NCBI RefSeq assembly: GCF_003918875.1
Contig: NW_025767371.1
Location: forward strand, 310,001-374,000
Length of the DNA: 64,000 bases
Direction of reading: 5' to 3'
From: Haliotis rubra
Taxonomy: Eukaryota
Part shown: in pieces, positions 1-64,000 of the stretch
How positions within the stretch are numbered: position 1 is the stretch's first letter
Layout of the letters: every line of letters begins with the position of its first letter
Translations under genes and position numbers: made by a program
The notes under the pieces: generated by a model
Database searches by the model: none
What the model saw: only the letters and a program-made list of their open reading frames with translations
What the model was told of the DNA's origin: nothing

Positions 1-1864
1 TGGCCCAATTGGACAATCCTGGAAGACCGTTTATCACCAACATTCTCAGGACCCGGTTACAAGCTGCCAATCGCCGTGTCGCCGCCTCTGACTTCAACAC
101 CCCAGTCGCGTGTGTATGCTCCAGACCAACAGTTACTGCTAGCAGACAGCATCCACACTCTGTTACGCCAAACAAGCTATAGAGACAGTGCTAGACCCCG
201 ACAGTCCCGGGGTTCTACTCACCAATCTTCCTGGTTCCCAAGAAGGACTCAGGGAAACTACGAATGATTCACAACATGGCAATTTTCAACCACCTTTATC
301 TTTCGGAACCGCCTCACTTCCGCATGGTGTCCCTGGAACAGCTCTGAGCCAAGCTTGCGCCCAGGGTCTGGTTGGCCAGCCTCGACCTTCAGGATGCCTA
401 CCTGCATGTGCCCATTTACCCACCGTCACAGAAAGTACCTGAGGTTCTTTTCAGCGGGTCCCACTACCAGTGGAAAGTGCTTCCATTTGGAATTTCCACG
501 GCCCGTGGCTTTTTACTCGGATTACCTCGCCGATCACCCGGTTCCTCCATCTCAGGGGCATCGACTTCGACCCTTATATAGACGACTGTCTCATGAACCA
601 CCTCGACCCTCAGTTGCTTCGCAAACAGATGCACTTTGCCATTCATCTCTTGCAGCAACTGGGATGGATTATCAACATAGACAAATCCCACCTGGAGCCG
701 TCCCAGGAACTGGCGTTTATAGGAGGCCTCTTCCTGACACATTGCGACCTTGTCAGGATTCCGCTAGATCGCTGGAGAAAGATTGTCAGTTTAAGCCAAC
801 CGAGGTCTATCCCAGCCGCTCGTGCTCAGGGAGTGGCAGTCCCTCTTAGGTCTCCTCACCTCAGCCCAGGACTTGGCGGCTCAGAGGTGCGCTTGATGCT
901 TCGGCCGTTACAGCGCTTCCTGTTGCCTTACATCCAGGCGGACTGACCTTCAGTTGAGGTTCCTTTTGCCCCTGCATCTCCACGCTTACCTCCGTTGGTG
1001 GACTGTCGAGTCGAGCGTCTGCGCAGGAGTCTCCTTGACAGAGTTTGTTCACGATCCACGAACTGTTCAGTAGATCGTCTCTTCAAGGTTGGGGTGCTCA
1101 CCTCAGCGACCAGACCACCTCGGGGCTGTGGTCAGGCACCGAGCTAGGATGGCACATCAACAACTTGGAGCTGCAAGCAGTCATTTTAGCGGTTCGACAC
1201 TGGGTGCCTCTGTTGCGGAACACCAGGCTCCTGATAGCGTCCGGACAATTCCACGGTGGTGTGGTTGATTCACAATCAGGGAGCGACCAGGTCCAAACAG
1301 TTGTTGGAGCAGGCGTTCCAGCTGGCCAGTCTCCTGGACGACAATGGCATCAGCGCCAGAGCCCGACACATCCCAGGGTGCAAGAACGTTTTGGCAGGCG
1401 GCTCTCTCAAGGCGGGCAAACCGTCTCCAACAGAGTGGATGCTACATCCAGAAGCGTTCAAACTTCTTTGTCACAGTCGGCCGCCCTCTGATCGCGACCT
1501 GTTTGCGACTCGCTTCAACACACAGCTGCCGTTATGCGTGTCTCCTATTCCAGATCCAGCGGCATGGGCGGTCGGCGCCATGTCCTTTGTCGTGGGAGGG
1601 TCTGGGCGTAATGCCTTTCCACCACCAGTTCTGTTGCCAGCGGTAATAGCAAAGGTCAAGCGGACAGAGGCGATTCGTCTGCTTTTGGTCGCGCCTTGGT
1701 GGCCAGCCAGAACCTGGTTCCCAGATCTGCGCGTCGTCTCGCCGAGAAAGAAGTCGCAACAGTTACCAGACTGGCCTCACCTGCTCAGGCATCCCCACAG
1801 TCGACAGTGGCATCCCGATCCGACTCGGTTTCATCTGTGCGGTTGGATCATCTGCAAAAGCTGA
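1..1864 (+). pseudogene. DIRS pol: reverse transcriptase, RNase H and DAM-like methyltransferase domain (frameshifted)
   Basis: Motifs in successive frames: LDLQDAYLHVPI, YQWKVLPFG, YIDD, GWIINIDKS (RT); SSLQGWGAH, HINNLELQAV, ARHIPGCKNVLA (RNase H); DLFATRFN, AFPPP, LVAPWWPARTWFPDL (DIRS MT-like domain). Confidence 0.92.
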
Positions 1865-2874
1865 AGGCCAAGGGCTTCTCCACGGGTGTCGCCAAGGTTA
1901 TTGCTCGTGCTCATCGAGTCTCCACAAGATCACTCTATGATGATAAGTGGGTTTCTTTTGAGAAGTTTTGTGCACAGAAGTCCAAGGACCCATTGAAGGC
2001 TTCTCCTCAGTTTATAGCAGAGTTCCTTCTCTTTCTTCGGAAGTCCCGGCGTCTCAAGGGCAACACTATAGGAACTTATTTATCGGCTCTTAACTCCGTT
2101 CTGGCGGTCAAGTGCGACAAAAAGATTTCCAAGGTGCCAGAACTCATCGCCGTCCTCAAAGCGTTTAAGCTGGAGGACCAGAAGGCAAAGCTCCGTCCTC
2201 CGGCTTGGGACCTAAACGTCGTTCTTCGTCATCTGAGAGGTCCCCCTTATGAGCCCTTGGACACGGCTTCTTTTGAGAACCTCTCCAGGAAGACAGCTTT
2301 TCTCTCTGGCCCTGGACAGAGCTAGGGTTAGTGAGATTTCACCAGGGTGCGTTCTTGGTCCGGCATGGTTCATCTCGGACTGCTTTGGGATCTCGTGGCC
2401 AAGAACCAGCTGCGGGACTCCATCCCTCCTTTGTCTTCCATTCTAGGACCTCACGACGCTGAGGAACAGCTGCTTTGTCCCGTGAGGGCACTTAAGATTT
2501 ATATTGCCAAGTCATCTTCCAGGAGGCAGTCTCGTAAGAGACTGTTCATCCCGTTGTCTTCTGTGGCCAAAGGTGAAGTTAATAAGAATACGCTTGCGCT
2601 CTGGCTCCGTACTACCATCCTGACCGCCTACGATGCGCAAGATCTGCCTCATCCTACAGCCACTAATCCGCATGAGATTAGGGCTCTGGCATCCACCATG
2701 GCTCTCCACAGAAACTGCACCGTTCCAGCCATCATGGAGGGTTGTTTTTGGAAGTCCTCTACTGTCTTCGCTAGTCATTACCTGCGGGATTTGGCCGTCG
2801 AGGACGTGGAAGGTCTTCAATCGTTTGGTCCACTGGTGGTTGCTCAGCAACTCACCCATCCTACCGCCCATTAG
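1696..2874 (+). pseudogene. DIRS tyrosine recombinase (frameshifted around 2300-2350)
   Basis: N-terminal STRSLYDDKW..F..FC segment, WDLNVVL, RVSEI (shifted frame), LCPVRALKIY, HEIRALAST, W, FASHY. This gives the R..H-x-x-R..W..Y catalytic pattern. Confidence 0.92.
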
Positions 2875-3495
2875 GTAACTACTTCTTCTTACCTTCTGGT
2901 CTTCAGGTTAACTTACACTCTGGGTGTATTTGTTTTCCTTAGGGTTGCCTTTAGTCACTATCTGTCTCCTGTTCAGAGGCCTCCTCGCGACAGTCTGGCG
3001 ATTCAGTAGTTTCTTCTGGTTTTCCCTTGGCATGTGGGTTTTCGTGGGGACGGTCCTCTGGAGCCCGACACCGCCGTCCTACTGTCGAATCCATATGCAT
3101 AAGACCTATGGTAAGGTAAGTTAAAAATTTATTAAAATCTAAATATTTTAGATATTTAAATACTTACCTTACCATAGGGCGGTAACTCCCTCCCAACGCT
3201 GGATGCTCCTCCCCTCTCTGGGCTCTTTGGACCTGGTCAGTAAAAGTGATTTTGGATGGACCGCGCTTGCGCGGGAGGGGAGATCACGTCACTTCCGTTG
3301 CCTGTACACTCGTCGATACACGAGGTGGCCGTTCTACAGAATGGCGAATCAACGACTGTCTGATCTCTTTAAGCGGAGCTTGAGGTAATATGCATAAGAC
3401 CTATGGTAAGGTAAGTATTTAAATATCTAAAATATTTAGATTTTAATAATACAGTATATACTGTCAGTGCTTTTTGACTTAGGGTAATCTGTGAC

Positions 3496-3904
3496 CCGCC
3501 GTCCAACCGTGGGATAAGTGCAAATCGTGAGATAGGATAAGTTTAAAAATTTGAAAATTTTAATATAAATTGTACATTTATATACTTATCCTATCTCACG
3601 GGATGGATGCCCACCCAGCCTCCCCTCTACTCAGATTACGACGTATAACTGCCATTGGCTCCAAGAAGAGAATGATCACTCTGAGGTAGTCACGTGGGTA
3701 GACAGGGGAACGTGCTGCACACTTAGCCTGGGACTAGGGACCTGTCCTATAAGGAGAGCAGCCTGGGGAACACAGGGGTATGGACAAGAGAGGCCTACTG
3801 GAACAGTTCTCATTCGTTCCACTCAGCGTCGAAGCAAGAGAGAGAAGTGCAAATCGTGAGATAGGCTAAGTATATAAATATACTATTTAAGTTAAAATTT
3901 TCAA
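3496..3904 (+). mobile_element. 3' terminus (ICR plus right terminal repeat) of a second, different DIRS family
   Basis: aagtgcaaatcgtgagatagg(a/c)taagt at 3516 and 3845; 3551-3600 is an imperfect reverse complement of ~3855-3904. Same layout and same ccgccgtcc and ctcccctct flanking motifs as the element ending at 3450. Confidence 0.75.
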
Positions 3905-4051
3905 TTCTAAACACCTTCAGGAAGAACTAGTGATTTTCTTGTGGACTACTACCTAGGTAGATCACAACACTACTGCTGCTCAAATGGAAACACAAATTAA
4001 TGAAAAGACTCAGATGTTTGAGTTCTGTGAGGTTGTATATCTCTATTACAG

Positions 4052-7000
4052 AGCTGTCATTATGGCCAGACTTTGATGACAACATTGACAGAGGATCAGA
4101 GAGCCCCAGGTCTACATCATCAGTTGGACTTCCCTTCCGGAGGTACTTACACCTGAAACGAGCAGAAACTGAGGGATGTTAATTTGGACTCTGCAAATAA
4201 ACCTGTAGGGAATCCAGCTTAGAATTGGTTCCCAGTATAGCCTGTGCCATGTGTCGTGGATCACTGTCCATAACATCAGTTACTGGGTTACCTGTGCATG
4301 TGAGGTGAGGTGAGGTGAAATTGGGTTTAACGTCGTGCTTGAGAATATTTCACTCATATGACAACGTGCATGCGTGTGTATGTGTGTGTGCAGCTGCTTG
4401 TACTAGCCCAGACTTAAGCTGGTTTTATAGTGTTAGCCCACTGAGATACCATGCCTCAGCTTCTCCGGGCGGACGCTCTAACCACTACGCCACGGAGGCG
4501 GTTACCTGTGCATGTGGGCAGTGGGAGAACCTATTGGTGAAAGCGTTTGCTCATCGCCATAGACGCTGCGTCCCCCGCCGATGTATTGCTGGAATATTGC
4601 TAAAAGCGGCATAAAAAATACTCACTCTCACACCTGTGGACATCTTGGTTAGAATTTGTCTTCAGCAACGCCTAGGCATGTCTTAAGAAATGACAAGCAG
4701 GTGGTCAGACTGGGTGATTGGGTTGTGTCATTGTATCCCAGTCAGAGATTGAGGTTGAAGTGATTCACTGGACTGTCTGGTTGAGATTTACAGATCAGTG
4801 TCTTTCAGATGAACATAGGCATGTGGTGTTAAACATCAAACACATGAACAGCATCGGAAACTCATTTTTCCATGACATTGTGATGTTCAATGGTGTAAGA
4901 TGGTGTACATCAGTATAGTAGATATTCTAATGATGAAGTTCTGTTTTGTGAGCTTATTTCCTGCTTGATGACAGTGTCCCTCTGTTCTCACTAGGTTGTT
5001 GTCCAGGGCAGGCAGCCAGGGAGATGGTGACCGGTCACTCTACAGGGGCAGCCAGGGAGATGGTGACCGGTCACTCTACAGGGGGGAGCCTGGACAGGGT
5101 GTGGCAGGCAGCAGTAGGCGACCGGTCAGTCCACAGTGGCAGTCTCTCTGGGCTCGAGGTGTTCGAGGAGAGATCTCTCAAGCGGGAGAGACTCAAGGTA
5201 AAGCAGTAAACTAAGGTTGTGTGACACCTGGAATCTGGAATCTCACAAGCAATATGTTGTGTTAGTAAGATATCATGACTTCGTCTTTGGTTTCTTCCCA
5301 GGATCTGGTAACAACGGCAGTAACTCGGATGCGAATGTGGCCCGTCAGTTCGGTGTTTGACCAGTGGCTAGAGTTCACAGCCAGACAGAGGGAGCTTAAG
5401 TCACTGTCGTCACGGTTACAGCAACTGCATGACCACACCACTCTGGTCATCTTCCTCCATGACTGGAAGACCCAGCATGCTGACATGGTCAAGGCTAACA
5501 CCCACTGTGTAAGGCTTTCTTCACTACTTCGTGTAGCTTCAAGTAAAACCTTTACAGAAATTATGACAGAGGCACAAGTACCAAAAGTCCGAGTTGAGTT
5601 GATGAGAGCGGCAGATAGATGATAGGTCATGTGTCTGCAGTTTTGCATCTGTGTTATGTGTCGTGAAATCTTCTTTAAGGGAGACATTTCACAAATTCAT
5701 AAGTACTGATATTGATAAAAAATAGGAGGTATTACTGCAGTTAAACGTCTGAGGCCCAAACAGGTCACTAAGGCAGGATGGTCTTCCATTCTTGTGGCTC
5801 AATTCAATTATGAAACACTGAACTCAAATAAAATCTTGAATGATCACAGTGATCGGAACGTCGTCATGTCAATCCAGCAAATCCTGTTTTGTTCATTACT
5901 TTAAACAAGCTTGAGGTAGTGTCCACCTATTCTGGCCTGCAGTGAACTTAGTGTTTAAGGTAATGGTACAGTTACAGTAGGTGTGATAACAGTGAGAAGT
6001 CGGGAAGGATGATAGATCCTGATCATGTAGTGTCACTTGAATCCTGTTTGTGTAGAACAACGTCCTGATGAGAAAGTCTGTGCGAGCTCTGGCAGAGTAC
6101 AGGCAGCGACGTGGTGACAAGAAGAAGTTATCCGACCTTGCTGGACGCTACAACCAGCTCATTGTCTACAAGCAGTACTTCCCACTCTGGCTAGCAAAGG
6201 TAAGGAGTAAGACAGAACATTTCCTCATGAAGAAGCTTACGTGTTTGGCAGTATTAGAGCCATTATCAAATGTGAGTGTCTGTTATTGGGAAGCTAATGA
6301 AGTCATTGGATGTCAAATGAGCCTATACTTGCCTCTTAATACCTCCTGTCTGGTTGTATGGTCATGTATTCGTATCGGGTCTAGTTTATTGAACAAGGTT
6401 GGATGTCACTCTGGGTTATTTATTTCTACAGACTCAGGACCGACAGCACCAACACAACATCCTCCACTTGTGGTCCAACACCACGCCTGAAGAGCAGAAG
6501 TTACTTCCCTTAGAACGGAGTCTGACACGACAGTTCTCCCGACGGACACTGCGACTCTGCTATGCCATCTGGTCACTCAAGTTCCAGTTTGCATCCAAAA
6601 TTAAACATGCCTACCATTCAGGACTACTCAGGAGGTGGGTGCAGTAGAATTTCTTGGATGCATTGAGAGTGGAGGGGTGTGGGGGTGGCCTAGTGGTTAA
6701 AGTGTTCGCTAGTCCGAAGATCAGGTTCAATTCCCCACACAGGTACAATGTGTGAAGGCCATTTCTGGTGTCCCTTGCTGTGATATTGCTGGAATATTTC
6801 TAAAAGCAGCATAAAACCATACTCACTAGAGTGGATGGGGAGGGTATACGAGGGTCTGTGAGGTACATAGACCTAGTGAGCGGAAGAGAATGCTGCTGAG
6901 GGAGACTACAGTATCAGTTGTGATTGTGAGAAACAGCCTCCAGGATCTGTTTAATGTTTGTATGATCCACACCACTTACCTGGATCAGGTGGTCAACATC

Positions 7001-10000
7001 AGTCACTGGAATGATTGGTCTTGTACCATAGTGCTCTGGGATATTGCTGATGACATCAACCAATGTTTTTTAGGCCCAGACTAAATTTTTTTGCAGGCAG
7101 ACATTAGAAATGAAGGGAAAAAGGTAAATACAGACACAGGTTGAGTTGATCAGTGTTTCAGAAAGGACTGTGACATTCAAAAGAAAAAATGTTTATCGTA
7201 GAAGGTGAAATAGACTGGGCCCCTTGGGTTATTGGATGGATGAATGGATGGATGGGAGGATGGTTGGGTGGTTGGTTGGTTGACTGGTTGGTTGATTGAC
7301 TGGATTGATTGATTGATTGAGATGCTTTGGTGACTGAAGTGCCGATGTTCTGTTCCTGTATACAGGACACTTGGCGGCTGGCAGGAGTGGAGCAAGCAGC
7401 GCCAGGAGAGGCGGGAAAAGTGTGACACGTTCAGACAGCAGCGGGTCACAGCACTGGTCAGTTCAACACAATATATATATGAGATCCATACATTTAGTTA
7501 CATTTAGATGTTTTGCTTTTCTTGTGTATCTCTCTGAACATGATGTGTACTCTCTTCTGTGAAGAGAGGTGAAGCCCCTTCTACTACTGCTTCTGCTACC
7601 AGTACTACTTCTACTACTGCTTCTGCTACTAGTACTACTTCTACTACTCCTTCTGCTACCAGTACTACTTCTACTACTCCTTCTGCTACCAGTACTACTT
7701 CTACTACTACTTCTACTACTGCTTCTGCTACTAGTACTCCTTCTACTACTGCTACTTCTGATGAGGTTTGATGTATAAAATATTCCGTGTTGAAACAGGT
7801 GTTCAGATTGTGGCAACAACGTCTGGAACAGAAGAGAGAGAGTGACAGACGTTACACAGAGTCCTGGCAGAGGTACCTCCACACAGTCCTTGTTACATGG
7901 AAACAGTGGTCATCAGGTGAGGAGCGATGTCTTCAACAGCACACAGAACCTTGTGTCAGACTATACTTAAAGCAACTGACATTCACAAACACAAACCTTT
8001 TACACTGTATTACTGAAATGCTTGGTATGTGGCCACTGTGTATATCTAAAAGTTTTTTACACATGCATCACTTCTGGCCACTCATATCACAGCTGACACA
8101 CTTGAGCAGGAAAGAATCTGTTTTACTGAAGCCAGTTGGTTATGTGTGGACACTTCCACTTACTCTGTGTTAAGAAGACCTAAGACATTATCATGCTATT
8201 GATGCAGTGACCCATCAGCGCCGCGATACAGCCATGAGCGTGATGACACGGGCCAACCAGAGCCTCCTCAGACAGAAGCTTGTGTATTGGAGGAGTCTCA
8301 CTGTGAGAACTCAGGTCACTAGACACAACAGGAACTCTCACCTCACAGCACGGTGAGTGGGCAACACAGTCACACACTGAAACACTGTATCTGATCTGGT
8401 GAAGCTTAGTTAGTCTGGCCTCAGTATCTACCTGTGTTGTGGAATCAGCATGTTCTGGCTCAATCTTTATTGGTTCTGAGCTCTGGTCCTCCCAAATCTG
8501 GACACAACTACACAAAAAGCTGGTGGACCTGAGAACTTTGAGCTGACAATCCACTCAATACTAATATGTATTCCCCTTCTTGCAAGATGTTGATGGTTTG
8601 AAAGGCAATGTAAAGGACACGGCATGAGATTGAGAACATAACAGACTATGAGTATCTGCCACAATATATACTGCTTCACTGCGGCATGGTATCTCAGTGG
8701 GCTAGCACTATAAAACCAACTTAAGTCTGGGCTAGTACAAGCAGCCGCACATACACATACACTCGCATGCATGTCGTCATATGAGCGAAATATTCTTAAG
8801 CACGATGTAAAACCCAATTTCACCTCACCTCACCTCTCTCTGCTTACTACTTGAGTAGTATTCGTCACTGATCATATTGGAGTGTGTAGCAGGATCTGCT
8901 TGTACACCCTGCACTGTATTGCTAGTGTCTAAGAGTTAGTGTCATCAGATCATTGATTCTTCCTGTCCTCTACTGCAGGGTGTTCTGTGCATGGCAGGAG
9001 TTCATCGCACACAGGAAGAGAACACGCCAACTAATTCTCCAGTTCCAAGTGCGCTGCTTCACCAACCAGGTAAGTTCCACCTCCACGTGGACCTATAACC
9101 TGCTACAGCTATAGTGAGTGAGTGAGTGAGTTTAGTTTTACGCCGCACTCAGAAATATTCCAGCTATATGGCGGCAGTCTGTAAATAATCGAGTCTGGAC
9201 CAGACAATCCAGTGATCAACAACATGAGCAACGATCTGCGCAATTGGGAACCGATGACATGTGTCAACCAAGTCAGCCAGCCTGACCACCTGATCCCGTT
9301 AGTCGCCTTTTACGACAAGCATAGGTTACTGAAGGTTCATTCTAACCCGGACCTTCACGAGTCCTACAGCTATAGTAAAGAATGGAGGATATGCAATATT
9401 TCTTCCTTGTAGATACCGCGGGGTATTCCAGGCCAGAACTGGTCTGTAGCTATCTATGTTGATTGTAAGAGGTGACTCCATTTATTGGGTGGTCAGGACC
9501 ATGTTGATGTTGTGCCAGCATGCCAGGACCTGGATTGTCTCTCATAGTATCAATCACTGGAAGTACACACATTCACACACATGCATCGGTGGTAATAAAC
9601 AGCGAAGTATTCACTGATGATTCAGTTACGTAGGAACCAACCAAGCACTGCACTCAGAGTGTTTCTGTTGTCAGGTGAAGCAGTTGTTTGGCCAGTGGCG
9701 GCGCCAATACATGAGCCGGCTGCGAGAGAAGGCGGAGCACCAACAACTGGTACAGATGCAGGCCCTTCAACTGGCTCGTGTGTGGAGGAAGAAGGCCCAG
9801 ACAAGTCGGGGCAGGAGGCTGTACGCTCAGCTCCAGGAGGACAAGGTCCATACACACACTCAGCCTTAGTATTTGATACACAGATTATATTCCAACACTG
9901 AGTTAGCTGAAAGAGAGAGACTGAGAAGACTGTTTTCTGAAAGGAGTATCTTGATTGGTTAATTATGGGGAAATAAAGAAGCCATAATAATTGTGACATC

Positions 10001-11187
10001 ATGAGTCAATGGTGTACTGTACTTCATGTATTGACATCTGTAGAAGTGACTGCTGAAGCTTGAAAAATAATTCAAAGATTTATATTTGGTTCCCATTTTT
10101 GGGTTTGTTGATCTGTAAACTGAAGACAAACACTTCTGTTGCCATGAAACAATCCATACTTACTCACTTGTTCCACTACCAGGTGAAGCAGTATTTCTCT
10201 GCATGGAAGACTGCCTACCAGCTGTGTTTGGAACGAGAGGAGGTGTTAGAGCGTCACCTGGTGGCCAGAGCAAAGCAGAAGCAGAGAGAGGCGTTTGAGA
10301 CATGGCGGATGCAGAGACTGGCTGACCAGGCCGGCCGGATGTACAACATGAAGCTGAAGGTGGCTGTGGTGCAGGAATGGAGAGCCTGGACTAAGGGTGA
10401 GCTCCAGTACCTGATTCCTCACATGGTCAAATCCCCTGTCCATTGGAATAACACACACTATCCATGTGCTCATTTCTGTTTGTCTCGTCACTTGACTAAC
10501 ACTCCCACACGCATACACACACAGGTGTCTGTCCTTAACTTTCTCTCTTCATTGGAATAACATACATGATGTGTACCTATCCTTGATATTGTACCATTTG
10601 AAATCTGTTCATGATATTAATCACTGGATTGTTCGGCCCATAATGTTTACAGGCCACTGTCATATAGGCGTTACACAACATGCATTGCCAACACACATTG
10701 TTATCATGGAACACTAAGTATACATACCAATCCTTGATTGTCTCCCCTTATCAAATATTAAGTTTCATGTACTGTGTGCTTGTGTGTAGGTGTGTGATGG
10801 AATCCACGACTCTGTATGTAAGTGATAAGTAGATTTGTAAATTTATCTCCCTTACATACTGTTGTAATCACAAAACTATATATCTGTGTTGATGTGTAGG
10901 TGCACGAGAACGGCGGATCCGTGGTCTGGCACTACAGAAGGCATTGCAGGAGCGAGTGCTGACAGTGTACTATAAGTACTGGGTGGAGCTCACCCGTGTC
11001 CGGCAGATGGTGCAGAGTCACAGCCATCTCAAACTACAGCTCAGGTGAGAGTGTGCCCTGGTGCGTCTCTGTGTGTCTGTGTGTGACCTGACTGTACAAT
11101 CTCTGGGCAGGGCTAAGCTATTTCTGATAACTATCCCAAACTATAGTTAATGTAATGTGCATGTGTGTTAGTGAAAGCATGTGAATA

Positions 11188-11220
<33 letters not shown>

Positions 11221-13919
11221 GCTGAATATGTACTACAGTCTAGGGATAGCTCCACCTTCCATATGTGTGACTGTCTTTGTGGATTAGAAGGTCATGTAGT
11301 TAGTGGATGTGATATGGGTAACTAGGGCTGCGCAATATAACCGGTTTACCAGTATTTACCGGTTCAGACATGAAAACGATACGTATTGCAATACGCTGAT
11401 CGAAAACCGGTATTTTGACTTGCATTCGGAAAACTTCGTAGCACACGGACATTTTTGGATATTTCCTTGTTTCATTTGTGCCAAATATTATTCACATTTT
11501 TACTTTATCATGATTAAAAGTTGTTATTAAAGCTTAATCAACCATAGTGATTTTGTTGTGTTTTTGCTCTATAAATCAAGCATTAACTTGATTATAAGTA
11601 GTTTTTTTATTTAAAAATACTTCATGCAATATATTGCAATACATATCGCAATACATGCTTTCGCATTGCAATATATGGCAATAGGAAAGTTCTCTGCAAT
11701 ACCCACCCCTATGGGTAATCTGACAAATATGTTCACTCCCTTAGATCATGTTGGGACATTGGTCGTCCTGGGTAAGAGTTATGTCCCTTGGCAATGAAGC
11801 TTATACTGGTCTTTGGTTTGAATCCCAGAATGACACTAATCATCTCTTCATCTCTTGTTGTATATTTACCTTTACTCATTCTTCATGAGATTGTTGTGAT
11901 AATTAATTATCTGATAAGTGACGCTGCTCTCATTGACAACTTCAAGCATTTCAACTCAGACACTAATGCTTCTCACACAATGATTCCATTCAGTCTTATT
12001 CTCTGTCTTATTTTCAAGAATTGTCCAGGCCTGGCACTTATACACCCAGCGACAGCGCACCCTTGTCCATCTGCACAGCTTCCTCACCAACAAAGTGAAC
12101 CATCGCCTCACCCAGTCAGCCTTCCTCACTATGAGATGTCGCATGGACTACTGCCAGGGGCTGACTGATATGGCGGCCAGCCTCCGGGATGGTCGGGACC
12201 AGAGACTGATGCGTGACGCTCTCCGGACCTGGCAGACCAGGCTGGACAACAAGATGGCCGCCCGGTGCTACGGCAAGTTCCTTGTTGTCCGCACAGTGCG
12301 GAAGTGGCGGAGGTTCGTACGACAGCGGAAAGAGGAGCGGAGGATCGAGAGGGAGAAGATGGAGATGGCAGCCAAGCACTACAACAAGAAGCTGTGGTGA
12401 GGGAATCATTAACCTGCTTCCATCATGTCCAGGGACAGCGACTGTAAATCAGGAAATATTGCAAATTGATGTGTTCCCAACCCTCAGATGTGTCATGAAA
12501 TTAAAGCTTCCCTACCTTTTGATGTTAAAACTGCCCTCGAGCAAACTACAGACCTAGGCTTCCATGATATAGTATTGCTGATCTCTCTAAACACAACAAA
12601 ATTATGCTGGATTCAAGCTTTGGATTAGTGGCTTAAGTCACAGACTGTAGAGATTTCAAGTGCTTTCTATCGTGGAAGTGTTATTTATTTTCCAAGATTG
12701 CTGTAACTGTACAGTTAATGTTCACTAAGAAGGTGGGCAGTGTTGTGCTAAGCTTGTAAATATTGTGCCAAGCGCAAGATTGGCAATTGTCATGATTGGT
12801 GCTTGAGCTAAATATAATGCTTCCATGGATGGCACTATGTGCCTTGTTGTCATTGCAGTCGAATGGCTCTGAGAGGGCTGCACAACGAGCTGCATGTGAA
12901 GCACCAGCAACAACGTCGACAGAACAGATTGGTTGACAAGTACGCCAGACAGTGGAAAAGACAGACAGACCTTGCATACACTGCCAGATGTGTGGTGAGT
13001 TGTTGCCGTAGTTATATTTATAGACAGACCTCATGCACACAGCCAGATTTGAGGTCAGTCATGCCACACTTATACAGAACAATACATGCTATATTTATGT
13101 AAATATGCAGATTCATGGAATCAATGTCTCGAAGACTGTATGGTGATGTGCACATAAGACATCATGGGTTTTAGGCTCACTTCACTGTATGTTTGTGTGT
13201 TTTAGGAGGAGGAGCGTTTATACAGTCGGATGTGGAATGTGTGGCGTGTAGCTTTCAGTCGCAGGAGAGCCGCTGACCACATTGGAACTTTTGATAGGCG
13301 CCACCTCATATCTCGGGTAAAATAACCTTCCATGTAATAATGTTTGTAAGGCTTTGAATGAAATCAAATCAAGTGAATGTACATTTAGGTTAAGACAATA
13401 AGGCACAAGTGACTTCAAACAAGGCTCAAAATCGTCCTTATGCTGCTTTTATATATGCACATCCAGCCCTTAAAAACACTCCTCAAACGATCAAGTCTGT
13501 CAACCAAGGCCACAACAGCATTTTTATGACAGGGTTCCTCTGTGTATGACTAAAGATTGCCAAATCATTGGACTAACTGCATATTTCAGTGAGTCATATC
13601 TGTGTGTAATACTTTTGTATCAAAAGGATCATTGAAGTATTAGTGTATAATGAGTTTCAGTGATTATGTGTTCAGGATGTGATAGTACATGTAATATTGT
13701 CACAGAAATTCTCCAGTAAACACATGAATGACTGACCCACAGGTTTTCTCGGCATGGAGGTGCCTGACAGTAAAGAAGCCATCTACACAAAGGTTATCAT
13801 CAATCCCAGTGGCAACATCCATGCTGCTGCACTCAGCGCCAAATGACAGTGGTCACATGGCTCGGTCTTCTCTGATCCCTAGTCTACAGTCCCGTCAGAT
13901 CTACACAAACAGGAAGTGA
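4052..13919 (+). CDS. SFI1-like (centrin-binding Trp-repeat) protein, 3' ~870 codons; 5' exons lie upstream of the window
   Basis: Phase-consistent AG/GT exons: 4052-4142, 4995-5197, 5302-5508, 6056-6199, 6432-6634, 7366-7456, 7799-7916, 8208-8352, 8979-9069, 9675-9845, 10183-10396, 10900-11044, 12019-12396, 12859-12994, 13206-13316, 13743-13919 (TGA). Recurrent basic helical repeats ending F/L-x-x-W (VFDQW, VFRLW, VFCAW, LFGQW, YFSAW, AFETW, VFSAW) about every 30 aa. The frame needs one G removed from the run at 5081-5086. SFI1 cannot be distinguished from related families by eye. Confidence 0.8.
4304..4503 (-). mobile_element. SINE family C fragment (internally deleted), (CTCAC)n tail
   Basis: Matches the head and 3' part of the full copy at 46122-46496. 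Confidence 0.8.
6680..6828 (+). mobile_element. tRNA-derived SINE family B
   Basis: A box TGGCCTAGTGG, B-box-like GGTTCAATTCC, conserved body and gctggaatatt..actcact tail shared with other copies. Confidence 0.8.
7230..7320. repeat. Compound tetranucleotide microsatellite (TGGA/TGGT/TGAT)n
   Basis: Directly visible. Confidence 0.9.
7578..7760. repeat. (CTA/CTT/CTG)n triplet microsatellite with ~39-bp higher-order unit
   Basis: Directly visible; source of the poly-Leu/Ser/Thr ORFs. Confidence 0.9.
8665..8835 (+). mobile_element. SINE family C 3' fragment
   Basis: Reverse complement of the 46122-46315 segment; ends in (CACCT)n. Confidence 0.8.
9114..9363 (-). mobile_element. SINE-like family A (shares 3' tail with family B)
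   Basis: Near-identical copies at 23858-24096, 29795-29990, 49716-49973, 52620-52835 and 58740-58843; (ACTC)n tail on the minus strand. Confidence 0.85.
11323..11711. mobile_element. hAT-type MITE
   Basis: TAGGG...CCCTA termini, 8-bp TSD tgggtaac/tgggtaat, subterminal gcaata repeats. Confidence 0.75.
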
Positions 13920-14194
13920 GGAGGCCACAGACCTCAAGGTCATCCCGATACCAGCCACACCAGGTTGTCCGATAGAAGAGATATCTTCTGATTAAATGAT
14001 ATCACCATCACTCTGTGTGAAAAGACATGGCATCACCTCATGGATAATTGGCTGAAGCATAGAAGCAGGTGGTTTTGGTGTCAGAGGATCAGTAGTTCTG
14101 ACATCTGGTCATATTGCTATGACCATTGCAGATGTATATACCCTGCTGAAAACCTTTCAGTCACACTGGCTGTGTTACACCACTGATAGAGCTG

Positions 14195-14624
14195 GTATTG
14201 TCCTTCACGTTAAGGGTATTACCTCCCTTGGCTAAATTACCCCCCTTGGCACTGGCGAGCAATCCTCACAGTTCATTTCACATAGACACCGTTTTTGAAG
14301 TGGGCAGAACAGAGACGATCATTCTTCAGATTGGCCATAAAGTTTGGGCTCACGCTTTTTATTCTTTGCAGCGATGCAGCGTGGACCGATTTATCTGCTG
14401 GAAATCTATGAAGGCTAATCACCTTGCCATTCTCTATTTCCCCACCATAGTTGGAACACACACAGCAGTAATGTCTGTTTCAAGTTTTCACTTTTGACTG
14501 GTGATTATTAGAAGTGGCCTTATTGCTCGCCGGGAAATAAAGTCACACTGTTTTCACAACAAAAGAGTACACAAGGGAGGTAATAATTCAGGGGAGGTAA
14601 GACCCTTATCAAAAAGGACTATAG
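14195..14624 (-). mobile_element. Non-autonomous DNA transposon carrying a THAP zinc-finger remnant
   Basis: Imperfect ~50-bp TIRs (gtcct..taagggt.ttacctccc). Minus frame HYCCVCSN...SLHRFP...RLCSAHF matches the THAP C2CH signature. Confidence 0.7.
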
Positions 14625-14931
14625 CATGATATCAGTAATACATTGCTCCAAATAGTCTGCTTGTGGAGTGGTTGGATATTTATAGGGGAGTTAACTATAG
14701 ATCATAATGGTGCCTATGTAAACTGTAAATCATTGAAGCATTTCTGTGATAAGGGTGCTATGATATTTCAGATGTTTTTTAACATCGTGTACTGTGTTTA
14801 CATCTTGTAGTAGAATTTGTTATGTGTTATCTATTGTTTGTCTATTTATTTCGTATTAGTAATATTATTATGATTGAAGGGTAAGATGATTTGTCTCAAA
14901 ATGTGACACATGTATATTGTTAATACATGTA

Positions 14932-15499
14932 CAGTCGGGCACTGTTGTCTCGATATTCAGGGGACCAAGACAAAATATCGAGTTATCCGAACTTCGAGAC
15001 ATCCGACCAGGGCATATCGTCACATATCACTATGAAAGAAAACAAAACGTTTCTCAGTATGTTTTGATTCAAAACTATAATCTGTTATCAGTCGTGTTTA
15101 GTCGTAACAGTGAGTACTTCCTAATTAATTCCTTCTTCATTAATCCTAATTACATAACAAACAGGTGACACCTTCAACTCAATTAACCCTAATTAGTTTA
15201 CACTACCACATCCCTTTGATTCATGCCGCACCATGTGTAAACGTGTGGAAACAACCTCAGTTCAGACGGATACTTGCCCATGAATATCAAGTTTCTTTGC
15301 AAATATTAAGTTAAAAGGGTAATTTTGCTTGTTGGGACCATGAAATTATATCGAGATATCCGAAATATTGAGACATCCGTATCGAGTTAAAAGAGCTTGA
15401 ATGATGATAAATTATGAAGGATTTTGCCAGGACCAAGATGCTATATCGAGACAACCAAGATATCGAGTTATCAGAGTTCGGCACGACGGTGCTCGACTG
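14932..15499. mobile_element. Tc1/pogo-type MITE
   Basis: TA TSDs; TIRs cagtcgggcactgttgt / acgacggtgctcgactg; subterminal atatcgag repeats. Confidence 0.8.
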
Positions 15500-16811
15500 T
15501 ATATTGTTTATGAAAATGGAAATTAGTCACATGGAGTTATCTGTATTTGTCACTGCAATGTACATTGTAATGTATTCAAAAGTCTGTTATTAGAATTAGA
15601 TATATGAGTTGCTTGTATCACACAGATCCTGAAGACATGTCTATATTTGTATAGGTTCTAGTGGGCTTTTTGTTCACTGTAAATCTGTAGGAGGTTTGAC
15701 TCTGCAAGATAGAGAGACAGATTTTTCCAAGATATTATACTTAGCAGTCATCGGGCAGGCAACCTAGAAAACATTTTCTATTTTGTTCAAAATTTCTCTT
15801 TCTTCAGGTCCTTTGCTTAAATTCAGAGGTATTTTAACTTATACTGAGATTGTATTCATTGCAGTCACATGAAACTAAGTATTGAAACTGATGTAAGTTG
15901 TACCGGGTATTGAAAGTTTGCTGATGACTTGTAGCCAAATATTGGGCTCTGAGCAGATCTCGTTAAATCCCAAGGAGTTGACTTGGTTATTTTAAAATCA
16001 AAACTGCAAGTGCCATTCAGAATTCCATATGTGATATGTTTGTTTGTGTAAATATTTAGTTTATAGCACAGCATGACAGTTGAAATTTTGTTAAAGTTGT
16101 TGGTAAGTTGTACAATTACACAAACAAGTGGCTGGAAGTGATCAGGTTGATGTAGATTTCACAGTTTCTTCATTTGAGCACTTATGAGAATCAATATAGG
16201 GTGCTACTATATGTTTACTTGAATGTGTATGAAATGTAAAGTCATGCAACCAAGTTCTTACATAAGGCAAAATTCCTCTCTGTGTTTGGTGAGATTGTGC
16301 TGATGTCACCAGGAAGTGTTTAAGTGCGATGACAGTGTTTTGTTGTCTGACCAGTCTCTACCACAATATAGCACCCAATATTAGTCATTTTGTCATCTGT
16401 CTCAACCAGGAAGTCACATGGTGATCTGCACTGCAGTGGGTGTGCACTGAATTATAATTTCAATAAGGAAGAATTTTGAAAAACACTTCAAGTAAAAAAT
16501 GAATCTAAGTATGAGATTGTGTTAGTGCTCAGTATATAAACTGACAGCAACAATAGTGTTAGTGTGCTTTTAGGGATTGAAACATAGTAACATCTGTGAC
16601 CACTTTCTGTCCCCGCTGGCAACGTTCAACAACGTGAGTTACAGAGCTGAGAGCCCATTGTGGACTGGGGTTATTGCTGTAACTACCTCTTAACATTGGT
16701 CCAGCAACTTACAACACATGAACTTCCTAACTGTGCAGTATATCAAACACGAAGGAGCTCACTATAGATTTGTTGTGGCTATCTGCTTCTGCATACTTCC
16801 TATGTTTTAGC

Positions 16812-16955
16812 GTGGCGATGGGCTAGCCTAGAGGTTAAAACGTAGACTCGTCACGTCAAAGACCCGTGTTCGATTCCCCACATGGGTTCAATGTGTGAAG
16901 CCTATTTCTGGAGTCCCTCACTGTGACATTGCTGGAATATTGCCAAAAGCTATGT
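16812..16955 (+). mobile_element. tRNA-derived SINE family B
   Basis: A/B boxes and conserved body. Confidence 0.75.
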
Positions 16956-18454
16956 TTTAGCTTAATACACAGCCATTTATGTTTTGAGTATCTGAAATGT
17001 ATTGTATTTCTATGTGCAACAGTGTCGTGCATTTGTATTGTGTATTTTCAACAACATCTACGATCCTCAAACATGATGTTACCTTTTTAATCATAATCAG
17101 TTTCTGTCCTGTTGGACTTTTCATCAGTAAAAAATAAATATTTTGCTGATAGTTCCTTCCAAGATATTCCAGCAAGATGTGTGCAGCAATACTGTGTTTC
17201 TGTTTCACTGTGTGCCCCAACACATTGTTGATCATCCTTCACTGTGATAGCGTCCTTTGTGCCAAACATGAGCTGTCTCTCACTTGTTTTATACATTCAT
17301 CTGTGTTTAATAAATAGATACTCATCAAGTGTGTTTGTGTCGTCATATTTTGCCAGAAAAAGTCTTTTTGTTTCAACTGGAGATGTTTAAACATTCTCAA
17401 CTCTCATTTGTGCTGCTCATTTTGATTTGAGATTCATTTGTAATCACATACATTGTAATTACTCTGATCATATTCACTGATTGCTGGCTGTAAATGGAAT
17501 CCATATAATTACGATGAAAGAAGGGAGCTTTTGAGTTATATATTCTGATGAACTTTTTGGAAGCCATCAGGTGTGTTTATGGTTCAGTAGCAGTTTGTGT
17601 TACTTACTAGTGTGAAAAAAAGTCTCTCATAGACACCCTTCACTTCGTGAACAATTACACATTGGTATAGTGATAGATTACTATTGGCAGTACCGCTTGT
17701 TGCTATTCCTAAAATGCGTAAGGTAGATGAATGGCATTTCGCTTACAGGATATCTTCTTGAAACATGGAGAAAATAACTAAAATTTAAAAAGAATTTAAT
17801 ACAGGTCACCAACAATGAACACTTCAAAGAAACTGAAATGAACATGAATGTATCTCAAAAGAAGCTGGCTGTTCTCAAATGCAAACATGCCAGTGAATTT
17901 AGATCTAGTAGCTAATTCAGTCAAACATTAAAAACAGTAGGATTGAATATACTCATTCAGTAACAGAATTTGAGATTAAGTAACAGAATTTGAGATCACC
18001 TCTATTCCAACATTAGAGGACCTGTTCTTGCCATACACTATGATACAGAAGCTGATCCTACAAACAAAACGGAAGGTTTTGGAGAACATAACAATTCAAC
18101 CTCTCATTATATGAGATATATCAAATATGCTCTAAAAGCAATATAATGTTATTGCTTTTATAAGCATTTGTATGAATGACAACATCTAATCATCTATGGA
18201 ATTAATTATCTTCTCATTGCTTTAAGGGTACTTTCGACTGACATCAGATCCATTATATGAGTGTTGAATACAGGATTTTCTTTGTGGAATGTCTTAAGGT
18301 AAAGTTCGTTAAAGAACATATGAACAGAGCTCAGTTGATCCTCCGCTGCTGGAAGTAGAAAAAAGTGTCCTTGATTATATCATTCCTCTGTTTGCCTCGT
18401 AAAAGGTCTTCCTGGAGGTGGTAGAAGTTGGAAGGTTGTCGCCCTTCACTGAAA

Positions 18455-20272
18455 TCAACAGCATTGATATTGATGTTTGGGAAGTTGTTCTGCATCCAGT
18501 TGAGGAACCTCGGGTGTTGGGAAATCAGTCTTCTTCAGGAGGGCTTCCATGAAGTACATATCCTTACTTTGGAATATGTTGACAGGGATAGTGTAGGACT
18601 TTGATATCTGTGTTATGTTTTCATTCTCTTGTATCAGATGATCAATGTACCAGGAGATCATATGACGAGGTTTAAGAGTGTGGACATTTGTGGAAATCTG
18701 ATACTTCTCTGCAGCTTTGTTGCAAACACTTGGTGCCAGTTTTGCAGATTTGGCAACATGCTGATAAGGATTATTAACGTTGATCTCCTCTGAACTTGTT
18801 CTCAGCATTCTCTTGGCAGCTTTGGTTGTTTCTCTCATACATTCAGGATTAGATGGCATTCTTCTCTGGGAGATTGTGCCCTGGACACCTGGCTGGTTGA
18901 TCCTGGGGGACATATCCAGTGGAGCAGATTGCTGAGTAGGACCATACATGTGTGTCAGTGGAACCTGGGCCCTCTGGGAATCTACTGGTATCATTCTTTC
19001 TCCTTCAGGAGTTGCATTCCAGTTCCTGTCTAGAAGCTGATCCTGATTATACATCAGTCTAGCTGGAGGCACAGTAGGCACATTGTTTGTCAACCATCGT
19101 ATGTGTTCAGGTTCAAGATGTCTTGATCTGTCTTGTCCATAGAAAGAAGGTGGTTCTTGAACATTTTGGTAACCCGGTACAGGAACCTGGAAGAAGTTGC
19201 TCTGACTTTCACTTGGCATTGAGACTCTTCTTCCTCCAACATCAGGAGTAGAGCTAGCCAATGGACATCCAAAGGATGTGTCTGTACCTGGCTGGCTCCA
19301 GCCTGAATGAGCTGTTTTACCAAGAGAACCTGATATTTGAAGCCGAGCCTGATCAAGGGTGTGGTGTTGCAATGCTGACATTTGCTGAGACATAGTCTGC
19401 CCAAGAGAATCAATGCCTGGAGCTGAATCATAGACACAGTTGTCTACAGGAGCAAACAAGATCTCCGTGACAGATTGCTGGGAACACCTGTTCTGCAGCT
19501 GGTGAAACATGTCATGACCTTGAGCATTGCGATAAGGAATCGGCTGACTAAGAGACTTCATTTCAGGGACTGTCCTTGGATTCCTTGTGTTCAGAGCATG
19601 ATTTGCATTGTTATCAAAAGCCATGTGAGTAGACTCAAAGGAGAGTGATGTGATAAATTCATTGGCATCTGATGTTGACCTTACTCCAGGTTGTGAAGGT
19701 TTTAAAGTGGTGATTGAATGGTCTGGGCCACCAGTTTGGAGGGAGTTGTCCTGGGTTACAGACCTTTCTTTGTAGATTGAATTGAAGTTCTCAGGGTTGG
19801 AAGCCTCAAATGAAGATCCTGAGGTTGAAGGATCCAAACTTTTATTGCTATTCTGGAGACTGATTTCATCAATACTTTCTTCAGTTCCATCAGTAGAATA
19901 TGTTTTGCCATTTTGTGCAGCATTACCATTTGTACTCACACTGCTCTCTGACATTCCCGGATACTTTGTTGCACAAGGATTCATCATGATAACTCCTGTG
20001 TGGCTGCCTTCAACTGACAGATTGTTATTGTTACAGTTCAGGGGTCCTTCTTTGGTTTGTTCATTTTCACAACTGGTGCTGACATGTTGATGTCCCTTTT
20101 GTGATGATTCTATGTTGTTCATGGAAGCACTTTTGCTGTTGCAATCCTCAATTTCTATCTTGATTTTGACATTGCCAATGTCTTCACCTGGCTGTTGACA
20201 CTTGTCTCTTATAGCTGCACCCTCTGCCCCAGATGTGTTGCACAGTAACAGAAGGTTGCCACAGTTTTCCAT
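18455..20272 (-). CDS. Uncharacterised protein encoded by one large exon (~605 aa from ATG 20272; probably extends to 18331 across a 1-bp indel)
   Basis: 1.8-kb open frame in AT-rich DNA, preceded by acceptor tttcAG at ~20288. S/Q/P/N-rich low-complexity body with a more ordered C-terminus. No recognisable domain. Confidence 0.75.
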   Translation of the reverse strand: MENCGNLLLLCNTSGAEGAAIRDKCQQPGEDIGNVKIKIEIEDCNSKSASMNNIESSQKGHQHVSTSCENEQTKEGPLNCNNNNLSVEGSHTGVIMMNPCATKYPGMSESSVSTNGNAAQNGKTYSTDGTEESIDEISLQNSNKSLDPSTSGSSFEASNPENFNSIYKERSVTQDNSLQTGGPDHSITTLKPSQPGVRSTSDANEFITSLSFESTHMAFDNNANHALNTRNPRTVPEMKSLSQPIPYRNAQGHDMFHQLQNRCSQQSVTEILFAPVDNCVYDSAPGIDSLGQTMSQQMSALQHHTLDQARLQISGSLGKTAHSGWSQPGTDTSFGCPLASSTPDVGGRRVSMPSESQSNFFQVPVPGYQNVQEPPSFYGQDRSRHLEPEHIRWLTNNVPTVPPARLMYNQDQLLDRNWNATPEGERMIPVDSQRAQVPLTHMYGPTQQSAPLDMSPRINQPGVQGTISQRRMPSNPECMRETTKAAKRMLRTSSEEINVNNPYQHVAKSAKLAPSVCNKAAEKYQISTNVHTLKPRHMISWYIDHLIQENENITQISKSYTIPVNIFQSKDMYFMEALLKKTDFPTPEVPQLDAEQLPKHQYQCC

Positions 20273-21062
20273 TTCAAGTTGAGAACTCTGAAACATATAT
20301 ACAAGCTGTCATTACATCTACATATTTATAAATATGCTCAGGGAAATCTAATCGAAATATTTGGACTTGATTGTATCAATTCTCATTCCTCTGTCAACAA
20401 GAATGAACACTGTTGGGGTTTGTGGTTAAAACTAGTCTCCAGAAACTTCTACTTCATGTTAAACCCTTCACTCAGCAATATTCCAGTAAGTGACATATAG
20501 GTGACTGGTGGGCAGTAACATGGACTGCTGAATGTGCATGCAGTCACATATATTTCTTACGTGTGACTTCACGGTTATAAATTTAAAAAAGAAACTTTTT
20601 TAAAGCGTAACAGTCTATTAAACTAGGGGTAATCTAATTTAAATGTGAATTATGGTACAACTCCATATATTGTACCAGGGAGACTCTATAAGGGGGTGTT
20701 GTAGAGTATCCCTGATTGTACCATGTGTGTATTTCACTGGTAAACTGATCCGGAATGACCCTTCAGTTTAACGCAACCTTTTTCAAACGACCTCATAAAT
20801 GTTTGAACTAAACAAATCTGTCTGAAATGGTGCAACACTCCTTAGATTTGGACATGCTAAAATTGTAAAAAGGACCGTATTCTGTTGACAACATCAGTCC
20901 CCCACTTTCCGCCCACGAATATAATGATGTTACAGCCAATGTTATGCAAATCTATATTTGATTGTTAAAATTTACGGGAAGTATTTTTGGGAAGAAACAA
21001 AATATATCTCTTGAAATGCTTTCTTTGCATAGCAAAGATTTACATGACGCTGTGTTATGCTA

Positions 21063-21553
21063 CAGTAGTTGGCCATAAGTTAGTCATTAGTGAAATTCCC
21101 ACAGACTTGCATGTTGATTAACTCTTGCAAGAATAATTTTCATAAATTTAGTTTCCGTCGAATTTCTTTCAATACTTATCTACCAGATAGGAAATCGTCT
21201 TAGCTACATACACATAATTTCCATTCAATTTTCCGATGATTATTAAGAAAACTGCAACTATTATTAACCAACATATATTAGACATACCAGTCAGGTTTAA
21301 CATGGCTGTCTATGGGATAGATTAAAATTAAGTTGTACTTATGGTGCTTAATCAGGTGTCATTCGGTAACTAACCAACGGAAAGATGAAAGAAAATTGTG
21401 TACAGGTAGCTGAAGATGATTTCCAAGATGTTTGCAAAATATCAAAATAAAATGACTTCTACTCAATTTATGAAAATCATTCTTGCAGCAGTTAATTAAC
21501 ATGTAAGTCTATGGAAGTTTCATCAATGATGACTCACTTATGGCCAACTACTG
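21063..21553. mobile_element. Tc1/mariner-type MITE
   Basis: TIR cagtagttggccataag / cttatggccaactactg with TA TSDs. Confidence 0.85.
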
Positions 21554-22699
21554 TAGTATTCGTTTGAAAATACGCGCTACCGTTGCTGTCTTGTTTCCCA
21601 ATTTATTGATCCTTTCGTTATCATGTATGAAATGAAATATGGAGCGATCTCATAAACAAAATGCCAAAATGAAGTCTCTTCCAAAATCTATTTGTTTGTT
21701 AATTGATTCAGATCATGAGGAATTATCACATGAATTCTCGTACCGTCATAGACGTTTCAACGCTGGTTTTGCCGTCTGCTATGATGAATTATGGGAAATA
21801 TTTCGCCGGATGCAGACCGCTAAATAATTATTTTGATATTGCCGATTTTAGATATGCGACCGTTTGAAGTAATTAGCATGCAAGTACAGTTCTGGCACTA
21901 AACGAATATTTTAATGCCGCTTTAAAATTTACAACCATACATAGTTTTTGGTCCATAGTATCATGCTAACTTGTTACATACTCGTTCGTATCGCAAGTTA
22001 CCCTGTTCATGTCTTCTGCATCTTTATCTGCCGTTAAAAAAAATATGACAGAGATATCATTTAGAAATCCTTTGTAAAGAGAGAAAATTACACGTTTTCA
22101 CAAATAAGAATGAAACGACTGGTATTGGAAAATGTGCGTTTCTTCAAGTGCCATACGCTGGTTCTAATCACAATTTTTAACGGACACTATAATATTAAAG
22201 GTAACGTTGCTTCCGTGATGCCTAACGATAACCACAACTCACAACAGGATTTGTCAGTCACTCTTCTCAAATATTAATGCTTCAAATTAACCTTTTACAA
22301 TTTTTACCCTCAAATAAAACTGTTCCTGCAATAGTCGCGTTGCTCACGTGAAAACATCCTCAAGGTTGTTGTTGTTGTTTAACGCCACTCTCAGCAATTT
22401 GAAGGTTGCTTATAAAATTAAAAACCAAAACCCCCGAAAAAATCAACCCCAATAAAAAACACCAACATATGTATGTTTTGAATCCTATTTTGAGAGTTGT
22501 TAAATTGCTCCATATGAATGCGTGGTTCATGTAACAATATATTTTTTCTCATAATTTACATAGATTGTTACATACAGTTTTTTGTATATGGTAAGTACGA
22601 AAACAAAACAACATTCCACTTTTTGAAATGGTAACATATTTTACAAACACAATAAAACAACCTCAAATATAAATTTGGCAACAGTTTACTTGCACTATG

Positions 22700-23150
22700 A
22701 TAGGAATAAGCAAAAAAACCAAGTTCAACAACGCCAGAAAGCATGGATACCATGACTACACCACCCATTCTCCCTAAAGTTTGGTAACTGTATGACGCCA
22801 CCATATCAGTACCTGTTGTAAACAGCAGTCGCTCCTCATACTGGCAGACAAGTGTCGTATTCTCATTCCTCATGGACTGCCTGCACCAATTCCTGCAGAT
22901 TTTGAACAGGTGGTCCTCGGCTCGAACTTGGCCTCCACGAAAGTCCCAGAGATGTTGGATGGGCCCCATCGGGACCCATCGGGACCCCTTCTGTAAATGG
23001 GCAATGAGGGCTCTAGAACGGCGAGGTCTTGCATTGCCATCTGTGATTACCGGACTACTTGTAAGGGGATGGTTGTCAAAATGTGGCACGACTGCGGTAT
23101 CCAGAATTTCCTCTTGTAATGTAGATCGTTCAGTATCCCAGGTACTGTAA
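22700..23150 (-). mobile_element. Degenerate Tc1 transposase remnant
   Basis: DGNARPRR (cf. QDNARPH) and PIQHLWD (cf. PIEHxWD) in a minus frame. Confidence 0.65.
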
Positions 23151-23857
23151 TTAGTAGTTGTCTTACTAAACCCCAGACCATTACTAAGTCACTACCAAAG
23201 GGTTTAGCTTACATGGATTATCAAACCCCAGGCCATCACTGAGTCACTACCAAAGGGTTTGGCTACATGGATCAGTGAGTGAGTATGGTTTTACGCCGCT
23301 TTTAGCAATATTAGAACAATATCGGAGGGGGACACCAGAAATACATTGTACCCATGATATGGGGAATCGAACCCGGGGCTTGATGCTGGTGGAGAGTGGG
23401 ACTCGCTCTCTCCAATGCCGGTGCAGTTTTTCGGCGTGAGTCATTGAATTGCGTCTTACATGCCTATAATCACAGTCTTTGGTCTTCATCGGTCTTTCAG
23501 TAACATCCATGTGGTTAATGGTTCGACCACAACATTGATTATAGATAAGCAAATGCTACGGTCAAAGGCGAGCATCACGTGCAATACGTGTACTCCTCAT
23601 TGATTTCGTTGTTGATAAGCAATATTGGGCCACCTCAGCTGACAATAGCTCAGGGTATTGGTATATGCGGAATGCTGGTAAGTGAATTAGGGCTATTGCC
23701 AGAGATGTTAGTTTTTTGTCCATCGACTATCAGCCAACTGGCCAGACAACATCAGCAAACTTTTGACGTGAGGACTGCAGGAGTTTAGGTCATCCACGAG
23801 TGACCTATTGCTCGGGTTTTTGTTAAGTTTGGTGCTACGACTTTTTCTGTAAATATT

Positions 23858-24096
23858 AGTGAGTGAGTTCAGTTTTACGCCGCACTCAGCAATATTCCAG
23901 CTATACGGCGGCGGTCTATCAATAATCGAGACTGGACTAGACAATCCAGTGATTAACAGAATGAGCATCGATCTGCGCAGTTGTGAACCGATGACATGTG
24001 TCAACCAAGTCAGCAAGCCTGACCACCCGATCCTCGCCTCTTACGACAAGCATGGGTTACTAAAGATCAATATTCTAACCCGGATCTTCACGAGTT
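23858..24096 (-). mobile_element. SINE-like family A
   Basis: Copy of 9114-9363. Confidence 0.85.
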
Positions 24097-24235
24097 CTGT
24101 AAATAATAATGTAATGAAGGAATGTGTATTTTAAGAAACTACTTTGGACCTTGTAATTAATGTGTAATATGCAGCATGTCGGGTTTCTGCTCACCGTTCA
24201 ACGCGGCCTTGACCAAGTCACTCACTCACTCACTA

Positions 24236-24400
24236 GGGCCGGTGGGGTAGCTTTGTGGTTAAAGCGTTCGCTCGTCACGCCGATGACCCGGCTTCGATTC
24301 CCCACATGGGTACAAGGTGTGAAGGCCATTTCTGGTGTCCCCCGCCGTGATATTGCTGGAATATTGCTGAAAGCAGCGTAAAACCCAATTCAATCACTGT
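24236..24400 (+). mobile_element. tRNA-derived SINE family B
   Basis: A/B boxes, conserved body and tail. Confidence 0.8.
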
Positions 24401-25148
24401 TGCTAAAACCTCTCATAGACGAGGTTTCTGGTGGCTCAGCCAGGTTCAGTTATATACCACTGACACGTTTTCACAGTTAATTTATTGAAGACAATGGTGA
24501 AAATAACATTGAAAGCATATTGTTAATTCACAATCTTTAAACAGAATCAAACAATGTTAACAATATGTACAAAAGTTGCGCATATTTAGTTACATTGCAT
24601 TCAATTAGAGTAATATACTTTGTCATGTCGGGTTGACCTGGACAAGCATGATGTCACACTGACATTTCATGCCCATCTTTTTGCTGATCACTTCTTTGAT
24701 TAGAGAATTTGCAGGGAAACGAGTGGCGCCACGGAAATAGACATCCCCGTACGATGTTTACTCCTCATCTTCACTACGTCCGTGGCATCACTCGGTTGAG
24801 ATTAGGTATTTTTAAAGAGCAGGCTAAATTAACGGGGAAAACAATGCAAAACCAATATAAAGAACAACTAAATTTGACTTCGCTGTGTCCAGTAGAACTG
24901 ACTGAGATTCATATTTAATTAATATTGAGCAAACTTGGAAAAGCCTTTACAAATCTATCTGATATCAGTGTGAAACCAATTATTGGCACTCAATGCTCCA
25001 TTATCACACACTTGAGACTCAAGTCTAAACAACTAAAACATCAAAAGAAAATAATCCTGAACAGTAGAGAGGAAATGACTCATTCTCGGTTATCCAGAGG
25101 ATCCAGTGGATAAACAAGGCTAATGGCCTGGAACAGCCCTTAGTCGTT

Positions 25149-28100
25149 TCAACAGTCAATAAGTAGTGCTGTCTCCTCATCCGACGACATCCCGGTTGTG
25201 CTGCTGCTGTGGAAACTTACGGGCACGGGGGTGGTCTCTGGGGGCTGGTCGGCCTCCCCTTGTTCACCAACCCCACAATACTTGGCAAGACTTTTCTTGA
25301 ACTCCCTGGAAGGCGCATCTGCTGGGGAGGTGCTGCCGCCAGAAAGCCCCATAGAGCTCATAAGCTGGTAGCTGTAGGGGTTGGTTGCTGACGGGGGTGG
25401 TGGAAGGAAGGGCGGGGTCTGCTGGAAGGGGGACTCGACAGCGTGATAGTTCTTGTAGGCAGCTGCTGCCGACGGGGTGGGTCTGGTGAAGGGGGGTAGG
25501 GTGCTGTACATTGGGGTGTAGGGGGATGCCTGGGGGTAGTAACTACTGGGATAGAACTCGCTGGGGAAGAATGGCTCGGTTTTAAACGTTCTTTGCGATC
25601 CCTGGCGAAGTCCCATTGCTGTGGAAGTCGTTGTCGATGATGTCGGACCTGCATAGGAGATAATGGAATCCGATATGTTCGTAAATACACTTTGACTTGC
25701 ATTGTTGGTCAACACTGGAATTTACGCCCACTCATGAAAATGGTCTGCATTGTCACTAATTTGCCAGTTACCCTATAAAATAGTTCCCTCCTCTGTGTCA
25801 TTATAGGGTGCTGTTCTGAGTTACCTCCTTTCTCGTGTCATGATCCTGATTCGATCCCAGAAAGATCAGACAGCACTAAGGGACCGTTCATATTTATGGG
25901 GGTGGGGTGGGGGTGGGGTTTGATGATGATTCGCCGTGATGGGGTTCACCAGTTTTGTTCTGGGGAGGTAGGGGTCATCAATTTTGTACACATGTTCCTT
26001 GGTAGGGGGTCATCAATTTTGTACATAACAGTATTTAAAAATTATGCTTTACAATATTGGAAGGGCGAGGGGTCATTGATTTTGTACATGACATGCAGGG
26101 GGGTCTCTTACTTTGTACATAAATTTTAGGGGGGTCATTCATATTGTACATGCTTCTCCATAAAAATCATCATCAACTCCACCCCCACTCCACCCCACCC
26201 CCCGCCATAAATTATGAACGGTCCCTAAACATACATTCGCTGGCTTGTTGGTATACTCTCAATGATAGCTGACACTTCCTGATAAAACTGAAACACTGTT
26301 CAAGCTAAGTTAAAACAAACTCTCATTCCGTATCACGCCTAGGGGTTCATGCCCACCCATTCAATTTTGTCACCTTCAACATGCACTTGTCAGTTGGTCC
26401 GCTCGAGTTTTTTGATGACATTTTGAAAATGTTTCTACTACAAACACTTGAAAGATACACTTGCTTACCTGGGTTTATTGGCCAATCCATTCCATCTCGG
26501 CTTGTCTCTTCTGAAAAATTAACACCTGAATGAAGTATTTTAAGAGTTATTATACGTAGATATTGCTGGTTGCCATACAATCAACGAAAGATAATACTGA
26601 TAAATCACCCGCTTTAATGACGATTATCCCTGATATTTGAACAGGTATTTTGGGTATGTGATGTTCAAAATATTAGACTCGACAAGGGCAGTTGGCAGTG
26701 CATATGCACTGAACTCAAAGGCTGTACACAATTTCAAATTTGTGTAAGTCACGTATATAGGTACTTGTAAACATCGAATAGTATAGCTACGCATAATCGT
26801 GTTAGATTATAAGTGAACATCATCTTTCATCTATGAAACCCCGGGCCGGAAGGGTGGCCTAGTGGTTCAAGTGTTCGCTCTCTCCACCAGAAGGCCAGGT
26901 TTCGATGACTAACAAAACCCTTTTCTAGCGTACACTACCGCCATGGGGTACTTTTAAATTTAATGGGCTCAAGAAAGAGGACACTCGCCGCTTTGCATCT
27001 ATTTCAAACTGATAAACCCGAAACAATAGGAAGTAAAGCATCCTAGGCTTTCTGATGTAAGGAGTACGACGTGAATAGTCCAGTTGTAGTTATCTCCCTT
27101 GACTGAGCCGTACACTTGAACATGTTTCTCACCTTTCTGAAGACGTATAATGGTCTGGCGTAGGTTGCCTGTTTCCACGAGGACGGCGTTGAGTCGACCG
27201 ACGCTGATTTGGGGGAACTGTTGTCTCAGTGACTGGAGGTTTGTCCCGGCCAGCGAGCTGATGCCTCGGCCTGTAAGGCAGATACCGTATTTCCTGGATA
27301 ACACCTTTTTCGATTAAACGTCGTTCAGTAATTATGCACGGTATTTTCCCGATTATTTTCTATTCGGTAGAGAATGAAAGACATACACGCCCTGGCGTTT
27401 ACTGGTGAATACTAGCTTGGATACCACACTGTCCGTGGTATTTCAGGTTTGGAAGTTGTTCTCAGCGAGATCGGGTTCCTGTCTTCTGGCAAGGTTTTCC
27501 TTTTGACTTGTTTAGAAAGGTGAAGAGGTCACAGTTGTCTCCCCTTATGTAGTAGGTCAAGGACAGAGCAATCCGTATATGATGATGACAGGTCAATTAT
27601 GAATCTTAACTTTTTAGAAATAAGGCTGGGGCGGATATATGAGACATCTTGTCGCAACAACCCAACGTTCTGGGGTCAAGACAGGAATCTCCGGCTGTGA
27701 AATCCCTTAACTTAACACTCTCTTCTTAAACACCCAGGTGATCCAAGACGTCAGCACCTGCTCGAGTACACTATACCCGTGTGACCTGGGCCTGACAGCA
27801 CCTCCTCAGGTAAACTACACCTGTGTCTATACCCTGTCGGACAGCACCTACCCGTCAGCACATCCTCAGGTACACTATACCTGTCAGACAGCACCTACCC
27901 GTCAGAACAGTCTCTGGTACACTATACCTGTCTATATCTTGACAGACAGCACGTACCCTGGAGCACATCCGCAGGTACACAATACATGTCTATACCTTAA
28001 TTGACAGACAGACAGACAGCACCATACCCGACTATCCCGTGTCTGAGAGCACCTACCCGTCAGCACCTCCTCTGGTACACTACACCTGTGTCTATACCCT

Positions 28101-29509
28101 GCCAGATAGCACCTACCCGTCAGCACATCCTTAAGTACACTATACCCGACTATCCCGTGGCTGAGAGCACCTACCCGTCAGCACCTCCTCTGGTACACTA
28201 CACCTGTGTCTATACCCTGTCAGATAGCACCTACCCGTCAGCACCTCCCTAAGTACACTATACCCGACTATCCCGTGTCTGAGAGCACCTACCCGTCAAC
28301 ACCTCCTCTGGTACACTACACCTGTGTCTATACCCTGCCAGATAGCACCTACCCGTCAGCACATCCCTAAGTACACTATACCCGACTATCCCGTGTCTGA
28401 GAGCACCTACCCGTCAGCACCTCCTCTGGTAAACTACACCAGTGTCTATACCCTGTCAGATAGCGCCTACCCGTCAGCACCTCCCCTAAGTACACTATAC
28501 CCGACTATCCCGACTATCCACGTGGTCTGAGCACCTACCCGTCAACATCTCCTCTGGTACACTACACCTGTGTCTATACCCTGTCAGATAGCACCTACCC
28601 GTCAGCACATCCTTAAGTACACTATACCCGACTATCCCGTGTCTGAGAGCACCTACCCGTCAGCACCTCGTCTGGTATACTACACCTGTGTCTATACCCT
28701 GTCAGATAGCACCTACCCGTCAGCACATCCTTAAGTACACTATACCCGACTATCCCGTGTCTGAGAGCACCTACCCGTCAGCACCTCCTCGGGTACACTA
28801 CACCTGTGTCTATACTCTGTCAGACAGCACCTACCCGTCAGCACATCCTTAAGTACACTATACCCGACTATCCCGTGTCTGAGAGCACCTACCCGTCAGC
28901 ACCTCGTCTGGTATACTACACCTGTGTCTATACCCTGTCAGATAGCACCTACCCGTCAGCACATCCTTAAGTACACTATACCCGACTATCCCGTGTCTGA
29001 GAGCACCTACCCGTCAGCACCTCCTCTGGTACACTACACCTGTGTCTATACTCTGTCAGACAGCACCTACCCGTCAGCACATCCTTAAGTACACTATACC
29101 CGACTATCCCGTGTCTGAGAGCACCTACCCGTCAGCACCTCGTCTGGTAATACTACACCTGTGTCTATACCCTGTCAGATAGCACCTACCCGTCAGCACA
29201 TCCTTAAGTACACTATACCCGACTATCCCGTGTCTGAGAGCACCTACCCGTCAGCACCTCCTCGGGTACAGGTATCGATCGTCCCGCCTCCTCATCCTGC
29301 ACCTGGCGACGACGGAGGGCGATCTGTTCCCGGGACACCTTCTGTCTCTGCGCACTCAGACAGCAGCTACTACAGCTACAGTTAGCGAACAGACAGAAGC
29401 GCTTGTGGCCCTTCAGGGGGCTGATGATGGCATGGTTCCGACATCGCGCGCAGGAACGTAGCTGTGTGTTTTTCTTCTTTTCTTTGGTAGTCGTAAAATT
29501 CTCGGCCAT
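25149..29509 (-). CDS. dmrt1-like: Doublesex/Mab-3 related transcription factor (Dmrt1-like), 335 aa
   Basis: Exons 29509-29248, 27270-27133, 26510-26469, 25714-25149 (total 1008 nt, all introns phase 1, GT-AG). DM domain CARCRNHAIISPLKGHKRFCLFANCSCSSCCL..RQKV..EQIALRR. Exon 2 encodes a degenerate DMA/CUE-like helix (LRQQFPQ..RLNAVL..GNLRQTIIRL). P/S/Y-rich C-terminus. Subfamily assignment is inference. Confidence 0.92.
25880..26225. mobile_element. PIF/Harbinger-type MITE in Dmrt intron 3
   Basis: TIR gggaccgttcata / tatgaacggtccc, TAA TSDs, long G-rich/C-rich subterminal inverted arms. Confidence 0.8.
27765..29270. repeat. Minisatellite, 118-bp dimer (60+58 bp), made of the Dmrt DM-exon end plus donor site
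   Basis: Constant gcacctacccgtcagcac in every monomer; ~10 dimers at 28049-29270 plus degenerate monomers to ~27765. The last unit is the real exon/intron junction. Confidence 0.95.
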
Positions 29510-29794
29510 TTTGTACCTGTAATGTTTTATAATCACCTTCTTTGAGTTATGCACGGCACTTGAAAAGTGACAGACAAATTCCGTATTTACGGACTTGAAA
29601 CTTATTATTTTCTTAATAATGATGGTGATGATGATGATAATAATAAATAATAATGAAATACCTTAGAAAATTGTTTTTTAATATTTTTCTTCGTATTCAT
29701 AATTCATGATCACCCGGAATAATCCTGCATTTACCGACTGCAACTGACTGACGAGATAATCATATTTTATTATTTGATGTTCACAATAGAATAC

Positions 29795-29990
29795 GACCCG
29801 TGAAGGTCCGGGTTAAAATTGGCAACCCATGTTTGTAGTAAGAGGCGAGTAACGGGATCGGGTGGTCAGGCTCGCTGACCTGGTGGACACATGTCATCGT
29901 ATCCCAGTTGCGTAGATCGATGTTCATGCTGTTGATCACTGGATTGTTTAGTCCAGACTCGATTATTTCCAGACCGCCACCATGTAGCTT
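29795..29990 (+). mobile_element. SINE-like family A
   Basis: acccgtgaag..gtaagaggcga..gggtggtcagg body, opposite orientation to the 9114 copy. Confidence 0.8.
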
Positions 29991-31451
29991 TACAAAACAT
30001 GTCCCAAAGAGTGTTTCACATATCAGTAATTAATTAAGTCTAGATAAGCGATTTTGGCCATGAACATGTATGATCTATGATGTGGTTTGGAACCTTATCG
30101 GTGCCACATGTGTGCACAAGACAATTAAAAAAAATCTTGAAAATATATTTGGGTCATTTTAAAAATTGGTAGGATTTTCATTTCCTTATTACAGTAAAAT
30201 TAAACTCCTGAAAATTGATTTAATTTTTATTCAAATAAAATCTCAAACACTTAATTATTCAAAAATACAAACATGCAGGCTCAAATTTACTAATTGGCCT
30301 TTAAATTGATACATAAGTAATTAATAGGGTGGGGGAAAGTTCGACCGTTGCCACTTCTTAATCAAAACAAGGATTTTGAAACATAATTCATAAAAATCTT
30401 TGAAACATGGCAGACACAGCTTTTACACCGGCTTAATCAAACTTGAAGGTAAAAACTATTATCATGAATCTTGAAAGTGATATTTTGTATCTTTCATTTA
30501 TTTACCACAAAATAGTAGCATTTATCTAAAACATTCTTATGTATTTAGAAATTGTAACTTGTAACAAATGTGACATGTTTTCTCCCTTGCTGTGGTAACG
30601 GTTTGGACATTTGTTATATCAATATGAAACTTGTGAATGAATTTAGGGTTTTGAATAAAAACAAATGTAGCTTCTAAGGAACAGAAAAAAATCACCTGTC
30701 TAGATTCAAAATCACTTATAATCTAAAGAAGAGTGCCATTGGGGAACAAAAATTGAATGAATAGTAACGGTTGTGACATTATTGGTAACGGTCAGGACAT
30801 CAGTGTAACAAACAAATGTTATCCCTTTAAAAAGTTGCAAAAGATTAAATTCTGAAAGGTACTGCAACAACTATGATACTGTACACATGGTCATGCTACA
30901 CAGGCCACTGAATAGATGTCATTTTGGTGTTGATATTATGGTGCAATATTAGTCTCCACGAAATATACTTCTTTCATTCACTCGGATACCTTTAGATTTT
31001 GTTAATAGTGAGATGGTAGCACATACTTATCAAATACAAAGGTGTGGCCAACATATAAGCACCTAGCAATATTCAAAGTAAATGGTAGTCTTACATATCT
31101 CACAGTTAAAGTCAAAACAGTCTACATTTAAAATAATCTTTAAAGGTTGGAATACAATAAAGTTATTTTCCGTTACAACTTTTTGTCCTAACTTTTACCT
31201 TTAATTCATAAAAGATAGATCTTATAGAAAATAGAAACTTAACGTGATAAATTCGTTGTGGTTTTTATTATTTAAAGCAGATAGATAAGTAAATAGATAT
31301 TTATAATCACACCATAGAACATATTCTTCAAAATTGAATTTATTAAAGATATGTCCAGACCGTTACTATTATTTGTTCAAACCGTTACTAGAGATGTGTT
31401 TTTTAGGCTACTACATCAAATCTCCTTTGAACAGTATAATTCCATGCTTAA

Positions 31452-32524
31452 AGGTCACATACAACGTAAAACACAACTTTGCAGACTCTGATACCTTTCG
31501 GTATGGACTTATCAAAACAAATCATCAAAAATGCAAATTCAACTTAGAAAGTTGAAAAATAACGCGATGAAAAAAACCGCACGAAATCGGAGTTCAAACG
31601 ATTCACTAATTTTCTCCCCGACTTTTCGGGGAAAAACTGGTTACAACAGCTGGGCTGCGCTCATAGCATGTGCGCAATGAAATAGGTTCGCGCAACTTGG
31701 AAGCGGGCTGTCGGGTGAATACTCGGTGAAAGCTTTGGTGTGAGCTATTTTCCTAATGTTTTGTTGATATCTCACAGGCGCGAGCTTTTTTTATGTTATG
31801 ACAGTAAATTAACTGTTTATATAATTTCATTTGTCTATTTCACCACACGTTCTTCTTACCGAGTCACTTTCTCAGTTCGATACTTAAAAGCAATGTCATT
31901 ATTTAGCGTTGACACAATTTCTAACTGTGATATAGATATGTCGGTGTCACAGACAAAACTCAAGGTCTTGTTTTATTGACACATGTGTGTCTGCCTGCCT
32001 GTCTGCTAATGACAATATTCAATTCACAACTGCGATCACTGACCACATGCAATTTGAACTTAACACCAATCAGGCTATACACCATAAACAAAACGCATTG
32101 ATTTATGGCCCGAGTTCGGTCGCTGTCACATTATGTAATTACACAGACAGGCGGGTGTGATACTTGAACACATGACATGTTATGTCGTCTGTGGATTGCA
32201 AAATGTTATACACAAAAAATGAGCATGCATTTACAAAACCCAACATCTCTATATATACACACACAATGAACCGTGAAGGCATCTGCAAATGAACCAGCCG
32301 TTACACTTGAGTGCACACCCACCCGCTCTGACTGGGTTCGGTATCCCGGCTGCTTCGTTTCTTGGGAAGTAAACCGAAGTACACAATATTGCACTTTTGA
32401 TTTGCGATTGTACGCTTATAATTTTGTTTATATGTTTTTTCATAACCAGCAATGTATATTATATGTCATGAATAAGTGATAATTGTGTTTTACTTATGTT
32501 TGATTTTTTGGTTGCATGTGACCT
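31452..32524. mobile_element. Non-autonomous DNA transposon with TTAA TSD (Kolobok-like termini)
   Basis: TTAA|aggtcacat(a/g)caac ... gttgcatgtgacct|TTAA. A partial second copy lies at 37646-37870. Confidence 0.75.
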
Positions 32525-32619
32525 TTAAACTATCTTAACTCTTAAAGGAATTATAAATTTGTTATATTTCAAATATTAATGAACAACTTTTTGAAATACA
32601 AACCATTTTGTCCTGACCG

Positions 32620-32772
32620 NNNNNNNNNNNNNNNNNNNNNNNNNNNNNNNNNNNNNNNNNNNNNNNNNNNNNNNNNNNNNNNNNNNNNNNNNNNNNNNNN
32701 NNNNNNNNNNNNNNNNNNNNNNNNNNNNNNNNNNNNNNNNNNNNNNNNNNNNNNNNNNNNNNNNNNNNNNNN
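32620..32772. other. Assembly gap (153 N)
   Basis: Run of N. Confidence 1.
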
Positions 32773-33591
32773 TTCATCTGCTGTCACATATGCACAGCGG
32801 CTAGCTCAAGCAGACACAGGAAGTAGAATAACAATCCAGCTCCAGGGTGAAATTATTGCAGGAATTCCATACACTTCAGCTGGTAACGGTCAGGACACAA
32901 AATCACAGGACCAGTATGTTCAAATTTGTAAAAAAACCCTTTTTAAGCTAAAACATAAATGCAGTTTGAGTATGCCTGTTCAATCCTAATTGGCATAATA
33001 TGAATTAATTAGTTTATTAGCATTTTATATTTACATTATTTGTGAACATTGATATTAGGACCGTCACCTTCGGACGGAGCAAATCTGCCAGTTTTGACCC
33101 TAAAAATGTGGCTAAATATAAATTAAAATGACAAGACTAATGATATACCACATTTACTGACTAATGAACATCTAAATATGTTTTCTAGCACAAAACAATC
33201 CTTTTAAGTTAACAGAGTTTTTTTTATTTGGAACGAACAGAAAATACTACCAATTTTGAAAATTACTCATTTCTACCTGTTTACATCAAATTTAGTGGTA
33301 TTAAGTGTTTGTTTTTAACAGTGTCATTAATGAACAGGGGAAAAGATCCAGCTTCTACATGGCTAATTCCGTTTCCTTGATAACTTTACGTAAAGTGTTG
33401 TTGAACCAAATTGGTTTGAGATTGCACCCAACGTCCCCTTTACATTCTCTCCATACTGACTGAATGTCAGTTGAAAATTCAAATTAAAACACAACTTTTA
33501 AATTGACAAACTAAAATCTTGGGAAGAGCACTCAGATACAAGACTCACACAGCACGAAAATGCTATCGTTGTGAGGAGTTCCGTCAACTGA

Positions 33592-33622
33592 TGACGTCAT
33601 ATTCTAGGTCACAGTGACGTCA
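33592..33622. promoter_or_regulatory. Two perfect CRE palindromes (TGACGTCA) flanking an AGGTCA half-site; candidate Dmrt promoter
   Basis: TGACGTCA at 33592 and 33615, AGGTCA at 33606, minus-strand GTGAGT donor at 33548-33543. Function is inferred only. Confidence 0.35.
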
Positions 33623-35919
33623 GCTGTTGCTTTTGGCAAGAAGTGGGCGCTGGTTCCCGGCTACTTTTGAGCGCGCCAACTTGCTTAGAAGTGGGCGAGA
33701 AGCAATCCCATAGTTAAGAAATCGCATTTTGGGGTGGGGACGTGAATAACTTTATCATACGCAACATTTGTCAACTCACATACGTTTAAACTTAGCTATG
33801 ACAAAAATGTACCTTGTCCATTCCGCTAATCTACTTTAGATCATGATCGACCGACTAAACGCCAGTGTCGACTTTTCGTTCAATAACTAAATATTAAATC
33901 TGTTAACTTAAATAGCTGCAATTCATTGTTAGTTTTAAAAGATGGTGATGAAATCTGAATGATTCCATGAACATCTACGAATACATAGGTCAACATTCAA
34001 TCATTGTCACTGAAGTTTCTGAACATTTTCAAACTGGCCGTAGATAGACTGTAATGGCTGTCGCCTCCACATCTGCCCTAGATAAATATACAGATCCCGT
34101 ACCTTCCTGCCTACTACGGACTGAGCTCTACATCGATGATCGTATTACTGGCCACACAAGCCTATTATTTATTTGTCTTCAGAAAGACAATTCGGAATGT
34201 AATTCACAATTTCGCAATTTTTACCAATCGACAGACAAGCCAATCGACACCCATCAAGATCCTACATAGATCTATATTCACATATGAAATTCCGACCAAC
34301 ATGCCTGAATTTATTCACATGTGCTTTTATTAGCAGATATTTTCAAGCTGACACTGAGAACATGTCGATTTCATAGGCACTGTTACATATCAAATGCTAA
34401 TACGCGACACACAATAAATGAAATGAACTACAAAGTTGTCAATATCACTGCCTACCTCACTTGCGACCAAAACTCTAAAGGCGGGCACCTTGTAGTACAA
34501 TGTTGATACCATTTCTTTAAAAGGGGGTCACGGTTATCAATCAAAACGAAATACTTTCATGCAACGGACAATATGCAGAATGTACGTGGTCCTATATATA
34601 AATGATAATATTTTAAATGAGCGAAGTAGTAGTTTTTCACACATTTTATACCAATTAAAAATGATTTGGCGAGTTAGACATGACGCACATGCCCATGAAC
34701 TCTTCCCCCAGTGGACTCTTCCAAATAACTAAACTCGTCAAGAAAGAAATAGACAACACTGTGGTGGAGCCATTGTAATTTGTGCCAATGAGTATATAGA
34801 TCAACAATATTCAGCCATACACACTTTCAAATATAACAGAATCATGTTTAAATAATACAATGTAATATGGAGGATAACTTAATCCACTAAACTTGTAATT
34901 TTACAATAAAAAATGTTATTTAATCATTTGTTTAACGCCGCTTTCGTCAATATTCCAGCTATACGAAGGCTGTCAGGTGGAAGTACCGGACAATCCAGCG
35001 ATGGATCACGGGCTGCCAATGAAATGCTAGAACCCGACCTTTCGAACACTGGAGCATGTCAGCGGTTCAGGAGCTTTTTTCACATTCTGGAAAATATAAT
35101 TATGAAAACAATATAGAAAAATGGAGCCGAAAATGAACGCAGAGTCGATTATTTACAGACTGCCTTCATGAATATGTAGGTGGAACATTGCTGAGTGCAG
35201 CAACAACAACTATTGCATTGGTGCTATGTATTTGTCAGATATCTCTGATGATGTGTCATTCACATAACTGTAAGAAGTTAAGTATCTATTTCAGTTAAGA
35301 TATTTCAAAGTGACAACAGTCCCCCGCCGTGATATATAGTGCTGAAATAATGCTAAATGCGACGTAAAACTAAACTGACTCCCTCACTCATTCACTCACT
35401 ACGTGGTCCGTGTGCTGGTAGATGGTGTCATGTCTGTGTCGGCATGGTGAAGTATAGAAATATATACAGTAGAACACGGATATAACGAACTCCAAGAGAC
35501 CAAGAAATTTAGTTCGCTATATCCGTTGTTCGTTATTCACATTTGACCGCCATCTTGGATTGTAGAGATGGAGACATTCACAGACATTACCTATATCATG
35601 TTGATAAATATGAACTGTATTTTTATAATAAAATTGAAATAATACAACTACAACTTAAATAAATTTATTTTTTTAATGAAAATGCAAGCTTACATTTATA
35701 ATGTCCAGATAAATCACGAAAGAAGCAAAAACTGTAGCGATTTTTTTCCATTTGTGACATGTCATAACATGCCCGTGCCTTTTTGTTTTATGTTTTATAT
35801 ATTTATATTGTATGTCAAAATTGGACATCGGTTGTTGAATGTGCATGGTTTGCAAATACGTTTCAGTTCATTAAAAGTAACAGCTACAGATATACTAAGC
35901 TGATTTATGTATCTGTATG

Positions 35920-36242
35920 AGAGCTGAATTGGGACAAGCGTTGAAACAGACATGGAACAACATTCCCCCAAGCTTCTTCAATCGCTTAGTGTCGTCTATG
36001 CGTCGTCGTTGCCAAGCCTGCATCAACGCCAATGGTGGACACGCACGATACTGAATTTGTGAACTGACTCTTGATACCTCATCTCTTCAAGGGCTTGTCA
36101 CGATGCCAAGTGTCAAGTGTTACATATTTCGATGATATCCTGTTAAATGGTGATTAAGGAAAACACCTCAAATCATGTTCTTATCTGTTTGCATTAAGTA
36201 TAACATCAAATAATGCACATATACTTTATTTCACTGGTATAT
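35920..36242 (+). mobile_element. Tc1 transposase 3' end remnant
   Basis: ELGQALKQTWNNIP..LVSSMRRRCQACINANGGHARY*, homologous to the C-terminus of the element at 50395-51924. Confidence 0.75.
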
Positions 36243-36389
36243 ATAATTATATATATGCGGGCATTTACACATTTTGTTTACAAAACCAAACACAAGGGCA
36301 ATCAACTCTTTTCATATAAGTCATTCCTGAGAATTTTTCATGAGGTATTTTCATTTCCATGAAACATCCATGGTTCAACTGTGAGAAAT

Positions 36390-36556
36390 GGGTGGTGGGG
36401 TATCCCAGTGGTAAAGTGTTCGCTATATGATGTTGAAGGCTCGGTCTGATTCCCAACAAGGGTACAATTTGAGAAGCCCATTTCTGGCCTCCCCCTGTTG
36501 TGATATTGCTGGAATATTGCTAAAGGAGGCATAAAACCCAACTCACTCACTCACTC
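36390..36556 (+). mobile_element. tRNA-derived SINE family B
   Basis: Conserved body, (ACTC)n tail; absent from the paralogous site near 52990. Confidence 0.8.
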
Positions 36557-36853
36557 AACTGTGATAATGGTCTGCATGTACCAACAATAGTTCAACTGTG
36601 ACAATGGTTTGTATGTACCAACTATAGTTCAACTGTGACAATGGTCTGTATGTACCAACTATAGTTCAACTGTCGCAGTGGTAGAATAGTTTGTATGTAC
36701 AAACAATGGATCAGCTGTCACAACTGTGAAACACCCCACCCACCCACCCCTCTCTCACACACACACACACACACACACGCACACACATACATCAACCTGA
36801 GTGATGAATCTGAGAGACTTTACACAGCAGGAATGAACTGTATAGGTATTTAC

Positions 36854-39800
36854 TCATTCAATGACAGAATCCAGTTTCCAAACATACTGGAATGTTAACA
36901 AGATGGTGACCATGAGAATACCAAGGATGAATGTAAGTCCTGGGAATACATACTTCTTCCTCTTGTCTGGCTGGAGGTCAACAACCTCAGAGGTCACTTC
37001 CTGCACCTCACTACATGTTCCTTCAGAACTTTCTACCATCTTCCCGTCAGACTTTTCAGAAAATCTATAAAATGTATATGCATTTTGTCTGACCATGTCT
37101 GCAAGCTGTTGTGGAGTCCGCTGAACTCTACCTGATGCCAACTCCAAGATGGTGTGTACACTGAAAGGCTCGTTCCGCTTACAACAGTACTTCATTGTCA
37201 ACTTTGAGTTGTCCTCCAACAAGTTTGAACAATCAACTTTGAACATTGCTCGACGGTAAGATATTGATGAACCAGGGTAGTTGCTGATGAAGTCTGGGAA
37301 CTTTCCAGGAGCCTCGCTGGCCAGGAGTAGCCGCGTTGTCTCTATGTCATGTGATACACTGCTCAGCCAATCTCTTGGACATTCCGTATATGGGAGTTTC
37401 CAGGCATTACCTTGAAAGAGAAGATATTAGACCCTCTTAATGAAACATTCATACAAAACATCTTTCTGAAGAAAAAGCAGAATAATATTGTCCTTATGGA
37501 CAGGACTGACTGACTGACTGAGTTTAGTTTACGCCGCTTTTAGCAATATTCCAGCCATATCACGGCGGCTTATGGACAGGATTCACAAAGTGGCCTCTGT
37601 ATGCCAACACCTTAAAAAGGTAGAAGTGTGTTTGATAGCTTATGCTTAAAGGTCACATGCAATGTAAAACACAACTTTGGGGATTCTGATACATTTCGGT
37701 ATGGACTTGCAAAGTTGAAAAATAATGTGATGAACACACGCACGCACGCACGCACACACACAGACACACACAATATATCGAAGTTCAAACGATTCAATAA
37801 AAACTCTTTTCAACAGCTGTGCTGCGCTGCACTGCGCTCATGGCGCATGCGCAGTGAATAGGTTCACAGCTTGCAGCGGGGATTCCCGGATTATAAGGTC
37901 GTGAGCAGGGGTAGTCTAATCTTGGTTGTGTACAAAAACAACAAGTTGTAAATAATTTACTTGTTACATAAAAGAACCTTGTTAAGGATCTAGATCTACT
38001 CAGCTATGTGTCAATGAGGATGAGAATAAGGTGTCTTATCTGTCAATGAGATGTGTTACCTGTCAATGAGATGTGTTACCAGTCAAAGAGATGTGTTACC
38101 TATCAAGGAGATGCGTTATATGTCAATGAGATGCGTTATATGTCAATGAGATGTGTTACCTGTCAATGAGATGTGTTACCTGTCAAAGAGATGTGTTACC
38201 TGTCGATGAGATGTGTTACCTGTCAATGAGATGTGTTACCTGTCAATTGAGATGTGTTACCTGTCACAGAGATGTGTTACCTGCCAAAGAGAAGTGTTAC
38301 CTGTCAATGAGATGTGTTACCTGTCAATGAGATGTGTTACCTGTCAATTAGATGTGTTACCTGTCAAAGAGATGTGTTACCTGTTAATGAGATGTGTTAG
38401 CTGTCAATGAGATGTGTTACCTGTCAATGAGATCTGTAACCTGTCAATGAGATGTGTTACCTGTCACAGAGATGTGTTACCTGCCAAAAAGAAGTGTTAC
38501 CTGTCAAAGGGATGTGTTACCTGTCAATGAGATGTGTAACCTGTCAAGGAGATGTGTTACCTGTCAATGAGATGTGTTACCTATCAAGGAGATGTGTTAC
38601 CTGTCAGTGAGATGTGTTACCTGTCAATGAGATCTGTTACCTGTCAATTGAGATGTGTTACCTGTCTATGAGATGTGTTACCTGTCAAAGAGATGTTTTA
38701 CCTGTTGATGAGATGTGTTACCTGTCAATGAGATGTGTTACCTGTCAAAGACATGTGTTACCTGTCAATGAGATGTGTAACCTGTCAAGCAGATGTGTTA
38801 CCAGTCAAAGAGATGTGTTACCTATCAAGGAGATGCGTTATATGTCAATGAGATGCGTTATATGTCAATGAGATGTGTTACCTGTCAATGAGATGTGTTA
38901 CCTGTCAAAGAGATGTGTTACCTGTCGATGAGATGTGTTACCTGTCAATGAGATGTGTTACCTGTCAATTGAGATGTGTTACCTGTCACAGAGATGTGTT
39001 ACCTGCCAAAGAGAAGTGTTACCTGTCAATGAGATGTGTTACCTGTCAATGAGATGTGTTACCTGTCAATTAGATGTGTTACCTGTCAAAGAGATGTGTT
39101 ACCTGTTAATGAGATGTGTTAGCTGTCAATGAGATGTGTTACCTGTCAATGAGATCTGTAACCTGTCAATGAGATGTGTTACCTGTCACAGAGATGTGTT
39201 ACCTGCCAAAAAGAAGTGTTACCTGTCAAAGGGATGTGTTACCTGTCAATGAGATGTGTAACCTGTCAAGGAGATGTGTTACCTGTCAATGAGATGTGTT
39301 ACCTATCAAGGAGATGTGTTACCTGTCAGTGAGATGTGCTACCTGTCAATGAGATCTGTTACCTGTCAATTGAGATGTGTTACCTGTCTATGAGATGTGT
39401 TACCTGTCAAAGAGATGTTTTACCTGTTGATGAGATGTGTTACCTGTCAATGAGATGTGTTACCTGTCAAAGACATGTGTTACCTGTCAAAGAGATGTGT
39501 TACCTGTCAATGAGATGTGTTACCTGTCTATGAGATGTGTTACCTGTCAAAGAGATGTGTTTCCTGTCGATGAGATGTGTTACCTGTCAATGACATGTGT
39601 TACCTGTCAAAGACATGTGTTACCTGTCAAAGAGATGTGTTACCTGTCAATGAGATGTGTTACCTGTCAAAGAGATGTGTTACCTGTCAATGAGATGTGT
39701 TACCTGTCAATGAGATGTGTTACCTGTCAATGAGATGTGTTACCTGTCAAAGAGATGTGTTACCTGTCAAAGAGATGTTACCTGTTAAGGATATGTGTTA

Positions 39801-42800
39801 CCTGTCAATGAGATGTGGTACCTGCCAAAGAGATGTTACCTGTCAAAGAGATGTGTTACCTGTTAATGAGATCTGTTACCTGTCAATGAGATGTGTTACC
39901 TGTCAATGAGATGTGTTACCTGTCAAAGAGATGTTACCTGTGAAGGAGATGTGTTACCTATCAATGAGATGTGTTAGCTGTCAAAGAGATGTGTTACCTG
40001 TCAAAGAGATGTGTTACCTGTCAATGAGATGTGTTACCTGCCAAGGAGATATGTTACCTGTCAATTGAGATGTGTTACCTGTCAATGTGGTATGTTACCT
40101 GTCAATGAGATGTGTTACCTGTCAAAGAGATGTGTTACCTGTCAATGAGATGTGTTACCTGTCAATGAGATGTGTTACCTGCCAATGAGATGTGTTGCCT
40201 GTCAATGAGATGTGTTACCTGTCAAAGAGATATGTTACCTGTCAAGAGACATGTTACCTGTCAAGGATATGTGTTACCTGTCAATGAGATGTGTTACCTG
40301 TCAAAGAGATGTGTTACCTGTCAATGAGATGTGTTACCTGCCAATGAGATGTGTTACATGTCAAAGACATATGTTACCTGTCAAAGAGAAGTGTTACCTG
40401 TCAATGAGATGTGTTACCTGCCAATGAGATGTGTTACCTGTCAATGAGATGTGTTACCTGTCAATGAGATGTGTTACCTGCCAAAGAGATGTTACCTGTC
40501 AAAGAGATGTGTTACTTGTCAATGAGATCTGTTACCTGTCAATGAGATGTGTTACCTGTCAGTGAGATGTGTTACCTGTCAACGGGATGTGTTACCTGCC
40601 AATGAGATGTGTTACCTGTCAAAGAGATGTAACCTGTCAATGAGATGTGTTACCTATCAATGAGATGTGTTACCAGTCAATGAGATGTGTTACCTGTCAA
40701 AGAGATGTGTTACCTGCCAAAGATTTGTTACCTGTCAAGGAGATGTAGAATCCCATATCGCAGAATGCCTTCAAGTCTGTCGTTGTCTGCCTGTCTCCGC
40801 TAATACAAACTGGCGGTAGTTTGTCCTTGAACTCTGAGAGGATCCTCTGTGTTGTCTCCAGCTTACTCGTGTCACACAACACCAGGGGTATGTCCATGTC
40901 ACATGCCAGTTTCACCTGTCAAAATGTCACACACTACCTCAGCTGTGACACATTACATCACCTGTCACACAACACTTCATCACCTGTCACACAACACTGC
41001 ATCACCTGTCACACAACACTACATCACCTGTCACACAACACCTGTCACACACAACTACATCACTTGCCACACAACACTACACAACACTTCATGATCTGTC
41101 ACACAACACTACATCACACAACACTTCACCACCTGTCACACAACACTACATCACCTGTCACACAACACTACATCACACAACACTTCAAGACCTGTCACAA
41201 AACACTTCATGACCTGTCACACAACACTACATCACACAACACTAGATCACCTGTCACACAACACTACATCACCTGTCACACAACACCTGTCACACACAAC
41301 TACATCACTTGCCACACAACACTTCATGATCTGTCACACAACACTACATCACACAACACTTCACCACCTGTCACACAACACTACATCACCTGTCACACAA
41401 CACTACATCACACAACACTTCATGACCTGTCACAAAACACTTCATCACCTGTCACAGAACACTACATCACACAACACTACATCAACTGTCACACAACACT
41501 TCACCACCTGTTACACAACACTTCATCACCTGTCACACAACACTACATCACCTGTCACACAACACTACATCAAATGTCACAGAACACTACATCACCTGTC
41601 ACACAACACTGCATCATCTGTCACACAACACTACATCACCTGTCACACAACACTTCATCACCTGTCACAGAACACTACATCACCTGTCACAGAACACTAC
41701 ATCACCTGTGACACAACACCACAGCAACTGTCACACAACACTACATCACCTGTCACACAACACTACATCAACTGTCACACAACACTACATCATCTGTCAC
41801 ACAACACTACATCAACTGTCACACAACACTATATCACCTGTCACACAACACTACATCACCTGTCACAAAACACTACATCACACAACACTACACCAACTGT
41901 CACACAACACTACATCACCTGTCACACAACACTACATCACCTGTCACAACACTACATCACCTGTCACACAACACCTGTCACACACAACTACATCACTTGC
42001 CACACAACACTTCATGATGTCACACAACACTACATCACACAACACTTCACCATCTATCACAAAACACTACATCACCTGTCACACAACACTTCATCACACA
42101 ACACTACATCACCTGTCACACAACACTACATCACACAACATTTCACCATCTGTCACACAACACTACATCACCTGTCACACAACACTACACTACATGTCAC
42201 ACAGCTCACACTATTCTCACCACATAACCTAACTGTCTTACCTGGGCTCTGAACATCTCCCTCCGAGAGTCTGTATAATTCCTCTCCAGCCCGATCTCAC
42301 CCAGGGCCACACACTGAGGGTGAGATAGGAGGTCACGCAGTTGCTGTACAGTTGTCTCCCCTTTCCATGAACTTTCTTGAGTGGGGTGGATGCCTTGTAA
42401 GCATTTACAAACATATCATGAGAGTTATGATCACAGAATCAACCGTCCCTCCAAATCAACCACTTTTTCTCAAACTAAAACTGGCTGTAGATTTCTTTCA
42501 GTCTGATTTTCTAAGATGTATATATAGTTTTGTTTAAATTTCCCATGTATACACAAACATCAAAGTAACTGAAAAAAATAATTATGATAACTTTGATCAG
42601 TTTTCTAAAATGAATGAAACACACATTCATCTTCCTTCAACACAATAGAATATATCGAAAGTTCTACACAAAATCTGGCATGACTTTCAATTGAAGTTTT
42701 CAATTTGTTTACACTGACAGCTTCTTCTGTCTGGCAATTTGAGAGATGTTTATTCAGCCCAACATGCAGTTTGAGTATATTGTAGAGCATGGTCAAACGT

Positions 42801-45800
42801 TGAAAAATAATTTCCATAAACCAGCTGTTATCCTGAGAATAGCCTACGAAGTATCTACAGTTTTGTCATTTCAAATTGATCATTGATTTATGTTCTGATT
42901 GAATTGCAATATTGTCATCAGAATATTCCCGATTCCTGTTCAGGGCCTAAGGTGAATGCAGTGTGGCCCTTGACAACACCCACCAGCGGTGAAGTAGATG
43001 ATCCCAGGGAAGCTGTCGGCCAGGGCCTTAGCCTTCATGGCCTGTCTCACCGTCAGTGTCTTCACCACAACCTTCTCTACACCTGGAACACAACGTCCAT
43101 CTTGTCAAAACATGAGATTACGATAGAGTTGACAACAAAGTACTATCTTCGATGAAGCAGTCAAGAAAGTCACTCTTTGATGGAGGAGACAAGATAGTGA
43201 CTCTTTGATGGAGGAGACAAGAAAGTGACTCTTTGATGGAGGAGACAAGAAAGTGACTCTTTGATGGAGGAGACAAGAAAGTGACTCTTTGATGGGGGGA
43301 GATAAGAAATTGACTCTCTTTGATGGAGAGACAAGAAAGTGACTCTTTGATGGAGGAGACAAGAAAGTGACTCTTTGATGGAGGAGACAAGAAAGTCACT
43401 CTTTGATGGAGGAGACAAGATAGTGACTCTTTGATGGAGGAGACAAGAAAGTGACTCTTTGATGGAGGAGACAAGAAAGTGACTCTTTGATGGAGGAGAC
43501 AAGAAAGTGACTCTTTGATGGGGGAGATAAGAAAGTGACTCTCTTTGATGGAGAGACAAGAAAGTGACTATTTTTGATGGAGGAGACAAGAAAGTGACTG
43601 TCTTTGATGGAGGAGATAAGAAAGTGACTCTCTTTGATAGAGAGACAAGAAAGTGACTATCTTTGATTGAGAAGATAAGAAAGCGACTGTCTTTGATTGA
43701 GTGACAACAAAGTGACTCTTTGATGGAGGAGACAAGAAAGTGACTGTCTTTGATGGAGGAGACAAGAAAGTTACTCTTTAATGGAGGAGATAAAAAGTGA
43801 CATAAATGGACTTCACACTTTGTAACCATGTGGGGAATCAAACCTGGGTCTTCGGCGTGACGAGCAAACGCTTTAACCACTAGGCAACCCCACCGCCCCC
43901 ATTCAGAAAGAGAGTTGATGAAGAGCATTAAGATAACAAAGCCGTCTCAAAAGAAAATAGAAGTTACAGTAAGAATTGTAAACATTGTGCAGTTCAAACA
44001 GTATAAGGATTTGTATTTTCCGACTGAACCACCTAACATCTGATATAGAAACTGATATACTGGGCGCTGTGGGAGAGCTTGCTAAGGCGCCAGGCTAGTG
44101 ATCCAGCGAGGTTGAGGTGTCGGGATCCAGCCCATCCATGACCGGGTGTAAAAACCTTAGAGTCAACTTTGTGTGCAGACTCTTTCAGTGTTGTCACAAC
44201 CCCTAGTGTACAGTACACAACCCTGGGCACTTAAAAGAACCCACGAATCCGTTGGTATTTGACCAGATGGTGGCCACATGAATATGTGCAAACACCTAAT
44301 TGTGGGTACAGCAACATGCAGTGAACTTGGACAAAGTACTGTGACTATGTGTCCCAGTCCACCCAGCTGTGAATGGGTACCTCGTTAGGATGAGAAAGCC
44401 ACAATAACTCGGTGCGCCTAGTGGCTGCAAGAGTTGTATACTCCCCAGGGAGTTGAGTTTGATAATCCGATGTGCCGTTGAGATTGACATCCAATGATCG
44501 AGGGAAAAAATACCAGCGCCTTGAGCATGCACTAGTGCGTGGATATGTGCGCTATATAAATATCCTGTAATAATAAATATAATAATAATATATACAGAGG
44601 TCATGACAAGAGTATGTTTCAACATGGATTATGCTATATAAATATCCTGTAATAATAAATATAATAATAATATATACAGAGGTCATGACAAGAGTATGTT
44701 TCAAGATGGATTATTTACTGTATGAAGAATAAGCACACTGTATTCAGTGGTACTAGATCTATAACATGAATAAACATTGTGCTTAGGGAGACTGTATTAG
44801 GAATATACATTGTATTTAGTGAGCCCTACATATTATTATGTGATTATTGGGGCTTACAATTGTACCTGGATAAATCTTAAATCCAAAGTGTCAGTATGTT
44901 TTTACTGTGGTGTCAATGATATTTAACATACATACCAGATAGGAAAGCTCGTTTGATGACTTCGTTGACATCCTTCTTTGCAGTGAAACCAGGATCAACA
45001 AGATAAGCTCCTGCATCTATCATGTGATACATTAACTCTGTTCTCTCTTTTGACATTGAAACCACAGACTCAACACATTCGGAAAGACAAAACACTGTCC
45101 CTTCCTCATTTTTTCTCCATTTTGATGTGACACGTTTCTGCATATTCTCGGGCTTTTTGACTGAAAGCTCCTTTCCTTTGAGTAACCTGAAGAAAATAGA
45201 TACCGTACAACAAGTTGAGTATGTGAGTATGTCATGTGAGTGAATGGGCGAGAGTGTCTGTTCATTGTCTTGACCGTGTCTTAAAGCCCCATTCATGTGC
45301 ATTTTCCTGTTTCTGGGTATTCATGTTTTGGTAATTGGATGGAGAAAAAGCTAATTGTTTTTGGTTCTGCAAAAAGTTATCTGAATATGTTGGCAGGTAA
45401 ACAGTTCCACTTGTCTTCAGTGTAGTAATTGAACAATTATTCACATTTTTTGCGGTAAATACAAACAAGGAAAATACTTTTATTCAGATATTTCCTCCCA
45501 CCTGACATTATGTTGCTGACTTTGTAAACTATTTAAAACAAATTTAAAACAGAAAGTTGGACGTGCTTCAACATTCCCTTACATGCCATCCATCTGTAAC
45601 ACCTCTTTTGTGAGGGTCTTGGGCACCACCACCTCTGCACACTCCTTGGACTTGCCATGCTTGTCCACATGTATGTACACCTGGATGCTGGGATCTAGGC
45701 ACATGTACTCCTTGAGGTACAGGGGGCTCACAGACTTGTCAACATTCACTGAAGTCAGTAGAAATAGTCCAATACAGTCATTGTACAAGGATTAATCAGT

Positions 45801-46881
45801 AATACAGAATTATGTTATAATTACTTTGATTTTCTGTTTAAGGCAGCCTCTGACTCTGTGATGGGATTTTTTCCAAGTCATCTGACACAGGGCGATGTCC
45901 ACCTGACTAATAAGGTCAATTTGGTCAACAGGCTGAGACCATAACAATGTCATGTGGTATAACTCTGACCAACTTCAGATGTACTGATGCAAATGGTTTG
46001 ATTGTCATTCTGGAAGTTGTCAATAATGACCCAAAAACTTTATGGATTACAACTTCTTGCTTATTGCATTATGTTTAAGAGTGACATTTCAGTGTAGTTA
46101 CTAAAACTGTTATCACTCTTAGAGGTGAGGTGAGGTGAGGTGAGGTGAGGTGAGGTGAGGAGATATGGGGTTTAACGTCGTGCTTGAGAATATTTCACTC
46201 ATATGACGACGTGCATGTGTGTGTATGTGTTTGTGCGGCTGCATGTACTAGCCCAGACTGAAAAGCTGGTTTTATAGTGCTAGCCCACTGAGATACCATG
46301 CCGCAGTGAAGCATGAATACCCCACTCAGACACTCCAAGCCGACCAGTCCTTGTTGTACCCATTAATGCCGAGCGCCAGGCAGGGACCAACAAGTACCAT
46401 ATTTTAACGTCTTTTGGTATGACACGGCCGGGGATCGAACCCGTGACCTTCCGCTCTCCGGGCGGACGCTTTAACCACTACACCACGGAGGCGGTCTTTG
46501 AGCAATAAACAAGAAGTTGGCATTCATAAAGTTGTACGCTTCATTATACTGATACAGTTTACACACTACCGGCCTTTATACATAGTACAGATGTCAGGTA
46601 CCTGATAAATAGCTGGTATACAATGGAGAATGAACTTTCAAATCTTATTGTATATTTTAATTTGTATCGTAAATGGAAATTTTACACAAATGCCTTCTTT
46701 TAAGAGATGTCATGCTGACATCACAGGAGAATGTATACAGATAGACATGTTGATTAAATCTGAATGACTCCAAAACAACTACTTAACTGCAATAACTTAC
46801 GGACATAAAACTTCTGGTAAGTGCTGAAAATGTCCTCTAAGCTGTTGAGGATCTGGGCCCGTTGGTTATGGTGTCCGTCAT
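36854..46881 (-). CDS. TatD-like protein, copy 1 (RRM-like + degenerate TatD + C-terminal TM); exon 1 frame disrupted as assembled
   Basis: Exons 46881-46801, 45748-45583, 45186-44936, 43082-42984, 42393-42242, 40915-40732, 37410-36854. TatD motifs MIDAGAYL, YFTAGIHP, VALGEIGL, GFYISLTG, RLLLASEAP, RNEP, NAYTFY. An extra 5 bp in exon 1 gives TAG at 46839-46837. Confidence 0.85.
38030..40745. repeat. 20-bp minisatellite (acctgtcaatgagatgtgtt)n, ~135 copies; unit = exon 6 end plus donor
   Basis: Minus-strand unit ACATCTCATTGACAG|GTAAC versus real junction ACATCTCCTTGACAG|GTAAC. Contains a 722-bp higher-order duplication. Confidence 0.95.
40915..42205. repeat. 22-bp minisatellite (acctgtcacacaacactacatc)n filling intron 5 of TatD-like copy 1
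   Basis: Minus-strand unit GATGTAGTGTTGTGTGACAG|GT resembles the adjacent acceptor GTGTGACATTTTGACAG|GTG. Confidence 0.95.
43160..43800. repeat. 28-bp minisatellite (aagaaagtgactctttgatggaggagac)n, ~22 copies
   Basis: Directly visible; intron 3 of copy 1 only. Confidence 0.95.
43800..43900 (-). mobile_element. tRNA-derived SINE family B, 5' part
   Basis: Reverse complement of the gggcggtggggttgcctagtggttaaagcg head. Confidence 0.75.
44062..44590 (+). mobile_element. SINE family D (central ccacccagctgtgaatgggtacc segment, gcgctatataaat tail)
   Basis: Degenerate tRNA-like head, core-like segment, LINE-like 3' tail and (AAT)n. The tail plus flank is locally duplicated with an 82-bp period (44551/44633). 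Confidence 0.6.
46122..46496 (-). mobile_element. Full-length tRNA-derived SINE family C
   Basis: Minus head gaccgcctccgtggtgtagtggttaaagcg...gggttcgatccc (A and B boxes); (CTCAC)n tail. Confidence 0.85.
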
Positions 46882-47632
46882 GACGAGATGAAACAGTCTG
46901 ATGAGGAGAGCAGCCTTCTTTGTCAGCAGCCTTTGATGTTAGAGTGAATCATCTTGGCAGGCAGTCTCAGTATAATATTGTTTGTTAGTTGTGAAATATC
47001 AGCGATTTACCTCACTTCCGCATTCTGGCTCCAGCCGACCCGACAGTTAACTAAGAAAATTACGCATAAAAATCAAAATAAACAAACCCTAAGTTAAAGA
47101 TAATTCAGCTGATAAGTTTTATGCAGTTTCTATACCGTGTCACGTCACAAAACATTTCAAATATCCAAGGTAGTAACGGTGTCTAGGATGGGAGCATTTG
47201 TTGTGAGAGAAGCCAAGGGTAGATAACTCTAAATATTCTCCACACTTTACGTCGCTTCTTCAGTAAATACGCTCGTTTGTTTGCGGCCGGTGTTTTTGTC
47301 AGCTTCATTTAGTAGAAATTGTTTGTCATTGTTGTGAATGTGAAATTCATACTCTTCGATCAGTTCCATATCAACATCTTGTGTCACAAGAATATTAGGT
47401 TCTTGTGGACCCGTAATCAATCCACGTATTGCACAATGTATTCGAAATCAGAACAGTGCATGCAGGCCATCGATATATGAAAAGATTAAAGACAGTCTCA
47501 ATTGTTTCAGGAGATGGTGGATAACGAAGAAGTCTCGTCCAAATTAGACCAAAACTCAAAAGGCGGTATTGTTGTAGTACAAGTTGATGCAGTTTCATTC
47601 AATGAATATGTATAATGTACACGCCCTGTATA

Positions 47633-48025
47633 TAAATAGAGTATCTCACCCAAGTGTCTTCTGATATCAATTATATCAACACGAGTTGATAAAGTTACAA
47701 ATATCCGAGGCTTGCCGAGGATATTTTTACTTTATCAACGAGTGTTGATATATTTGATATCAGAAGACACGAGGGTGAGATTCTATTTATCATCCAAAAT
47801 CACTCTTCATTAATTTTCAATGAAAGATGTACATCTCTGAACATGGTACTGCCATTAGACTTGCATCGCAACGATGTCATAGCATTGTGACGTCATCAAG
47901 TACATGACGTCATAGCATTGTCAGGCATTGTACAAAATCTACTGTCAAAACGATATCTCCTAGGAGATATCGTTTGATCTCACACAAGCGATATCTCCTG
48001 TGGAACACAGTTTTGGATGATAAAT
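47633..48025. mobile_element. Hairpin-headed MITE-like repeat, copy 1
   Basis: ~155-bp imperfect palindrome followed by a ttatcatccaaaa...ttttggatgataa-bounded segment; direct copy at 48232-48625. Confidence 0.75.
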
Positions 48026-48231
48026 GATAATCTTCTAAAATGACATAATAAGAGTCTTTCACACTTGTAACAAATAGTTTGCTGAGTTTGACATGACACA
48101 CAGATATCATGAACCTTGCCCAAAGTGGACTCGTCAAGGAAGAAAAAGACAACACTAAGGTGTAGCCGTCATATAATTTGTGCCAGTGAGTAAAATCATT
48201 ACTCAACCATACACACTTTCAGGTTAACAAG

Positions 48232-48625
48232 AAATAGAGAATCTCACCCAAGTGTCTTCTGATATCAATTATATCAACACGAGTTGATAAAGTTACAAAT
48301 ATCCGAGGCTTGCCGAGGATATTTTAACTTTTATCAACGAGTGTTGATATATTTGATATCAGAAGACACGAGGGTGAGATTCTATTTATCATCCAAAATC
48401 ACCCTTCATTAGTGTTCAATGAAAAATGTACATCACTGAACACAGTACTGCCATTAGGCTTGCAGTGAAGCATTGTCATAGCATTGTGACGTCATCAAGT
48501 TCATGACATCATTGCATTGTCAGGGCATTGTACAAAATATATTGTCAAAGCGATATCTCCTAGGAGATATCGTTTGATCTCACACAAGCAATATCTCTTT
48601 TGTAACACAGTTTTGGATGATAATC
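48232..48625. mobile_element. Hairpin-headed MITE-like repeat, copy 2
   Basis: Near-identical to 47633-48025. Confidence 0.75.
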
Positions 48626-49715
48626 ACGTCTACATTTTAATTTGTAGGATAAGTATGTATATAATTCATTGTTTAAGAACTATCCTGGCTGCCTCTTAAG
48701 TAATTTAAAAACAAGTAGCCTGTAAGAAGGTACAATCATTTGTTTAACGCCATTTTCGTCAATATTCCAGCTGTACGAAGGCTTTCTGTAACACTCGGGT
48801 AGAAGTACCAGACAATCCAGTGATTCGCACGTACGTGCAAGTAGCTTCGGCATGGGATCACGTGCATCTGACAATGACAGACCACCCGAACACTGGAACA
48901 TTTCTCAGCTGCTGATGCTGGTGGTTTTGCTTTCTGAAATTGTACAAACTTAGAGGAATATGTAGCCGAAAATGCTTCATTGCATCAGGGAGACTACCTA
49001 ACGTTGTAGATTATCCCTGATTTTATTAACGTAGAGTCGATGATAACCGCCGCCGTGGAGCTGGAAAATTGCAGCGTGTGGCGTTATCAACAAATAATTT
49101 CAACTAATGCATCGGTGCTATGTGTTTGTCAGATATCTCTGATGATGTGTCATTCCTTTAAATTAAGGAAGTTAACGAGAAAACGTATCTATTTTCAGTT
49201 CAGATATTTCTAAGTGATAGCATTAGTCAGGGTGCTGGTAGATGGAGTCATTTCTGCATTGGCATGGCCAAGTGCCGGCGTTCCTCACAGTTGGATGTGC
49301 ACACCCTAGGGGACTGTTTAAGAATAGATAACTATTTCGTTCACGAGAAACAACTTTTCAAGCCCTGTCGGAATGTCACATTTAAGTGACAAGATCTTTT
49401 CAGACGGTTATGTACATATTTTATATGGCATGGTTATTTAGTTAATACCGAAACCAAGTGTAAGTGAATGAACGGTACATGCAGAGCCTAAGGAACCTGT
49501 ATAACTACATTAAAGCATGTTTTTAAAACAGCCCTATTTCAAGACAACCATGTTAAATTCTGACCATCTAGGTGTTGAGCCTATGGGGAAAAAAACACAA
49601 CAAATTTCATGATATTGATATTAAAATGCATTGGTACCATGGACGAGCACCTTGACTGCTCAAAATCAGACTGTGTTCTTACCATCTTTCATCATAAGCA
49701 CGAGACCTGTCAAAG

Positions 49716-49973
49716 TGAGTGAGTGAGTTTAGTTTTACGCCGCACTCAGAAATATTCCAAATATATGGTGGTGGTTTGTAAATAATCGAGCCTGGACAAT
49801 ACAATCCAGTGATCAACAGCATGATCAACAGCATCGATCTACGCAATTTGGAAGGATGCCATGGCTATGATGTGTCAACCAAGTCAGCGAGTTTGGCCAC
49901 CCGATCCAGTTAGTCGCCTCTTACGACAAGCATGGGTTACTGAAGATCATTTCTAACCCGGATCTTCATGGGT
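49716..49973 (-). mobile_element. SINE-like family A
   Basis: Copy of 9114-9363. Confidence 0.85.
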
Positions 49974-50394
49974 CGGTAAATCAGTGGCAGGGAATTGGCT
50001 ATTTGATGGTTATTGAAAGATATTAGATCATCGACATACCTGATGCTTAAGCTAAACCGCTTGGTCAAATATCTTGTTCTTATTTTGCTAACCTAAGCAG
50101 AAATTCTAAATTTATATACATAGAGAAACAGATCCGCGTGGTAGGGAGCACAGGGGGGGGCCTATTTCTTGTCTAATGTTTTACCCCCAACTGGATGTTC
50201 ACGGATCGAGACAGGTCAAAACATGGGATGACAAATTATGATTTTAAATCAAAACATACCTATGCAAAAGTATATCCTTTTCGGTTTCAAAGTAAATACC
50301 GTGCTTCATGTCGGCCGATGGGTACAAGGATATAGGCTAAACCTCTTTGTGAAAATTGTGGACTTTACTTCGTATTTATGGTTGTATGAAAATA

Positions 50395-51924
50395 TACTGA
50401 GTCAAAAAAGAAACTTCACATTCTTTCTTCAGGGCACTATAAAAGAACAAGAGATGGTAAGATGGTTAAATTGTTATTATTTCATTGCTGAGATCTGTGT
50501 GATGTACTCGATACACTGACAGTGCCATAATCAGTTCTATTAGGCTACACCGCCGTTCCAAAACATGGGTATTCAGAATGTCAAGTCACAAGAATAAAAA
50601 TGCGAAATTTCTAAGTTCAATATCGTGTATGGCCTCCTCGCTCATTCACCACTGCAAAACACCGTCTCCTCATCGACTGCCTGATGCATGTGAACACGTG
50701 GTTGGGGATTCTGCGCCATTGATCTTGTAAGGCAGCGCCAAGTTCCTGCAAATTCTGAGGTTGGTTCCTAAGACCACGGAGCCTTCTCCCAAGTGCATCC
50801 CAAACGTGCTCTATTGGATTAAGGTCAGGGGACCTCGATGGCCAGTCCATGACGTTGATTCCAGCGTTTTGAAGGAAATTTCGTGTCAACATCGCGGTAT
50901 GCGGCCGAGCATTATCATGCTGGAACTGTAGACCTGGGCCATGAGCTGCCATGAAAGGAACGAGTTCAGGGGTGAGCACCTGGTCGCGGTAAGCAGCAGC
51001 TGTGAGGTTTCCACGGATGACCAGAAGTCGGCAACGGTTGTTCCCACAGAAAGCACCCCACACCATGCAACTTCCGACCCCGAATCTGTCGACTTCCTGT
51101 ACACAACATTGGGCATACCGTTCACGACGTCGTCTCCAGACTCTATGCCTGCCGTCCGCGAATCTGAGGGTAAACCTGGATTCATCGCTAAAGACGACTC
51201 GATTCCAGTCTCTCTGGGTCCATCGGAGGTGACGTTGGGCCCACAGCAGACGTTGACGTTGATGAAACGGCGTCAATATTGGCCACGATATGGACGTCGA
51301 GAATGAAGATTGGCAGCCCGCAACCGATTTCGAATGGTCTGTGAGGACAGTCGACCTCTAAACATCTCAGCCCTGGTTCGTGTAGCCGGCAGAAATCTGT
51401 CACGTAGGTGACGTAGGACGATTTGACAGTCTTCTGCTCATGACGTCACACGTAGACGACCCGACCTTGGGCGATCAGAAGTGGTGCCAGTTTGTTGTAG
51501 ACGACCTCGCAAGTCATACACAGTACGACGGCTGCATCCCATTGCTCTTGCGACGTCAATAACTGATCTTCCCGCTTGCAACATGCCAACGGCACGTTCA
51601 CGTGCACATTTGACAATCGTGGCATTTCAAGTACCGTTAGAACTGTGGTTTCAAAGTGTTTTTTCAATTCTTGAGGCCAATGCAAACACGTGCATATGAA
51701 GAAAACTTCGATGCGAAGATCACGTGATCGACTGCACGTGCAAAACCTGATTTGGCACTAACGTCATTTGCACGACGAATGGATGGGTTTGAGTGGGTTT
51801 TGCTAACGTTTTTCTAGAGTCGAAAGATAGGGATCCCATTTCGGATACATAGATGTATCATCAGAGAAAAATTATTCATTATTTTTCAAATTACATTTTG
51901 TGATGTTTCATTTTTGACTCAGTA
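50395..51924 (-). mobile_element. Tc1/mariner DNA transposon (DD34E), near full length, inactive
   Basis: TA TSDs; TIR tactgagtcaaaaa(a/t)gaaac(t/a)tcaca at both ends. Confidence 0.93.
50617..51625 (-). pseudogene. Tc1 transposase with two frameshifts and a stop in the N-terminal half
   Basis: MPRLS..RERAVGML..VARAMGCSRRTV (HTH), DRPRSGR, FSDESRF, FQHDNARPH-(34 aa)-NPIEHVW, GGHTRY*. Confidence 0.92.
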
Positions 51925-52984
51925 TAGAACCTTAAAATATTACCGTTGTTTCCTTCAGGAATACTGGTCACAATATCTATTCCATCATATGTACTGAAAT
52001 AAAGATTGATTGACGTTTTGTGTGTGTTGTTGGAAGCCTTTCAGTAGGACGGAGGTATGGAACTAATTGAGTCTGGACCAGACAATCCAGTGATTGACAT
52101 GAGCAACAAACCACGCCCTTGGTGTCCCATGTAGTCGCCTCTCAACATCAGCACAGATGTCTGGGGGCCAGTTTTAACCCGGAATATCCACATGTGCAGG
52201 AAGGTACCAATGTGAATATAGAAGGCAGCCAAGTTTCCCATACAGTTACCAGACACAGCCAATCCCACAAGCAAATTGTTGTGATCTAGATTATCTTTGA
52301 TATGAAAACACATGGTAACTATCTTGATAGAGGAGAACTTGAGAAATGTATATTGCTTCTATTTAGAACTTCATAATAATTGAAATACAGTTAATGGTTT
52401 TTATTCATTGGTACTTGGAAACAACAAGGTATAATAGTTCATAACATAAGCCAAGAATGTGCCCAGGTAGATTCAACGAAGTGACTCCATCTGTTCCAGT
52501 GAAGTGGGGATTGTCGCTCACCGTTCCAGCCACACAAGACCCTCCAGAACCACCATTCTGAGGGAATACCATAGTCTTCCCAGACAGCAGGATGCCAACA
52601 CATTTCAGTTTCACACGAGATTGGTTGGTTGGTTTGTTGTTGAACACCTCACTCCAGCGATATGGCAGCAGTCTGTAAATAATCGAGTGTGGTCAACAGC
52701 ATGAGCATCCCTCTATGCAAATGGGAACCGATGACATGTGTCAAGTCGGCAAGCCTGACCACCCGATCCCGTTAGTTGACTCTTACGACAAGCATGGGTT
52801 ACTGAAGATCAGTGCTAACCCACATCTTCACAGGTCTACACACCGGAGGCTACTTCATAAATTATATCCCTGCGAGCATTTACACATTTTATTTACAAAA
52901 CCAAACACACAAGGGCAATCAACTCTTATCATATAAACCATTCCTGAAAATTGTTCCTGAGGTATTTTCATTTGCATGAACCAT

Positions 52985-53410
52985 CAATGGTTTAACTGTG
53001 ACAACAATTTGTATGAATCAACAATGGTTTAACTGTGACAATGGTCTGTATGAATCAACAATGGTTTAACTGTGACAATGGTCTGTATGAATCATCAATG
53101 GTTTAACTGTGATAATGATCTGTATGAATCAACAATGGTTTAACTGTGACAATGGTCTGTATGAATCATCAATAGTTTAACTGTGACAACAATTTGTATG
53201 AATCAACAATGGTTTAACTGTGACAATGGTCTGTATGAATCAAAAATGGTTCAACTATAACAATAATTTGTATGTATCAACAATGGTTCAACTATGACAA
53301 TGGTTTGTATGTACCAACTATAACTCAACTGTGATAATGATCTCTATATACCAACAATGGTTCAGCTGACAATGGTTTGTATGTATCAACAGTGATTCAA
53401 CAGTCACAAC
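52985..53410. repeat. 37-bp minisatellite (atggtttaactgtgacaatggtctgtatgaatcaaca)n, ~11 copies, 3' of TatD-like copy 2
   Basis: Directly visible; about 4-5 copies at the paralogous site 36555-36730. Confidence 0.9.
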
Positions 53411-53627
53411 TCTAATTGTAAGGGTGGCTCAGCCATCAAGGTCACTGGAATCTTCTGCACAATTCCATGATTGAGGGCTTGATCCTTTGTTAAAAGTCCC
53501 TACCCAGTAAGTTGAGTAAGTCTCTGACAATGCATACATATATCAGTTTTCCACACACATCACGCTGACAATGACTGATGAATCTGAGAGACTTTACACA
53601 GCAGGAATGAACTGTATAGGTATTTAC

Positions 53628-56600
53628 TCATTCAATGACAGAATCCAGTTTCCAAACATACTGGAATGTTAACAAGATGGTGACCATGAGAATACCAAGG
53701 ATGAATGTAAGTCCTGGGAATACATACTTCCTCCTCTTGTCTGGCTGGAGGTCAACAACCTCAGAGGTCACTTCCTGCACCTCACTACATGTTCCTTCAG
53801 AACTTTCTACCAACTTCCTGTCAGACTTTTCAGTAAATCTATAGAATGTATACGTATTTTGTCTGACCATGTCCGCGAGCTGTTGTGGAGTCCGCTGAAC
53901 TCTACCCGATGCCAACTCCAAGATGCTGTGTAAACTAAGTGGCTCGTTCCGCTTACAACAGTACTTCATTGTCAACTTTGAGCTGTCCTCCGACAAGTTA
54001 CAACCATCAACTTTGAACACTGCTTGATGGTGAGATCTTGATGAACCAGCGTAGTTGCCGATGAAGTCGGGGTACTTTCCAGGAGCCTCGCTGGCCAGGA
54101 TTAGCCTCATTGTCTCTATGTCACGTGATACACTGCTCAGCCAATCTCTTGGACATCCCTTATATGGGCTAGTCCAGGCATGTCCTTGAAAGAAAAGACA
54201 TTAGATCATCTGAATTAAATACTGAAGAAAAAGCAGGATTATATTTTCCTCTATGGACATAAAGTCACAAAGTGACAACTGTATGACAAGGGCTAAAACG
54301 GTAGAAGTAGGTTTGATTCCTTATTTTTGTTGTAACTTGAGTAGGTGAACAATTTCTTGAAGTGTACTATGTATCATGCAGAAACATGAAGTATACATCC
54401 TGTACAATCTTCACTTTGTTTCAATTATTCTTACATTCATACTCTATTCAATGCCATTTGCACTGGCGACTTGAACCCCCTTCCCTAACTTTATGTGTAG
54501 GCAATAGTTTGAAGCTAGTAAAGCCCTCTTCACAGCTAGAAGGTCATAACTATGTACACGTTTTCAAAAACCTATAAAGCTGTATTGACTAGGCTTTTGT
54601 ATGTCTGTAGTAAACTTCCACTCACTCACTCAAAGAGAAAGAAACACACCTTGGGGCTACTGAGAATGGGACAATAAGATGTATTACCAGTGTATCAAAT
54701 AAGGCCCGTCCAACCGCCCAAGACAGGCTAGATTTCTAACGGACGGTCTAAATTTACAGCTAGCCAGCCCAATGGTCTGGTACAAATTTTAGATGTTCCA
54801 TACACCTGAGTAAATTCACCATATTTGGTCTGGTTAAATCCACTTGGGCAGGTAACATTTTGAACTTACCAGCCTTGATGTCTGGCTTATTTCATACACT
54901 GGTATTACCTGTCAAAGAGATGTGCTACCTGTCAAAAAGATCTGTTACCTGCCAAGGAGATGTGTTACCTGTCAAAGAGGTGTGTTACCTGTCAAAGAGA
55001 TGTGTTACCTGCCAAAGAGATGTTACCTATCAATGAGATGTGTTACCTTTCAAAGAGATGTGTTACCTGCCAAGGAGATGTGTTACCTGTCAAAAAGAGG
55101 TGTTACCTGCCAAGTAGATGTGTTACCTGCTAAGTAGATGTGTTAACTGTCAAAGAGTGTGTTACCTGCCAAGGAGATGAGTTACCTTTCTAGGATCCAG
55201 AGATGTGCTACTTGTCAAAACGGTGTGTTACCTGTCAAAGAGGTGTGTTACCTGCCAAGGAGATGTGTTACATGTCAAAGAGGTGTGTTACCTGCAAAGA
55301 AGATGTGTTACCTGTCAAAGAGATGTGTTACCTTTCTAGGATCCAGAGATGTGTTACTTGTCAAAACGGTGTGTTACCTGTCAAAGAGATGTGTTATCTG
55401 CCAAGGGGACGTGTTACCTGCAAAGGAGATGTGTTACCTGTCAAACAGGTGTGTTACCTACTAAGGAGATGTGTTATCTTTCTAGGATCCAGAGATGTGT
55501 TACCTCTCAAAGAGATGTGTTACCTGCCAAGGAGATGTTCTACCTTTTACCTGTCAAGGAGATGTAGAATCCCATGTCATAGAATGCCTTCAAGTCTGTC
55601 GTTGTCAGCCTGTCTCCGCTAATACAAACTGGCGGTAGTTTGTCCTTGAATTCTGAGAGGATCCTCTGTGTTGTCTCCAGCTTACTCGTGTCACACAACA
55701 CCAGGGGTATGTCCATGTCACATGCCTGTTTCACCTGTCAAAATGTCACACAACACTACATCACCTGTCACACAACACTACATCAACTGTCACACAGTGC
55801 ATCACCTGTCACACAACACTACATCACCTGTCACACAGCTCTATATCACCTGTCACACAACACTACATCACCTGTCACACAACACTACATCACATGTCAC
55901 ACAGCTCTATATCACCTGTCACACAACACTAAATCACCTGTCATACAACATTATATCACCTGTCACACAACACTACATCACCTGTCACACAGCTCTATAT
56001 CACCTCTCACACAACACTACATCACATGTCACACAGCACTATATCACCTCTCACAGAACACTACATCAACTGTCACACAACACTACATCACCTGTCACAC
56101 AGCACTAAATCACCTCTCACAGAACACTACATCAACTGTCACACAACACTACATCACCTGTCACACAGCTCTATATCACCTCTCACACAACACTACATCA
56201 CATGTCACACAGCACTATATCACCTCTCACAGAACACTACATCAACTGTCACACAACACTACATCACCTGTCACACAGCACTAAATCACCTCTCACAGAA
56301 CACTACATCAACTGTCACACAACACTACATCATCTGTCACACAATACTACATCAACTGTCACACAACACTACATCAACTGTCACACAACACTACATCACC
56401 TGTCACACAACATTATATCACCTGTCACACAACACTACATCACCTGTCATACAACATTATATCACCTGTCACACAACACTACATCACCTGTCATACAACA
56501 CTACATCACCTGTCACACAACACTACATCACATGTCACACAAGACTACATCACATGTCACACAGCTCTATATCACCTCTCACACAACACTACATCACCTG

Positions 56601-59600
56601 TCACACAACACTGCATCACCTATCGCAACACTACATCACCTGTCACACAACACTGCATCACCTATCACAACACTACACTGCATCACCTCACACAACACTG
56701 CATCACCTATTACAACACTACATCACCTGTCACACAACATTATATCACCTGTCACACAACACTGCATCACTTATCACAACACTACATCACCTGTCACACA
56801 ACACTACATCACCTGTCATACACCACTACATCACCTGTCGCACAACACTACATCACATGTCACACAGTACTATATCACCTGTCACACAACACTACATCAC
56901 CTGTCACACAACACTACATCACCTGTCACACAACACTACATCACCTATCACAACACTACATCACCTGTCACACAACACTACATCACCTGTCACAGAACAC
57001 TACATCAACTGTCACACAACACTACATCACCTGTCACACAACACTACATCAGCTATCACAACACTACATCACCTGTCATACAACATTATATCACCTGTCA
57101 CACAACACTACATCACCTGTCACACAGTACTACATCACCTGTCACACAACACTACATCACATGTCACATAGCTCTATATCACCTCTCACACAACACTACA
57201 TCACCTGTCACACAACACTACATCACCTGTCATACAACATTATATCACCTGTCACACAACACTACATCACCTGTCACACAACACTGCATCACCTGACATA
57301 CAACACTACATCACCTGTCACACAACACTACATCACCTGTCATACAATGCATCAACTGTCACACAACACTACATCACCTGTCACACAACACTACATCACC
57401 TGTCACACAGCACACACTATTCTCACCACATAACCTAACTGTCTCACCTGGGCTCTGAACATCTCCCTCTGAGTGTCTGTTTCAGCCTTTCCCAGCCCGA
57501 TCTCACCCAGGGCCACACACTGGGGGTGGGATAGGAGGTCACACAGTTGCTGTAGAGTTCTCTCCCCTTTCCATGAACTTTCTTTGGTGGGGTGGATGCC
57601 TTGTAAGCATTTACAAACATATCATGAGAATTCCAATCACATGTGCAACCATCCCTCCAAATCAACCCCCATTTATCAAACTAATACAGGCTAAGATATA
57701 TATAATTTGGTTTAAATTTTCTCATGTATACACAATCATCAAAGTAACTGCTCAACTGAAAAAAATAATAATTATGATAACTTTGATCAGTTTTCTAAAA
57801 TGAAGGAAACACATATTCATCTTCCTTCAACACATCTGTAAATATCTAAAGTTCTCCACAAAACCTGGCATGCCTTTCATTTGAAATTTTCAATTTGTTT
57901 ACACTCACAGCTTCTTCTGTCTGGCAATTTGAGAGATGTTTATTCAGCCCAACATGCAGTTTGAGTATATTGTAGAGCATGGTCAAACATTGAAAAATAA
58001 TTTCCATAAACCAGCTGTTATCCTGAGAAAAGCCTAAGAAGTATCTACAGTTTTGTCATTTCAAATTGATCATTGATTCATGTTCTGATTGAATTGCAAT
58101 ATTGTCATCAGAATATTCCCGATTCCTGTTCAGGGCCTAAGGTGAATGTAGTGTGGCCCTTGACAACACCCACCAGCGGTGAAGTAGATGATCCCAGGGA
58201 AGCTGTCGGCCAGGGCCTTAGCCTTCATGGCCTGTCTCACCGTCAGTGTCTTCACCACAACCTTCTCTACACCTGGAACACAACGCCCATCTTGTCAAAA
58301 CTTATTTGTTTGATCAGTATTCTAAAAGTCTATCAAAGCACTCTTATTAGAGTGTGGTTACTACTTATCCTACTTATTTACTGGCTTCATCACCAGTTCC
58401 ATTTGTAGTTCCTGGTCCCCAACTGGTCTCTTCAATTATGTACCACTTGTTTCAATTACATGCTGCTTATGTTAATCTGCTGTTTTGTCATAACATACCA
58501 TGTTATCTGATCTTTGCCCCAAAATACTATGTAATATTCTTCTCAACATTTGCTTGTAGTTACGTATAGCTTGATAACGGCCTAAGAATCTATATCAAAA
58601 TGTCGCTATATGCCATAAAAAAGAAGTTGTCATCAATAAAGTTGTATGCTTCATTTTGAACAGATACCTTTCTTTGATGGAGTAGACAAATAATACAGCT
58701 ACAATCAATCACAAATGTTTATTGGTTGTTTGATGGTTTGTCAATGAAGTCAGCCAGCCTGACCACCCGATCCTGTTAGTCACATCTTACGACAAGCATG
58801 GGTTACTGCATGAAGACCAATTCTAACCTGGATCTTCACGGGTCAAAACTTTACTGTATTAAGAATAAGCAAACTGTTTTCAGGGAGAGTGTCATAGGAA
58901 TAAACATTGTGCTCAGAGAGATTGTCATAGGAATAAACATTGTGCTCAGGGAGATTGTCATAGGAATAAACATTGTGTTCAGGGAGATTGTCATAGGAAT
59001 AAACATTGTGTTCAGGGAGATTGTCATAGGAATAAACATTGTGCTCAGAGAGATTGTCATAGGAGATTGTCATAGGAATAAACATTGTGCTCAGAGAGAT
59101 TGTCATAGGAATAAACATTGTGTTCAGGGAGATAGTCACAGGAATAAACATTGTGCTCAGAGAGGTTTTCTTAGGAATAAACATTGTGTTCAGGGAGACT
59201 GTCATAGGAATCAACATTGTGCTCAGGGAGATTGTTATAGGAATAAACATTGTGTTCAGGGAGATTGTTATAGGAATAAACATTGTGTTCAGGGAGACTG
59301 TCATAGGAACAAACATTGTGTTCAGGGAGATTGTCATAGGAATAAACATTGTGTTCAGGGAGACTGTTATAGGAATGAACATTCTGTTAAGGGAGATTGT
59401 TATAGGAATGAACATTGTGTTCAGGGAGATTGTCATTGGAATAAACATTGTGTTCAGGGAGACTATTATAGGAATGAACATTCTGTTAAGGTAGATTGTT
59501 ATAGAAATGAACATTGTGTTCAGGGAGATTGTCATAGGAATAAACATTGTGTTCAGGGAGACTGTCAAAAGAATGAGAATTGTGCTCAGGGAGACTCTAT

Positions 59601-62268
59601 TAGAAATATACATAGTATTTAGTGAGCCATACATAAAATAGGTTTTGTCCATTTTGAACTCTGGGAAAGTCAGCACAATAACTAGATAAATCAAAAGTAT
59701 CAACATATTTCTGTTATGGAATCCATGATATTTTTATCATACATACCAGATAGGAAAGCTCGTTTGATGACTTCGTTGACATCCTTCTCTGCAGTGAAAC
59801 CAGGATCAACAAGATAAGCTCCTGCATCTATCATGTGATACATAAACTCTGTTCTCTCTTTTGACATTGAAACCACAGACTCAACACATTCGGAAAGACA
59901 AAACACTGTCCCTTCCTCATTCTTTCTCCATTTTGATGTGACAAGTTTCTGCATATTCTCTGGTTGTTTGACTGAAAGCTCCTTTCCTTTGAGTAACCTG
60001 AAGAAAATAGATACCGTACAACAGGTTGAATTCATGTGAGTAAATGGGCGAAAGTTTGTGTGCGTTATCTTAAATGACCATGTCTTAAAACCCCATTCCT
60101 GTCCTTTTATCTTGTTTCTGGGTACTGTTCTGAAGGGAGAAAAAAATGAAGGAAAATACTTTCCAGAATTGGCTTTCATTCCTCAAAAAATTATCTAAAT
60201 ATCTTGCCCGTGCAGGTAAACAGTTTCTCTTGTGCTTGTCCAATTCAACAGTTATTCACATTATTCGTTAGGGCTAGCAATCAATATAGATTAAAGAGAT
60301 CGATAATCGTTAACAAAATATCAATCGATTATTGATAAATATCGGAGGCATAACTTTGAGCAAAAATGCCCAAACTGTCTGAACGAAATGAATATATTTC
60401 ACATCACGTAAGTTGTGGCATGTTTTTGCTTTGGTTATTAACAAGGCAGCATCCGAAATATAATTCAGAAGCAGACCATGAATAAAGTCCTGAATTTGTA
60501 TATTGTGAGAGAAAACTAAAACTTTTAAAACTTAAAAATTAATGTACGATATTATCGATAGCACAATTTTCATATTGATAATCATTAACAACTTTTAAGA
60601 CGACATTTCCGATTATCAATTATATTCATCCTCCCTATTATTTGTGGCATATAATAAAAAGGAAAATATGTTTTTCAGACTTTTCCTCCCACCTGACATT
60701 ATCTTAATGTCAGTACACTTTGTGAATTCATTTTTTTTTAAAGTTGGAGTTGCTTCAAGATCCCCTTACCTGCCATCCATCCGTAACACCTCTTTTGTGA
60801 GGGTCTTGGGCACCACCACCTCTGCACATTCCTTGGACTTGCCACGCTTGTCCACATGTATATACACCTGGATGCTGGGATCTAGGCACATGTACTCCTT
60901 GAGGTAAAGGGGGCTCACAGACTTGTCAACATTCACTGAAGTCAGTAGAAATAGTCCAATACAGTCATTGTACAAGTGGAACGGTGGGGTAGCCTAGTGG
61001 TTAAATCATTCATTCATCACGCTGAAGACCTGGGTTCGATTCCCCACATGGGTACAATGTGTGAAGCCCATTTCTGGTGTCCCCCGCCGTGATATCGCTG
61101 GAATATTGCTAACAGCGATGCAAAACTAAACTCACTTACTCACTCATTGTACAAGTATTAATCTCTAATGTCAAATTACATTATAATTACATTGATTCTG
61201 TTTAATTTTTAGTCTGTAATTGGATTCGAAACATGGGCCTTGTAATCTGACAAGGGGCGGTGTCCACCTGACTGATGAGGTCAACCCAGTCAACAGGCTG
61301 AGACCATAACGATGTCATGTGGTATAACTAACTCTATGACCTAGTTTTAGACACTACCCTTTATACATAGAACATGTGAGAGGTAGGTGAGTGGGTGGTT
61401 AAGTCAGTGGGTGAGTGGGTGGTACCTGATAAATACCTGGATTACAAAGGAGAACAATCTTTCTAATCTTATTGTATAGTTTTATATCGTAAATGTAAAA
61501 TTTTACATGAATGACTTCCTTGTAATGTATGTTATATTTGGGATTACACTTTCTTAATAAAGTACAGATTATAGTACTTTTGGGGTTGAGTCCTTTTCAG
61601 GATTCGAATCCACATCCTCAGAGTCAGGCACCTAATCGCCAGCACACAAAGTCAGACGCCTAGACCGCTCAGCCACCGCGGCTTCCACAAAAATGGAAGT
61701 CGGACAACTGGTAGTCTGCACTGCGGACTTCGTGTACCCCTCTGATAAGTGTTATTTGGCACGGCTCCCAAGGGATTCGAACCCACACCCTCAGAGTCAG
61801 GCACCTCAGCCAGACTCTCAGGGTGTGGGTTCGAATCCTGGATGGGACTCAACCAAAAAAGTACTAGAATCTGTACTTTACTAAGAAAGTGTAATCCCAA
61901 ATATAACATACGTTACATTTGACCACTTTCTAAAATGGCATTGTGTATTTCAATGACTTCCTTGCCATAACAGATGCATGGGTGAATTATGTAGTCATCT
62001 CAGAAGAATGTATACAGATAGACAGGTAGCCGAGAACTAGCCGGTCCTATACAGTCAAGATATGACCCTGTATACATGACCCGGCATGTCTTGACTGTAC
62101 TCTGAGTATAGGACGGTGTCGTGGCTCTCGGCTAATAGTCATGTTGACTAAATCTGTAAGATTACCAAAGACATTGCATAATTTCGATAACTTACTGATA
62201 TAAAACTTCTGTTGAGTGCTGAAAATATCCTCTGTTGAGGATCTCGACCCATTACTTGTGTCCGTCAT
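53628..62268 (-). CDS. TatD-like protein, copy 2 (RRM-like + degenerate TatD + C-terminal TM), intact 493 aa
   Basis: Exons 62268-62196, 60935-60770, 59997-59747, 58272-58174, 57599-57448, 55734-55551, 54184-53628 (1482 nt, open throughout, GT-AG). Exons 2-7 have the same lengths as in copy 1. Confidence 0.88.
54688..54901. mobile_element. Short TIR MITE
   Basis: TIR cagtgtat(c/g)aaataag / cttatttcatacactg flanked by the direct repeat gtattac. Confidence 0.75.
54902..55565. repeat. 20-bp donor-derived minisatellite, copy-2 version (~30 units)
   Basis: gttacctg(t/c)caa(a/g)gagatgt units, with interspersed ttctaggatccagag variants. Confidence 0.92.
55735..57412. repeat. 22-bp acceptor-like minisatellite, copy-2 version
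   Basis: (acctgtcacacaacactacatc)n with agctctat and agcactaa variants. Confidence 0.95.
58860..59625. repeat. 33-bp minisatellite (cagggagattgtcataggaataaacattgtgtt)n, ~22 copies
   Basis: Directly visible; intron 3 of copy 2. Confidence 0.95.
60269..60637. mobile_element. hAT-type MITE
   Basis: TAGGG...CCCTA termini, 8-bp TSD ttattcgt/ttatttgt; empty site in the paralog near 45445. Confidence 0.75.
60978..61143 (+). mobile_element. Full-length tRNA-derived SINE family B with TSD
   Basis: A box TAGCCTAGTGG, B box GGTTCGATTCC, 13-bp TSD tcattgtacaagt; empty site in the paralog at ~45778. Confidence 0.9.
61523..61951. mobile_element. Fold-back SINE-like insertion with tRNA-like pieces and 13-bp TSD
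   Basis: TSD aatgacttccttg (61510, 61952); ~105-bp inverted arms 61522-61626 / 61813-61917. Confidence 0.7.
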
Positions 62269-64000
62269 GACGAGGTGAAACAGTCAGTCTCGTTTTAACC
62301 TTATCTGTCAGTTGTGAAACATCAACATGATAAACCACACTTCCTCATTCTGTCTCCAGCCGACCCGACAGTTTTAAAACTGTGATAATACGCATACAAA
62401 ATCCAGATAAACAAATCCTTTAGTTACAGATAATTCATCTCTTCAAAATTGACAATTTTGTACAGGTTTCATAACATGTCACATCATTAAACAATCCAAG
62501 GTGGAGACACGTGTTCAGATTGGGAGTATTTGTTGTGAGAGAAGACAAGGGTAGATAACTCTAATTAACCCCCACACATACGACGCTTCTTTGATCCCTC
62601 CGTATTAACTGTTTGGGGCTTTTAATAGTCAATTTCATTTCGTCTAAATTGATTGACATTGTTATGAATGTGAAATTCATACTCTTTGATCATTTACATA
62701 TTGACATATCATGATGACAAGAATTCGGTTCAGGAGCGATGACCACGCCCCCTCGTGTGGACCCGGAAGCAATCGACGTATTGCACCATGTATTCGAAAC
62801 CCGAATACATATGTAGTCGTCGGAGTTGGAGACCCACGATAGCATGTAAGGATTGAAGACGGTAACAGTTGTTTCAGGAAATGATGGATAACGAAGAAGT
62901 TCCACCCTTATCACCTGTAAAGCAAGTCGTGCGTAAAACTCTACTAATTGGTAAGTTAGTCACTATAGCAACTAGGGGAAGTAGAAGTAATTCACAGGTA
63001 ATAATATTGAAATTATTGCATGCTTAAATAGTTTTAAATGTCCAAGAGTTGATGCTGATGTTTTGGAAATTCCTGATTATTATATCCTGTAATATTTGTA
63101 CAACGTGTCAAGACATGTTGTTGTTAGCACGAATATTGTTCGTTAACCTTTATGGAACACCTTCACGCGCATGATCAATGCTGTTTACCGATTTTAAGAA
63201 CATTAAGGAAATAATAAAGAATTTAGTTTAGTCTGCCCTAAAGACATCCTCGCGACATAGTCAATGAGTGAGATTTTGTGCTTCTAGGAGCAAAATACCT
63301 GCCCTGTCCGAATGGGACGCCAGTGAGGGGCTGCCCATTTTTTACACACTTCCTGGTGGAATTCTAAATTAACATGACCCATTGTAATTCTAGTTAACAG
63401 CTAGTTAAATGTTACCTCACTATAAATAGCTAGGATTATTAAAGCCTACCTCATACAGTTATTATTGAATTTGGCTTATGTTTACACTGGAGAAGTTTGT
63501 TGCCCTAATTCAATATTATCATGTTACTACCATATTGGCATTAGCATCACATATTGGTATTATTAAATCTTGCTTACTTGAGACAGTAAGTTTTACCTGG
63601 AACTCAAAGAACATACCAGAGAGGGGCACACTGATTCTTGGAAACTTTAATCACCTGATATTTCACAGTGAAGTCAAGGTTAGAATTGCTCCCTACTACC
63701 TATGCTATTCAGACAGCTGCCAACTGATGACTTGGTTGTGAGTGTGTCATCATGACCTGACAGGAATCGTTGCTCATCCTGTCAACCACTGGTTTATCCG
63801 GTTCATGGCTTGTGGCTGACATCATGCTGGAATATTGGTGATTGTGTGGTGAATTAGAAGATGAATAAACCTCTAATGTACTTCACATTAACACAAGTCA
63901 TATGGACTTATATTTCATGTTGAGACCCATGAAGATCATTAGATCATTAGATTGGTATTCAACAACCTATGCTTGCTGAAAGAGGCGATTAACTGGATAG

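What the first reader, a model, noticed from the sequence alone, without database searches (positions are those of the whole stretch)
38030..42205. An exon sandwiched between two satellites built from its own splice junctions
Seen: TatD-like exon 6 (40915-40732) has TTGACAG|GT at both its acceptor and its donor. Downstream lie ~135 copies of the donor junction (ACATCTCATTGACAG|GTAAC). Upstream, nearly the whole intron is ~55 copies of a UG-rich acceptor mimic (GATGTAGTGTTGTGTGACAG|GT), of which 13 nt also match the exon interior at 40870-40882. Most units contain CAG|GT, the signature of a recursive (zero-length-exon) splice site. The same two arrays flank the same exon in the paralog (54902-57412), so they predate the duplication and were retained. 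With the Dmrt case, two unrelated genes in 35 kb have splice-junction-seeded minisatellites. Inference: either a mutational process amplifies DNA at exon/intron borders, or the arrays act as splice decoys, ratchet points or hnRNP platforms.
Basis: partly seen in the sequence, partly recalled or inferred. Interest (0 to 1): 0.8.

Follow-up and report, generated by a model that had tools for sequence, protein, structure and literature searches.

The report
Splice-junction minisatellites flanking one exon
One coding exon of an abalone TatD-like gene sits between two long tandem repeats copied from its own splice junctions; this kind of repeat ("mirage" minisatellite) is already known, and the RNA on hand shows only the real splice sites in use.

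Summary
Exon 6 (40915-40732, minus strand) of a TatD-like gene is followed by about 136 copies of a 20-nt unit, made of its last 15 bases plus GTAAC. It is preceded by about 59 copies of a GU-rich 22-nt unit ending in ACAG|GTGA. The tandem paralog has the same two arrays (31 and 77 copies). A third, older paralog has the same exon borders and no arrays.

Spliced contigs from two RNA runs of a close relative join exon 5 to exon 6 to exon 7 at the authentic acceptor and the first donor. No array sequence is included. Within the arrays the AG|GT core is no better conserved than other unit positions. Copy numbers differ between the paralogs, and one array holds a 722-bp internal duplication with 548 exact bases.

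This fits junction-spanning "mirage" minisatellites (amphioxus; human F7 intron 7): tolerated, fast-changing by-products that are spliced out whole. Nothing supports decoy, ratchet or protein-platform roles, though rare events degraded by nonsense-mediated decay (NMD) cannot be excluded.

The scan had already found this class at about ten other genes of this genome. This is one more member, unusual only in hitting both sides of one exon.

The parts
40732..40915 (-). Exon 6 of TatD-like gene copy A (184 nt, phase 0 to phase 1). Acceptor is TTTTGACAG|GTGA, donor is CTTGACAG|GTAAC.
   Evidence: Pfam TatD_DNase positions 115-175, E 0.011. RNA contigs of X1 and X3 cover 40731-40918 and then continue into the neighbouring exons.
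38032..40746 (-). Downstream (donor-side) array D_A: about 136 units of 20 nt, consensus GTAACACATCTCATTGACAG. The unit is the exon's last 15 nt plus the first 5 intron nt. The array fills 2700 of the 3321 nt of intron 6.
   Evidence: TRF. 115 CAGGT and 105 CAGGTAAC. Wrap-around alignment gives 135 units. Sizes.
40916..42203 (-). Upstream (acceptor-side) array U_A: about 59-61 units of 22 nt, consensus GTGATGTAGTGTTGTGTGACAG, GU-rich. The TRF array is 40950-42203, followed by two degenerate units and the real acceptor tract at 40916-40949. It fills 1288 of the 1326 nt of intron 5.
   Evidence: TRF, sequence, counts, wrap-around alignment, sizes.
40870..40882 (-). Exon-interior 13-mer GTGTTGTGTGACA (codons for V-L-C-D), identical to 13 nt of the upstream unit.
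   Evidence: exact match, 0 of 2000 shuffles and 0 of 277 background segments reach 13. The homologous codons are present in the array-free third paralog.
42242..42393 (-). Exon 5 of copy A (TatD motif GEIGLE); donor is CCCAG|GTAAGA.
   Evidence: Pfam TatD_DNase E 9.4e-6. The loose end of the RNA contigs matches this exon's end in its paralog-B form.
36854..37410 (-). Exon 7 of copy A (last coding exon, ends in a hydrophobic tail); acceptor is TTTCAAG|GTAAT.
   Evidence: The loose end of the X3 contig matches the start of exon 7 in its paralog-B form.
38032..39693 (-). Higher-order duplication inside D_A: two blocks offset by 722 bp, 96.8% identical over 940 nt, with 548 nt exact (38069-38616 equals 38791-39338). 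This marks recent array growth by unequal exchange.
55551..55734 (-). Exon 6 of paralog B; 6 differences from copy A; same TTGACAG|GT at both borders.
54905..55550 (-). Donor-side array of paralog B (D_B): about 31 units of 20 nt, more degenerate (76% matches); 20 units carry CAGGT.
55735..57413 (-). Acceptor-side array of paralog B (U_B): about 77 units of 22 nt with the same consensus as U_A. It fills almost all of the 1713-nt intron 5.

Best explanation
Both arrays are junction-spanning ('mirage') minisatellites.

**Origin (inferred).** A short tandem duplication that straddled the donor of exon 6 (15 exon nt plus GTAAC) was amplified by replication slippage and unequal exchange. A second duplication that straddled its acceptor did the same. 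This happened after the third paralog split off and before the A/B gene duplication.

**Later history.** Since then each array has gained, lost and homogenised units independently: 136 against 31 copies downstream, and 59 against 77 upstream.

**Splicing (shown only for a close relative's contigs).** The spliceosome uses the first donor and the last acceptor, the ones attached to the exon. The arrays are therefore removed whole as intron.

**Why this is expected.** It is the behaviour demonstrated for identical tandem 5' splice sites in the human F7 intron-7 VNTR. Any use of a repeat unit would bring in a premature stop and be degraded.

**Conclusion.** The arrays are tolerated by-products, not devices.
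For: **Anatomy.**

**The donor-side unit derives from the exon, not the reverse.**
- The exon end encodes Y-I-S-L-T-G, aligned to the TatD profile through position 175.
- It is homologous to the exon end of the array-free third paralog.

**The acceptor-side unit looks like a duplication joint.**
- It reads exon positions 34-46, then the acceptor G, then exon positions 1-4.
- A duplication spanning the acceptor would create exactly this joint.

**The third paralog** has the same exon borders but no arrays.

**RNA.**
- Contigs of X1 (306 nt) and X3 (316 nt) cover exactly the exon.
- They continue into sequences matching the end of exon 5 and the start of exon 7.
- No contig in the RNA runs carries donor-side units.

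**DNA run X9.** One contig spans the exon and both array flanks. Array words are 45-78 times deeper than the exon.

**No selection on the AG|GT core.**
- Substitution rates per unit position are flat in D_A.
- In the upstream arrays the +1 G is among the most variable positions (14-18%).

**Turnover.** Copy numbers and purity differ between paralogs that are about 7% diverged, and D_A holds a duplication with 548 nt exact.

**Decoy use would be unproductive.** Extension past the donor meets TGA after 11 codons, and each upstream unit begins GTG ATG TAG in frame.

**Literature.** Mirages: PMC3087553, PMC3902484. Selection of the first donor in the F7 VNTR: PMC1557585.
Against: - The RNA evidence is two assembled contigs from a related organism (about 96-97% identical). 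Their flanking exons are paralog-B-like. Contigs drop rare isoforms, and NMD would hide decoy products.
- The upstream array stops 35 nt short of the exon. Its derivation needs later deletions from a longer founding unit.
- GT-rich 22-mers about 70% similar to it exist at 30 or more other loci. The core GTGACAGGTGA recurs in tandem at two other contigs.
- The identical 9-10-mer (T)TTGACAGGT at both borders of the exon is not explained by this model.
- Why junctions are hit more often than chance is unknown.
Confidence: 0.8

Rival explanations
1. The arrays are functional splicing regulators. In this view the tandem pseudo-donors and pseudo-acceptors, or their UG-rich and CA/UCUC-rich units, bind U1 snRNP or hnRNP-type proteins (CELF, TDP-43, PTB, hnRNP L). 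They would tune exon 6 inclusion, splicing kinetics or transcript fate.
For: - 105 units carry a 9-mer identical to the real donor (CAG|GTAACA), which pairs with U1 over 7 contiguous positions.
- The unit compositions resemble known protein-binding motifs (my own knowledge, not tested).
- Both arrays are kept in both paralogs.
Against: - The splice-like core is not preferentially conserved.
- Copy number differs more than fourfold between paralogs, and D_B is decaying at 76% matches.
- The third paralog does without arrays.
- Only authentic junctions are seen in RNA contigs.
- The same class of array occurs at many unrelated genes of this genome, which points to a general mutational cause.
Confidence: 0.08
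2. The units are recursive (zero-length-exon) splice sites, so the two introns are removed stepwise.
For: - Most donor-side units read CAG|GTAAC.
- Splicing exon 6 to any unit would regenerate exactly the same donor.
- Such intermediates are sequence-identical to unspliced RNA, so short reads could not disprove them.
Against: - The units lack the long polypyrimidine tract of known ratchet points. About 8 of the 18 nt before the AG are pyrimidines in the donor-side unit, and the acceptor-side unit is G/U only.
- The introns are 1.3 and 3.3 kb, far below the long introns where recursive splicing is described (my own knowledge).
- The AG|GT is not specially conserved.
Confidence: 0.04
3. The arrays, above all the upstream GU-rich one, belong to a dispersed satellite or transposon-borne repeat family. 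They landed next to the exon, and the resemblance to the junctions is coincidence or later gene conversion.
For: - Thirty or more other loci hold arrays about 67-75% similar to the upstream array.
- Arrays on C2520 and C2455 share the core GTGACAGGTGA, C2520 with the same 22-nt period.
- Arrays with GACAGGTAAC exist on C91 and C2745.
Against: - Only the two paralogous copies are 79% identical or more. All others are at the level expected for GT-rich low-complexity repeats or for shared donor consensus.
- The donor-side unit contains 15 nt of conserved coding sequence.
- The upstream unit contains 13 nt of exon interior plus the exon's first 4 nt.
Confidence: 0.07

Closest known systems
Amphioxus 'mirage' minisatellites (Adh3, globins BflGb6/BflGb9, troponin C, PGBD5; PMC3087553, PMC3902484)
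   Same: - Tandem repeats whose unit spans an intron/exon boundary.
- Either the 5' or the 3' border of an exon can be hit.
- Many units keep AG/GT.
- Normal splicing is not disturbed.
- Arrays are unstable in length and evolve in concert.
   Different: - The host is a mollusc, not a cephalochordate.
- Both borders of one exon are hit.
- Units are short (20-22 nt) and copy numbers much higher (31-136, against 3-6 in the globins).
- The acceptor-side unit is a shortened derivative of the junction, not a plain copy.
Human F7 intron-7 37-bp VNTR (PMC1557585)
   Same: - The first element spans the exon/intron boundary.
- The authentic donor is followed by pseudo-donors of identical sequence.
- Only the most upstream site is used.
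   Different: - F7 has a handful of copies, while this donor array has about 136.
- Selection of the first donor was shown experimentally in F7. Here it rests on two RNA contigs of a relative.
Intron gain or alternative introns from tandem duplication of AG|GT segments (Rogers model; Zhuo et al. 2007 PNAS, cited from memory and in the reference list of PMC3488318)
   Same: Tandem duplication creates extra, potentially usable splice sites.
   Different: No new intron or exon is seen here. Both introns are older than the arrays, since the third paralog has the same positions.
Recursive splice sites / ratchet points (Drosophila Ubx and long vertebrate introns; my own knowledge)
   Same: A 3' AG sits directly next to a GT, giving CAG|GT.
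   Different: There is no polypyrimidine tract, the introns are short, the site is not conserved, and there are hundreds of tandem copies rather than single conserved sites.

Membership tests
Mirage (junction-spanning) minisatellite | The tandem-repeat unit contains both exon and intron bases of a working junction, and the authentic junction forms the edge unit (donor side). | tested here: met
   The TRF array 38032-40746 overlaps exon 6 by 15 nt. The unit is 15 exon nt plus GTAAC. The same holds in paralog B.
Mirage (junction-spanning) minisatellite | The same on the acceptor side: the unit contains the 3' intron end plus exon bases. | tested here: inconclusive
   The unit ends ACAG and begins GTGA, which is the exon's first 4 nt. 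It also holds 13 nt of exon interior. However, the regular array ends 35 nt before the exon, the unit is not a colinear copy of the junction, and similar GT-rich 22-mers exist elsewhere.
Mirage (junction-spanning) minisatellite | The repeats do not disturb normal splicing; only the authentic site is used. | tested here: met
   Spliced contigs in X1 and X3 join exon 5, exon 6 and exon 7 at the authentic sites. The limits are that these are contigs of a related organism and that rare isoforms cannot be seen.
Mirage (junction-spanning) minisatellite | Length instability and concerted evolution. | tested here: met
   Copy numbers are 136 against 31 and 59 against 77 in paralogs about 7% diverged. 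D_A holds a 722-bp internal duplication with 548 exact nt. Unit variants are array-specific, CATT against CTTT. Allelic polymorphism was not tested.
F7-type donor VNTR with silent pseudo-sites | The pseudo-donors are identical in sequence to the authentic donor, and the most upstream one is selected. | tested here: met
   89 or more units carry the same 9-mer CAG|GTAACA as the real donor. The RNA contig leaves the genome at 40732/40731, the first donor.
Recursive splice site (ratchet point) | A strong 3' splice site (long polypyrimidine tract plus AG) fused to a 5' splice site. | tested here: not met
   AG|GT is present, but the preceding 18 nt are only about 45% pyrimidine in the donor-side unit and G/U in the acceptor-side unit.
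Recursive splice site (ratchet point) | Evolutionary conservation of the site. | tested here: not met
   Per-position substitution rates show no sparing of AG|GT. The +1 G varies in 14-18% of upstream units.
Recursive splice site (ratchet point) | Saw-tooth nascent RNA, lariats or intermediate junction reads. | not testable with these tools
   Only contigs of older runs were available. Intermediates would also be identical in sequence to unspliced RNA.
Dispersed satellite / transposon-borne array | The same unit occurs at high identity at many unrelated loci. | tested here: not met
   Own-genome searches give hits of 79% or more only in the two paralogs. Other hits are 66-75%.
Reverse-complementary flanking repeats that drive back-splicing | Sequence-specific complementarity between the two flanking introns. 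| tested here: not met
   The U-D duplex energy is -53.6 kcal/mol, no better than dinucleotide shuffles (-57.3 +/- 4.8). It is stronger than pairs of unique intron pieces (-35 +/- 8), so the effect is compositional only. No back-splice contig was seen.

The most novel reading that the evidence does not exclude
Abalone genomes, like amphioxus, may have a process that makes or keeps minisatellites preferentially at exon/intron borders. This exon, hit on both sides, would be a clean case of it.

One candidate is my own idea and is untested. The junction unit is held constant by selection, so it acts as a seed that never decays. Arrays could then regrow from it after collapse, which would raise their steady-state frequency at junctions.

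Alternatively, the CAG|GT-type core itself may favour slippage or exchange. Tandem triplets of CAGGTAA give 16,324 matches in the genome, against 3,295 for the reversed motif. That count is by matches, not by arrays, so it is only suggestive.
Probability: 0.3. Interest if true: 0.6.

Novelty: new member of a known kind. Interest (0 to 1): 0.3.

Why it matters
On its own this is one more junction-spanning minisatellite. Its use is as a natural experiment. It offers 105 sequence-identical pseudo-donors behind a real donor, and dozens of pseudo-acceptors ahead of a real acceptor, around a single constitutive exon, in two paralogs with different copy numbers and a third with none. That makes it a convenient substrate for testing how the spliceosome picks the first of many identical sites.

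Together with the other cases in this genome, it can also be used to ask why junctions are favoured sites for minisatellites. The chimeric acceptor-side unit (exon interior joined to exon start) is a rare trace of how such an array was born.

Tried and rejected
**Searches that gave nothing or were cut short**
As the tool advised, I laid a part with fewer copies (40520-41140). Joints to exons 5 and 7 are therefore read from loose ends, not from listed joints.
I did not try to get more by other tools. The array-level test for donor-like motifs has no power: 1 of 22 random arrays carries CAGGTRA.
- Cross-species loci: the word search with the exon 7 protein (184 aa) gave no hit. Full-length relatives lie outside its length range, so this blank says nothing. 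The age of the arrays beyond the paralogs rests on run X9 only.
- Rfam gave no family in 36800-42500.

**Readings rejected**
- Inverted-repeat or circRNA reading: the complementarity between the arrays is compositional, not specific.
- Dispersed-family reading.

- The spliced protein model was not joined or searched as one sequence. Exons were scanned one by one by reference.
- No structure or complex prediction was relevant.
- The N run at 32620-32772 was left alone.
Full report
**Setting.** The window is contig C2481:310001-374000 of a 1.38-Gb genome. Earlier notes of this scan name it as blacklip abalone, Haliotis rubra. The finding lies in a TatD-like gene on the minus strand. That gene is present as two tandem copies: A at about 34.7-47.5 kb and B at about 48.1-62.9 kb.

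**The observation.** Tandem Repeats Finder (TRF) reports four arrays:
- 38032-40746: period 20, 136.1 copies, 88% matches.
- 40950-42203: period 22, 59 copies, 75% matches.
- Copy B, 54905-55538: period 20, 31 copies.
- Copy B, 55744-57413: period 22, 76.6 copies.

Between the two arrays of copy A lies a 184-nt open stretch, 40915-40732.

**The stretch is a real exon.**
- Its translation matches Pfam TatD_DNase positions 115-175 (E 0.011). The preceding exon matches positions 61-103 (E 9.4e-6). I scanned the exons one by one by reference; the joined spliced model was not built or searched.
- It differs at 6 of 184 positions between A and B. Unique intron sequence is about 93% identical.
- RNA contigs end at its borders (see the RNA section below).

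**The borders.** The acceptor reads TTTTGACAG|GTGA and the donor reads CTTGACAG|GTAAC, so TTGACAG|GT stands at both borders.

**The downstream array (D).**
- Its consensus unit, written from the splice point, is GTAACACATCTCATTGACAG. That is the exon's last 15 nt (one mismatch) plus the first 5 intron nt.
- The TRF array overlaps the exon by those 15 nt.
- In D_A, 115 units carry CAGGT and 105 carry CAGGTAAC. In D_B, 20 carry CAGGT.

**The upstream array (U).**
- Its consensus is GTGATGTAGTGTTGTGTGACAG in both copies.
- 34 units (U_A) and 45 units (U_B) carry CAGGT.
- The arrays fill 1288 of 1326 nt of intron 5 and 2700 of 3321 nt of intron 6 in copy A.
- The 13-nt identity between the U unit and the exon interior (40870-40882) is exact. 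It was never reached in 2000 shuffles or in 277 background segments.

The only reservation is that 'most units contain CAG|GT' is just over half for the upstream array.

**Which came first.**
- The exon end encodes Y-I-S-L-T-G, aligned to the TatD profile through position 175.
- A third, much older paralog lies 5.6 kb beyond the window on the other strand (C2481:379615-379785, 33% identity). It has the same exon borders and phases, with a homologous exon end (TTTTACTTCTTTGTACATG|GT).
- Its two flanking introns are about 1.1 kb and 0.4 kb and contain no such arrays.

So both introns and the coding sequence are older than the arrays, and the D unit was copied from the junction, not the reverse.

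**Origin of the U unit.**
- It reads as exon positions 34-46, then the acceptor's G, then exon positions 1-4, then four more bases.
- That order is the novel joint that a tandem duplication spanning the acceptor would create.
- The unit next to the exon still reads ...TGTGACA followed by TTTTGACAG|GTGA. The two TGACA direct repeats there could give the shorter unit by deletion.
- I infer a longer founding duplication of about 50 nt, shortened and then amplified. This is not shown.
- The third paralog has a TG-rich tract just before its acceptor, so a TG-rich intron end may also have contributed.

**Dynamics.**
- A and B are about 7% diverged in unique intron sequence.
- Their arrays differ in copy number (136 against 31; 59 against 77), in purity (88% against 76% matches) and in the dominant unit variant (CATT against CTTT).
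- D_A contains two blocks offset by 722 bp that are 96.8% identical over 940 nt, with 548 nt exact. Growth by unequal exchange is therefore recent.
- A wrap-around alignment of every unit to its consensus gives flat substitution rates across the D_A unit: 1-9% per position, apart from one polymorphic A/T site.
- In both U arrays the +1 G of the splice-like core is among the most variable positions (14-18%).
- Nothing suggests selection on the splice-like core.

**RNA.**
- The run search found no run on record as RNA. Four small runs of one study were guessed to be RNA, and larger runs are probably DNA. All are from 'organism A', which holds 0.30-0.45 of the words of exon 7. By my estimate that is about 96-97% identity, so a close relative or a divergent haplotype.
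On 40520-41140, runs X1 and X3 each give one contig that fits exactly 40731-40918 and then runs on into unlike sequence.
- Those loose ends match the end of exon 5 and the start of exon 7 in their paralog-B form.
- The 3-nt and 1-nt overhangs beyond the exon are bases shared by the intron ends and the neighbouring exons.
- These are therefore spliced transcripts that use the authentic acceptor and the first donor.
- No contig of the RNA runs lies on the D units. One 52-nt contig of depth 4 lies on U units at 92% identity and cannot be assigned.
- In run X9 a 249-nt contig spans the exon and both array flanks. Array words are 45-78 times deeper than the exon, so the relative has large arrays too. 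It also shares a variant unit type of D_B.
- Limits: contigs drop rare forms. Every decoy product would also carry a premature stop. Read-through past the donor meets TGA after 11 codons, a 20-nt extension shifts the frame, and every U unit starts GTG ATG TAG in frame.

**Is it a dispersed repeat?**
- Own-genome searches find matches of 79% or more only in the two paralogs.
- The D query has 66-73% matches at a few loci. These include arrays with the core GACAGGTAAC on C91 and C2745.
- The U query has 67-75% matches at 30 or more loci.
- The core GTGACAGGTGA recurs in tandem on C2455 and C2520, C2520 with the same 22-nt period.
- These similarities are what a shared donor consensus and GT-rich composition would give. 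I found no shared flanks. The transposon reading is unlikely for D and cannot be fully excluded for U.

**Genome context.**
- A random 200-kb sample of contig C1 holds 22 minisatellites covering 9.4% of its bases.
- At that density I expect about 0.06-0.09 junction-spanning arrays among the roughly 14 junctions of this gene. Two are seen, both on one exon.
- Three tandem CAGGTAA motifs occur 16,324 times in the genome, against 3,295 for the reversed motif. This counts matches, not arrays, and a few giant arrays dominate it.
- Earlier notes of this scan report the same class at Dmrt in this window. They also report it at sulfatases, RyR, a cell-surface gene, Sema5, GALM, LRRK2-like, RTCA and ABCB10. 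Those notes estimate that junctions are hit three to five times more often than chance. I did not test those claims.

**Comparison with what is known.**
[quoted passage not shown] They are reported for Adh3, globins, troponin C and PGBD5. Either border can be hit, many units keep AG/GT, and splicing is normal (PMC3087553; PMC3902484).
- The human F7 intron-7 VNTR begins with an element spanning the exon/intron border. Its identical pseudo-donors stay silent because the most upstream site is selected (PMC1557585).
- Abalone introns are known to hold long polymorphic minisatellites (PMC6905558). I found no paper describing mirages in molluscs.

**Other readings tested.**
- Recursive splicing: the units lack a polypyrimidine tract, the introns are short, and the core is not conserved.
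- Pairing between the two arrays across the exon: the duplex energy (-53.6 kcal/mol for about 100-nt pieces) is no better than dinucleotide shuffles (-57.3 +/- 4.8). It is stronger than pairs of unique intron pieces (-35 +/- 8). The GU-rich and AC-rich arrays are therefore complementary by composition only.
- Rfam finds nothing.

**Verdict.** The object is one more member of a known class, unusual in hitting both borders of one exon with very high copy numbers. The best-supported mechanism is birth by junction-spanning duplication, growth by slippage and unequal exchange, and silent removal from the first donor and last acceptor. The identical 9-10-mer at both borders of the exon, and the excess of such arrays at junctions in this genome, remain unexplained.

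Noticed in passing
window 40916-40925 and 40723-40741: The acceptor tract TTTGACAG|GT is identical over 10 nt to the common CTTT variant of the donor-side unit. The two arrays also share the 8-mer TGACAGGT. Chance seems unlikely, and exchange between the arrays or with the acceptor region is possible.
   Followed up: partly
L013 (G000:C2481:378115-381285), exon at 1499-1671; array at 2651-2831: A third, divergent paralog of the gene on the opposite strand, just beyond the window. It has the same exon-6 borders, no junction arrays, and a TG-rich tract before the acceptor. Its last exon holds a 54-nt repeat in 3.4 copies that lies in an open reading frame, apparently coding.
   Followed up: partly
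window 37446-38024 versus 54220-54904: The unique part of intron 6, between the donor-side array and exon 7, shows no similarity between paralogs A and B, although the sequence on both sides aligns. It was probably replaced by an insertion or deletion.
   Followed up: no
G000:C1:3976927-3981300: An array of about 39-nt units, more than 100 copies, each containing CATCAG|GTAAAAAC. It may be another donor-type junction array. No gene context was examined.
   Followed up: no
L015 (C91:1026000-1034000) 2764-5132 and L018 (C91:1006000-1013000) 3480-3778: Two inverted copies of one locus, each with a 21-nt array (112 and 12 copies) of the unit CACAGGGACAGGTAACACAAC and similar downstream flanks. In L015 a possible short exon with an acceptor lies directly upstream of the array.
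   Followed up: partly
L019-L038 (20 stretches of 10 kb from contig C1): Minisatellites (period 8 or more, at least 3.5 copies) cover 9.4% of a random 200-kb sample. There are 22 arrays, several with 40-113 copies.
   Followed up: yes
window 43146-43801 and 58875-59594: A 28-nt array of 23 copies ends about 60 nt before the exon 4 acceptor in copy A only. A different 33-nt array lies in copy B. Neither contains a junction. Both are covered by another note of the scan.
   Followed up: partly
window 42242-42393 versus 57448-57597: Exon 5 is only 91% identical between the paralogs, whereas exon 4 is 100% and exon 6 is 96.7%. The residues after the GEIGL motif differ (ERNYTDSRR against GKAETDTQR).
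   Followed up: no

What the first reader, a model, noticed from the sequence alone, without database searches (positions are those of the whole stretch)
53628..62268. Unusual protein architecture: RRM-like domain + catalytically eroded TatD barrel + tail-anchor TM, in two tandem copies
Seen: the spliced 493-aa product begins with an RRM-like module (RNP2-like KFYIMNV, helix SPLYLKEYM, VYIHVDKRGKSKECAEVVV in place of V.I..D..GKSKGFAFVEF, then MDGRLLKGKELSVK). A full TatD fold follows, then an acidic linker, a basic patch (DKRRKY), a hydrophobic helix (VFPGLTFILGILMVTILLTF) and a short tail. Established: TatD nucleases are normally soluble and use Glu (GExGLD), two His (xxHxR, xxHCF) and the ETD motif. 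Here only the GEIGL Glu survives; the His positions read PLVLCDT and VCISGD, and ETDAP reads ASEAP, in both copies. Inference: a membrane-tethered (ER or mitochondrial outer membrane) pseudo-nuclease that binds nucleic acid. It might act as a sensor or scaffold, or by analogy with tail-anchored piRNA-processing factors. I do not know of a described RRM-TatD-TM family.
Basis: partly seen in the sequence, partly recalled or inferred. Interest (0 to 1): 0.85.

Follow-up and report, generated by a model that had tools for sequence, protein, structure and literature searches.

The report
Abalone membrane-anchored RRM–TatD gene cluster
Abalone carry a small cluster of expressed, conserved genes that join a degenerate RNA-recognition domain, a TatD-nuclease barrel with a rebuilt or destroyed metal site, and a C-terminal membrane anchor; this combination has not been described, and its function is unknown.

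Summary
On the minus strand, seven GT-AG exons (53628-62268) splice into a 493-aa ORF, and a tandem paralog lies at 36854-46881. The window is Haliotis rubra, or a genome very close to it.

- **TatD barrel:** certain (Pfam E 6e-30 on the ortholog; 147 bits for the window's own protein; Foldseek TM 0.86 to E. coli TatD).
- **N-terminal module:** a true but degenerate RRM. Pfam misses it. Profile-profile comparison with genuine abalone RRMs gives 94.8% probability (score 42.6; column shuffles 10±2). All 10 PDB profile hits are RRMs, and AlphaFold gives a β-α-β-β-α-β order.
- **Membrane anchor:** one strongly hydrophobic segment, 9-12 residues from the C-terminus, with no signal peptide.
- **Transcripts:** RNA contigs join exons 1-2-3, 3-4 and 3-4-5 exactly as modelled.

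Three amendments:
- Copy B has a frameshift in exon 1.
- A third, older paralog (about 30% identical over the TatD exons, same architecture and intron positions) sits head-to-head with copy A.
- The family occurs in four Haliotis species and is under purifying selection (dN/dS 0.40 and 0.17).

"Pseudo-nuclease" is only partly supported. Copies A and B keep the one residue shown to be essential in human TATDN1; the third paralog has lost it. An earlier scan note flagged the third paralog. I class this as a new variant of a known kind, of moderate interest.

The parts
62196..62268 (-). Copy A exon 1: start codon at 62268 and the first 24 codons, ending inside RRM strand beta-1 (KFYI|MNV, phase 1)
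   Evidence: RNA contigs X5 record 2 and X7 record 15 join 62196 to 60935.
60770..60935 (-). Copy A exon 2: core of the RRM-like domain (alpha-1, beta-2, beta-3 with the degenerate RNP1 KECAEVVV, alpha-2)
   Evidence: hhalign against genuine RRMs. RNA contig X5 record 2 joins it to exon 3.
59747..59997 (-). Copy A exon 3: RRM beta-4 (LLKGKELSV), a 40-aa linker and the first TatD strand (MIDAGAYL). The RRM-TatD junction is contiguous in genomic DNA within this exon.
   Evidence: RNA contigs cover 59745-59997.
58174..58272 (-). Copy A exon 4 (TatD)
   Evidence: RNA contigs X5 record 1 and X8 record 21 join exon 3 to exon 4.
57448..57599 (-). Copy A exon 5 (TatD: GIHP and GEIGL motifs retained)
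   Evidence: Pfam TatD_DNase E 6e-6 on this exon alone. RNA contig X8 record 21 joins exons 3, 4 and 5.
55551..55734 (-). Copy A exon 6 (TatD: PLVLCDT and VCISGD, where Cys and Ser replace the two His metal ligands)
53628..54184 (-). Copy A exon 7: TatD C-terminal third (LILASEAP, fast-evolving insert, KRNEP), acidic linker, DKRRKY, membrane segment, 12-residue tail and stop codon
53661..53723 (-). Copy A membrane-segment coding stretch (residues 463-483, VFPGLTFILGILMVTILLTFQ)
   Evidence: Best 19-aa Kyte-Doolittle window 2.31, the only stretch of the protein at or above 1.6, with 12 residues after it. AlphaFold helix 466-489 in the ortholog. dN/dS 0.27 against H. cracherodii.
46801..46881 (-). 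Copy B exon 1, disrupted: insertions of +3 and +5 nt relative to copy A put the ATG out of frame and create an in-frame TAG at about 46837-46839
36854..45748 (-). Copy B exons 2-7 (45748-45583, 45186-44936, 43082-42984, 42393-42242, 40915-40732, 37410-36854): an open 470-codon frame with the same motifs and membrane segment as copy A
   Evidence: Identical to NCBI H. rubra protein P0004 from Met56 onward.
62881..62950 (+). Exon 1 of the third paralog (copy C), head-to-head with copy A; the two start codons are 613 bp apart. The remaining six exons lie beyond the window at window-equivalent 64501-71096.
   Evidence: Ortholog P0192 confirms the N-terminus.
52408..52674 (-). Alternative terminal exon used by NCBI isoform X2 (P0005). 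It is reached from an internal GTATGT donor just before the membrane-segment codons and would give an isoform without that segment. This is a prediction only.

Best explanation
This is a Haliotis-restricted cluster of three paralogous genes. Copy C sits head-to-head with copy A, copy B follows A in tandem, and a Dmrt gene lies further downstream.

Each gene encodes a tail-anchored protein whose cytosolic part has two domains. The first is a degenerate RRM. The second is a class-I (TATDN1/E. coli TatD-type) TatD TIM barrel with a remodelled metal centre.
- In A and B the two His ligands of metal B are replaced by Cys and Ser, the GxN Asn by Tyr, Glu201 by Ala and Asp203 by Glu.
- In C the bridging Glu and the GxHP His are lost as well.

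Shown here: the gene models, transcription and splicing of exons 1-5 of copy A, the three domains, conservation of architecture and intron positions across about 30%-identical paralogs, and purifying selection on the RRM, barrel and anchor with near-neutral linkers.

Inferred: a single C-terminal membrane segment holds the protein on an organelle surface. The hydrophobic segment and the uncharged or acidic tail of the A type favour the ER. The barrel and RRM would face the cytosol and act mainly through binding (nucleic-acid 3' ends or a protein partner) rather than efficient hydrolysis. Copy C is a dead enzyme. Copies A and B are either dead or weak, altered-metal nucleases.
For: Gene model and length.

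Transcripts: contigs from three of four runs of one study join 62196|60935, 60770|59997, 59747|58272 and 58174|57599.

TatD barrel:
- Pfam E 6e-30 over 252 of 253 profile positions on ortholog P0001.
- 147, 152 and 102 bits for window copies A, B and C against a profile built without abalone sequences.
- Foldseek: 1xwy/4p5u TM 0.86-0.87, human TATDN1 TM 0.75.
- AlphaFold pLDDT about 75-98 across most of the barrel, falling below 50 in the 343-386 insert.

Class I / TATDN1 origin: the nearest non-abalone relatives are fly TATDN1 (CG3308) clusters.

RRM:
- hhalign against 17 genuine RRM exons of the same genome gives probability 94.8%, E 5e-8, score 42.6 over 66 columns in register. Column shuffles give 10.1±2.2.
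- A type alone scores 25.1 and C type alone 25.0.
- A PDB profile search returns 10 of 10 hits as RRMs, best E 0.021.
- AlphaFold places beta 19-25, alpha 33-39, beta 47-52, beta 58-67, alpha 68-75 and beta 88-90.
- The language-model neighbours are RRM clusters.

Anchor: a single 19-aa window with Kyte-Doolittle 2.3-2.7, followed by 9-12 residues, and no hydrophobic N-terminus. In the C type, the anchor and its flanking residues match the H. rufescens ortholog at 26 of 28 positions, while the linker differs by about 160 aa.

Selection, H. rubra against H. cracherodii (dS about 0.49): A type 0.40 overall (RRM 0.33, barrel core 0.34, anchor 0.27, linker 0.88, insert 1.16); C type 0.17.

Synteny is conserved in H. 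asinina and H. cracherodii.
Against: - Pfam RRM_1 gives no hit on any member, and the domain-only AlphaFold model failed (pLDDT 31). The RRM call therefore rests on profile-profile and topology evidence.
- In A and B both RNP1 aromatic positions are lost, so RNA binding is doubtful.
- TATDN1 mutagenesis (PMC10085689) shows that single changes of the His and Asp ligands are tolerated and only Glu112 is essential. A and B retain that Glu, so 'non-catalytic' is not established.
- NCBI predicts an isoform without the membrane segment.
- Membrane insertion and localisation rest on hydrophobicity alone.
- The A-versus-B dN/dS of 0.59 is weak.
Confidence: 0.6

Rival explanations
1. Copies A and B are still active, membrane-tethered 3'-5' exonucleases or AP endonucleases that use a re-wired metal site (Glu, Cys, Glu). 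The RRM would serve as a substrate-recruiting module. This would make them functional analogues of membrane-anchored trimming nucleases rather than pseudoenzymes.
For: - The bridging Glu (GEIGL) and the GxHP His are retained in every A-type sequence from four species.
- In human TATDN1 only E112A strongly reduced both activities. H149A and H174A cost about 2-fold in AP-endonuclease activity, while D222A and E220A had no significant effect (PMC10085689).
- Cys and Glu can ligate metals, and the Cys is conserved even in the 30%-identical paralog C.
- The barrel core is under purifying selection, dN/dS 0.34.
Against: - Five active-site positions are changed at once, including both ligands of metal B and the Asn that contacts metal A.
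- Paralog C keeps the same architecture under stronger constraint (dN/dS 0.17) although it has lost the essential Glu and the His. Selection on this family therefore does not require catalysis.
Confidence: 0.3
2. The combined architecture is an artefact. Under this reading an ordinary TATDN1-like gene has been wrongly merged with a neighbouring RRM exon and a chance hydrophobic ORF tail, or the genes are decaying pseudogenes.
For: - Copy B has a frameshifted first exon.
- NCBI models for H. rubra are truncated or alternative (P0004 starts at Met56; P0005 lacks the RRM and the membrane segment).
- Pfam sees only the TatD domain.
Against: - RNA contigs physically join exons 1-2-3 and 3-4-5.
- RRM strand beta-4 and the first TatD strand lie in one exon.
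- The membrane segment lies in the same exon and frame as the TatD C-terminus.
- Full-length ORFs with all three modules are conserved in H. asinina (two genes), H. cracherodii and H. rufescens, and in the deep paralog C.
- dN/dS is below 1 on each module.
Confidence: 0.03
3. The N-terminal module is not an RRM relative but an unrelated small alpha/beta domain that matches RRM consensus strings by chance.
For: - No Pfam RRM_1 hit at E up to 10.
- Single-sequence PDB hits have E of 0.1-1.
- The RNP1 aromatics are missing in A and B.
- The domain-only AlphaFold model has pLDDT 31.
Against: - hhalign score 42.6 against shuffles of 10±2, aligned over the full RRM length. The A-type and C-type subfamilies each reach a score of 25 on their own.
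- 10 of 10 PDB profile hits are RRMs aligned from RNP2 to RNP1 in register.
- The full-length AlphaFold model gives the beta-alpha-beta-beta-alpha-beta order at pLDDT 50-74.
Confidence: 0.07

Closest known systems
TATDN1 / E. coli TatD (class I TatD nucleases; PDB 8EFG, 2XIO, 1XWY, 4P5U)
   Same: - Same TIM-barrel fold (Foldseek TM 0.75-0.87) and a full-length Pfam TatD_DNase match.
- Class-I first strand with Gly rather than the HxH motif.
- The GxHP His, the bridging Glu and the RNEP motif are retained in copies A and B.
- A TATDN1-like insertion follows the ETD strand.
- The nearest sequence relatives outside abalone are fly TATDN1.
   Different: - TATDN1 and TatD are soluble single-domain enzymes.
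- Here the barrel is preceded by an RRM and followed by an acidic linker and a C-terminal membrane anchor.
- Both His ligands of metal B, the GxN Asn, Glu220 and Asp222 (TATDN1 numbering) are replaced.
- In paralog C the Glu112 and His77 equivalents and RNEP are also gone.
TATDN2 (vertebrate TatD paralog with a long N-terminal extension)
   Same: It is a TatD barrel with an added N-terminal region (PMC10085689).
   Different: TATDN2 is class II (HxH motif). Its extension often carries a nuclear localisation signal rather than an RRM, and it has no membrane anchor. The abalone genes are class-I derived.
PNLDC1 (piRNA trimmer) and Zucchini/MitoPLD: membrane-anchored RNA-processing nucleases (recalled from memory, not tested here)
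   Same: In both cases a nucleic-acid-processing domain would be held on an organelle surface by a single membrane segment and would face the cytosol. TatD enzymes are 3'-5' exonucleases on ssDNA and RNA, as PNLDC1 is on RNA.
   Different: The folds are unrelated (PARN-type DEDD and PLD). Those enzymes are catalytically intact, and nothing here links the abalone genes to piRNA biology. This is a works-like analogy only.
Canonical RRM proteins (Pfam RRM_1; for example hnRNP M, RBM7, ALYREF, Pub1)
   Same: The beta-alpha-beta-beta-alpha-beta order, an RNP2-like first strand with the conserved Asn, the D-x-x-G-K/R-S turn before beta-3, and the L-x-G-x-x-L/I-x-V beta-4.
   Different: The match is below Pfam detection. 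In A and B the RNP1 aromatics are replaced by Cys and Glu. C keeps the RNP1 Tyr but has Leu or Ile at the RNP2 aromatic position.

Membership tests
TatD_DNase (PF01026), class I / TATDN1 clade | Full-length match to the family profile above the curated cut-off, and a TatD TIM-barrel fold | tested here: met
   P0001 scores 104.9 bits against a cut-off of 27, covering profile positions 1-252 of 253. Window copies A, B and C score 147, 152 and 102 bits against a profile built without abalone sequences. Foldseek TM 0.86-0.87 to E. coli TatD.
TatD_DNase (PF01026), class I / TATDN1 clade | Class-I (G/A)xN motif on the first strand; the Asn contacts metal A in TATDN1 | tested here: not met
   Gly is present, but the Asn is Tyr in all A, B and C sequences (IDAGAYL, IDGGMYL). 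The motif's role is taken from PMC10085689.
TatD_DNase (PF01026), class I / TATDN1 clade | Bridging Glu of GExGLD (TATDN1 Glu112), the only residue whose Ala mutant markedly reduced both activities | tested here: met
   GEIGL is retained in copies A and B and in all A-type orthologs. It is not met in paralog C, which reads GPCGYD or GQCGYD.
TatD_DNase (PF01026), class I / TATDN1 clade | The two His ligands of metal B (TATDN1 His149 and His174; E. coli His127 and His152) | tested here: not met
   They are Cys and Ser in A and B (LVLCD, CISGD). In C the first is Cys (VVCET); the second, in AILTKP, is not His either.
TatD_DNase (PF01026), class I / TATDN1 clade | The ETD strand carboxylates (TATDN1 Glu220 and Asp222) | tested here: not met
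   A-S-E in A and B (ASEAP); S-S-Q in C (SSQMP).
TatD_DNase (PF01026), class I / TATDN1 clade | Metal-dependent nuclease activity | not testable with these tools
   This needs a biochemical assay.
RRM (Pfam RRM_1, PF00076) | A match to the curated family profile | tested here: not met
   No RRM_1 hit at E up to 10 on any A-type or C-type N-terminus.
RRM (Pfam RRM_1, PF00076) | Homology detectable by profile-profile comparison, over the full domain and in register | tested here: met
   hhalign probability 94.8%, E 5e-8, score 42.6 over 66 columns; shuffles give 10.1±2.2 with a maximum of 15.8-17.5. All 10 PDB profile hits are RRMs.
RRM (Pfam RRM_1, PF00076) | Beta-alpha-beta-beta-alpha-beta fold | tested here: inconclusive
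   The full-length AlphaFold model gives the expected order at pLDDT 50-74. The domain-only model failed, and no fold search of the isolated domain was possible.
RRM (Pfam RRM_1, PF00076) | RNP1 and RNP2 aromatic residues used for canonical RNA binding | tested here: not met
   A and B keep the RNP2 Tyr but have Cys and Glu at RNP1 positions 3 and 5. C keeps the RNP1 Tyr but has Leu or Ile at RNP2 position 2.
Tail-anchored membrane proteins | A single hydrophobic segment close to the C-terminus, with no signal peptide and no other membrane segment | tested here: met
   In the A type the only stretch with Kyte-Doolittle at or above 1.6 has its best 19-aa window at residues 463-481 of 493, with 9-12 residues after it. 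The N-terminus is hydrophilic. The C type has a weaker segment (1.37) at the extreme C-terminus (conservation).
Tail-anchored membrane proteins | Post-translational membrane insertion with the N-terminal domains in the cytosol, and a defined target organelle | not testable with these tools
   This needs localisation and protease-protection experiments.

The most novel reading that the evidence does not exclude
The cluster encodes a previously unrecognised class of organelle-surface nucleic-acid 'readers'. In this reading a TatD barrel has lost efficient hydrolysis but still clamps single-stranded 3' ends. It works with a degenerate RRM and a tail anchor to capture or hold specific RNAs or DNA at the ER or mitochondrial surface. 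The dead C paralog and the partly intact A and B paralogs would be co-expressed from a shared 0.6-kb bidirectional promoter and act as a pair. The fast-evolving insert and linkers would fit a role in a host-parasite or reproductive conflict.
Probability: 0.15. Interest if true: 0.75.

Novelty: new variant of a known kind. Interest (0 to 1): 0.5.

Why it matters
TatD nucleases are ubiquitous, but their cellular roles remain poorly defined. All described members are soluble enzymes, or carry nuclear-targeting extensions.

This family would be the first case of a TatD barrel recruited as a probably non-catalytic or re-wired module. It is fused to an RRM, anchored to a membrane, and has been kept under selection through a deep duplication.

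The family also offers a natural experiment on which TatD active-site residues are dispensable. The A and B copies keep only the Glu and one His, and the C copy keeps neither. It may also mark an abalone-specific pathway at an organelle surface.

The family is confined to one genus as far as the searches reach, so its general importance is limited unless a function emerges.

Tried and rejected
- **Pfam on the N-terminus:** Pfam scans of the window exon and of four orthologs, at E up to 10, gave no RRM_1 hit.
- **AlphaFold on the N-terminus alone:** a four-sequence alignment gave pLDDT 31, which is unusable. I therefore could not run a fold search on the isolated RRM. Searches with the full-length model returned only TatD and amidohydrolase folds.
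- **First gene-model attempts:** short versions of exons 5 and 7 broke the reading frame. Extending both to upstream AG acceptors restored the missing GIHP and beta-7/alpha-7 segments.
- **First model of paralog C:** it started at an internal ATG, which gave a false 'FFVENIG' RNP2. I corrected it with ortholog P0192. Exon 1 lies at 62881-62950 and the intron position matches that in A and B.
- **Bacterial origin:** considered because E. coli TatD scores higher than human TATDN1 in the PDB search. I rejected it because the nearest database relatives are fly TATDN1 proteins, the genes have seven exons, and both E. coli TatD and TATDN1 are class I.
- **Relatives outside Haliotis:**
  - An exhaustive HMMER search of 1.84 billion representatives with exon 7 found only the abalone cluster and one 172-aa metagenomic fragment (P0002) of unknown organism.
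  - Two word-seeded searches with P0001 and a mixed profile found nothing closer than about 30% identity.
  - A search with the last exon of C found only the H. rufescens C ortholog.
- **Literature:** searches for TatD with RRM and transmembrane, and for TATDN1 with Haliotis, returned nothing relevant.
- **Complex prediction:** none was run, because the report makes no binding claim.

Full report
**What is in the sequence**

The minus strand between 53628 and 62268 holds seven exons: 62268-62196, 60935-60770, 59997-59747, 58272-58174, 57599-57448, 55734-55551 and 54184-53628. My first attempt used short versions of exons 5 and 7 and broke the frame. Extending both to upstream acceptors restored it. 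It also supplied the GIHP segment and the strand and helix that precede the ETD-equivalent motif.

A colinear second copy lies at 36854-46881. Its exons 2-7 align without gaps at 91-99% nucleotide identity, and the proteins are 87% identical. Copy B equals NCBI's H. rubra 'TatD-like' protein P0004 residue for residue. Copy A matches H. rubra LOC124257488 isoform X2 (P0005). The window therefore comes from Haliotis rubra or something very close to it.

**Transcription**

Contigs from three of four small runs of one study are spliced exactly at the modelled junctions:
- One 766-nt contig joins exons 3, 2 and 1, with at least 130 nt of 5' UTR.
- A second contig joins exons 2 and 1.
- A third joins exons 3 and 4.
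- A 448-nt contig joins exons 3, 4 and 5.

The exon-1 piece differs from copy A at only 4 of 204 positions. Copy B's exon 1 is 81% identical with gaps, so these transcripts come from copy A's locus. RRM strand beta-4, the linker and the first TatD strand share exon 3, so the RRM-TatD fusion is also contiguous in the genome. They rest on phase compatibility, homology and the full-length NCBI models in three other species.

**The TatD barrel**

- Ortholog P0001 (H. asinina, 83% identical to copy A) matches Pfam TatD_DNase at E 6e-30 over 252 of 253 profile positions.
- Against a TatD profile I built without any abalone sequence, the window's own spliced proteins score 147 bits (A), 152 bits (B) and 102 bits (C).
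- AlphaFold models most of the barrel at pLDDT about 75-98, with the 343-386 insert below 50.
- Foldseek's best hits are E. coli TatD (TM 0.86-0.87) and human TATDN1 (TM 0.75).
- The family is class I: it has a G-x-N-type first strand rather than HxH. Its nearest relatives outside abalone are fly TATDN1 (CG3308) proteins.

**The active site**

The HMMER alignments give the following, in E. coli numbering:

| Position | Copies A and B |
|---|---|
| Asn7 | Tyr |
| His62 (GxHP) | kept |
| Glu91 | kept |
| His127 | Cys |
| His152 | Ser |
| Glu201 | Ala |
| Asp203 | Glu |

This holds for both window copies and for all A-type orthologs.

In human TATDN1 only E112A markedly reduced both activities. 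H149A and H174A lowered AP-endonuclease activity about 2-fold and left exonuclease activity unaffected. D222A and E220A had no significant effect, and H77A affected only AP-endonuclease activity (PMC10085689). Copies A and B keep precisely the Glu112 and His77 equivalents. Five simultaneous changes probably abolish the metal-B site, but residual or altered activity cannot be excluded.

**The N-terminal module**

Pfam finds no RRM in any member, and a domain-only AlphaFold run failed (pLDDT 31). Three other lines agree that it is an RRM.

1. I collected 17 genuine RRM_1 exons from the same genome and compared their alignment with the N-terminal family alignment using hhalign.
   - The result was probability 94.8%, E 5e-8 and score 42.6 over 66 columns, covering the whole RRM in register.
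   - A reversed query scored 9.3, and column shuffles gave 10.1±2.2 with a maximum of 17.5.
   - The A-type and C-type subfamilies each reached a score of 25 on their own.
2. A PDB search with a family profile returned ten hits at E up to 10. All ten are RRMs (hnRNP M, Pub1, nucleolin, RBM7, ALYREF), aligned from RNP2 to RNP1. The best E was 0.021.
3. The full-length AlphaFold model places beta 19-25, alpha 33-39, beta 47-52, beta 58-67, alpha 68-75 and beta 88-90 at pLDDT 50-74.

The RRM is degenerate. A and B keep the RNP2 Tyr, but RNP1 reads K-E-C-A-E-V-V-V, with Cys and Glu at the two aromatic positions. That argues against canonical RNA binding.

**The C-terminus**

In every A-type protein the best 19-residue hydrophobic window scores Kyte-Doolittle 2.3-2.7, and no stretch elsewhere in the protein reaches 1.6. 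In copy A it covers residues 463-481 of 493. It is preceded by a basic patch and followed by 9-12 residues, and the N-terminus is hydrophilic. AlphaFold makes it a helix. This meets the sequence definition of a tail anchor. Insertion and target organelle remain untested. The high hydrophobicity and the tail's net charge of about -1 favour the ER, by general rules recalled from the tail-anchor literature.

**A third paralog**

Searching the whole assembly with P0001 hit only this cluster plus one weak exon 5.5 kb beyond the window. This is an older paralog, copy C, on the plus strand and head-to-head with copy A.
- Its exon 1 lies inside the window at 62881-62950, 613 bp from copy A's ATG.
- Six further exons lie at window-equivalent 64501-71096.
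- Its 596-aa product is about 30% identical to A over the TatD exons. It has the same order of modules and the same seven-exon structure with matching intron positions and phases. The modules are an RRM with RNP1 reading L-G-Y-A-T-V-T-V, a TatD barrel, a long acidic repeat-bearing linker, and a hydrophobic C-terminus ending two residues before the stop.
- Its barrel is more eroded. It reads GVSP for GxHP, GPCGYD for GExGLD, and VVCET, AILTKP and SSQMP at the other motifs, and RNEP is lost.
- The H. rufescens ortholog P0192 (434 aa, 80% identical) confirms the model. Its C-terminal anchor region matches at 26 of 28 positions, while its linker is about 160 aa shorter.

An earlier scan note (s1-347354) had flagged this gene by title.

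**Distribution and selection**

A-type proteins exist in H. rubra, H. asinina (two tandem genes upstream of a DM-domain gene, as in the window), H. cracherodii and H. rufescens. C-type genes lie head-to-head with the A type in H. cracherodii and are also present in H. rufescens.

Outside Haliotis, an exhaustive HMMER search with exon 7 found only one 172-aa metagenomic fragment of unknown organism.

dN/dS between H. rubra and H. cracherodii, at dS about 0.49:

| Region | dN/dS |
|---|---|
| A type, overall | 0.40 |
| A type, RRM | 0.33 |
| A type, barrel core | 0.34 |
| A type, barrel C-terminus | 0.14 |
| A type, anchor | 0.27 |
| A type, linker | 0.88 |
| A type, post-ETD insert | 1.16 |
| C type, exons 1-4 | 0.17 |

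The three modules are therefore maintained while the connectors drift. The paralog with the deadest active site is the most constrained, so selection on this family does not depend on TatD catalysis.

**Copy B**

Its exon 1 has insertions of +3 and +5 nt relative to copy A. These put the ATG out of frame and create a TAG, and no in-frame ATG lies upstream. In this assembly copy B can encode at best an N-terminally truncated protein lacking the first RRM strand and helix. Its positional ortholog in H. asinina (P0003) is intact. A-versus-B dN/dS is 0.59 overall. There are no differences at all in the last 29 codons and no synonymous differences in the last 68. Paralogs within a species are more alike than positional orthologs are. 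Together these suggest gene conversion between the tandem copies.

**Verdict**

The architecture is real, expressed, conserved within Haliotis and, as far as I can find, undescribed. The genes are, however, already auto-annotated as 'TatD-like'.

The most likely working model is a tail-anchored, cytosol-facing protein that acts through binding rather than efficient hydrolysis. That is near certain for C and roughly even odds for A and B. The ligand, whether RNA, DNA 3' ends or a protein, is unknown.

I rate it a new variant of a known kind and of moderate interest.

Noticed in passing
Own genome, for example L032 (G000:C1336:1038265-1042071), L037 and L040; 45 or more loci on many contigs: Dozens of scattered intronless loci match Pfam TatD_DNase at 50-140 bits. 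Many sit inside uninterrupted 400-800-aa ORFs with intact class-II motifs (HxH, GEVGLDH, HVHCF, LLETDSPY) and share an N-terminal Cys/His-rich region. Several copies carry stop codons. This looks like a multicopy, possibly mobile-element-borne, TatD family unrelated in class to the RRM-TatD genes.
   Followed up: partly
window:55000-57430 and window:58800-59620 (introns 5 and 3 of copy A); also within copy B's introns: Long minisatellite arrays fill these introns and give very long artificial ORFs on both strands. GC skew reaches -0.6 at 56-58 kb. Earlier scan notes (s1-325407, s1-325314) discuss them.
   Followed up: no
window:60980-61200 and window:61600-61960 (intron 1 of copy A): RNA-run contig depth is extremely high here (up to about 176,000 summed word depth), with many rearranged joints and loose ends. 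This indicates abundant dispersed repeats, probably SINE-like. A similar element (translation WGSLVVK..AED.GSIPHM) also lies in an intron of copy C.
   Followed up: no
window:62269-62880: Only 613 bp separate the start codons of copy A (minus strand) and copy C (plus strand). Copy A's 5' UTR reaches at least 62399 in an RNA contig. The two paralogs therefore probably share a compact bidirectional promoter.
   Followed up: partly
window:52408-52674 (-) and the internal donor near 53727: NCBI isoform X2 (P0005) leaves exon 7 at a GTATGT donor immediately before the membrane-segment codons and uses this downstream exon. The result is a different, anchor-less C-terminus. Read support was not checked.
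   Followed up: partly
Copies A and B against H. asinina P0001 and P0003 (L044): The tandem paralogs are more similar within a species (87% and 86%) than the positional orthologs are between species (83% and 78%). The last 68 codons of A and B have no synonymous differences. Together these suggest concerted evolution by gene conversion.
   Followed up: partly
window:27700-29300; L044:23761-26333: A DM-domain (Dmrt) gene lies downstream of the tandem pair in H. asinina (Pfam DM in the called gene). An earlier scan note places a Dmrt DM exon at 27765-29270 of this window, so the neighbourhood appears syntenic.
   Followed up: no
L043 (JGI metagenome 3300059824, 1632-nt contig): A 172-aa ORF (P0002) is 37% identical to the last exon of the A type and shares the eroded LLLASNAP motif, the long insert and KRNEP, but has no clear membrane segment. 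It is probably an exon of a related gene from an unidentified animal in an environmental sample.
   Followed up: partly
window:32620-32772: A run of 153 N (an assembly gap or masked stretch); left untouched.
   Followed up: no
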